Shown: piece by piece, positions 1-32,832 of the stretch
Layout: each line of letters starts with the position of its first letter
Position numbering within the stretch: position 1 is the stretch's first letter
Source of the DNA: Bacteroidales bacterium
GTDB lineage: Bacteria > Bacteroidota > Bacteroidia > Bacteroidales > UBA12077
Direction of reading: 5' to 3'
DNA length: 32,832 nucleotides
NCBI GenBank assembly: GCA_028282585.1
Contig: JANQHR010000063.1
Coordinates: 1-32,832, forward strand
Translations under genes and position numbers: made by a program
The notes under the pieces: generated by a model
Told to the model about the DNA's origin: nothing
The model's database searches: none
The model's input: the letters and a program-made list of their open reading frames with translations, nothing else

Positions 1-98
1 CGGGTGTCCGTTTTCAACAAGAATCCTTGTCCGGAATCAACAGGAATTGGTGTCCGCTTTCAGCAAGAACGGGTGTCCGTTTTGCTCAAGAATATGCA
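1..98. mobile_element. IS21-family insertion sequence terminus; the body of the element lies left of the window
   Basis: Four tandem 23-bp imperfect repeats (1-23, 24-46, 47-69, 70-92; consensus nGGTGTCCGtttTCAaCAAGAA) end in TATGCA at 98. Multiple subterminal repeats plus a CA-3' end are IS21-family hallmarks. Unrelated coding sequence begins immediately after. Confidence 0.75.
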
Positions 99-256
99 AT
101 TTTACTCAGATTGATGAATCTGGCAGAGAATTCATTCCTAAAGGAGACTATGAAGTAACTGTTGGAAATGCAGTTCCAACTAAAAGGAGTATTGAGCTAG
201 GAGCATTACTTCCATTAAGTCTTAAAATTGATTCAAGTATTTTGCAAAACTTGTGA
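99..256 (+). pseudogene. C-terminal remnant of a probable GH3 beta-glucosidase/xylosidase (Fn3-like domain), interrupted by the IS
   Basis: FTQIDESGREFIPKGDYEVTVGNAVPTKRSIELGA resembles the GH3 C-terminal Fn3-like tail (xDxxG..GxYxxxVG). The first ~17 aa of ORF 47..256 come from the IS end. Confidence 0.6.
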
Positions 257-265
257 CATTAATTT

Positions 266-305
266 TTAAAGGACTTTAATTGTATCAAAAATTAAAGTCC
301 TTTAA
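266..305. terminator. Perfect 16-bp stem-loop, probable (possibly bidirectional) terminator
   Basis: TTAAAGGACTTTAATT (266-281), 8-nt loop, AATTAAAGTCCTTTAA (290-305). It lies 10 bp after the GH3 stop codon, between convergent genes. Confidence 0.7.
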
Positions 306-382
306 TATCCGATAGATATTTTGTTGTTGTGGGACCATTATTCTTTGGTTATGGAAGGTTACTATTATTTCTATGGTATTTT

Positions 383-1022
383 CATTAGAGGGCACTTAAA
401 ACCCGCTGATTATTAATTGTTTATTTTTTAGTTCTTTGACATTTTTGTAATCGTATTTTGTAAGCACTTCTCTTACAGGAGTTTTTTCGAGTAGGGGTAT
501 GCTAAGGATTTGTAGGATTTCGTAGATTGAGCGGTCAACTTTCAATTTGTTACCAACTATGGCAACAAGACAGTATGCGATGATAGCACAATACATTTGG
601 ATTTTTACAGCATTAATAGTTGTTCCCCAAAAGGATTTTATCTTCAGGTGCTGTTTCATCCATTTGAAAAACAGTTCTACTTCCCAACGCTTCTTATGCA
701 GGTAAACTATTTCGGTAGGTTTAAGCTGCATGTTGTTGGTAAGGAAAATTAGTTCCTTACCTGATTCACAATCATAGTATTTTATTCTCCGGAGCTTCTC
801 TGGATAATCCCTGCTTAGGTAGTAAGTTTCCAACTTGCCGATTTGATCATATTTCACCCCGGTTGCTTTGTCAACTAGGGTTGAATACATCCGCTTAAAC
901 CGCATGTTATCTTTTGCCCGTGTAACAAAGAAAGCCTGTTGCTTGTGAAGATGGTACAGTCTTTTAAAATCAATGTAAGCCCTGTCTATCACATAAAAGC
1001 TCCCGGGCTCATATGAGATCAG
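383..1022 (-). mobile_element. 5'-truncated IS4-family element (DDE transposase C-terminal half plus one terminal IR)
   Basis: ORF 396..992 carries DRAYIDF, FFVTRAK, LRRIKYYD, FLTNN and the YREK-like HKKRWEVELFFKWMKQHL motif. The frame continues upstream as LISYEPGSFYV to ~1022 and then loses similarity. Candidate IR CATTAGAGGGCACTTAA at 383-399 overlaps the stop. Confidence 0.85.
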
Positions 1023-1051
1023 AACAAGGGCATGTTTTGTTTTGCAATGTG

Positions 1052-1167
1052 CTTATATTCAGAAAAATAGAAATCTTTTTTCTTCTGTGGTACCTTTCTG
1101 GTAACCCTATAATTATTTGTTTAAAGAACGCTACAAATTATATTCAAATGTATCAAACTTTAGTGAA
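1052..1167. repeat. Direct repeat, copy 1 (~116 bp)
   Basis: CTTATATTCAGAAAAATAGAAATCTTTTTTCTTCTGTGGTACCTTTCTGGTAACCCTATAATTATT... aligns by eye at roughly 90% with 15448-15564. Confidence 0.95.
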
Positions 1168-1251
1168 ATTCTTTCATATAATAATTTCATTTTTTAAATC
1201 TAATTTTTGTTTTAGTGAAATGCTAATGTAGATAAAGGTGTACGTTTGATC

Positions 1252-3102
1252 CTATCCACTTAAAGGTTTACGTTGAATAATTATTTGAATAAATACTCCT
1301 ATAAATAATGAAATTGAAATATAAGCTAGTAGTATGGTATTAATAATATATAAGTCGAATTCTCTTCGAAATATCTTACCTTCATATTTATGCATTATCT
1401 TATCGCCGTTTTGTCTCTCAATCGACGATAAGTTGTTAAATAAAGTCAATTTATTTGACTTTGATAATTTATTTTTTTTAATGATCGAGATTATTGAGGA
1501 AGTATCAGGTTTACTGATGTTATCCAAATAGAAGAGCGTGTCTTGGAGCCCTAATTTTTTACCATTAGGATTGTATAATCTTGAAGAATCAGATTTAAGG
1601 ATAATGTTCTCAACCCATAACTCTTGTAATATATCATCTTGAAAGAATCTCTCTTTCAACGTGATTGACCCTGCTATTAGACTAATAGTAATAGAGTAAA
1701 ATGAAGCTAAGAACATAATGCCGAACGTCTTTAAAAAGGATCTGCCTATAGGAGAGAGTGGTCTTAATGTTCTTTCATTACTCAATATCATGAAGAAAGT
1801 TAATGGAAATAAAATATAGCATATAGTTTCAATGCTATCATTATTTGTTAAGCAATGCTCAAGAATGAATTTGGATTTAGAAACAAGCAACCATGATGAG
1901 AAGAGAATAACAGTCAGGCTAAATAAAATAAGCTGAAATGATCTATTCAATTTATAAATTCCTAAAATGCAAAAACTGAAAAAGAAGGTTAAAACTCCAA
2001 GACTAATAAAGAATAAAATAATTATAAGACTGATTTGTATAGTGTTTTGAAAATCAGTCCCGTAGAATGCAAAAACAAAAGATGCGATAAAACTTATTAT
2101 TAATAACCATGGCGGGAAACTTTTAAATTTTTCAAGGTTAAAAATCAAACTAAAAGAAGATACAATATTATTTCTTTGAGCTAACCAGAGTGAATAATTC
2201 GCCTTATCATTAGAGTCTACATCCGTTTTCTTATAAATTGAATAGAGCTCTTTTTCAATGTCTTGAAACCAATAGAAATTAACATTTCCATTTTTCTTAT
2301 TCTTTTTTCTATGTATAATATTCTCAGCGCCAGATTTCATCAATACTCTAGCCCATTTATCTTTAACCTTACTATTAACCTTTTTTATTTTATCATTATT
2401 AGAAACATATAAGTTATAATAGAAATCAAGCTTAGCTGATGTAGCTTCGAAATAAAAGTTTTGAAACAATTGGCTTTTTGCCCGGCTAAAATATGGGCTA
2501 GATTTAAATAATTCCGTATGGTTAAAATCGAATAAAAAATCTAAGAATAGCTCCCTTAGAAATAATTTTTCGTAATCATTCCTTATACCATTATTATCAT
2601 TTTTTCCTTTTTTGAAATGCACTAGGTACTGCCAAACTCTTCTTATTCGATATCCTAGTTTCTGCCAAAACTTTAAATTGGCATCTTCCTCATTATTAAT
2701 GAATCCTAATTGTTTCTTTATGTTATCATCATTATAGTACCAACTTTTGTTAGTGAAATTTACATCTTTACTAATTGAATATTTTTGTGCAAGAGGAAAT
2801 TCCGCGTTAACTATCCAGTCAAGAGTCGTATTTAGTTCATTATTTGTTTTATTCCCTTCATAATAAGGTAGCTCAAATAGAATGGTATCCAAAAAATCTA
2901 AGCCTATTGTTTTTTTAGAATCTTCTTTTTTTCTATTTAATTCTCCGGTAAAGTAAAAGCCTATTCTATTTTTATGAAAGATGACATAAACAGGATATGA
3001 AATAGAAGACTTCTTCTGATAAACCTTTTTATAATTATATACTAAATCTCCATTCTGAGAAGCCGAATTATTACACAGTTTAAAGAATTGCCCGTTACTC
3101 AT
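1252..3102 (-). CDS. Hypothetical membrane protein (616 aa): ~320-aa soluble N-terminus, then ~6 TM helices
   Basis: Long ORF starting 3 bp after the upstream gene's stop. Hydrophobic segments at PPWLLIISFIASFVFAF, ISLIIILFFISLGVLTFFFSFCILGI, LILFSLTVILFSSWLLV, ICYILFPLTFFMIL, FGIMFLASFYSITISLIAG and ILLAYISISLFIGVFIQIII. Confidence 0.85.
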   Translation of the reverse strand: MSNGQFFKLCNNSASQNGDLVYNYKKVYQKKSSISYPVYVIFHKNRIGFYFTGELNRKKEDSKKTIGLDFLDTILFELPYYEGNKTNNELNTTLDWIVNAEFPLAQKYSISKDVNFTNKSWYYNDDNIKKQLGFINNEEDANLKFWQKLGYRIRRVWQYLVHFKKGKNDNNGIRNDYEKLFLRELFLDFLFDFNHTELFKSSPYFSRAKSQLFQNFYFEATSAKLDFYYNLYVSNNDKIKKVNSKVKDKWARVLMKSGAENIIHRKKNKKNGNVNFYWFQDIEKELYSIYKKTDVDSNDKANYSLWLAQRNNIVSSFSLIFNLEKFKSFPPWLLIISFIASFVFAFYGTDFQNTIQISLIIILFFISLGVLTFFFSFCILGIYKLNRSFQLILFSLTVILFSSWLLVSKSKFILEHCLTNNDSIETICYILFPLTFFMILSNERTLRPLSPIGRSFLKTFGIMFLASFYSITISLIAGSITLKERFFQDDILQELWVENIILKSDSSRLYNPNGKKLGLQDTLFYLDNISKPDTSSIISIIKKNKLSKSNKLTLFNNLSSIERQNGDKIMHKYEGKIFRREFDLYIINTILLAYISISLFIGVFIQIIIQRKPLSG

Positions 3103-3105
3103 GGA

Positions 3106-5316
3106 TTAGTAATATTTAGCCAATGATTCAAGATAATTACCTACTATTTTGAAAGTTTCCTCAAGTTCAGTAACTCGTAACTCGCTATTAACAAGCTTAT
3201 ATAATTCTAAAGTTTGTCCTATATTATAACCAGTACCGTATGCCAGCTGAAACAAAAGTTGTCTTAAATGGTCATAAAAAATTACTTTTTCTGATTCAAG
3301 TTGAGAATTAATATGATCTATAACCGAACCAGCAAAAGCTGAATTACATTCATAATCTTTTGAAATGATTTCCCTTTGTCCAAATTTGTAAATATATGCA
3401 CCATATAAGCCTTTTGACCAGCTTCTAACATCAATTTCCTTATCATCCTTTTTGGGAATTAACTTATTCTGTATTAAAAATCTTATCAAAATGTCTTTTG
3501 TAATGATTACTTGAGAAATTTGAAGACGTAAAAATGAATAAAAAGCATAATTAAACAATTCTGGAGAGTTTACAGGATCACCTCCTCGAGAAAGATACCA
3601 ATGCTCACTATTATGACCTAATCCCTGTTCCCTTAATCGGTCTAGAAAGGCGGTTTGAAAAGACGAAATATTGATGATCCAGAATTTCCCCAATGGACCT
3701 TTATTCCTAGAAATTCCCTCGATTAGCTGTTTAAAATATTCTTTTTCAGTATAACTAGAAGACATTTCAATTGGCATATAAAATGCTAGTTCAGAGTAAT
3801 CTTTCTCATTATACCCCTCATCTTTAGCAAGAATCCTATGTAAAATATTAAGTAATTCATGCGAATATTCTCTTGCTCCCTTTCTTCTTAAATTTTCGCC
3901 TAACAAATAGTCTAATAAAATTATATCATAAGTTTTTTCAGATAATTTCTCTAGCGCTTTACATATAATATACTGTTTTTTACTTTTAATTGATGAATCA
4001 AGATCAGAAACTGAATCAATAGTTATATTTTCATTATCTATAATATCACTAATAATTACTTTTTTAGTAAGACCTTCTCCTTCTAAACCAGTAAGTTCGA
4101 CATCGGCAAAATCATCAATTAAGAGGCATTTCCATTTTAAATTAAGTATTTCTTCATTGTTACCTATAAGCTTTTTCGTTTCCTCCTGCATTTTCGTTTC
4201 TGAATGAAAGATAAAAGGAGTAATATGTGAACCGTGTGAATCAGATTCTTTTAGTTTTATATTAAATAACGCTTTGTTAACGGTACAATATTCACTGAAT
4301 ACACTAGATTTTAATAATTGTGCATTATGATTAGGAAGTGAGAATAATCCCTGTTCTATATAGGCAATTGGGTAGTATGCTGTTTTTATATTCGAGTCAA
4401 TAAATTGAATATTTCTTGCAATATTTAGTTTGCTCTTGAGCCAGTCCAATTCTTCAAAATAAGCTTTTATATCTTTCAAGGGAAAAGCTTCTGATTTGGT
4501 TTTTGAACTAATAGCTAATTCAAATAGATCGTCGACGCCCGCAAATAACACTTTCTTTTTATCAAATGTTTCTATCTTATTAAAAAATGAAAAAAATGTT
4601 TTCAAAAAATCCTTGTGAGACAAATCAAGTAATGTCACAAAGCAAATAATAAAATTATCTTCTAAGATTGGCTTGTAATATTTAAGATTTTCTTCTGTAA
4701 TAAAATTATTCCTTATCTTCTCAAAGCTTTCTGTTATGTAATAATTATAACTAGTTTCTAATATACTTTGGGTCTCAAAATCAATAGCAACATTAAGTTG
4801 AAAATCTCTTATTCCAGTATCAATATCATGGTCAGCTTGTGATTCCAGTAAATTTTTTTCTCTCTTGATTAATAGATTTTCAATTTCACCATCAGGAATC
4901 TTAATTTTATTTACTATCTCATCAATTTCATTATTTGCTATAGTCTGTTCCCCGTTTTTCACTTTCCTTATAAACTGATGTACAATACCATTTGTGTGAG
5001 AAAATGAAAAAAAATTAATATTATTATCAGCTTCAACACTCAAAAGTGCGTTATTCACTTTTTTCTCATCTTTAGCAAAATCAAAATCACTGGCATGCAA
5101 GAAGATATAATAAGTATGTTCATTGGAAAAACTACTCAATAATGAATTTATATATTCCTCTTTACTTTGATTGTCGGCTTTTACATTAAAGTACCTAATA
5201 GCTTGGTGACTGTCTAAGCAAGTATCATTTAAATGAGGATACTTTTGAATGAAATCTTCATCCCATGTACAGAATACGTAAAAAATGTTATTATTATTTT
5301 GTTCCATGGGCTGCAT
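3106..5316 (-). CDS. 736-aa protein with an internal response-regulator receiver-like domain and no recognisable DNA-binding output
   Basis: KCLLIDDF (acidic pair), YDIILLDYLLG (phosphoacceptor Asp) and WIINISSF (S/T position). The start overlaps the upstream stop; the true start may be the second Met (MEQ). Confidence 0.75.
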   Translation of the reverse strand: MQPMEQNNNNIFYVFCTWDEDFIQKYPHLNDTCLDSHQAIRYFNVKADNQSKEEYINSLLSSFSNEHTYYIFLHASDFDFAKDEKKVNNALLSVEADNNINFFSFSHTNGIVHQFIRKVKNGEQTIANNEIDEIVNKIKIPDGEIENLLIKREKNLLESQADHDIDTGIRDFQLNVAIDFETQSILETSYNYYITESFEKIRNNFITEENLKYYKPILEDNFIICFVTLLDLSHKDFLKTFFSFFNKIETFDKKKVLFAGVDDLFELAISSKTKSEAFPLKDIKAYFEELDWLKSKLNIARNIQFIDSNIKTAYYPIAYIEQGLFSLPNHNAQLLKSSVFSEYCTVNKALFNIKLKESDSHGSHITPFIFHSETKMQEETKKLIGNNEEILNLKWKCLLIDDFADVELTGLEGEGLTKKVIISDIIDNENITIDSVSDLDSSIKSKKQYIICKALEKLSEKTYDIILLDYLLGENLRRKGAREYSHELLNILHRILAKDEGYNEKDYSELAFYMPIEMSSSYTEKEYFKQLIEGISRNKGPLGKFWIINISSFQTAFLDRLREQGLGHNSEHWYLSRGGDPVNSPELFNYAFYSFLRLQISQVIITKDILIRFLIQNKLIPKKDDKEIDVRSWSKGLYGAYIYKFGQREIISKDYECNSAFAGSVIDHINSQLESEKVIFYDHLRQLLFQLAYGTGYNIGQTLELYKLVNSELRVTELEETFKIVGNYLESLAKYY

Positions 5317-8300
5317 ATAATTGTTCAGTTAAAGTATACTTGCAATCAAAAATTGCATTTTCAATAGATGAATATTGGATGAAAGGTAATAAATCCGGTA
5401 TCTCATTGGAGTCAGGTCGAGATCTCCCAGAATGAATGAAAATTTTTGTTTTCTTCCCAGGTCTTTTTTCTGTTATAGAATTAATCATTTTTTCATAAAT
5501 AGCTTTTGGACCTCCTTGTGTGTTCAATCCTTCCGATATTTTTTGGGTCAGAGAATGATGGACTGAAACAAAATGATAATCATTAAAAACTTTAAAATTT
5601 AGATCCGAAGCTGTTCTGAATATATTTCTAATTTTCGATTCAGTATCAAATAAAATCATCAAGTCGCCTAAAATATCAATTGAAAAAATATCGACTTCTT
5701 TATTTTTAAATAGAATATGTTGTTTAATATTCTCGTCATTTAATCGTTTGATATTTACATCTCTTTCTGAAATAAATTCAGCAAGTTCATTTTTGTTTTT
5801 ATGATTTAGATCTGTAAAAGTAAACGAAGGGTATTTTAGAAATTTCTTTTCATTAAAATATTTATTAAAGTCTTTTTCATTTTCCTTTAATTCGAGAAAT
5901 TTATCAAATTCTTGAACATATAGTGATTTTTCCTCGCCGGTAATACGACTCCAGATCCTTTCATCAAGGATAAGAACCTTGGTTTTCGTTGATTCAAACA
6001 TGTTCAGATACCAAGTTTCATTTAAAATTGAATTTCTAACTAATCTATCTGTTGAGTTATCACCTGTTATTGTTTCAAGGAATCTTGGTTTCTCATTTTT
6101 AATAAGTTCCTCTAATTCTTTATTGCTATATTCATTGAGATGTTTTAAAAATGAAATGCTGTTTTTTACTAGCGATAGTTCAATTTTTGGGTAGTAAGAC
6201 TCTAATTTCTTTTCTTCTTTTTTTGTGCTGGAGACACTTGTTCTGATTTTATCATAAATACTTATTGTTGGTCTTTCCCTTCCGAATCTTTTACCTATCC
6301 AGTAATCTATAATTTTGATGTATCGTTTATCTAACACATGATAAAACGCATTTAAGAGATTAATTTTTTTATCATTAGAGAAGTTATCTGATTCAAGTAT
6401 TTTCTCAAAAATTTCAATCTTTGGATATTCAAAAAATCTAGTAGGTGATAACTGCTTTATGTCAGCATCCATTTTCTGTTTGACTGACTTACTGTATATC
6501 ACATATCTATAACTCTTACATTTTTCGTTTTTATACTCATCAACTGTCAAAAAGTACCAACCTTCATAAATGCATTTATCTGATAATTCCTTGCTAAAAT
6601 ACTTATTCTTTAACTTTTGTGTAAGCAACACAGCAACTTTTCTTGATTTAAGCAAGTTGAACTGATAAGCAATATTCTTTTTTTTATTAAAAACTCTTAC
6701 AATATTTGAATTTCTGTTTTCCACTTCATTAAAATCGAGATTCCTCAACCATGCAGCTGAAATCTTAATTTCTTTTAAACCTTTATTTGATTCATTTAAT
6801 GAACCATCTTCATTAGTTAAAGGACTATCAATTCCTTTTTTGATCCGAAAAATATTCGCGTACTGATAAATCTTATTTTCTTCAATTTCCTGATCATCAA
6901 TATGTCTTCTTTCTTCATCAGTTAGTGCATATATTTTATCAGCTTCCTTGTCAATACATATAAGGCTTCCAACATCTTGGCAATTATCATATATCGTAAT
7001 TTCTAAAAGGCTAGGATCCAAGCTAGAATCTTTTAATTCAATTGTAAACTTTAACTTTGCCAAATCTTTTTTAGAATGTTTTGCAGAGTTTCTTATTATA
7101 TTTTCCATAATAGAGAACAATGCTTGACGACCTATTATTCCAGCTGGCAGATCTATATTTTTCTTTCTTAAATCGGATAAATCTTTATCTGCTTGAGTTC
7201 CAGGTTTCGTTTTGTCACCTTTAAATTCACCATAATTAATCTCTAATTGATTTCTACTTACTCCTTCAGCTCTAGCAATATTGTCAAGTAAAATATTTAC
7301 AACATCTCTACCTTGCAAATTGTGCCGCTTTACTCTTTTATCCCAGTTAAGTTCATCGTAAATTGAATCCTTAAAGTTTACAGGTGCAAAATAAGGTATA
7401 TGCCATGTTGAAATAGTTGCAATAAAATCTTGCCTTTCCTGCAGATATTGATAAAATCGATTGGTTCCCAATAGAAATGGTAATCCCTCTTGTTCAATTG
7501 TTTCTTGTACCTTATGAGCATCATAACCTTTTATTTGGTAATTTTTATTTACCAAATTTTCTAATAATTCGTTCTTAACAATATCTGTTACAGAATTAGT
7601 TTTCGTTTTTAAATTGGATAGGACATGACTACCCAAATTATGGCTCATGTTTCTTGCCATTATTGCACTTATAGCTGACTTTGTAGCATGATATTTGGCT
7701 TTTTTTGTCTGATCTAAAACTAGTGCGTATTGAAAGGTTTGGTAAATTGAAATAACATTATTTTGTACAAAAGTTTGATAATTTTTTCGCTCAAAATATG
7801 TTGATTCCGTTTTGAAAGGAACCAGCATACCTCCGACCCACCTTTTAGTTATTTTGTCTTCTTCTATAACATTTGTTATTGCTGGAAAATAGATAAATTC
7901 TTTATAATCATTGAAAGGTACGATTGTTTTGAAAAATTCTAAGTAAGTATAAAAAGCTTTATTAATATCTGAAAATTCAATTTTTCCAGAAGTGAGGCTT
8001 TGCTTTTCATTTAGAAGATCATTTATCAGTACACATTTATCAATGTTTTGGTTTTCTGATTTAGCTTCAGAATAAACTTTTTCAATAAAATCTTCAAAGT
8101 TATCCTTGGGTTCATTAATTTCATTTGATTCAAATTGTATATGAAACTCATTCTCAGAAATACCCGTTTTGTTTTTTGTTAGTATTAAATATGGTAAATT
8201 ATCCATATATCGTTCTGGGTAATTGCTAGATAAAGCTTCCAAAATTTTATTTGAATCAAAAATCTTATTAACGATTTTGGGATTTTTGTAAAGTTCAGTA

Positions 8301-8647
8301 AGCCTTTTTGCATGTTTTATTAGATATTCATTATTATCATTATTTGGAGTTAGATAAAAGGCTTTAAACTTTTTCTCAGCTTCATATTCCGATGGTAACC
8401 AGTAATCTAGTATTACAAAATCATTTTCATTATTCCTCATACTGAATAATGATTTTATTTGGAGAACTAATTGATTAAATAATGGTTTAGAGCTCAGATC
8501 TATAATACTTGCGATACATTCTTTCTGGATAATTTCATCAATTGACCTAATAAATGAGTATGGAGATACTATTTCAGTATGTATGTCTTGAACCCACTTA
8601 TAGTTTTTGTTTAGTTCTCTATTTTTATCACTATTAGCTGTAAACAT
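5294..8647 (-). CDS. 1117-aa soluble divergent histidine kinase/GHKL ATPase with a C-terminal degenerate receiver-like domain
   Basis: H-box-like AIMARNMSHNLGSHVL; N-box FSIMENIIRNSAKH; G1-like ITIYDNC; G2-like SNKGLKE. C-terminal KVLILDERIW ... FVSVHHSL ... IFIHSGR. No TM segments seen. Confidence 0.75.
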   Translation of the reverse strand: MFTANSDKNRELNKNYKWVQDIHTEIVSPYSFIRSIDEIIQKECIASIIDLSSKPLFNQLVLQIKSLFSMRNNENDFVILDYWLPSEYEAEKKFKAFYLTPNNDNNEYLIKHAKRLTELYKNPKIVNKIFDSNKILEALSSNYPERYMDNLPYLILTKNKTGISENEFHIQFESNEINEPKDNFEDFIEKVYSEAKSENQNIDKCVLINDLLNEKQSLTSGKIEFSDINKAFYTYLEFFKTIVPFNDYKEFIYFPAITNVIEEDKITKRWVGGMLVPFKTESTYFERKNYQTFVQNNVISIYQTFQYALVLDQTKKAKYHATKSAISAIMARNMSHNLGSHVLSNLKTKTNSVTDIVKNELLENLVNKNYQIKGYDAHKVQETIEQEGLPFLLGTNRFYQYLQERQDFIATISTWHIPYFAPVNFKDSIYDELNWDKRVKRHNLQGRDVVNILLDNIARAEGVSRNQLEINYGEFKGDKTKPGTQADKDLSDLRKKNIDLPAGIIGRQALFSIMENIIRNSAKHSKKDLAKLKFTIELKDSSLDPSLLEITIYDNCQDVGSLICIDKEADKIYALTDEERRHIDDQEIEENKIYQYANIFRIKKGIDSPLTNEDGSLNESNKGLKEIKISAAWLRNLDFNEVENRNSNIVRVFNKKKNIAYQFNLLKSRKVAVLLTQKLKNKYFSKELSDKCIYEGWYFLTVDEYKNEKCKSYRYVIYSKSVKQKMDADIKQLSPTRFFEYPKIEIFEKILESDNFSNDKKINLLNAFYHVLDKRYIKIIDYWIGKRFGRERPTISIYDKIRTSVSSTKKEEKKLESYYPKIELSLVKNSISFLKHLNEYSNKELEELIKNEKPRFLETITGDNSTDRLVRNSILNETWYLNMFESTKTKVLILDERIWSRITGEEKSLYVQEFDKFLELKENEKDFNKYFNEKKFLKYPSFTFTDLNHKNKNELAEFISERDVNIKRLNDENIKQHILFKNKEVDIFSIDILGDLMILFDTESKIRNIFRTASDLNFKVFNDYHFVSVHHSLTQKISEGLNTQGGPKAIYEKMINSITEKRPGKKTKIFIHSGRSRPDSNEIPDLLPFIQYSSIENAIFDCKYTLTEQLYAAHGTK

Positions 8648-10131
8648 TATAAAAAGCCTCCACTCTTTTTTTTCTTAGATTCCAAATAACCATTGATTTC
8701 AGAAATTTCATGGATTATTTCTGTATAAGAAATATTGGTAAAATATTCTATCCAAATTTTATTTGCAAGGTTAAGATCAATCTTATCTTTATTGCTAAAA
8801 TTTTTATTTGCCAGTTTCCACCCTTCCTTATATTCTAATAGATTCGCTTTTTTAAGCTCAGTTTCTATATTGTTATAGAATTTAGATTTTATATTTCCTA
8901 GAAAAAGATCCCATGCAGGGGAATTAGGAAGAGGGTACAACTTGCTGACCTCTATACTAATTGCATTTCTAAAACCTGAAAGCCACTGAATAAAACTAAT
9001 TGTTTTATTTAAATCATCCTTAGTTTCACCTAAAGCACCTAGAATAAAAGAAGCATGTAATTGAAAATTATAATCTGCAATTTTTTGAATTGCTTGTTTG
9101 TTAATATCAGTTGTATAGTAACCTTTTCTCAGTTGCTTAAGTGTATATTCACTTCCTGTTTCCAAACCAACAATTATTCTTTTAACATGCAGCTTTTCAA
9201 AATCATCTAAAATATCATTATCCTTCACAATATTATCTGCTCGAGAATATACAATTAGTTCAATATCGGAGTTCTTATACCAATCAGGTATGGACTTTAC
9301 TAATTCTTTTCTATATTTCTTCAAGCCCCCGAAGTTATCACAAACTTCAAAAAACAGATTCGCTTGTAATTCTTGATTATAATGCTTTATTAATTCCCAT
9401 AAATTTTCAGGTGTTCCATACTCAGGTTTCAGTGAATAAATGCTGCAATACAAACAATGGTTTTTAAAATTTGTACAACCTTGCGCATTATTTACTGTAA
9501 GTGGAAAAATATTTTTACCATGATATTCTCCAAAATCATTATTATAGTTTTCACTATATCTCTTTAATTGATCTCCCCCTAATAAATTAAAATCTGGAAG
9601 TATTTTATTAAAAGAAGTTTTTTGAATTTGCTTTGACTGCTTAACAATACTTCCTTCTCTATAGAATAAATTACTTGTCTCGCTGAAATCGTTTGACTCT
9701 ATTGCAGCAACTAAATTACAAAAATCAAAACCTCCATTTTCTCCTTGAATAACATAATCAACATACTCTCTTTTATTTAGAATTAATTCAGGAAAAAAAG
9801 ACACATGATCATTTCCAAGAACTATATATTTTACACCTACTTCTTTTGAATATTTTGAAATTTCAAGGGCATTCTCATATGTAGAAGTTAATGTGCTAAT
9901 TCCCAAAATTTCCGGTTTGAATTCCTTTATCTGATCTTTTACGAGGTTGAAATTTTGAATTTCAGCATCAATAATCTTAACATTTATATAAGGAAATGTT
10001 GCCTTTAATTCAGATCCAATTTTCACCAATCCTAATGGAGGATAACATGAATAATTAACTGTTGGATTATATTTATCCCCAATCTCTTTTATTGAAGAAT
10101 TTAATAACAATACCTTTTTAATAAACCCCAT
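8647..10131 (-). CDS. Cobalamin-binding-domain radical SAM protein (class B methylase-like)
   Basis: N-terminal B12-binding motifs PPLGL, KPEILGIS, IVLGNDHVS and DYVIQGE. Cluster motif GCTNFKNHCLYC. Barrel motifs IIVGLETGS and SFILGALGET. Confidence 0.92.
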   Translation of the reverse strand: MGFIKKVLLLNSSIKEIGDKYNPTVNYSCYPPLGLVKIGSELKATFPYINVKIIDAEIQNFNLVKDQIKEFKPEILGISTLTSTYENALEISKYSKEVGVKYIVLGNDHVSFFPELILNKREYVDYVIQGENGGFDFCNLVAAIESNDFSETSNLFYREGSIVKQSKQIQKTSFNKILPDFNLLGGDQLKRYSENYNNDFGEYHGKNIFPLTVNNAQGCTNFKNHCLYCSIYSLKPEYGTPENLWELIKHYNQELQANLFFEVCDNFGGLKKYRKELVKSIPDWYKNSDIELIVYSRADNIVKDNDILDDFEKLHVKRIIVGLETGSEYTLKQLRKGYYTTDINKQAIQKIADYNFQLHASFILGALGETKDDLNKTISFIQWLSGFRNAISIEVSKLYPLPNSPAWDLFLGNIKSKFYNNIETELKKANLLEYKEGWKLANKNFSNKDKIDLNLANKIWIEYFTNISYTEIIHEISEINGYLESKKKKSGGFL

Positions 10132-11288
10132 TATAATTTTTGAATAGTATCTTTTTCTACAACAAATAATATCTCTCGCTTTAAATTTTTGTACCTCCAG
10201 ATACTTATTGGCTTATTTACATCCCCATTTTCATCGAAAGTAATAATTCCACTAGTTCCTTTATAATTGTTTGTTTTATTTAGCCTTTCAATAAAATCAT
10301 CTTGCCCATTACTATTCCCGTATGCATTCAACAAAATATTCGTAGCATCATATATTTCACATGCAAAAATTCCAGGATAATTACCATAAGATTTGTTGAA
10401 CTCCTTCATGAATTCCATTCGCACATCACCTATATAACCTTCAGGAAGGGACGTAGAGGAATAATACATATCGTTAATAGCTGTTCCTGCAAGTTCTAGA
10501 ACTCTTTCATCTTCAGCACTTTGATAAGAAAGCAATTGAACATCTTTATTTGCTTCACGTATTTGCTTGGCTATAAGACCAATATCTTGTGAAACACCAG
10601 ATATATATAGAGCATCAGGATTATTTTGTAATGCTTTTTGAATAATGTTTTTGAAATCGATAATATTTTCTTGAAACAATACCTTATCAATTACTTTATG
10701 ATCCAAATCATTATAATATTTTTCAAAAGAGTTGGCATATGATAAAGTACCTGCAGCTTGATTTGCAATTATAGCAATTCTTAAATTGTTAAATCTACTT
10801 TTAACAAATTTTGAAAAAGCAATAGTCTCGATGTTATCTGCGTTAATTGTTCTAAAAACATATTCTCCAGCATTTGAAATATCTACACTTGTTGATGATG
10901 GACTTATAATCGGTACCTTCCCTCTGTTTGCCAATGGACTAATTGACAATACTTCTGGACTGGTAATGGGACCGAGTATTCCAATAACTTTATCTATTTC
11001 AATTAATTTTTTACAAATATTTACAGCTTTTGACGATTGACCTTGACTATCTTCAAAAACTACTATAATTTTTTTTCCATTAAGACCGCCTTGATTGTTT
11101 AATTGCTCTACAGCTAATTCAACAGCTTTTCTTGTATCTACACCATAACTAGCTAAATTACCCGTTAAAGGCAAAATTGCTCCAATCTTAACTGTTCTCT
11201 CTGACTCATTATTTTTTGAACTATTTCTGCAATTTTGAAACATTAGAATTGCGCAGGAAATTGTTACTATTATAATTAATTTTTTCAT
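10131..11288 (-). CDS. Branched-chain-amino-acid-type (LivJ/LivK, PBP type 1) ABC substrate-binding lipoprotein
   Basis: Signal peptide ending FQN-C20; VKIGAILPLTG, GGLNGKKI, EDSQ, ILGPITS, YVFRT, YDATNIL and GIITFDENGD. Confidence 0.93.
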   Translation of the reverse strand: MKKLIIIVTISCAILMFQNCRNSSKNNESERTVKIGAILPLTGNLASYGVDTRKAVELAVEQLNNQGGLNGKKIIVVFEDSQGQSSKAVNICKKLIEIDKVIGILGPITSPEVLSISPLANRGKVPIISPSSTSVDISNAGEYVFRTINADNIETIAFSKFVKSRFNNLRIAIIANQAAGTLSYANSFEKYYNDLDHKVIDKVLFQENIIDFKNIIQKALQNNPDALYISGVSQDIGLIAKQIREANKDVQLLSYQSAEDERVLELAGTAINDMYYSSTSLPEGYIGDVRMEFMKEFNKSYGNYPGIFACEIYDATNILLNAYGNSNGQDDFIERLNKTNNYKGTSGIITFDENGDVNKPISIWRYKNLKREILFVVEKDTIQKL

Positions 11289-11360
11289 ACTATGTTTGCT
11301 TTACATTATGATGATATTAACTCAGTATTATTAAATTTTGTTAAAATTCTTTCAACTTAT

Positions 11361-12068
11361 TTAGAAAAAAAGATTACTGACTTCTCCTATTGATAAAGAA
11401 TTATTCGACTCAAAGTTCTCTTCAATTTCACCAGATTTAATTAGCACTATTCTCTCAGAAAACTCAATTGCTCTAGTAACATTTTGTTCTATTAGTATTA
11501 TGCCTAACTTTCTCTCTTGTTTTAGTTTAATTAGGATTTCATACGTTTCACTCATTAAGGCTGGCGATAGTCCTGCGCTTGGCTCATCCAAAATAAGAAA
11601 TTTAGGGTTGCGGATCAATACCATTGCTAACGCCAATTGATGCCTTAATCCTCCACTTAAATATCCTGCTTCTTTTTTTAATTCCTTCTTATGTAAAAAA
11701 GTGAAATATTTTGACAATTTTTCAACTTGATTTTCCAGATCTTTTCGTTTTAGTTCATTTCCTGCCATTATCAAATTTTCATAAGTGCTTAGATGAGGAA
11801 ATACCTCACCTCCTTGCATAAAATAGCCTATCCCTGATTTTATAATTTCAGATGTATTTTTTCTTGACATGTCAGTACCGTTAAATATTACTTTCCCAGA
11901 AAAGTAAGGAAGCATGCCAAGAATGACTTTAGCGATAGTACTTTTACCAGCTCCATTTTGACCAATAACAGAAACTGACTCACCAGGTAATACAGTCAGG
12001 TTGATATTTCTAATTATATCTTGATCCTTTAGGTAACCACCTGTTATATTTTGTAATTCGAGTTTCAT
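11361..12068 (-). CDS. livF: LivF-like ABC ATPase
   Basis: Walker A GQNGAGKST, signature LSGG, Walker B LILDEPSAGLSP, and IEQN switch; 235 aa. Confidence 0.9.
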   Translation of the reverse strand: MKLELQNITGGYLKDQDIIRNINLTVLPGESVSVIGQNGAGKSTIAKVILGMLPYFSGKVIFNGTDMSRKNTSEIIKSGIGYFMQGGEVFPHLSTYENLIMAGNELKRKDLENQVEKLSKYFTFLHKKELKKEAGYLSGGLRHQLALAMVLIRNPKFLILDEPSAGLSPALMSETYEILIKLKQERKLGIILIEQNVTRAIEFSERIVLIKSGEIEENFESNNSLSIGEVSNLFF

Positions 12069-12880
12069 ACTCCTAAATAATTCTTTTGTACGAATTCATT
12101 TCCTAATACTTTTGAAGGTGTACCCTGCATATTAATTTTGCCATTATCAAGGAAAAAACAATTGTGAGCTGTTTTTCGTACAAAATTCATATTATGCTCT
12201 ATTAAGAATACGGTCATTCCATTTTCCAAAACCATCTGTTTAATTATTTCTGAGATAAAATCATTTAATGCAGGATTTATACCTGCAGTTGGTTCATCAA
12301 GTAATACAAGTTTATAATCTGACATGAAAAGTCTTATTAAGCCTATAAGTCTTTTCTGACCAAAAGATAAGGATGATGCTTTATCGTTTAGTTTTGATAA
12401 AAGTTCATGAGATTTTCCAAATAAATGAGCTATTGTTTCAGTAGCTTTTTGGGTCAGTACTTTTTCTGACTCTTTTACTCTCTTTACATTAAATATTGCT
12501 TCAAATGGGTTTCCTTTTAAAACATTTTTATCAGCAATGATTAGATTCTCTAATACAGTAAGAGTTGGAAATATATGATTATCTTGGAATAGTCTTCCAA
12601 TTCCTAAATGTTCGCGTTTATATGGAGGTATTTCCGAAAGGTTTGTTGTTTTTGAATTGTGAAAATAAATATTGCCACTATCCTCTTTTAAAAAGCCTGA
12701 AAGAATATTAAATAAGGTGGTCTTACCGGTAGCATTCCCTCCAATAAGTGCGGATATTGTATTTTCAGGAATTGAAATATTCAGATTTGACAAAAGATTA
12801 TAAGTTTCATCATCTTTTCCATACTTCCCTTTGGAAAAGCTCTTGTATAATTCTTTTATTTCTAAAATATTTCTTGCCAT
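12065..12880 (-). CDS. livG: LivG-like ABC ATPase
   Basis: Walker A GGNATGKTT, GIGRLFQ, LSFGQKR, LLDEPTAG, IEHNM and C-terminal NYLG. ATGA overlap with livF. Confidence 0.9.
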   Translation of the reverse strand: MARNILEIKELYKSFSKGKYGKDDETYNLLSNLNISIPENTISALIGGNATGKTTLFNILSGFLKEDSGNIYFHNSKTTNLSEIPPYKREHLGIGRLFQDNHIFPTLTVLENLIIADKNVLKGNPFEAIFNVKRVKESEKVLTQKATETIAHLFGKSHELLSKLNDKASSLSFGQKRLIGLIRLFMSDYKLVLLDEPTAGINPALNDFISEIIKQMVLENGMTVFLIEHNMNFVRKTAHNCFFLDNGKINMQGTPSKVLGNEFVQKNYLGV

Positions 12881-12881
12881 C

Positions 12882-13751
12882 TTAAAATTTATAAACTCCA
12901 GCTAATCCCTGGCTTCTATATCTCATGATTATTACCAATGTTAAACCATAAATTATCATTCGCATATTAGCAGCAATACTATCCGGTAACCCAACAAACC
13001 TTAGCAATTCCGGGAGTGCAACTACAAAAATAGCTCCAATAATTGGTCCTTTTATATTTCCAGTACCACCAATAAGGACGGCTGAGATGATAAAAATTGA
13101 TTCATCTAAATTGTAACTTGTAGGATCAATATAGCTAATATAACTCGCATAAATAAAACCACTAATTGCAGCAAAAGAACTTGATATCACAAACGATTGA
13201 ATTTTTAATTTTGTGATATTCTTACCTAATGCAATCATGGATATGCTGTCATCTCTTAAACCTTTTAAATCCCTACCAAAGGGAGATTTAATTAATCTGT
13301 GAAAGAAAAATATTGTAATGGCTGAAAAAGCTGTGCTAACCATTAGAAAGGATTCTATTCCTTTTATTTCTATATAACCGAATAATTTTGGGGAAGGAAT
13401 CCCTGGTATTCCGTATGGACCCATAGTGACTGCAATCCAATTGTTTAAAATCGTGAAGACTATAATTTGAATGCCTAGAGTTGCCAGAATAAAATAATCA
13501 CCTTCCATTTTTAATGAGATATATCCAACGATTATTGCAAAAAGGAGAGTTATAACAATGGCTAATATTACACTTGGGAAAAAAGAAAGTCCAAGTGTTT
13601 TCAATGCTAGTGCTGTAACATATGCTCCTATGCCATAGAATGCTGCTTGCCCAATTGATAATAAATTTGATAATCCCACCATAAGATTTGTACTTACAGT
13701 AAGTATCAGATATATGTTTATCATTATTAATAGATGCAATACATAATTCAT
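12882..13751 (-). CDS. livM: LivM-like ABC permease
   Basis: SIGQAAFYGIGAY, GDYFILATL, GPYGI, SPFGR, IGGTG and LPELLR; multiple TM helices. Confidence 0.9.
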   Translation of the reverse strand: MNYVLHLLIMINIYLILTVSTNLMVGLSNLLSIGQAAFYGIGAYVTALALKTLGLSFFPSVILAIVITLLFAIIVGYISLKMEGDYFILATLGIQIIVFTILNNWIAVTMGPYGIPGIPSPKLFGYIEIKGIESFLMVSTAFSAITIFFFHRLIKSPFGRDLKGLRDDSISMIALGKNITKLKIQSFVISSSFAAISGFIYASYISYIDPTSYNLDESIFIISAVLIGGTGNIKGPIIGAIFVVALPELLRFVGLPDSIAANMRMIIYGLTLVIIMRYRSQGLAGVYKF

Positions 13752-13752
13752 A

Positions 13753-14622
13753 CTATACCAATCTTTGTTTTTCTCCGAACAAACCTTGTGGTCTGAATAT
13801 TAGAAATATTATAAGAATACTGAATGTCATTAAATCTTGCCAGTTAGCGGAGAACTTCCAGACAACTAATGATTGTAATAATCCTATAAAAATACCTCCA
13901 AATAGGGGGGCATGAAACTTCCCAATTCCGCCAATTATTAGAGCGACAACTGCGTTAAGAAACATCGGCATTCCTATATAAGGATCCATTCCTACATCTA
14001 AAGAAATAAGTATACCTCCAATTGCAGCAAATGCTCCACTTAAAGCATATAAACTAAGTCTGAATTTTGGCACATTTAAAGCAAAAACATTACAAAGTGT
14101 AACATTGTCTCTCATTGCCCTTGTTTTAATTCCAAACTTGCTGTATTTGAGAAATACCATAAATCCAGAAATGGCAAGAGTGCTAATTACTAGTTGAGTA
14201 AATTGCTTATATGTGATAATGATGTTACCTAATGAAATCGTGTTTGAGATTGAAGAACTCAAAATCTTAGTATCATTACCGTAGATTAATGCGATAACAT
14301 TTATTCCGACTATCATTAAACCTATTGAGCTAATCATTATGACATTGAGTGAACTTTTTTTCTTGATAAGAGGTCTGTAAATGATTAATTCAATCAGAAC
14401 ACTGATTAATACTATACAAACAATAGCAGCAACTGAACTTAGAACTAAAGGATATCCAGCTTGCGAATAAAAGGAATAAACCAGGTAAGGAGCAATCATA
14501 TATAAAATAGCAAATGCTATATGGAATATCCGCGTAGTATTATAAACAATCGCAAATCCTAAAGCTACCATAGCATAAATTGCTCCGTTTATAAATCCAT
14601 TTATGAGAAACTGAGTTAGCAT
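13753..14622 (-). CDS. livH: LivH-like ABC permease
   Basis: QFLING..GAIYAMVALGFAIVY, SKFG..RA, IIGGIG and RPQGLFG. Confidence 0.9.
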   Translation of the reverse strand: MLTQFLINGFINGAIYAMVALGFAIVYNTTRIFHIAFAILYMIAPYLVYSFYSQAGYPLVLSSVAAIVCIVLISVLIELIIYRPLIKKKSSLNVIMISSIGLMIVGINVIALIYGNDTKILSSSISNTISLGNIIITYKQFTQLVISTLAISGFMVFLKYSKFGIKTRAMRDNVTLCNVFALNVPKFRLSLYALSGAFAAIGGILISLDVGMDPYIGMPMFLNAVVALIIGGIGKFHAPLFGGIFIGLLQSLVVWKFSANWQDLMTFSILIIFLIFRPQGLFGEKQRLV

Positions 14623-14638
14623 TGCTAGTTTTATTTTA

Positions 14639-14917
14639 TTAATAGTGTTTCAAAAATTCCTTAATTCCTTCTTTTAAATATTTTAAATCTCCTAGCTCTA
14701 CTAAAAGGAACGATTTTATAAATTCTATTTCAATTTCTTTCTCAGGTTTATCAAGTGATTTAGCCAGTAAAGGAATCATCTCTGGAGTTGGTTTTCTCTC
14801 ATTTCTCTCAATTTTACTAAGTATAGATGTATCTATGTCAAGCATGGCAGCAACTTTTCTAAGTGGCATTTTTTCTTCTTCCCTAATTGATCTAATATAT
14901 TCTCCAAACGTTTTCAT
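14639..14917 (-). CDS. XRE-family (HTH_3) transcriptional regulator heading the operon
   Basis: TFGEYIRSIREEEKMPLRKVAAMLDIDTSILSKIERNERKP; 92 aa. Confidence 0.92.
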   Translation of the reverse strand: MKTFGEYIRSIREEEKMPLRKVAAMLDIDTSILSKIERNERKPTPEMIPLLAKSLDKPEKEIEIEFIKSFLLVELGDLKYLKEGIKEFLKHY

Positions 14918-14946
14918 CTTGACGATTTTGTTTTGATGATTACTTC

Positions 14947-14954
14947 CAAATGTA
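14947..14954 (-). promoter_or_regulatory. Bacteroidota -7 promoter element for the minus-strand operon
   Basis: Minus-strand TACATTTG matches TAnnTTTG about 30 bp upstream of the XRE start codon. Confidence 0.6.
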
Positions 14955-15120
14955 CAGAAAATCTAATAGCTTAATAACATATTGTGATTATTTTCTTCAA
15001 CATATTTGTATGAATGACAGGCGTTAGGATATTTCATATATACATTGAACGAGTGCTACATGATTATCAAGTTTTATTCTGGACTAATTAAGGTTAACTC
15101 AAAATATCTATTTTTGTGGT

Positions 15121-15447
15121 ATGGCTAAGACTTATGATAATAGTAAAATTAGACTAACCAATGGGGAAGATATTGTCTTGAAAGATTTTTTCCATAAAAA
15201 CTATCCGGTATTTAGTTCTTTTGCCTCTAAATATATTTCCAATAAAGATCTTTGTGAAGATTTTGCTCAAGATATTTTAATAAAATTCTGGGAAAGCAAG
15301 CAAACCTTTCTTAGCATACACTGTAAAAGCTTATTTTAATAAATCAATCCTAAATTCATGTCTCGACCACATTAAGCATGAAAAGGTAAAAGACAAATAC
15401 ATTAACTATAAAATCTTGAATAAAGATATATCATATTGTAAATCGTA
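15121..15447 (+). pseudogene. ECF sigma-70 factor (Bacteroides expansion family), frameshifted and truncated
   Basis: Region 2 motifs FASKY..EDFAQDILIKFWE. After a frameshift near 15320 it continues KAYFNKSILNSCLDHIKHEKV, then runs into repeat copy 2. Region 4 is absent. Confidence 0.85.
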
Positions 15448-15564
15448 CTTATATTCAGAAAAGTAGAAATCTTTTTTCTTCTGTGGTATCTTTCTGGTAA
15501 CCCTATAATTATTGTTGTTTTAGAACGCAATAAATTATATCCAAATGTATTAAATTTTATTGAA
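15448..15564. repeat. Direct repeat, copy 2 (~117 bp)
   Basis: Same orientation as 1052-1167 and roughly 90% identical by manual alignment. Confidence 0.95.
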
Positions 15565-16395
15565 TGATTTAGGAGGGAAATACTTTTTTACTGATTATCA
15601 TTTTTATGATTGATACATATTTATAGCAGGGTACAACAAGATATCTTGAAATGATATCATTAAAATTTAATTAAATATATTCAGACGCTATTGTCTTTTA
15701 ATTTTATTATTCATAACTTGTGTATTGAAAATTAATTACTAATGTCCTCATACATAATTATAAGATGTTAACGATCCGCCTCTATACGTATGGAACCAGT
15801 TTTAAGGTTATTCACCAGTTCTTACCTCCAGATAGCCTAAATAATAAATTCCCATATCTGAATAGAACCTTAGAAACCCTCAAGATTCATAGATGAAATG
15901 TTAATATGATTTACTTGGATTTTAGCAATATAGAGATCTCTGGTTCAATATTTTAAAGTGCAAATAACCCAGTTTTAGGTTATACAAACGTTAGCAAGCA
16001 TTAGAAAAAAATAATAAAATTATGGAAGAAAATAAATATCAGAAGATAAACAAGCAAATACCACTGGATATGGTTATAATTTAAATAATCAACAAAGATT
16101 TGAACTAATTTTAAAAGGCTTTCTATTAGAAAACTATAATAATCAAGGGTTCAATTTTTTTAAAACTAAACTATTTATAATACAATGATGCGATTTGCGC
16201 CAAACATTACCATAGTGAAAGTTGGAGAATTGGGTATTTAGGTCAACCTGAAATTCTAAAACACTATTAAGGTCAAGAATATACCTGTAGTAGTGCCTAT
16301 GGTTATCTTTTAAATCAAGGTGGTCTTTTTTTAAGCATGTAAAGTTAGGTAGTAACAAATTCTTAAACAATTACACATCTTTTAATGTAAAACAA

Positions 16396-16929
16396 ATGAA
16401 GAAATATTTCATATTATTAATGATAGTTCTAATTAGCCTAAACGCTTATTCTCAAACAGTCAATTTAGATGGAATAAGTTTTGGTACAGGAGTTTTAGTA
16501 GAATCAGATGAAAATTTTCTTGATGGTGGTTACTTTGAACTTGGATATTCAAAAATAAAAATGACCAAATCAGGATTATTTTACAGTAATGGAACTGAAT
16601 TTTTAGGAAGAGTACGTTTCCAGAACTCTAAATCTGGCAATTCAATTGGAATTATAACTGGTTTCAAATATCACTTTCTGGGTTCTTTGCTTTCTTTGGG
16701 ATCAGATGTTGAGTATGTTAAATCAATCTCATCAAAAGGAGGAGATTTAAACATTAGCCCTAACCTCCAATTGAATATGTTCACACCAGAATTGTCTGTC
16801 GTTTGTAATTATTCAATAAACTTAACTTCGAACTCAACTAGTGAACAAGGTAGGTTTTTATTAGGCTTACGTTATGTCTATGCTTTCGATAAAGGCAACA
16901 GATTTTTAGATTATAAGAACAAAAAATAA
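16396..16929 (+). CDS. Secreted/outer-membrane beta-barrel-like hypothetical protein
   Basis: Sec signal MKKYFILLMIVLISLNAYS-Q, alternating amphipathic strands, and RFLLGLRYVYAF near the C-terminus. Confidence 0.75.
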   Translation: MKKYFILLMIVLISLNAYSQTVNLDGISFGTGVLVESDENFLDGGYFELGYSKIKMTKSGLFYSNGTEFLGRVRFQNSKSGNSIGIITGFKYHFLGSLLSLGSDVEYVKSISSKGGDLNISPNLQLNMFTPELSVVCNYSINLTSNSTSEQGRFLLGLRYVYAFDKGNRFLDYKNKK

Positions 16930-17127
16930 CATTTTATAAAGAATATAATGTATAGGTTTCCTACGGGACGGCAATACACAAATAAAGACCGTTGATCTTT
17001 TATTCCACAAGCGTGGAACTTTTTCCATTTGTGTAACTCCCAGTAAAAAGATAGAAATTGCCTTTAGCTTGTATTAAAATAACTTTAGAAAATAAGAACA
17101 ATCATATATAAACCAAAATAAGTTATC

Positions 17128-17835
17128 ATGGAAAGACGCAAATTTATTGAAATAGCTGGAGGTATTTATGAAAACAATAAATACTATACACAATGGTCTG
17201 GAGCAGAAAAGGCAAAACATTTTTGGAACTTTTTTGATTCAAGTGGAGATGAGTATATTCATTCTGTTTATGCTGGAGTTACAGTTGATTTATTGCGTCG
17301 TAAAAAGATGTATAGTATAGAACATATTGTACCTAAGTCATTTATAAAAAAGTATCTAGCTTTAAAAGGTAACAAGGAGACAATAATAAAAGGAGCTACA
17401 ACAAATCCATTGAATTTTGCGGCAGCTCATAGGAAAATAAATTCTGCAAGGTTGAATTTTCCATTTGATGTGGAGGGAGACAAAATTATTAGAAGTTATA
17501 ATATAAAACTGGAAGGTATCTATTCTGATTATGGATTAGATAGTGAAAAAGAATGGGTTATACCAATAAGGACACAAGGGGATATTGCACGCTCTATATT
17601 ATATATGTGTTTGTTATATAATATTGAAGAATTATATGGCGAGCACTTGAATGTATACCGAAATTGGGCAAAATTGGATCCGCCAAATATATGGGAATTG
17701 AAGTATAATGATTGGATATATAAAAAGTTTAAAATTCGAAATCCTCTTGTAGCTGACTACAGCCACCCTAAAGAGTCATTTGAGCTATTAAATGATGAAG
17801 AGTTAATGAGTTCATTACTATTAAAAGATAACTGA
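17128..17835 (+). CDS. Endonuclease I family (His-Me finger; EndA/Bsn-like) nuclease
   Basis: SIEHIVPKS, INSARLNFPF, QGDIARSILYM, W..LDPP..WE and RNPLV. Confidence 0.9.
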   Translation: MERRKFIEIAGGIYENNKYYTQWSGAEKAKHFWNFFDSSGDEYIHSVYAGVTVDLLRRKKMYSIEHIVPKSFIKKYLALKGNKETIIKGATTNPLNFAAAHRKINSARLNFPFDVEGDKIIRSYNIKLEGIYSDYGLDSEKEWVIPIRTQGDIARSILYMCLLYNIEELYGEHLNVYRNWAKLDPPNIWELKYNDWIYKKFKIRNPLVADYSHPKESFELLNDEELMSSLLLKDN

Positions 17836-17967
17836 AAAATTCTTTGGATGAATGACCAATTAAAAAACTTGGTTTTAAACTCTTTGATTACGGGATATGT
17901 CAATTATACAGTAGCGAAATAATCAAATGTTTGTATTATACAACCCTTAGCACACAATAGCAAAAAA

Positions 17968-19476
17968 ATGAAAACAAAATTTAAAACGACTCTATTTTTT
18001 CTCATTTGCATATCAAACTTAGGATATTCGCAGTTTAAGACAGACAATAGTTTTAATAATGCGGACAAAAATTTAAAGCATAAGTTTTATGAAATTATTA
18101 CTAGTAATACTGAACTGAATATTTCAAATTTAGCTTCAATAAACACAAAAGACTCCAAAATAGAACTAAAAGGTAGCATCAAGATATCTGATAACATACT
18201 TTTAAATATGGGTGTTAATGGAGCGATTAATGAAGGCGTTTCTTCAATTCTTTCAGGTTTAGAAATAGTTCCTTCTGTTGGAACAGAACTAGGATTTCAT
18301 TTGTATATTGATGATAATGATTATTATTCAAAAATAGTAAATCAATTTAGCTTTAAAGAAAAACAAGATAGTCTAATCCGTGAAAGAGAATTTAGAGTAC
18401 TCAAATTTGTTGATTTATATGGAAATGAAATTACATATAATGCTTCAAAACCCGCTCAAACTTTAATCGAATCCAAAGGAAAAATCATTCCGTATTTTAT
18501 GTATCTGGAATATATGGATCAAAATGACAAAATCATCAAGAAGAAGGAATTTATAATTAAGCTTAATAAAGAAATAGAATCGCATAAAAAAGCAATAAAT
18601 GATGGATTTATTACAAAAGACAAAAAACAAATTACTCTAACTAATCAGGATCTAGAGATACTGAAGAGAAAAGTGGCTATGAAAGCAGAAAAAATTAAGG
18701 TAGCAGAAAATGATATATCAAATATGGAAGAAGTACTTCAAGAATATTTAAGTGTCTCGAACGTAATATCCAATTTTGAGGTTTCTGAGAATAATTATGT
18801 TGAAGCCATGAAAAAGACATATGAACTAAAGCAGCCTGAAGAATATAGGATTTCTTGGATTTCTCTTAATGGTAGTTTAAAGAATAATTCGATAAAGTTA
18901 TTTGATGAATCGGTTATTTTTGAAGATCAAATTTCGAAGAACTCATTCAATAATTTTGGTGTTGAGTTAAGTTATAATATCTATAATTTGACTGTAAATG
19001 ATCACAAAACATACTTTTTAAGGCTTGGATTTTCATATAATAATAAAGATAATCTTGGAGATCTAAGTGCATTGAAAATTGAACAAGTTGACAATATTTC
19101 TAATTCTTCTGGTACATCTTCAAGAATATCAAAATCAGAAATTGCCGCATATAAAAAAGAAGAATACAAAAGTGATATCAACTCCACATCTTTATTTGTT
19201 GATGGATACTGGTTCTTTTCAAGAAAAAACAATACTGCACTTCATTTAAGAACTGAAGTTGTTTCTGAAGGTGGAACACAAAAAATGAATTTAGGTACAG
19301 GTTTATTTTTGTCATTCAAAACTAAAAACAAGGAAAATCCTTTTGTTAACGTTGAACTCTTTACAAATTTTGCTGATTTATTAAAAGACAATACTGAAGA
19401 AGATAAACTGTTGGATCGTAGCACGACTAGTTTGAGTTTAAATTTTCCAATAACATTTAAAACTAATCAAAAATGA
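17968..19476 (+). CDS. Secreted hypothetical protein (502 aa) with a central coiled coil and beta-rich termini
   Basis: Signal peptide ending NLGYS-Q; heptad-like K/E-rich region around residues 190-290; aromatic beta-strand C-terminus. Confidence 0.8.
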   Translation: MKTKFKTTLFFLICISNLGYSQFKTDNSFNNADKNLKHKFYEIITSNTELNISNLASINTKDSKIELKGSIKISDNILLNMGVNGAINEGVSSILSGLEIVPSVGTELGFHLYIDDNDYYSKIVNQFSFKEKQDSLIREREFRVLKFVDLYGNEITYNASKPAQTLIESKGKIIPYFMYLEYMDQNDKIIKKKEFIIKLNKEIESHKKAINDGFITKDKKQITLTNQDLEILKRKVAMKAEKIKVAENDISNMEEVLQEYLSVSNVISNFEVSENNYVEAMKKTYELKQPEEYRISWISLNGSLKNNSIKLFDESVIFEDQISKNSFNNFGVELSYNIYNLTVNDHKTYFLRLGFSYNNKDNLGDLSALKIEQVDNISNSSGTSSRISKSEIAAYKKEEYKSDINSTSLFVDGYWFFSRKNNTALHLRTEVVSEGGTQKMNLGTGLFLSFKTKNKENPFVNVELFTNFADLLKDNTEEDKLLDRSTTSLSLNFPITFKTNQK

Positions 19477-19646
19477 TATTAAAACAAGAATACATTATAG
19501 ATTGTAATGATTGTGGTTTCAAAAGAAAAGGCGCCGATTTGGAGATGTTGGCTATCGAAAGAGATAAGCACAAAGCGAAAAATCCAACACACGAAATAGG
19601 ATGGTATTTAAGAGAAAGAACTCTCACTAAGATCAAAGGTAAATAA
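19473..19646 (+). CDS. Unannotated 57-aa protein with a CX2C-X18-HX6H putative zinc finger
   Basis: MILKQEYIIDCNDCGFKRKGADLEMLAIERDKHKAKNPTHEIGWYLRERTLTKIKGK*. ATGA overlap with the upstream stop; below the ORF-track size cutoff. Confidence 0.65.
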   Translation: MILKQEYIIDCNDCGFKRKGADLEMLAIERDKHKAKNPTHEIGWYLRERTLTKIKGK

Positions 19647-19898
19647 ACATTTATTTACACGGTGTGTAAGATCGTAATGAAGAATTTGCAATAAATTTAT
19701 GTGGAAATGAATTTAAAATTGTTGTAAATAGCGCAACATCTTTCGCATCTAATCAAACTTTTTGACATTATTACTCTACCAATATTCACTTGATATTAAT
19801 AAAAATACCAACTGTATTTTATGGGATTTAACTACTTTTAATATGAAAAGCGGAATTTTTGTTACGGGAGATAAATCCTCCCGTTAAATCCTTATCGT

Positions 19899-20720
19899 AT
19901 GTTTTTAGGGCAAAACACAGATTTCATATTTAGCAAGCCAAAGAACGAATACCTCAGGAATATTGTCCTGACTTATTTTTACATCCATATCGATGTCTCT
20001 GAATTGGTTGTTAAAAGCGAGTACATCATACCATACCCCAGGGTTACCTTTGGTTTCTTTTTTAACAACCCGTTTTACGTATACAATTCAAGCAGGAACG
20101 AAATAAAAAAAGAGAATAACCTTGTTACGAAAGTCACCAAAGATCAAATTGTCGTTAGCCCAACAACTAATAAAATACAAATTTTCGGGGCACATTTAAG
20201 ACCTTTTGCCTTAGCCCTGTTCACAAAAACACCCGTTTCCCAACTAAACTGGGGCATGGATCCATTTGAAATACTGGGCATAAAAACAAGAAGGTTTGAA
20301 GAGAGGCTTAATAAAATTGAAACTGTCCCCGGCTTATTTGACCTGGCTGAGAAATCGTTCCTTGATGCTTTGCTTGTAAAAGACTTTGAGCTTATTGATA
20401 AAGCCACTCGGTTAATTGAAGAAAGTGATCCCCTGTTGTCTGTTGTTGAGATTGCAGAAAAGTTGCATATTACGGTAAGGACATTGAGAAACTACTTTCA
20501 AAAGTTTATCGGTTGTTCCCCAAAAGACTACCTGCAGATAGTGAGGATAAAAAGGGCTGCTTACCAAATGTTTTCTTCGGGTTCATCTTTAACAGGTACC
20601 GGGGTTGGAGCTGATTTTTATGACCAGTCCCATTTTATCAATAGTTTTCAAAAAACGATAGGCAAAGCGCCAAAAGATATCAAAAAGGACATCAAGAATT
20701 TCCGTTTTTTACAATTTTGA
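19899..20720 (+). CDS. AraC-family transcriptional regulator (DUF6597-like N-terminus)
   Basis: C-terminal double HTH: SVVEIAEKLHITVRTLRNYFQKFIGCSPK ... FYDQSHFINSF..IGKAP. Confidence 0.92.
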   Translation: MFLGQNTDFIFSKPKNEYLRNIVLTYFYIHIDVSELVVKSEYIIPYPRVTFGFFFNNPFYVYNSSRNEIKKENNLVTKVTKDQIVVSPTTNKIQIFGAHLRPFALALFTKTPVSQLNWGMDPFEILGIKTRRFEERLNKIETVPGLFDLAEKSFLDALLVKDFELIDKATRLIEESDPLLSVVEIAEKLHITVRTLRNYFQKFIGCSPKDYLQIVRIKRAAYQMFSSGSSLTGTGVGADFYDQSHFINSFQKTIGKAPKDIKKDIKNFRFLQF

Positions 20721-20772
20721 AAAATGGGGAATCCTGAATTTTGCTTCCAGGTATGAATAATCAAATTACCAG

Positions 20773-21237
20773 ATGAAGCGGAAGTCGGTTGTTAAAATCC
20801 ATTTGATCAGTACTGTAATTGCTGGTCTTACAATATCTTCTTTTTTCACAGCCACAATAATTTCTAAAGTTATTAATGACACCCTTTTAATAATGGCCGT
20901 GAAAGAGAAAATCTTTTATGCCCTTCCCATATTGTTGGTTTCGATGCCGTCTGTTGGGGTTTCAGGGATTAAACTTACCGGGCAGTACAAATCACCAGTG
21001 CATGTTGCTAAACTGAAAAGGATGAAAATGATAGCTTTCAATGGGATATTGCTCATTCTGTTGGCTACTTACCTATATATCAACTCCAGGGATGGGGTTT
21101 TGGGCTGGTATTTCTGGATAGCCCAAATAGTGGAGTTGGTGCTGGGGGCCACAAACCTTTTTCTTATTGCCAGGAACATAAAAGCTGGTTTTACCCTAAA
21201 AGGCTGGTTTCGTGGACGGGACATTAAAAAACAATAA
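20773..21237 (+). CDS. Four-TM hypothetical membrane protein
   Basis: Four hydrophobic helices; N-terminal KIHL, KLKRMK..AFNG and NIKAG motifs. Confidence 0.8.
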   Translation: MKRKSVVKIHLISTVIAGLTISSFFTATIISKVINDTLLIMAVKEKIFYALPILLVSMPSVGVSGIKLTGQYKSPVHVAKLKRMKMIAFNGILLILLATYLYINSRDGVLGWYFWIAQIVELVLGATNLFLIARNIKAGFTLKGWFRGRDIKKQ

Positions 21238-21255
21238 ATATAAAAACCTATAAAG

Positions 21256-21759
21256 ATGAAAAGATTGTCAGAAAAGTCTGAAAAAACACTAAAAGTAATC
21301 CACTTGTTATCAATGAGTATTTGGACTGCGTCCTTGATTATCATGTATGCCATAGGTATTATCCTTCCACGTGCCACAACGCCTGAAGCATTTTATTTTG
21401 GTCATTATATCAACTATATCATTGATTTCCTGATACTGACCCCTGCCGCTATTTTGACTTTTTTAACCGGTCTTATATACGGGCTCTTTACCAAATGGAA
21501 GGTGAACATGAATTTATGGTTGAAAATAAAAGTTGCCATTACAGTCCTGCTGATCGTGCTGGGTACATTTTGGCTTGGGCCATTGTTGCGCGAAGTTACA
21601 GGGCAAGTTAAAATACATGGTTTAAGTTTACTTTCTGATAAAGGGTATATAAATGATATCCGAATTATTACTTGGTTTTCCCTTGTCAATGCAATCCTGC
21701 TGATTATAGCATTTATCCTCTCCACATTTAAGCTAGGTAATAACACCGATCAATCATAG
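21256..21759 (+). CDS. DUF2269-like four-TM membrane protein
   Basis: LKVIHLL..IW, LTGL and WLKIK motifs, and C-terminal LSTFK. Confidence 0.75.
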   Translation: MKRLSEKSEKTLKVIHLLSMSIWTASLIIMYAIGIILPRATTPEAFYFGHYINYIIDFLILTPAAILTFLTGLIYGLFTKWKVNMNLWLKIKVAITVLLIVLGTFWLGPLLREVTGQVKIHGLSLLSDKGYINDIRIITWFSLVNAILLIIAFILSTFKLGNNTDQS

Positions 21760-21819
21760 GTATAAAATAAAACATACAAAAATTGTAGTATAAATTATTC
21801 AATTAAATACGGAGTAGTT

Positions 21820-23400
21820 ATGAATAGAACACATGAAATAGTTGTTGCAGGCGGTGGTCATAATGGTTTGACCGTAGCCGCATATCTTGCCAGGGCAGGG
21901 GTTGACGTAGCTGTTGTTGAAAAGAAACCTTATGTAGGTGGTGGTGCTGTAACGTTAGAACCAAATGTTAAGGGTTTCAGGCACGATGTTGCATCCGGTG
22001 CCCATATTTTTATCCAGGCAAACCCACTTATCAGGAACGATGAACTCAACCTTATTTCGAAATATGGGCTTAAGTACATTGGTTTTGAAGAAGACCCTTC
22101 GGTTTCAGTCGTTTTTCCTGATAACAGCTATATTGCTTTATACCGGGATTTAGATAAAACTTGTCAATCCATAGCTAAATTTTCTCCCCGTGATGCAGAA
22201 GCCTACAAAAAATTTGCAGAATGGGCTCAACCGCTCCTTGGTATGCTGATGCAGGGGTTCTTTGCACCTCCTGCACCTTATGGGGCATTATTCGCACAAT
22301 TGGATCAACAGGGGCAGGGACAGGACTTAATCAGGGCTTTACAAATGAGCTCGCTGGATATTATTGATGATTGGTTTGAAGATGAACGGGTAAAAGCAAC
22401 ATTGGCAAGATTTGTTTCAGAAGTTATTGTTTCCCCTGATGATATAGGGACAGGTGCATTTTTCTTCATTATGGTGCCACTGCTCCATACTTATGGTATG
22501 GCTATACCTGTAAGTGGTTCGGGGGCTTTATCAGAGGCTTTAAAAAGAAGTATTGAAGACAATGGGGGTACCGTGTACCTTGACAGCCCTGTTGTTAAAA
22601 TTGAAAAATCCGGAGGACGGGCTTCCGGGGTGAAACTTAAATCCGGGGAAGTGGTTACAGCCCGGAAAGCTGTAATTGCCAACCTGAATATAAAGCAAAT
22701 CCCGGGGTTACTGGGTGATGGAGATTTAGATGAAGATTTTATGCGACGGTTGAACGGGGTGAAAAGCAGTGTTTTTGTATGTTTCAACCAAAATATGTCG
22801 TTAAATGAAGCACCATTGTACAAAGCAGGTGAAGAAGTAAACCGGTCTTGCCTGGTTGAACTGGCAGACTTTTTGCCCCAAATGCGCCAGACTTTTGATG
22901 GTTATAAATATGGCAAAATGGATGGCAGCATGCCTGCATGTATTACAGCTACTGCCCACGACCCTACAAGGGCACCCGAAGGCAAGCATACGCTTTATTT
23001 GTTCCAGTATAACCCATTCAATATTAGAGGTGGGGCGCAAGCATGGGATAATGAAAAGGAAAAGGTTGCAAAAACAGTCCTTGAGAGTATCCGGTCAAGG
23101 ACTACAAATATGGGGGATGAGAATATCCTGGGCAATACCATATGGAGCCCATGGGATTTTCAACAATTCAACGATGCCTGGCTGAATGGCGACCCACTGC
23201 ATATGAAGAATATGATGGCACAATTCTTTTCCCACAGACCATTTGCCGGATCGGGATACTATAAAATGCCTGTTGACGGGCTTTATCTTTGTGGTCCTTC
23301 AACTCATCCCGGAGGAGGGGTGACAGGTGGGGCCAGGGGGACTGCTATGGTCGTTTTAGAGGATATAGGTTTAGATTTTGATACTGTTATTGAGAATTAA
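21820..23400 (+). CDS. FAD-dependent oxidoreductase of the phytoene-dehydrogenase-related (COG1233) family
   Basis: Rossmann motif IVVAGGGHNGL.AAYLA..G..V.V.E, DPTRAPEGKHT and GLYLCGPSTHPGGGVTG. Confidence 0.92.
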   Translation: MNRTHEIVVAGGGHNGLTVAAYLARAGVDVAVVEKKPYVGGGAVTLEPNVKGFRHDVASGAHIFIQANPLIRNDELNLISKYGLKYIGFEEDPSVSVVFPDNSYIALYRDLDKTCQSIAKFSPRDAEAYKKFAEWAQPLLGMLMQGFFAPPAPYGALFAQLDQQGQGQDLIRALQMSSLDIIDDWFEDERVKATLARFVSEVIVSPDDIGTGAFFFIMVPLLHTYGMAIPVSGSGALSEALKRSIEDNGGTVYLDSPVVKIEKSGGRASGVKLKSGEVVTARKAVIANLNIKQIPGLLGDGDLDEDFMRRLNGVKSSVFVCFNQNMSLNEAPLYKAGEEVNRSCLVELADFLPQMRQTFDGYKYGKMDGSMPACITATAHDPTRAPEGKHTLYLFQYNPFNIRGGAQAWDNEKEKVAKTVLESIRSRTTNMGDENILGNTIWSPWDFQQFNDAWLNGDPLHMKNMMAQFFSHRPFAGSGYYKMPVDGLYLCGPSTHPGGGVTGGARGTAMVVLEDIGLDFDTVIEN

Positions 23401-23401
23401 A

Positions 23402-23944
23402 ATGAAAAAAACTCTTTTAGCAATAAGCCTGGCATTGAACCTTTGGGTTGTTTTTGCTTTGGTATCGACTGAAATTCAAATATATAACTTAGTTAATCTA
23501 GCTATTGCCTTATTGGTCGGGATGATGTTAATCCTTCATATTGGACTTTTAGCATCAAATAAATTATGGCTTTACCAATCAGGGATTTTAATTGCAATTG
23601 GTTTATTCATTGCAGCTTGGTTTACCGATAAAAAGATAATATGGCAGGTTGTAACTGGAAGTACACTTATTTTGTTTATGCTCTTAACCTCATTGAGGTT
23701 AAGGGCAATAGCCAATAGTTTCATCCTTCACGCCCAGGATGGAGCAACTTTGATGGAAATAAAGAAAATAGAATATAAGGATAGCAAGTTAGTAATCCGC
23801 GGGAAAATGATGGGTACAATGCCAACAACAGCACAGGTACGCCCCGGGGAACTATGGAAAGCTTTAACAATGCTTTCCTTAAAAGTAGTATTACGGTTTC
23901 CCAAATTGCTATACCTGGGGTGGAAATCCGAAAAAAGCAATTAA
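23402..23944 (+). CDS. Membrane protein: ~4 TM helices fused to a small soluble C-terminal domain
   Basis: Likely ATG start at 23402, 1 bp after the oxidoreductase stop. C-terminal DGATLMEIKKIEYKDSKLVIRGKMMGTMP. Confidence 0.8.
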   Translation: MKKTLLAISLALNLWVVFALVSTEIQIYNLVNLAIALLVGMMLILHIGLLASNKLWLYQSGILIAIGLFIAAWFTDKKIIWQVVTGSTLILFMLLTSLRLRAIANSFILHAQDGATLMEIKKIEYKDSKLVIRGKMMGTMPTTAQVRPGELWKALTMLSLKVVLRFPKLLYLGWKSEKSN

Positions 23945-24319
23945 TTGAAACAAATCGGAACGTGTAGTTGGTTTATGTTTTTATAAAAGCAATGTAAATT
24001 GCTCTAAAACCTAATTGGGAATATCATTCAATTCAAATAAAGTAATTCTTTAAATAGGGGCTAATTTATCCATTTTCCCTTTTTAAGGATTTCCTTTTAT
24101 CTTATAATGATGTTTACAAAAGAATTGATCATGTTGTGTGCGTGTATACTGCGTGTTGTTAAGGCGTTTCGTTAGTTTGTAGAGTTCGCTTGCTTATGGT
24201 ATTTTACTTTAAATAGGTGGACTCTTAAACACTAATAAATAGAGGGACTTTTTTTCAACCCCAATGCGAGCCAGATTTGGGTAATACTCCAGATAGGCTG
24301 ATTTTGCATTAAAAGATCC

Positions 24320-25177
24320 TTGAAGATGGATAATAAAGCCTATGAAGACAAAATACTGAAACTAGAGGATGAGTTGAATTTTTTAAAAAGCCAGGCTCAT
24401 GATATTTTTACGCTCATTGAACTGGCAATTGGGCTGTGTAATTCAGCAATGATAAAGATGCGAAAGACAGTTCTTAGCGAAGGGTTCAGTAACACCGATG
24501 ATGAGATATATTTCTTCAAATACCTTAAGCCAAAGATAAACAGCAAGTTAATTTTCTATATTCAGTTATTTGATATAGAAATTAAAAGAAGGGATGCCAG
24601 CAATGAGATTCAGATACATTACCTGGAAGAGGTGCTGGCTGGATTGCACCATTACTTTCAGGAAAACATGGAATTCTGTCAATATTATTGGAGGACCCAA
24701 ATATATTTGGATCATATTTACTTCCTAAGGGGAAATAAAAATATGAGGATTCATTCTGACAATCTGGTAAATTTGATTGATCCTGATTTTTCGACAACCT
24801 ATGATCAAACCGTTGCAAAAATTATTGCCTACGAGAGGTTGGTAAAATATGTGGAAAATGAAATAGTCAAACTAAAAAATGGTTCAATGGGATTAAATGG
24901 TGAAGGGCAGGAAGTTTTTCATTCAAAAGCTTATTGGAGCGGTACCCTTACAGCAATTGTTGAATTGGCTTATGCCTTAGACAGTGTAAAAGCTGTGAAT
25001 AACGGGCATATTGAAATAAAGAAACTGGTTGAAATGTTTGAAATGATGTTCAATATTAAGGTTGGTGATTATTATCGGATATTCAAAGAGATACAAAAAC
25101 GGAAAAAGGACAGGACAAAATTTTTGAGTAGCCTGGTAGAAGCCCTAAATAAAAGAATGTATGATTTGGATGAATAG
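24320..25177 (+). CDS. rteC: RteC-domain regulator of conjugative transposons
   Basis: EIYFFKYLKP, YFLRG, DPDFST.YD..AKIIA, W.G....VELAYAL and RKKDRTKFL..L. Confidence 0.92.
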   Translation: MKMDNKAYEDKILKLEDELNFLKSQAHDIFTLIELAIGLCNSAMIKMRKTVLSEGFSNTDDEIYFFKYLKPKINSKLIFYIQLFDIEIKRRDASNEIQIHYLEEVLAGLHHYFQENMEFCQYYWRTQIYLDHIYFLRGNKNMRIHSDNLVNLIDPDFSTTYDQTVAKIIAYERLVKYVENEIVKLKNGSMGLNGEGQEVFHSKAYWSGTLTAIVELAYALDSVKAVNNGHIEIKKLVEMFEMMFNIKVGDYYRIFKEIQKRKKDRTKFLSSLVEALNKRMYDLDE

Positions 25178-25216
25178 TAAATTTAAGGATAATGATTAAA
25201 AAAAGAAGTTTTGAAT

Positions 25217-25224
25217 TACCTTTG
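25217..25224 (+). promoter_or_regulatory. Bacteroidota -7 promoter element
   Basis: TACCTTTG = TAnnTTTG, upstream of the structured leader. Confidence 0.55.
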
Positions 25225-25301
25225 TGAAATACATATGAAAACGACTACTCCTGATACGGGAGTATTGAAATATTAAAGACATGAGCGTTTGCTCTATTCT
25301 T

Positions 25302-25469
25302 AAAACTAAAAATCGCCAGTTTTTAAAGTACAACAAGAATAGGAGTATGACGCCCACGTTTTGCGTGGGCTATAGTATTCTGTTGTACTGGGTGTCTGGC
25401 GATACCTTAGTTTTGGAATTGCTGTAGTCCCACGCTCTTTTTCGAAAGAGTAGCGGACATGGGACACCC
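25302..25469 (+). ncRNA. Candidate structured RNA or regulatory leader with alternative pairings
   Basis: Nested stems: 25302-09/25407-14, 25312-19/25396-403, 25327-34/25382-89, 25336-41/25376-81 and 25352-58/25364-70. A second, UUCG-capped hairpin spans 25427-25465. Confidence 0.65.
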
Positions 25470-25486
25470 GTAAAAACAATTCGAAA

Positions 25487-25768
25487 ATGAACCTTTCTGA
25501 AGAAATTAAGAAATACATAGGGGTGGTTGTGCCTTTCACATGTTGCCCCATTGGTGAACCGGTTGATGACTGTCCTTTTATCCAATTCTGGAACGATAAG
25601 CCCAATGAAAACCGTGAAAAATTGCTCGAACAACTACCGGAAGAACAACTGGATAAACTCCAAAAATTTCATGATAAATGCCTTCGGGAAAAGATTAAGC
25701 TGGCACGAAAATATCCTGATGATGTCAAATACAGTAAGGTTAATTTGAAAGATCATTTCAGGTTTTAG
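25487..25768 (+). CDS. Small hypothetical protein with a CP..CPF..H..C putative metal site
   Basis: 93 aa with ATG start; CCPIGEPVDDCPF ... FHDKC. Confidence 0.7.
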   Translation: MNLSEEIKKYIGVVVPFTCCPIGEPVDDCPFIQFWNDKPNENREKLLEQLPEEQLDKLQKFHDKCLREKIKLARKYPDDVKYSKVNLKDHFRF

Positions 25769-25828
25769 CATTTAACTTGTTTGTTTCCTTTTTTAGGTTT
25801 TTCCTCTGATATTTTTAATTCAAAAAAA

Positions 25829-25882
25829 CACCCAAGTTGGGGAAAGCTTGGGGGAAAATTCCAATTTGAACTTCAATATTTG
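25829..25882 (+). promoter_or_regulatory. Conserved activator box plus promoter (candidate RteC site), copy 1
   Basis: CACCCAAGTTGGGGAAAGCTTGGGGGAAAAT with TTTG 50 bp from the motif start; repeated at 31400. Confidence 0.65.
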
Positions 25883-25919
25883 GCAAAACTCAAATTGTAA
25901 CAAATTAAATGATTTAGTT

Positions 25920-26213
25920 ATGCCAACAGAAATTGTAACAACCGATGATTTAAGGGAATTCAAAAGAGAGCTATTAGGCGATTTTAAAAGGATTCTTGCT
26001 GAGCATAGTGGATTCCTAACCAAGAAGTGGCTTAAATCAGCCGATGTATGCGACCTGCTTGAAATCTCCCAAGGTAAGCTTCAAACCATGCGTATTAATG
26101 GGACTATACCTTATACCAAACTAGGAGGTATGATCTTTTATGACAGTACGGAAATCCAAAAGATGATGACCCGGAATATGCAAAATGTATTGAGGCTCCG
26201 TGGTAGGAAATGA
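25920..26213 (+). CDS. HTH_17 (excisionase/MerR-like) DNA-binding protein
   Basis: MPTEIVTTDDL..KKWLKSADVCDLLEISQGKLQTMRINGTIPYTKLGG. ATG at 25920 preferred over the upstream TTG. Confidence 0.9.
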   Translation: MPTEIVTTDDLREFKRELLGDFKRILAEHSGFLTKKWLKSADVCDLLEISQGKLQTMRINGTIPYTKLGGMIFYDSTEIQKMMTRNMQNVLRLRGRK

Positions 26214-26695
26214 ATTATATCAAACACCTGCGTGGTTTCTTTGAAATCCTGGAATCGGATGACCGGATGACTGCCCACCATATCAGTTTATATATGGCTT
26301 TGTTTAACCTCTGGAATATGAACCGTTTCAGGGATCAGTTTGAAGTGAACCGAATCGATTTGATGGGAATGTCAAGGATCGGTTCGCGGAACACCTATTC
26401 CCGTTGTATGAAGCAATTGCACGATTGGGGTTATATCCGATACAATCCAGGAGCAAACCGGTACCAGGTTAGTAAAGTTAGCTGTACCAGATTTGATACC
26501 ACTAGTGGGACTACTAATGATACCGGTACTGATACCACTAATGGGACAGCAAGTGGGACACTCTTATTAAACTATTCAAACAACTTAAAGGATAAACTCG
26601 ATCCCAAAATATCAAAAAATGGAAAAGGGAAAAAAGAAGGAAAAGGAAGTTGGTTACACGTCAATACAGACAAGGACTACTCCGAACCCCTATAG
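26210..26695 (+). CDS. Winged-helix, phage-type replication-initiator-like protein
   Basis: MNYIKHL.GF, HISLYMALF..WN, LHDWGYIRY.P, a T/G/D low-complexity linker and C-terminal KDYSEPL. Coupled to both neighbours. Confidence 0.7.
   Translation: MNYIKHLRGFFEILESDDRMTAHHISLYMALFNLWNMNRFRDQFEVNRIDLMGMSRIGSRNTYSRCMKQLHDWGYIRYNPGANRYQVSKVSCTRFDTTSGTTNDTGTDTTNGTASGTLLLNYSNNLKDKLDPKISKNGKGKKEGKGSWLHVNTDKDYSEPL
26494..26565 (+). repeat. Six tandem 12-bp imperfect repeats inside the initiator-like gene
   Basis: TGATACCACTAG TGGGACTACTAA TGATACCGGTAC TGATACCACTAA TGGGACAGCAAG TGGGACACTCTT. Confidence 0.75.
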
Positions 26696-27335
26696 CGATA
26701 TTGCCCAAATTGAAAACGGAAAATTCCAATTCAATTTTCCTGATTCAATGCGCTGGATTGAAGCCCTTGGAAAGAAAAAGTTTGGGTCTCACTTTCGGAT
26801 TTACCCGGAAGACCATTCCCTTCTGCTAACCTTGCTGGTTTATGCTATCAGGGATGAAGAATCGGCTGTTAAAAAGAATCTTAACCTAAGAAAAGGAATT
26901 CTGTTAACTGGTCCCATTGGTTGTGGAAAAACATCTTTGATGACCCTTATCAAATACTTTTTTCCTCAAAATATGCAGTACCAGCTAAAATCAAGCAGGG
27001 AAATTGGTTTTGAATTCGAAAAGGAAGGTTTTAAAGTGATTAACCGCTATGGAAACGAGATGTCTTCCAACCCATCGCTAAAAATTAGTTTTTGTTTTGA
27101 TGATTTGGGAGTTGAGCAACCGCATAAGTATTTTGGTAACAATTGCGATGTAATGGGCGAAGTACTTTTAAGTTGTTACGATTTGTTTGTCTCAAAAGGT
27201 ATTCTCACACATGTCACCACCAACCTTTCAGCTTCAGAAATTGAACAACGTTACGGAAACCGTGTAAGAAGCCGGATGCGTGAAATGTTCAACCTGGTGG
27301 CGTTTGATAAAAATGCACGGGATAAAAGGAGCTAA
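26619..27335 (+). CDS. DnaC/IstB-like P-loop ATPase
   Basis: KGILLTGPIGCGKTS, CFDDLGVE, TTNLS and YG.RVRSRMREMFN. Confidence 0.9.
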   Translation: MEKGKKKEKEVGYTSIQTRTTPNPYSDIAQIENGKFQFNFPDSMRWIEALGKKKFGSHFRIYPEDHSLLLTLLVYAIRDEESAVKKNLNLRKGILLTGPIGCGKTSLMTLIKYFFPQNMQYQLKSSREIGFEFEKEGFKVINRYGNEMSSNPSLKISFCFDDLGVEQPHKYFGNNCDVMGEVLLSCYDLFVSKGILTHVTTNLSASEIEQRYGNRVRSRMREMFNLVAFDKNARDKRS

Positions 27336-27343
27336 AAGCAAGT

Positions 27344-28576
27344 TTAAGTACCTGCGAGTTTATCCAGGACTTTTTGAATGTCCTGCCTGTTTTCTTTGGA
27401 AACACCAGATTCGTTGGCAATTGCTTCCAATTGGCTTACGGCTTCCTGTACCTCTTCTATGATTTGGGCTGCATTTTTTAACCCAAAATGAGTGGCAAGC
27501 TTCAATAATTCCTTCCTTCCCGGATTTTGGCTTTCTCCAGCTACCATGGTACTATGAAAACCATAACTGGAAGAAGAAAAAGTAAGGTCATAGGCTGGCG
27601 CAAATTGCCAATTTCCTTTTGCGTCCATTAAAAACGAGAAATTTTTACTGTGGTCATCCCGGTTGTGGGAATAAACATTAAAAGCAGCAAGCCTGAAAAT
27701 TTTTTCATACGCTTTAACATGTTTCTCCAGCCTGAAAGCACAATCCATTAAATGACCGTAATCCATAGTACTCATCCTGAAATTATCGTGCATAATGCCC
27801 GATGCAGTATGTACATGCAGACGTTTCCCTTTATTCCGGTCAAAACGTAAGGTCCCAAAATATTCTTTACCGGATTTTCCTTTGAATAGGTGGCATTCAC
27901 TCATTTCAATACCAGCAAGCAAAGCCATTTTATGATAGGCATATTCAATATTTGCAATTTCCACATTATCAGAAGACGATGGGAATTTAATGATCCATTC
28001 TTCAAATCCTTCCGGTATATCGTCAGTTCCATGTATCAGATCACCCGTAACTGGGTTATAGCCTGTAAAAATCTTTGGTCTGGCACCACCAGATGACCCA
28101 CCAAGGATAAAGAGTTCTTCAAGGACATCAGAACTTGTACCCTGAAGTACGCGGTTCATTTCATTAGCTAAGGTGTCCAGTTCAGGGATAGCCCCGGTAG
28201 ATTTATCCGGTTTGAATTCCGGCTTATAAATAAGTGCCCCCATACCTGAAGTGCCGACATAAGCTAACCTATCCAACGGCGTTATCCTAGCAATGTCAAT
28301 CCCTTTTGATGATAATGAGCGATCAAGCAACAAACGTCCCCAACCATCGGGCAATGAGTCGTTAAACACACCAAACAATCCTTCGAATGGTTCCCTGTCG
28401 GCACTTACAATATTACCACTGAACGGTAATTTAATAGGAGATAGGTCAAATCCATTGCTAAGGTAACCGGGATGGTATTTGAAGTATATTTTTCCCTTGG
28501 AAAGGACAAGCTCCCCAACTTCAGTTTGATTCCCTTCGAGCAGGATAGACACGGATATTTTCTCAATTCCAATCAT
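27344..28576 (-). CDS. hipA: HipA-family kinase toxin
   Basis: HipA N-terminal DSLPDGWGR, SSGGARPK, WIIKF, RFDR, NRDDHSKNFSF and APAYDL. Confidence 0.95.
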   Translation of the reverse strand: MIGIEKISVSILLEGNQTEVGELVLSKGKIYFKYHPGYLSNGFDLSPIKLPFSGNIVSADREPFEGLFGVFNDSLPDGWGRLLLDRSLSSKGIDIARITPLDRLAYVGTSGMGALIYKPEFKPDKSTGAIPELDTLANEMNRVLQGTSSDVLEELFILGGSSGGARPKIFTGYNPVTGDLIHGTDDIPEGFEEWIIKFPSSSDNVEIANIEYAYHKMALLAGIEMSECHLFKGKSGKEYFGTLRFDRNKGKRLHVHTASGIMHDNFRMSTMDYGHLMDCAFRLEKHVKAYEKIFRLAAFNVYSHNRDDHSKNFSFLMDAKGNWQFAPAYDLTFSSSSYGFHSTMVAGESQNPGRKELLKLATHFGLKNAAQIIEEVQEAVSQLEAIANESGVSKENRQDIQKVLDKLAGT

Positions 28577-28586
28577 TGGGGTTTAA

Positions 28587-28859
28587 TTATTTTGTGAACA
28601 GTTTTTCAAGGTCTTCCTGGTTTTCCTTGATAATAAGTAATTGGTCAATCTCTTCCAACCTGCCAAGAAGGTGCATCAGTTTAAGTAAAGATTCCAGGGA
28701 GATTTTCCCCGTGTTCTCAAAACGTTTTAAACTTCCAAATGAAACACCGGAACGTCCTGCCATTTCTTCTTGTGAAAGCTTTAATTGCTTCCGTATGGCG
28801 CGAAACCTATTTGCTAATGCTTTACTGACCTCGAAAGGTGTTGGTTTTAATGAGTACAT
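28587..28859 (-). CDS. hipB: HipB-like XRE antitoxin
   Basis: LSQEEMAGRSGVSFGSLKRFENTGKISL; 10 bp upstream of hipA. Confidence 0.9.
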   Translation of the reverse strand: MYSLKPTPFEVSKALANRFRAIRKQLKLSQEEMAGRSGVSFGSLKRFENTGKISLESLLKLMHLLGRLEEIDQLLIIKENQEDLEKLFTK

Positions 28860-28866
28860 TTTATTT

Positions 28867-28925
28867 TAGCTAAAATATTATCTAAAAATAATAAAAAACA
28901 TTCTAAATAGCTAGTATATTGTCTT
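28867..28925. promoter_or_regulatory. Two 18-bp imperfect palindromes, probable HipB operators
   Basis: TAGCTAAAATATTATCTA (28867-84; 14/18 self-complementary) and TAGCTAGTATATTGTCTT (28908-25), directly upstream of hipB. Confidence 0.6.
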
Positions 28926-29564
28926 TTTTTTGAGAGATAGAGAGTGATTTTACTTATGAAATCAGTTGTAACAAAGTTTGATTCGGTGTTTGTTAAAGCG
29001 TATTAATTTGGATAAAATTGAAAATGTTGATTATTATCCACAAAAACGACTCTTTTGTTGATAATATTCAACAAAAGAGAAATAATACCCCTTTGTTATT
29101 CGCGAATAATAAGTGATTTTTTATATGAATTTGCATATAGCAAAGTGAGAGGGACATTTCAGTATGCTTGATAATAGGCATGAGACGTAGTATTATTTAA
29201 TGGACTTTAAGTGTTAGCCATTGCCCCGGCACATCCCACTACCAGCCTTCAACCCACCTATATCCATTCGTTCCTCATGGAACCGGTGTTGTTTTGCCTG
29301 TACGTGGCAAGAGCCTTGGGCAACCCACGGAAAGAGAAGCCCGTCCGTTTCACTACCGGTCTACACTTTCCTGAAGCCGTTACATTATCTTGCTTTCTCT
29401 AATCTTGAAATGAACATAAACACAATATATAAATGGATAAAATCTGAATTGGGTTTCTATCCACTATGTGAAACTTTGGATTGAAAATTATAACTTAGGA
29501 CTCAGAGTATTTTGGATAATACTTCGTAAAGCCAATTTAAGCAGTTTTATTAGAATAAAATTCT

Positions 29565-31037
29565 ATGATTGAAAATTCTGAACTCCATCGAATTATTAAA
29601 GATTTGTGTGATAAACATTCCCTTTATCTTGAAGAAAGTAGGGAACAAGAATTTCGAATATACACAGACTATTCATCGGGAATAACTATATTTTTAAAAC
29701 TTGAAAAGCATTCAAACCTTTCTTTCTATTTTCTTCAAAGAACATTGGATGTTGTTTATCATGGGGATAGGACGGATGTACATGTAGCATTAAGTTTAAT
29801 GTTTTCAAGTTTCTTAAGAATATTTGATTTAGGTATATCTAGTTCTCTTTTTGATATTCCACATCCGATTATCCCTGATGAAATTTGGGGGAGATATATT
29901 ATGCCAGAGCAAACACCAATACTCTTTGGAATAAATTCAAAAAAAAAGTTGGTAGAGGTTATTACAAAAATTATTGCCATGACTGCGATATGGAGAGAAA
30001 TATTGTGGCAAAATATAGAATGTCCATGTGAAGAATGTTTTAAAAAAGTAAATATTGACAATACGAGAGGATATGATATCCCTATGGATATTGAAACCTC
30101 GATGGAACTCTTATACAAATCTAATCATATCAACTTCGGAAGCCGTGTAAGACCCAATTGGGATTGTTATTACGACATGAAAAATGAAGTTACCATTATA
30201 AAATCAAAGGGATTGTCAAACTTCTTACGTTTTGCGCTCAAGTTAAAAACACAAAACACAACAAAAATTGATGGGATCAATGGGAAACTATTACTTGACG
30301 GAGATATTAAAAATTATATTGATAGTTCTACTCTAAAAGAACTTAATAGTTTGATTAAGGTATTGATAAAAAACAAATCCAAGATATACTACAATATAAT
30401 TCCTCTTGAAAATATGGTTATTACTACAGTTAAGGACTATATAATTGCTCTTGGCAGATTAGCTGGCAGATATGAATTTAAGAAAGAACGTGAACAAATT
30501 AGGAAGCGACATAATTTAGAATCTAAATTCTTATTCCCAGTTCCTGAATTTGAATGGATGGAATCAGTTTGTCCAGATCAATTTGAAGGGTTGATAAAAG
30601 CATTATTAGAAAGAGAACCCAATGTCGTTATTGTGCGTAAGCCAGCACCAATAAATCAATCAGATAAAGGGAGAGACCTACTAATTGAATGGAATGTTTT
30701 AGATGCTAACATAATTTCGGATGAAACACCACCTACTTCTTCAATTAAGTTTGTAGGTCAGTGCAAGACAGGTAAAAAGACCATTGGAAAAAATAAAGTA
30801 CAAGATATTAGAGATACCCTTGAAACCCATAATTCGAATGGCTATTTTTTAGCAGTAAATACTCAAATCTCTGCCCCGCTAACAGAAAAATTGGAGGAAC
30901 TGAAGGATCGAGGTTTCTGGATTGAATGGTGGAATAAAGAAGAAATTGAATCTAGGCTGTCAAATAATCAAGACTTAATACCTTTATTCCCAAAGGTTAT
31001 CAAGGCGAAAAGTAAAATTAAATTTATAGAAAAATAA
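29565..31037 (+). CDS. Restriction-endonuclease-fold protein: C-terminal Mrr-like PD-(D/Q)xK domain and unknown ~320-aa N-terminus
   Basis: DQFEGLIKALL, DKGRDL, GQCK, GYFLAVN and WW.KEEIE. Confidence 0.85.
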   Translation: MIENSELHRIIKDLCDKHSLYLEESREQEFRIYTDYSSGITIFLKLEKHSNLSFYFLQRTLDVVYHGDRTDVHVALSLMFSSFLRIFDLGISSSLFDIPHPIIPDEIWGRYIMPEQTPILFGINSKKKLVEVITKIIAMTAIWREILWQNIECPCEECFKKVNIDNTRGYDIPMDIETSMELLYKSNHINFGSRVRPNWDCYYDMKNEVTIIKSKGLSNFLRFALKLKTQNTTKIDGINGKLLLDGDIKNYIDSSTLKELNSLIKVLIKNKSKIYYNIIPLENMVITTVKDYIIALGRLAGRYEFKKEREQIRKRHNLESKFLFPVPEFEWMESVCPDQFEGLIKALLEREPNVVIVRKPAPINQSDKGRDLLIEWNVLDANIISDETPPTSSIKFVGQCKTGKKTIGKNKVQDIRDTLETHNSNGYFLAVNTQISAPLTEKLEELKDRGFWIEWWNKEEIESRLSNNQDLIPLFPKVIKAKSKIKFIEK

Positions 31038-31399
31038 ACTATTAGCTAAAATATCTGGAAACAAAAAAGAATCCCAAAGTTAGCCCTCCTCCCCACAAAT
31101 CCACCTTGGAAAAAAGCAAGGCTAAATAGAATGCCCTCGCTCAATATTTTAAAGGTTAGATCTATAAAATTCCTGTTCTCAGGACAGCCTTGCATTTTAT
31201 CCCCGGACGGCAAAGCTTTGGGTTTCTTTTCTTTTTTTCCATTTTTCTTTTCTTTTGAGGAAATTTTATATCATATAAATAGAACTAAAGTGGTTCATTT
31301 TTAAGGCAGTTAATCAAAACATCATCCATCCTATCATCAAACTCAATTAAACTCCGATATATCCTATGATATTGTCAAAGATTAGTTAACAATAAAAAT

Positions 31400-31453
31400 C
31401 ACCCAAGTTGGGGAGACCTTGGGGAAAATATCCATTTCTACTGCTGATTTTTG
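31400..31453 (+). promoter_or_regulatory. Conserved activator box plus promoter (candidate RteC site), copy 2
   Basis: CACCCAAGTTGGGGAGACCTTGGGGAAAAT, with TTTG again 50 bp from the motif start; precedes the tra genes. Confidence 0.65.
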
Positions 31454-31494
31454 CCAGGCATGTTCAACGAAAACAAATTAAAAACGACAAGATC

Positions 31495-31857
31495 ATGTTT
31501 GGACTAAATGAAATCAGCTGGAAGGAATTTATACTGTTTGTGTTAATAGCTATCGTGCTATGGTATGTCCTACTTTTACTATGGGCATGGTTTAAAAACA
31601 ACAACCAACCTTCTGTTCTCTATGAAGAATATTCAATTGTTTCCCAGTTAGGTTCAGAAGGCACAAAACCTATAGCTGTTTCAGCAACATCCTTCCCCTC
31701 AAAGTTGATTTCATCTATATCTGAGAGTACGATCCCTTTGGAAGTTTCTTTCTATGAAGAGATATATCCCGATGATGGAATCCATATTGACTACCTGCTA
31801 AATGAAACAACCGGGGAGTTGGAAAAATTGCTTCACGGAATCCAATATCAACAGTAA
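31495..31857 (+). CDS. Single-TM hypothetical protein heading the tra cluster
   Basis: MFGLNEISWKEF followed by a TM helix ending WY..; acidic C-terminus. ATG at 31495. Confidence 0.75.
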   Translation: MFGLNEISWKEFILFVLIAIVLWYVLLLLWAWFKNNNQPSVLYEEYSIVSQLGSEGTKPIAVSATSFPSKLISSISESTIPLEVSFYEEIYPDDGIHIDYLLNETTGELEKLLHGIQYQQ

Positions 31858-31876
31858 TATTTAATCACAAAGTATC

Positions 31877-32191
31877 ATGAGAAAAAACAATCAAAGCTTT
31901 TTCAGTAAAGGCATGGCGACAGTAGCCATGTTCCTCTTGGGAATCTATAACAGTTTGGCACAAAGTTCAGCTGGGATTGACCAGGCGACTTCAGAAGTTA
32001 GTTCCTACATCGATCCGGTTGCCAACCTGATCATTGCCATCGGAGCGGTTGTAGGTCTGATTGGTGGTGTGCGCGTGTACATCAAATGGCAAAGCGGGGA
32101 TCAGGATACGCAAAAAGCCATTATGGGCTGGTTTGGTGCCTGCCTATTCCTAATCCTGGTGGGTGTGGTAATCCGTGCATTCTTTTCATAA
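31877..32191 (+). CDS. traE: Conjugative transposon TraE (DUF4134, VirB2-like)
   Basis: AGIDQAT.EV.SY.DP..LI.AIGAVVGLIGGVRVY.KW.SGD.D..K...WFGACLFL. Confidence 0.92.
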   Translation: MRKNNQSFFSKGMATVAMFLLGIYNSLAQSSAGIDQATSEVSSYIDPVANLIIAIGAVVGLIGGVRVYIKWQSGDQDTQKAIMGWFGACLFLILVGVVIRAFFS

Positions 32192-32202
32192 AGGGCTGAG
32201 TC

Positions 32203-32499
32203 ATGAATTCATATACGATTCAGAAGATTGACATCAATCTTTATATTAAAGGATTCTCAGGGCAGCTGGTTTATTCTGCCCTGTACGGAATCCTTACTTG
32301 CCTGATCCTGTTTGTGGTGCTGTATATAGCTGCAGGGACTCTTATTTCTGTGCTTGTATGTATGCCCGGCTTCTTTTCCTGGTTATACCGGGTTAACCGA
32401 ATCCAGAAAAAGTTTGGGCATTCCGGTTGGCACAAAAAACGGATTGCAGGTCAATTACCTCAGTTTATCACCATCAAAAGGCGTATTTGCCAGTCATAA
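32203..32499 (+). CDS. traF: Conjugative transposon TraF (DUF4133, VirB3-like)
   Basis: Position between traE and traG; KG..GQ, two TM helices and KFG..G..K. Confidence 0.8.
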   Translation: MNSYTIQKIDINLYIKGFSGQLVYSALYGILTCLILFVVLYIAAGTLISVLVCMPGFFSWLYRVNRIQKKFGHSGWHKKRIAGQLPQFITIKRRICQS

Positions 32500-32500
32500 A

Positions 32501-32738
32501 ATGAAAGTAAAGCCGATTCATATAAGTTTACCGGTGTTGGGATTTAATGGGGACAACCTTATTTCCAATAACCTGGATATTGGTTTTGGTTTGCGGCTGT
32601 TCCTGCCAGAACTGCTCTCATGCAGCAAGGAAAAACTGTACATGCTGCATGATACCTTTCAAAGGGTTGTTAACCTAATTCCAGAGAATACACTGTTACA
32701 TAAGCAGGATTTCTTTTTTGTGGAAGGATTTACCCTAG
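32501..32738 (+). pseudogene. traG: TraG (VirB4-like ATPase) N-terminal fragment, interrupted
   Basis: LPEL...LIPENTLLHKQDFF is the TraG N-terminal motif. The frame switches to unrelated sequence after ~78 aa and stops at 32788. Confidence 0.8.
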
Positions 32739-32832
32739 CAGCCTGTCGGACTTATATTTTTACATTTAATATAGCACCCAATAATTAGTTCAGGCGATTT
32801 TTATTCTGTCTATTTTAAGACCTAAAACTACA
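32739..32832. mobile_element. Probable IS terminus inserted at CTAG within traG (family uncertain)
   Basis: CTAG (32735-38) is followed by CAGCCTGTCGGACTT exactly where TraG similarity ends. This resembles IS ends I recall with CTAG targets; the partner end is outside the window. Confidence 0.55.

Follow-up and report, generated by a model that had tools for sequence, protein, structure and literature searches.

From our analysis of the window, by which we mean the whole 32,832-nt stretch of contig JANQHR010000063.1, we conclude that the ten-gene operon is an insertion/deletion unit of an ordinary kind, bounded by repeats and situated among the cargo of a conjugative element. The operon is enclosed by two directly oriented copies of a short repeat (hereafter R), and the module together with one R copy is probably a discrete unit, gained or lost by homology-driven reciprocal recombination across R. 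The preliminary description of this DNA had offered, in hedged form, att-like or homologous-recombination boundaries marking a discrete acquired unit; this is supported by an empty-site form of the locus, and homology-driven recombination is the more likely of the two over an att-like site. From these data we infer the crossover within R, the role of homology, and the direction of change, whether gain or loss. The features of the window are collected in Table 1.

Table 1. Coordinates of R, of the unit that it bounds and of the neighboring features in the window.
Feature	Position	Strand	Remark
IS4-family transposase, C-terminal half	396..1049	-	profile and homologue alignment
Possible diverged leftward extension of R	1022..1051, paired with 15418-15447	+	ungapped, register set by the core
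R, left copy	1049..1167	+	core, then spacer, then second block
R core, left copy	1052-1117		near-identical to right copy
R variable spacer, left copy	1118-1125		8-9 nt
R second block, left copy	1126-1167		about 80% identity
Segment between R copies	1168..15444	.	with one R copy, the 14.4-kb unit absent from the X2 empty-site contig
Ten-gene operon	1252..14917	-	confirmed
616-aa membrane protein	1252-3102	-
736-aa protein	3106-5316	-
Histidine-kinase-like 1117-aa protein	5294-8647	-
B12-binding radical SAM enzyme	8647-10131	-
Periplasmic binding protein	10131-11288	-
Two LivH/M-type permeases and two ABC ATPases	within 1252..14917	-
XRE-type HTH	14639-14917	-
Probable sigma-70 region-2 (ECF-type) gene fragment	15121..15440	+	identification below Pfam threshold
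R, right copy	15445..15564	+	orientation as left copy
Low-GC right flank	15565..19900	+	177-aa protein, endonuclease-I-like protein, 502-aa protein
Conjugative backbone genes	24320..32788	+	profile matches
RteC	24320-25177	+	E 4.6e-66
HTH_17	25848-26213	+
DUF4134 and DUF4133 proteins	31877-32499	+	DUF4134 E 2.6e-33
TraG-family conjugative transposon ATPase, start (N-terminal part)	32354-32788	+

The evidence for a discrete unit comes from a second sample (run X2) of the study that also supplied the source sample (run X1). Contig 14 of run X2 (621 nt, depth 5.9), which belongs to a relative of about 90% identity, leads from the transposase fragment across one R copy into the right flank. It covers positions 979-1117 and then 15523-15804 of the window (sides of 139 and 282 nt), and its resemblance to the window ends past 15804. 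At the joint, 1117 is connected to 15523 with 8 letters in between and 14,405 nt are skipped; these 8 letters occupy the place of the variable spacer of R, and the skipped stretch both starts and ends inside R. The empty-site check proposed earlier has therefore returned, on one short low-depth contig, a one-R form with the same outer flanks and no operon. Since these outer flanks enclose just one R in a related strain, the module and one R copy together are a discrete unit with its ends in R, and the two same-strand copies together with a one-copy form lacking the segment are what characterizes a direct-repeat-bounded insertion/deletion unit. Across 1169 to 14600, read depth in run X2 was below 4 in 22 of 23 bins. 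Contig 14 diverges from the window by 7% over 979-1117 and by 11% over 15523-15804, whereas other X2 contigs over 98-936 are almost exact (1, 0 and 3 differing letters in records 8, 12 and 13); provided that those contigs share one genome, such a mosaic of near-exact and diverged stretches may be read as typical of homologous exchange. The contigs of run X1 contained no repeat-to-repeat or circular joint, bearing in mind that contigs cannot reveal rare forms. Closely related coral-associated strains that differ by the module offer a natural with/without pair for studying the function of the operon.

In a BLAST search of the whole genome, the two R copies aligned over 121 columns with 89% identity (E 3e-38) on the same strand at a spacing of 14,396 nt, which confirms the direct repeat of ~90% identity that had been placed at 1052-1167 and 15448-15564 around the operon. 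A repeat search recovered a single repeat family in the window, with the same spacing (1022-1117 versus 15418-15513), and comparison of 1-9000 with 14001-32832 by blastn and tblastx gave no similarity besides R. Divergence within R is uneven. Counted on the alignment, the 66-nt core differs at 2 positions (1067 A/G and 1093 C/T; 97% identity), whereas the remainder has about 10-11 differences, indels included, in ~50 nt, that is, 3% against about 20% (Fisher p = 0.0026). The copies differ at ~13 positions altogether and their longest common exact runs are ~25 nt. The core motif GGTAYCTTTCTGGTAACC, which contains two palindrome-like half-sites, occurs exactly twice in the window against 0.01 occurrences expected by chance.

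These two are the only R copies in the 4.9-Mb draft genome. Full-length R was found in none of 60 relatives, three of which gave partial matches only (26-70 nt), and BLAST against plasmid and phage collections gave no match. Exact words of R were likewise absent from the genome collection (24-mer), the metagenome collection (25-mer and 22-mer) and the viral collection, in scans that diverged copies could escape. Where the low-GC block ends on the right (about 19.5-19.9 kb), neither a third nor a partial R was seen. With two genomic copies and none in relatives or collections, R is therefore not a dispersed element or a transposing repeat family, and the high-copy dispersed element that the preliminary description had named as the finding to count against it did not turn up.

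The edges of R are less sharp than had been thought. The similarity seems to continue to the left, where the 30 nt in the register set by the core show 16 matches and 10 transitions without gaps, and it is significant solely in this ungapped in-register test (compared with every other position of the window, P = 0.0017 for the matches and 6e-5 when transitions are added). When gaps were allowed, the flanks outside R gave no significant alignment (p = 0.08-0.09 and 0.8; left 30 nt, p = 0.45), and the first 40 nt of the right flank gave p = 0.03. Since the similarity fades outward from the core with no abrupt element end, R resembles an old homologous segment. This weakens the earlier picture in which a gene is broken abruptly at the left border of each copy, as the ungapped similarity seems to reach 30 nt further, and in the left copy these 30 nt are transposase coding sequence. 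The transposase is indeed a truncated IS4-family fragment, matching positions 174-330 of 332 in the NCBIfam IS4 profile and lacking about 175-190 N-terminal residues, but it ends at about 1034-1052 (homologues align to 1034 or to 1052) and not at ~1022. Its missing N-terminal half was found nowhere in the draft genome. We also considered, and rejected, that R forms the left end of the truncated IS, since R is unlike the related IS4 inverted repeats GTTCTTTGA[A/C]AT.., one of which was located in the window at 431-450.

The truncated ECF sigma gene reported to the left of the right copy is a weak identification: its Sigma70_r2 score of 20.7 bits falls short of the cut-off of 24, and the fragment is frameshifted near 15315 and devoid of region 4. 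It lies within the unit and is divergent from the operon. For its other half (PF08281) there are 56 matches in the genome, the sole one on the contig being a chance-level match inside an AraC gene. The minus-strand peptide RVTRK(V/I)PQKKKDFYFSEYK had been read correctly from the two copies; it belongs to a short frame that lacks a start codon and opens just past a TAA stop. The accompanying hint of a duplicated gene fragment found no support, for, apart from the two copies themselves, the genome contains no relative of the peptide (next best match 11 residues, E 0.008).

Campbell-type integration and loop-out deletion proceed by homologous recombination between short direct repeats. As in those events, direct copies flank the segment here, the alternative form has one copy with the same flanks, and no dedicated recombinase is needed; the differences are that the homology is short and imperfect and that the core is unusually well kept. 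The recombining sequence would be R, a repeat of ~120 bp with a well-conserved 66-nt core that appears private to this locus. The 14.4-kb module between its diverged copies comprises a regulator, a Liv-type ABC importer, the B12-radical SAM and histidine-kinase-like proteins, two further proteins and the decayed sigma fragment. Gain would occur by Campbell-type insertion of a circular DNA bearing a diverged R, and loss by the reverse, a loop-out deletion between the R copies, either one driven by the host homologous recombination machinery and not by a recombinase encoded in the unit. Two points speak against plain homology: a near-perfect block of only 66 nt with exact runs of ~25 nt is short for RecA-dependent recombination, and the uneven conservation within R could hint at a functional recombination site. 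These findings set exact limits to a horizontally moving 14.4-kb module with an unusual gene set, and the locus is one more example of cargo swapping inside Bacteroidota conjugative elements; a new mechanism would be revealed only if R were a dedicated recombination site.

Such a site, att- or res-like and served in trans by a recombinase from the conjugative element or the chromosome, would make the operon an integrase-less cis-mobilizable cassette, an explanation that we consider unlikely. It would account for a core that has stayed 97% identical between diverging surroundings, for the two palindrome-like half-sites of a motif so rarely expected by chance, and for the single-copy empty site. 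The unit itself encodes no recombinase, and the genome has seven tyrosine recombinases at other places; integrase-less elements that retain attL and attR beside ICEs are an established class termed CIMEs (PMC5704250). Yet there is no third genomic copy of R, for example at an ICE end, no recombinase gene within the 32.8 kb and no target gene or tRNA, nor does R have a stable fold. Duplication of a whole site at 89% identity is unlike an attP x attB product, and R was never found with another element in any collection searched. It is doubtful that the 66-nt core, with its GGTAYC-N5-GGTAACC motif, is the site of a trans-acting putative recombinase which shuttles large integrase-less operon cassettes into and out of the cargo of Bacteroidota conjugative elements; if true, this would be whole-operon cassette exchange at a site unrelated in sequence to integron attC, dif-type and CTnDOT att sites.

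A conserved cis-element (promoter, terminator or small RNA) present as two old paralogues, with the operon absent through an unrelated deletion or regional replacement, would also leave a conserved core between decayed flanks, and the allele of the relative is 7-11% diverged around R, so that the whole region may have been swapped. We find it improbable, however: Rfam gave no match over the whole window, and neither copy, on either strand, folded better as a single strand than shuffled sequences did (z-scores -0.51, +0.59, +0.40 and -0.32). Around both copies there were no terminator-like sites, and sigma-70 promoter-like sites were at or below shuffle expectation in scans that do not model Bacteroidota promoters. 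A skipped stretch that begins and ends in R is, moreover, unlike an unrelated deletion. There is very little to recommend R as an IS or MITE end that struck the transposase and sigma genes independently, its copies then being unrelated to the arrival of the operon. A broken gene does lie immediately left of each copy and the missing gene halves were not found in the genome, but just two copies exist, R has no terminal inverted repeats, no match to those of related IS4 elements and no associated transposase, the similarity appears to pass the supposed end, and the empty form equals the window minus exactly one R and the intervening DNA. Lastly, the two-copy structure could in principle be an assembly artefact, as the genome is a 173-contig metagenome draft. 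This is hardly credible, since assemblers using words longer than an exact run of ~25 nt would separate copies with ~13 differences, and an independent 26-kb contig from run X1 reproduces window positions 633-17500 with zero differences and even depth; this exact agreement shows that binning did not create the two-copy form.

Among known recombination sites, the res sites of Tn3-family transposons, such as the internal resolution site of Tn4430 (about 116 bp), resemble R in being about 115-120 bp long and in acting on direct copies to delete the DNA between them; unlike them, R has no resolvase or TnpI-like gene on its contig and no transposon context. In integrons, mobile gene units are delimited by direct copies of a 60-140-bp attC site, and direct copies of R likewise stand at the ends of its unit. 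We tried R as an attC and rejected it, as the fold z-scores show no hairpin-forming imperfect palindrome, no tyrosine recombinase is on the contig and no integron integrase is present; the cargo, too, is a 14.4-kb self-regulated operon as against the promoterless single gene of integrons. For the ICESt1/ICESt3 family, CIMEs and accretion in tandem at ICE att sites have been described (reviewed in PMC5704250). CIMEs are like the R unit in being ICE-associated, direct-repeat-bounded modules without integration or transfer genes, with coexisting forms with and without the module. They are unlike it in that R is an att-like candidate at most and lies at no target gene end or tRNA, that no ICE end bears a third copy and no cognate integrase lies nearby, that the R copies are 89% identical, and that the module sits inside the cargo region and not in tandem with an ICE. 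Placement among CIMEs is not indicated by what this incomplete draft of 173 contigs contains, namely two R copies only, no tRNA or tmRNA target and no integrase on the contig.

The ten operon genes previously described between the R copies are confirmed and lie on the minus strand. When all 10 were scanned against Pfam and NCBIfam, no integrase or transfer gene was found in the unit, and the three unknown operon proteins gave nothing in PADLOC, NCBIfam and PDB sequence searches. The 616-aa protein has no relatives with genomic context in 36 genomes of the genus, and one homologue of 46% identity (P0002). The 1117-aa protein comes from a large family without a Pfam domain, and no close relative turned up for it in the genome collection.

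To the right of the unit, only the first ~240 nt of the flank (15565-15804) are common to the empty-site contig. The DNA at 15300-17900 had no match in 300 genomes of the order, and the 502-aa protein has distant homologues only (27-33% identical). Further right, RteC and Bacteroidota-type Tra genes are both found, with a DUF3875 match in the backbone as well, and these sequence matches identify the window as cargo region of a conjugative element of the CTnDOT type, whose integrase and ends are not on the contig. Tyrosine recombinases (PF00589; 7 in the genome) and serine recombinases (PF00239; 1 in the genome) have no match on the contig, so the earlier remark that no integrase is visible holds, and the contig carries no tRNA or tmRNA gene. 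HipA/HTH and Mrr-like genes are interspersed among the backbone genes.

The direct repeat proposed around the ten-gene operon (R; see the table) was borne out by a BLAST search of the whole draft genome (4,888,182 bases in 173 contigs, the window being all of contig C164), in which two same-strand copies aligned over 121 columns with 89% identity (E 3e-38); apart from these copies, no match exceeded 34 nt. A repeat search of the window returned one family, at 1022-1117 and 15418-15513 (spacing 14,396 nt), and comparison of 1-9000 with 14001-32832 by blastn and tblastx found nothing in common besides R. The identity is uneven along the length of R: the core differs at two positions (1067 A/G and 1093 C/T), a spacer of 8-9 nt is unalignable between the copies, and 1126-1167 is ~80% identical. 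By hand counts, 2 of 66 positions differ in the core vs 11 of 53 in the rest of R (Fisher p = 0.0026), and the core motif GGTAYCTTTCTGGTAACC is confined to the two copies. No further copy was found in genome, metagenome and viral collections by exact-word scans, which would miss diverged copies, or in plasmids and phages by BLAST, and 60 relatives gave only three partial matches (26-70 nt, E 7e-5 to 6e-4). With two copies in its own genome and none in the collections searched, R does not appear to be the high-copy dispersed element against which the preliminary description had cautioned.

R matched no Rfam family and folded no better than its shuffles (z -0.51 to +0.59), which disfavours an attC-like hairpin. 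Neither terminator-like sites nor terminal inverted repeats were found at R, and promoter-like sites occurred at chance level only. An origin as an IS4 end was rejected since R does not match the inverted repeats of related IS4 elements, and the earlier hint of a duplicated gene fragment was not borne out, the minus-strand peptide of R having no relative. No tRNA or tmRNA gene was found. As had been noted, no integrase is visible: the contig has no tyrosine or serine recombinase match, and the seven and one, respectively, of the genome are all on other contigs.

Coordinates of R and of the features around it
Feature	Position	Strand	Remark
High-copy repeat	1-98		left contig end
IS4-family transposase, C-terminal half	left of left R copy		NCBIfam profile positions 174-330 of 332
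R, left copy	1049-1167		core 1052-1117
Ten-gene operon	between R copies	-	tightly packed
XRE-type HTH protein	in operon	-
Two BPD_transp_2 permeases	in operon	-
Two ABC ATPases	in operon	-
Peripla_BP_6 binding protein	in operon	-
B12-binding radical SAM enzyme	in operon	-
1117-, 736- and 616-aa genes	1252-8647	-	1117-aa gene 5294-8647
Sigma-70 region-2 fragment, weak	15121-15466	+	inside bracketed segment, left of right R copy
R, right copy	15445-15564
Possible second cargo module	15565-19900		27-30% GC
RteC, HTH_17 protein, HipA/HTH, Mrr-like protein	right part of window
DUF4134 and DUF4133 proteins	right part of window
44-nt direct repeat	25823-25866, 31394-31437		84% identity
TraG-family conjugative transposon ATPase	right part of window		start only

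The genes at the edges of R were described earlier as broken, and this holds in part. The transposase is indeed truncated to its C-terminal half, and its N-terminal half was found nowhere in the draft genome, but alignment with full-length homologues in relatives (390-411 aa) stops at 1034-1052 rather than at ~1022. The ECF sigma gene is indeed a fragment, with no region 4 anywhere on the contig, but its match falls below the cut-off (20.7 vs 24 bits). Frameshifted near 15315, this sigma-factor-like sequence is a decaying pseudogene carried within the mobile unit.

With the register set by the core, 1022-1051 and 15418-15447 share 16 matches, 10 transitions and 4 transversions over 30 nt. Against all other window positions, the probability of at least 16 matches is 0.0017 and that of at least 26 matches plus transitions is 6e-5, for a 30-nt length picked after the repeat search result was known; gapped alignment tests of this left extension were not significant, and the first 40 nt right of R gave p = 0.03. 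The extra 30 nt of the left copy are transposase coding sequence. If the left similarity is real, the right copy would derive from a sequence in which the transposase|R junction had formed earlier, and the left edge of R would not be the terminus of an element that struck two genes independently.

Among public runs, the region occurs in one, a coral metagenome (X1) from which the assembly probably came. We compared contigs of X1 and of two other runs from the same study (X2 and X3) with window positions 1-17500. An X1 contig of 26,307 nt matches 633-17500 with zero differences, so an independent assembler working from these reads also recovered both copies of R. A contig of 621 nt in X2 (depth 5.9) aligns to 979-1117 (10 differing letters, 6 gap letters) and resumes at 15523-15804 (31 differing letters, 3 gaps), omitting 14,405 nt and carrying 8 letters at the position of the variable spacer. 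As judged from this alignment, the contig represents the empty form, with transposase fragment, one R and right flank, in a relative ~90% identical, and X2 depth was below 4 in 22 of 23 bins over 1169-14600. This single-R form supports the earlier interpretation of the operon as a discrete acquired unit bounded by R. Five of the X2 variants recur in an X3 contig over 15654-15795, which places the same relative in X3, and likeness to the window stops near 15800 in both runs, so the relative's cargo further right is different or more diverged. X1 also has a related IS4 copy, ~88% identical over 633-1033, on a contig of 2,962 nt (depth 13.8); it is without 133 nt (781-913) and diverges from the window at 1033, the end of the window's transposase fragment.

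One strain therefore carries the unit (1168-15444 together with one R), whereas a relative lacks exactly this segment, whose two ends lie within R; we infer that reciprocal recombination across R produced the difference. We favour homology as what would have driven the exchange because neither the unit nor the contig encodes a recombinase, no other locus was found to carry R, and similarity fades outward with no sharp end. The relative's identity also jumps from ~99-100% (98-936) to 89-93% around R, and such an identity mosaic is the expectation from homologous exchange. A site-specific recombinase acting at R in trans is less likely; it stays a live rival because the usable homology in R is short, the core is suspiciously well conserved and its motif is unique to the two copies, all of which count against homology as the driver.

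The structure behaves as a repeat-bounded genomic islet, a kind already well known. Resolution sites and integron attC sites are like R in size or layout; the R locus differs from the former in having no recombinase and from the latter in having no fold. The nearest named class is the cis-mobilizable element, described in PMC5704250 as an integrase-less module retaining attL and attR beside an ICE. By the features compared, the R-bounded unit falls outside this class: it has neither a target gene nor a third site, and a cognate integrase is absent from its surroundings. Any att role of R is putative.

By its RteC, DUF4134/DUF4133 and TraG-family genes, the locus is the cargo region of a Bacteroidota conjugative element of the CTnDOT type. 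GC is 27-33% over 1001-20000, compared with 36% on the left side of this stretch and 33-43% on the right side, and the low-GC block extends ~4.4 kb beyond the right R copy. This extension encodes proteins of 177 and 502 aa and an endonuclease-I-like protein, ends just before an AraC-family gene, and may be a second, separate module since only its first ~240 nt are common to the empty-site relative. One copy of the 44-nt repeat is just upstream of the HTH_17 gene and the other just upstream of the ORF at 31408; they may represent a regulatory leader that the conjugative element uses at both places. The window's final 97 nt (32735-32831, the TraG-family gene start) are identical, in reverse orientation, to positions 1-97 of C121, a contig with a tyrosine recombinase. 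The assembly branches at this point, which suggests that the sample contains two related conjugative elements. The left contig end is short word-repetitive sequence (GGTGTCCG..TTTC.. units), found on an X1 contig at ~104x depth vs ~17x for the locus, and is a high-copy repeat that stopped assembly.

The operon ORFs of 1117, 736 and 616 aa matched nothing in Pfam, NCBIfam or PADLOC. In the 736-aa protein a receiver-like stretch (..LLIDDF.. / ..DIILLDYLLG..) is seen by eye, with no supporting Pfam match, and a search of 5.8 billion proteins gave the 616-aa protein a single other relative (P0002, 46% identity). The 1117-aa protein belongs to a large family without a Pfam domain (1,851 cluster representatives at E <= 1e-3; 372 at E <= 1e-30); 10 of 12 homologues scanned have none, and two carry an extra N-terminal methyltransferase domain. 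The predicted fold of residues 300-720 (pLDDT 82, pTM 0.82) resembles in Foldseek the DHp and catalytic core of sensor histidine kinases such as HK853, HprS and CpxA (E from 4e-6; 66 chains at E <= 0.001), an Atlas lead concurs (score 0.86), and invariant motifs of the family alignment include S-H-N-x-G-S-H and E-N-x-x-R-N-x-A-K-H. The three genes recur at 27-34% identity, with their arrangement preserved, in a genome from a different family within this taxonomic order (locus L020, G334:C64, ~9028-11455), and they therefore form a conserved module.

Follow-up and report, generated by a model that had tools for sequence, protein, structure and literature searches.

Ten co-oriented, closely packed open reading frames on the minus strand of a 32,832-nt stretch of a contig, the window analysed here, form a real, horizontally scattered gene set. 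This cassette spans positions 1252-14917. It is explained best, and with moderate confidence, as a signalling module that is self-contained, moves horizontally and centres on a branch of two-component proteins not annotated before. In this module an import-fed phosphorelay would act on a membrane protein. Seven of the ten proteins have clear families (XRE, LivH, LivM, LivG, LivF, a Liv-type binding protein and a B12 radical SAM enzyme), and the Pfam matches (XRE, two BPD_transp_2, two ABC_tran, Peripla_BP_6, and B12-binding with Radical_SAM) agree with the families named in the first-pass annotation. The three largest proteins, P0001, P0002 and P0003, have no match in Pfam, NCBIfam or PADLOC. 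The cassette itself matches no named system in these three collections, which is also what had been proposed.

The tight coupling of the run is borne out by the ORF coordinates at all of the junctions given in that annotation. Adjacent genes overlap by 1 base at 10131 and at 8647, by 4 bases at 12065-12068 and by 23 bases at 5294-5316. The spacers are 1, 1, 3 and 16 bases, and the widest is 72 bases (11289-11360). No terminator-like sites are found on the minus strand between 900 and 16500, and no RNA run contains the stretch. A promoter-like motif of the Bacteroidota -7 type, TACATTTG, lies on the minus strand at 14947-14954, 30 nt upstream of the XRE start codon, and this position is suggestive of a promoter for the run. 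The earlier description of a single TAnnTTTG promoter holds for this copy but not for the cassette, which contains two further minus-strand copies (13025-13032 and 8095-8102). The motif is not enriched above chance in the window (43 copies versus 52.5 expected; 96 of 100 shuffles reach 43).

The GC content of the cassette is 29.3%, lower than the 37.6% of the 20-32.8 kb part of the window, as first noted. Measured in 5-kb windows, however, the genome averages 31.9% (sd 2.0%), with 17% of windows reaching no more than 30%. The cassette is therefore close to typical for this genome, and it is the conjugative-element side, with its higher GC, that stands out. The contig also carries a transposase fragment and a CTnDOT-type element. 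Genes for HipA and an Mrr-like nuclease lie near the cassette in this mobile-element-rich context.

The kinase-like, receiver and membrane proteins

P0001 (1117 aa; 5294-8647, minus strand) is an atypical cytoplasmic histidine-kinase-like protein, recognised from structure prediction and from its invariant H- and N-boxes. A variable N-terminal region (residues ~1-280) is followed by a DHp helix, a catalytic (Bergerat-fold) domain ending near 670, and an alpha/beta C-terminal half (680-1117) that is conserved but has no fold class assigned. The model has a pLDDT of 66.9 overall and is good from ~280 onward. Its best Foldseek matches are sensor histidine kinases, and all 50 of the 50 matches listed by VIA-align are histidine-kinase DHp/CA domains (Z 6.1-8.6, range ~316-670). 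Within the family, the H-box RN.SHN.GSH and the N-box EN..RN..KH are invariant (42/42), as is H336 in the DHp helix. In the predicted structure, P0001 carries a histidine-kinase dimerisation and catalytic core. Kinase activity is predicted rather than assured because the ATP-lid region (G1/G2 boxes) is atypical and aligns poorly, and because the Pfam HisKA and HATPase_c models do not match the protein. Hydrophobicity prediction finds no transmembrane segment in P0001, congruent with the original proposal of a kinase that lacks a transmembrane sensor. The C-terminal 440 residues are conserved, contain many invariant polar residues, and could themselves be the effector.

P0002 (736 aa; 3106-5316, minus strand) is an atypical receiver protein identified from its predicted structure. 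It consists of a fast-evolving N-terminal ~360 aa, a receiver domain with inserts (~392-605) and a helical C-terminal domain (~605-736), and it contains a conserved GH..PF.FHSE motif. The model has a pLDDT of 68.2 overall and is good from ~300 onward. Nearly all of the best 50 VIA-align matches are receiver domains (Z 8.4-9.9), and the alignment to 3grc covers 125/125 residues with an rmsd of 2.9. A profile comparison with stand-alone receivers (hhalign) gives a probability of 94.4%. Residues D401, D402 and D469 are invariant in the family, and position 551 is either S or T (29/29). These three aspartates make up the acidic pocket of the receiver domain. The canonical receiver Lys was looked for in P0002 and not identified. 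A DNA-binding domain is not detected by Pfam or by structure comparison, so the protein retains its first description as a receiver without one.

P0003 (616 aa; 1252-3102, minus strand) has a soluble N-terminal region of ~320 aa followed by approximately six hydrophobic segments between residues 326 and 611 (Kyte-Doolittle). By the same measure, its full-length homologues mostly have 5-10 such segments. In 27 of its 29 loci the P0003 family is accompanied by the P0002 family; the remaining two have the receiver part in another form. Across 80 related loci, the P0003 family never accompanies the soluble c5/c8 proteins. The co-inheritance of this polytopic membrane protein with P0002, its constant partner, suggests that P0003 may be the output rather than an input sensor.

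The importer, the enzyme slot and the XRE gene

The importer genes are all on the minus strand and encode a LivH-type permease (289 aa; 13753-14622; BPD_transp_2, 7.8e-33), a LivM-type permease (289 aa; 12882-13751; BPD_transp_2, 1.1e-42), a LivG-type ATPase (271 aa; 12065-12880; ABC_tran, 4.1e-27; Walker A GGNATGKT at residue 47), a LivF-type ATPase (235 aa; 11361-12068; ABC_tran, 1.4e-30; Walker A at residue 36 and LSGG at residue 137) and a Liv-type (HAAT) substrate-binding protein (385 aa; 10131-11288; Peripla_BP_6, 1.3e-51). The binding protein is probably an exported lipoprotein, judging from its N-terminus, MKKLIIIVTISCAILMFQNC, as read directly from the sequence. Like LivJ/LivHMGF, the five transport genes match the Pfam models of the HAAT family, and the nearest solved relatives of the binding protein are Leu/Ile/Val (branched-chain) and amino-acid/amide binding proteins (3td9 at 4.6e-44). 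Unlike LivJ/LivHMGF, the cassette copies accompany SAM-dependent enzymes and signalling proteins.

The LivH/LivM pair are the only Liv permeases in the genome, which also has no second Liv-type binding protein. In the phylum sample, just 58 of 401 genomes have Liv-type permeases, and a single family accounts for 40 of these; the statement that such importers are uncommon in Bacteroidota stands. The cassette permeases form a conserved subgroup (45-61% identity across the phylum sample) that is distinct from the other Liv permeases found (~30% identity). Cassette-linked LivM homologues from other phyla match with E values of 1e-99 to 3e-131. In 9 of 12 genomes that have a close relative of the cassette LivM, the kinase does not accompany it, so this transporter subfamily is not confined to the kinase system.

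The B12-binding radical SAM enzyme (494 aa; 8647-10131, minus strand; Pfam B12-binding 1.6e-12, Radical_SAM 1.3e-12) fills a variable enzyme slot between the binding-protein and kinase genes. Its Cys triad, at residues 219/226/229, has the spacing CX6CX2C, and no solved relative is found at E<=1e-5. As in class B (B12-dependent) radical SAM methyltransferases, an N-terminal B12-binding domain is followed by the radical SAM domain, and the weak best matches are BchE, HpnJ, the MCR glutamine C-methyltransferase and P-methyltransferases. The subfamily cannot be assigned because every NCBIfam match is far below its cut-off (the best, BchE, scores 106.9 bits versus 481). The enzyme had been taken for a core member of the system. 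That view is not supported by the related loci: the window enzyme as a phmmer query finds a homologue in 1 of 80, and its cluster occurs in the cassette only in L040, L046 and L093. The conserved element at this position is the variable slot and not the B12 enzyme itself. Where enough upstream sequence is present (57 loci), 27 loci encode a methyltransferase or a radical SAM enzyme, and SDR, PLP-dependent, decarboxylase or P5C-reductase-like genes occupy the same slot in other loci. In L056, P0022 and P0074, a methyltransferase domain is fused onto the kinase N-terminus. In contrast to class B methyltransferases, the position here can also be filled by class I methyltransferases and by radical SAM enzymes of other types.

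The first gene of the run encodes an XRE-type HTH protein (92 aa; 14639-14917, minus strand; HTH_3, 3.4e-11). It too had been counted as part of the system. No homologue is found by phmmer in the 80 related loci, and the protein is read as a locus-specific, local add-on regulator.

Related loci and distribution

The related loci come from several phyla and, besides Bacteroidota, include MAGs labelled Akkermansia, Kiritimatiellae, Caldithrix and Saccharofermentanales. Their recurring order is importer – kinase – receiver protein – membrane protein. Among the 80 loci, the kinase is adjoined by Liv permeases in 35, by the P0002 family in 29 and by the P0003 family in 29. The full set of five module types (permease, binding protein, kinase, receiver protein and transmembrane protein) occurs in 20. 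Locus L026 is rearranged yet linked: a fused kinase-receiver gene follows the binding-protein gene and precedes those for the permeases and ATPases.

When importer and enzyme counts are restricted to the 57 loci with at least 6 kb of upstream sequence, an importer adjoins the kinase in 39. It is Liv-type in 27 and another binding-protein-dependent type (SBP_bac_3 or NMT1) in 12. The other 18 kinase loci have no adjacent importer, and the kinase, receiver protein and transmembrane protein occur without Liv permeases in seven loci, two of which have another ABC type and two little upstream sequence. The importer is therefore an accessory input and not a requirement. The predicted co-occurrence of modules holds as a conserved neighbourhood of importer, kinase, receiver protein and transmembrane protein, but not for the importer at every locus.

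A threshold of E<=1e-3 gives 3112 representative clusters for the kinase family, and E<=1e-30 gives 1522. At the sequence level it is large, distinct from ordinary kinases and previously unannotated. The kinase is found in none of the congeneric (0/36) or other-family (0/24) genomes searched, and it is not found in the phage and plasmid collections. Among 148 sampled genes flanking the related loci, for which there is no background rate, matches to defence models are few (IetA 3, PD-T4-6 3, PDC-S01 2, MkoA 2 and mad6 2), and ordinary housekeeping genes are present as well.

Proposed mechanism and alternative explanations

In the proposed mechanism, the exported lipoprotein would capture an amino-acid-like compound that LivHMGF brings inside, and the slot enzyme, here the B12 radical SAM protein and most likely a methylase, would convert it. 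The variable N-terminal region of the kinase would read the imported or converted compound or the activity of the transporter. P0001 would then autophosphorylate at H336 and pass the phosphoryl group to D469 of P0002, and phosphorylated P0002 would switch P0003, the putative output (a pore, channel or transporter-like effector). The order of import, modification, sensing and output is a hypothesis, as is any anti-phage role.

An alternative that is unlikely, though the strongest of those considered, is abortive infection of the Detocs kind. The kinase would sense phage directly and phosphorylate the receiver, P0003 would kill or arrest the cell, and the importer and enzyme would modulate or supply the system. 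Detocs is a defensive two-component system of DtcA, DtcB and DtcC whose preprint (10.1101/2023.01.24.525353) describes the same logic: the kinase acts with an effector linked to a receiver, and in a minority of Detocs operons the effector is transmembrane. Both systems have a cytoplasmic-type kinase, a receiver-containing partner outside transcription control, modular effectors, some of them membrane-spanning, and an accessory distribution that is patchy. Among the related loci, some contain stand-alone, DtcB-like receivers (c6); REC+HerA/FtsK-type ATPases are present as well, and in L087 a close Liv and radical SAM module adjoins a NACHT/STAND NTPase. The extreme patchiness of the kinase, the mobile-element-rich setting with HipA and the Mrr-like nuclease close by, the fast evolution of the N-terminal regions and of the positional "middle" protein, and the few defence matches in the flanks are consistent with this alternative. 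Against it, P0001, P0002 and P0003 have no PADLOC match at E<=0.01, the flanks hold housekeeping genes too, and the phage and plasmid collections lack the kinase. The window has no stand-alone (buffer) receiver and, by Pfam, no PNP domain. As far as the available description of Detocs extends, its receiver is N-terminal to a PNP domain, and the nutrient-type importer with its binding protein (39/57 loci) has no Detocs counterpart. In the cassette, the receiver sits in the middle of a 736-aa protein, the membrane protein has a gene of its own, and an enzyme slot is attached along with the importer. The cassette kinase family also differs in being missed by Pfam kinase models and in having a large conserved C-terminal half.

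A doubtful alternative is that the kinase monitors the ABC transporter itself, by Bce-type flux sensing or in the manner of Pst-PhoU-PhoR, so that the phosphorelay adjusts membrane function and the enzyme is a metabolic passenger. BceAB-BceRS and PstSCAB-PhoU-PhoR, like the cassette, co-encode an ABC transporter and a kinase without its own extracytoplasmic sensor, presumably as one sensory unit. The lack of transmembrane segments and of a recognisable ligand-binding domain in the cassette kinase agrees with such sensing. A kinase that reads something shared by the importers, for example the ATPase cycle, would account for three importer families beside one kinase family. BceS in complex with BceAB (8g3a, Z 7.0) is among the structural neighbours of the kinase core, a match that reflects a shared kinase fold only. 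In the Bce and Pst modules the kinases are membrane-anchored and the regulators bind DNA, whereas the cassette kinase is soluble, a DNA-binding domain is not detected in its receiver protein, its importers come from three binding-protein-dependent families, and a small-molecule enzyme is interposed. Small-molecule recognition is a better fit for the kinase N-terminal region, which varies greatly and in some cases is exchanged for, or joined to, a methyltransferase domain, and 18 of 57 loci have no adjacent transporter of any kind.

It is improbable that the cassette is a specialised-metabolite cluster (RiPP-like or for salvage of an amino-acid derivative), whose enzymes synthesise or recycle a compound transported by the ABC system, with the kinase and receiver acting only as regulators. 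Such clusters typically combine an ABC system and a two-component pair with radical SAM, SPASM and methyltransferase enzymes, and amino-acid enzymes (PLP enzymes, decarboxylase, SDR and P5C-reductase-like) recur in the slot. The window enzyme matches the RiPP C-methyltransferase model TIGR03975 weakly, at 9.8e-11 and far below the cut-off. However, the transporters are importers with binding proteins and not exporters, and the receiver protein has no detected DNA-binding output. There is usually a single enzyme, whose type varies by locus while the kinase, receiver and transmembrane proteins stay. No precursor-peptide-like ORF stands out in the spacers, the widest of which is 72 bases, or upstream at 14800-16450 (ORFs of at least 25 aa, read by eye).

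It is very improbable that an ordinary operon for an amino-acid importer, a stray radical SAM gene and an unrelated operon of three genes came together by chance, despite the near-absence of window-type B12 radical SAM (1/80) and XRE (0/80) homologues from the related loci and the occurrence of the transporter subfamily without the kinase. Chance is contradicted by the conserved neighbourhood of importer, kinase, receiver and transmembrane protein over 80 loci, in which Liv permeases adjoin the kinase in 35 loci of several phyla (even though no more than 58/401 phylum-sample genomes have any such permease), by run genes that overlap or lie 1-3 bases apart, and by the linkage kept after rearrangement in L026.

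The import-fed phosphorelay onto a membrane protein thus remains the preferred reading. The favoured, tentative view of its role is that it senses a small molecule of foreign or community origin and responds at the membrane, in conflict or communication more than in housekeeping nutrition. The cassette appears to be a two-component signalling or conflict module of a kind not described before.

Layout and genomic setting of the cassette

The ten genes very probably form a single functional cassette whose core is a divergent kinase-receiver pair. Their ORFs occupy the minus strand between 14917 and 1252; the window is an entire contig (C164, 32,832 bases) of an assembly of 4.89 Mb in 173 contigs. 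The tight junctions described in the first-pass annotation are reproduced: overlaps of 1 base at 10131 and 8647, of 4 bases at 12065-12068 and of 23 bases at 5294-5316, gaps of 1, 1, 3 and 16 bases, and a single gap of 72 bases. No terminator-like sites are found on the minus strand between 900 and 16500. Seven of the ten proteins are confirmed by Pfam (an XRE-type HTH protein, two BPD_transp_2 permeases, two ABC ATPases, a Peripla_BP_6 binding protein and a B12-binding radical SAM protein). The kinase-like protein P0001 (1117 aa), the receiver protein P0002 (736 aa) and the membrane protein P0003 (616 aa) have no match in Pfam, PADLOC or NCBIfam.

A TAnnTTTG promoter motif is present at 14947-14954, 30 nt 5' of the XRE start. 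It had been described as the sole copy, but two more are located on the same strand inside the run, and the window as a whole contains 43 copies versus 52.5 expected, which is no enrichment. A sigma-70 promoter scan returns 84 sites versus 95.6 in shuffles, and the sigma-70 model is uninformative for this phylum. The window has zero matches in Rfam.

The cassette had also been noted for its low GC. Its GC content (29.3%) is indeed lower than that of the right-hand part of the contig (37.6%), but it is close to typical because the genome mean is 31.9% (sd 2.0%, 5-kb windows). The unusual piece is the right-hand part, not the cassette, and genome-wide GC rules out a low-GC island.

The cassette is positioned between two mobile features. 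Directly downstream, a 198-aa ORF (396-992, minus strand) matches only the C-terminal part of DDE_Tnp_1 (profile positions 82-200) and reads as a truncated IS remnant. On the other side, past three unrelated genes, a CTnDOT-type conjugative element (20000-32832, 37.6% GC) runs off the contig end. This region includes RteC (24320-25177), an HTH_17 protein (25848-26213) and the DUF4134 and DUF4133 transfer genes (31877-32499). It also contains a HipA-family toxin kinase (27344-28576, minus strand; HipA_C 2.6e-45, Couple_hipA 7.4e-16). Just upstream of HipA on the same strand, a 90-aa ORF (28587-28859) could be a HipB-like partner. In the C-terminal part of a 490-aa protein (29565-31037, plus strand) there is a weak match to the restriction-endonuclease family Mrr_cat (2.8e-4); the N-terminal 330 residues of this protein have no assignment.

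The three unrelated genes form a divergent set on the plus strand (16396-19476) and encode a 177-aa protein with a signal-peptide-like start, an Endonuclease I homologue (3.8e-10) and a 502-aa protein with no Pfam match. The 1.5 kb between this set and the cassette (14918-16395) contain no ORF of at least 80 aa. A 72-aa ORF there (15121-15339, plus strand), with a putative resemblance to ECF sigma factor region 2, may be a gene remnant.

The kinase, receiver and membrane proteins

The P0001 family consists of proteins of approximately 1000-1300 residues. At E<=0.01, P0001 has no match to Pfam HisKA or HATPase_c and none in NCBIfam, and the family profile (A1) matches no solved chain at E<=1. 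A search of solved structures with the P0001 sequence returned a chance stretch of ROCK1 and nothing usable. The AlphaFold model is of poor quality up to residue 280 and good from there on. With this model as the query, the top Foldseek rows are all sensor histidine kinases (best E 4.5e-4, probability 0.96). In VIA-align, all 50 of the listed rows for residues ~316-670 are histidine kinase DHp/CA domains, with Z scores of 6.1-8.6 that are moderate for this aligner (for example 8f71_B, Z 8.6, rmsd 3.7, 149 residues aligned). P0001 is predicted from these models to have a DHp helical hairpin and a Bergerat-fold catalytic domain.

The motifs RN.SHN.GSH (containing H336) and EN..RN..KH (containing N516 and N520) are invariant in 42 of 42 aligned members. 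H336 is located on a long helix of the model (284-350), where the phospho-accepting histidine belongs, and N516 and N520 correspond to the N-box with its Mg/ATP-binding asparagine. Of the two ATP-lid boxes, G1 (DxGxG) would lie within a low-confidence, gap-rich insert (549-594), and an invariant KG[IL]KE at 622-626 occupies the expected place of an element like G2 (GxGxG). No TM segment is found in P0001.

The C-terminal half of P0001 (residues 680-1117; window 5297-6610, minus strand) is also conserved and has many invariant polar residues in the 42-member alignment. They include H836, GxxS..R..R (862-871), DER (895-897), H1030, K1036, HSGR (1072-1075) and DCK (1101-1103). The C-terminal 440 residues have no match to solved structures by sequence or by profile (A4), and hhalign comparisons of C-terminal parts with receiver alignments give probabilities below 2%. 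An atlas search with residues 690-1117 returns weak leads (0.81-0.83) to CheY-like-fold families. The predicted strand order is strand-DER, strand-H, strand-SGR, and from this order we would guess that the C-terminal half resembles a receiver with a histidine at the acceptor position.

In a word-indexed database, P0001 has 212 matches; among the 120 matches listed, two carry a Pfam domain, in both cases a methyltransferase. The family profile has 3112 matches at E<=1e-3 and 1522 at E<=1e-30 among 1.84 billion representatives, far below the number that we, as a matter of expectation only, would anticipate from a profile that catches generic histidine kinases.

P0002 is conserved among its relatives in residues 361-736 only. 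In its model, a receiver domain (~392-605) is followed by a helical domain. VIA-align matches to the ~392-605 region cover whole receiver chains with Z scores of 8.4-9.9, including 3grc_A at 125 of 125 residues and an rmsd of 2.9. The hhalign comparison with stand-alone receivers of related loci gives a probability of 94.4% (E 9e-8). Other searches return less: Pfam Response_reg does not match P0002, its sequence finds nothing usable among solved structures, its family profile (A2) finds only weak receiver matches there (E 0.013-0.6), and Foldseek has no row at E<=1e-3 for its model. P0002 is predicted to adopt a flavodoxin-like (beta-alpha)5 receiver fold. All 29 aligned members share D401 and D402 (the expected pair after beta-1) and D469 (the expected phospho-acceptor after beta-3) and have serine (21) or threonine (8) at position 551, a pattern that indicates a retained receiver acidic pocket and Ser/Thr after beta-4. 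No invariant lysine is seen after beta-5 in the 29-member alignment, where the stretch reads G-A-[CD]-P-x-N-T-P with P585 invariant. The folds of the kinase and the receiver come with key residues that are intact at the phospho-accepting histidine, the N-box and the acidic pocket. No DNA-binding domain is detected in P0002. The N-terminal 360 residues find zero relatives in the related loci with jackhmmer. The ~300-aa protein found at the middle position in other loci, a candidate unfused counterpart of the P0002 N-terminus, falls into small sequence groups only, with no match to the window.

P0003 is made up of a soluble N-terminal region of ~320 residues and about six hydrophobic helices, and its relatives are alike. 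An atlas search with P0003 and a comparison of its profile (A3) with solved structures give nothing usable. Two large-database searches (P0003 and A3) return a single relative, at 46% identity, with no name or domain.

Gene neighbourhood, importer and enzyme slot

In a collection of one-genome-per-species contigs, 135 relatives of P0001 are confirmed, and 80 loci containing relatives were fetched. The loci are labelled mostly as Bacteroidota, with others from Akkermansia, Puniceicoccales, Kiritimatiellae, Lentisphaerae, Elusimicrobiales, Calditrichia, TM6, Clostridia and more; these are MAG labels throughout and call for caution. The kinase was not found among 36 other congeneric species, among 24 genomes belonging to other families within the order, or in the plasmid and phage collections. 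When the window proteins are used as phmmer queries, the kinase is found in 70 of the 80 loci, LivF in 48, LivG in 46, the binding protein in 36, LivH in 35, LivM in 34, P0002 in 30, P0003 in 21, the radical SAM protein in one and the XRE protein in none. After clustering of all called genes, Liv permeases are present in 35 loci, the P0002 family in 29, the P0003 family in 29, both of these families together in 27, and all five module types in 20. The two P0003 loci with no labelled P0002 contain a fused kinase-receiver (L026) and a divergent homologue (L017). The receiver protein is almost strictly paired with the membrane protein.

The usual order is permease-permease-ATPase-ATPase-binding protein-kinase-(small protein)-receiver protein-TM protein. 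L026 departs from this order: its binding protein is encoded upstream of the kinase, receiver and membrane trio and its other transport genes downstream. The linkage therefore survives rearrangement. In a second architecture (26 loci), two soluble, mutually paralogous proteins from clusters c8 and c5 (hhalign probability 98.7%) replace P0002 and P0003. They are related to P0002 via the receiver region only (75% and 93% by hhalign), have weak Pfam Response_reg matches and never occur together with P0003 in the 80 loci. These loci often contain another binding-protein-dependent importer, of SBP_bac_3 or NMT1 type. Among the downstream genes of three second-architecture loci (L048:13787-16489, plus strand, and likewise L062 and L071) is a 900-aa fusion of an N-terminal receiver and a HerA/FtsK/TraG-like ATPase.

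The importer proteins all score above their Pfam cut-offs: the permeases at 114.2 and 146.5 bits (BPD_transp_2, 26.8), the ATPases at 95.9 and 107.1 bits (25) and the binding protein at 176.7 bits (Peripla_BP_6, 31.7). The transport genes are accordingly classed, by sequence, as bona fide members of the HAAT family (LivJHMGF). Against the NCBIfam branched-chain amino-acid equivalog PRK15404 (cut-off 477), the binding protein reaches 113.2 bits, and its ligand is not assignable because this score is far under the cut-off. By eye, its N-terminus is a signal peptide with a lipobox-like cysteine at the end. Its nearest solved relatives are amino-acid binding proteins (best 3td9, 4.6e-44). Apart from the cassette copies, this genome contains no Liv permease or binding protein.

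The B12 radical SAM protein (8650-10131, minus strand) contains a B12-binding domain (47.7 bits, cut-off 32.1) followed by a Radical_SAM domain (48.6 bits, cut-off 29.5). Three cluster cysteines (219/226/229) at the start of the radical SAM match have the spacing CX6CX2C; the usual spacing is CX3CX2C. All 21 NCBIfam matches are far under their cut-offs (best 106.9 bits, cut-off 481), and no solved relative is found at E<=1e-5. The enzyme is best described as a bona fide class B radical SAM protein with no assignable subfamily among those characterised (BchE, HpnJ, PhpK, RiPP C-methyltransferase and others).

The first-pass annotation had proposed that this enzyme modifies an imported compound. 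A variable enzyme slot between the importer genes and the kinase supports such a modification step, but not one tied to this particular gene, whose type is found in the cassette elsewhere only in L040, L046 and L093. Among the 57 loci that extend at least 6 kb upstream of the kinase, 27 have a methyltransferase or a radical SAM enzyme. In other loci the slot holds class I SAM methyltransferases (clusters c7 and c15; also L023 and L030), several kinds of radical SAM enzymes, SDR dehydrogenases, a PLP enzyme, a decarboxylase with a P5C-reductase-like protein and, once, a porin. Methyltransferase domains are also found fused to the kinase N-terminus.

Importers were tallied in these 57 loci over the eight called genes upstream of the kinase, and enzymes over the same genes, the kinase itself (fusions) and three genes downstream. 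A Liv-type importer is beside the kinase in 27 loci (methyltransferase 12, radical SAM 3, neither 12). Another ABC importer is present in 12, a class in which L049 is wrongly placed (methyltransferase 5, radical SAM 1, neither 6), and no importer in 18 (methyltransferase 1, radical SAM 5, neither 12); the "neither" category takes in L070, which has SDR and PLP enzymes. Across phyla, the cassette frequently comes with a full importer and with an enzyme that is SAM-dependent or otherwise acts on small molecules.

A LivM-like permease (E<=1e-20) is present in 58 of 401 genomes of the phylum sample, and 40 of the 58 belong to one family. The LivM matches are bimodal: close copies (45-61% identity) occur in 12 other genomes and the rest are near 30%. 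The kinase is present in only three of the 12, always on the same strand and 5-7 kb downstream. In the remaining nine, the transporter is still paired with a methyltransferase or radical SAM gene, and beyond the pair are either unrelated genes or other signalling proteins. The importer and enzyme look like a portable input module, since the nine kinase-less genomes keep the pair, some beside other signalling proteins. The kinase family looks like the commonest partner of this pair, not the sole one.

Two of these neighbourhoods contain other sensors. In L087, a close copy of the Liv permeases is followed directly by the gene for a 2162-aa NACHT/STAND-type NTPase (5953-12438, plus strand), and the locus begins with a radical SAM gene; here another class of sensor appears to use the same input module. 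In L085, a 610-aa GGDEF-domain protein (1346-3175, plus strand) is encoded between the binding protein and close Liv permeases, and the A1 kinase profile has no match in that genome.

Possible functions of the cassette

On balance, the cassette is probably an import-fed kinase-receiver relay acting on a membrane protein. The variable N-terminal region of the kinase would read the imported compound, its enzymatic product or the activity of the transporter. H336 would then phosphorylate D469, and the receiver protein would act on the membrane protein.

Tentatively, we also put forward a more elaborate proposal, in which the cassette is a conflict or communication system of a new class, triggered by import and running from there through SAM-enzyme conversion, soluble kinase and receiver to a membrane effector. 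A dedicated binding-protein-dependent importer would take up a specific foreign or community-derived amino-acid-like molecule, and the true signal would be the product of the SAM-dependent enzyme. Divergent soluble histidine kinases would pass this signal to the receiver protein, which would open or activate the membrane effector. The C-terminal half of the kinase may add a second relay domain, either catalytic or receiver-like with a histidine. The importer and enzyme would also feed other sensors, such as the GGDEF protein and the STAND NTPase.

A Detocs-like abortive-infection system is unlikely. In the accessible part of its description, Detocs consists of a kinase, a stand-alone "buffer" receiver and a receiver N-terminal to an effector (80% PNP) (10.1101/2023.01.24.525353). 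The cassette resembles two-component systems in its working and, as far as that part of the description goes, Detocs in its proposed non-transcriptional output. Set against the same part, the cassette falls outside the Detocs gene set: the window lacks both a stand-alone receiver gene and a PNP domain, the receiver of P0002 sits in the middle of the protein, and a separate gene encodes the membrane protein, whereas in Detocs the receiver is fused N-terminally to the effector. No model in PADLOC-DB 2.0.0, a release that may not include Detocs models, matches P0001-P0003 at E<=0.01. By Pfam criteria, P0001 and P0002 fall outside the recognised kinase and receiver families. A random 148 of the 351 proteins flanking related loci include a few defence-type matches (IetA, PD-T4-6, PDC-S01, MkoA, mad6 and BrxL), with no background set to give a rate for comparison, as well as IS66 transposases and ordinary metabolic genes.

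A flux-sensing arrangement, with transporter activity itself as the input, is improbable; the importer often accompanies the kinase, and some kinase loci have no importer beside them. The enzyme slot bears on a metabolite cluster with its own regulators, which is very unlikely; the slot recurs, and its occupant varies. Chance juxtaposition is scarcely credible for genes that recur together in so many loci.

In the full-text literature searched, which excluded supplements and 1.7 million PMC articles, neither the arrangement nor the SHNLGSH motif is described; an earlier description elsewhere is possible.

Pfam, NCBIfam and PADLOC have all missed a family of ~1100-residue kinase-like proteins that comprises at least 1500 diverse clusters, and also its two travelling partners. 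H336, D469, the binding-protein ligand and the enzyme product offer experimental handles. If the relay serves defence or inter-microbial sensing, it would be, to our knowledge, the first such system with its own nutrient-type importer. The regular pairing with small-molecule enzymes and full ABC importers points to a phosphorelay that can take its input from metabolites brought into the cell and chemically processed. If true, a metabolite-fed relay with a non-transcriptional, membrane-level output would broaden the notion of two-component input and output.
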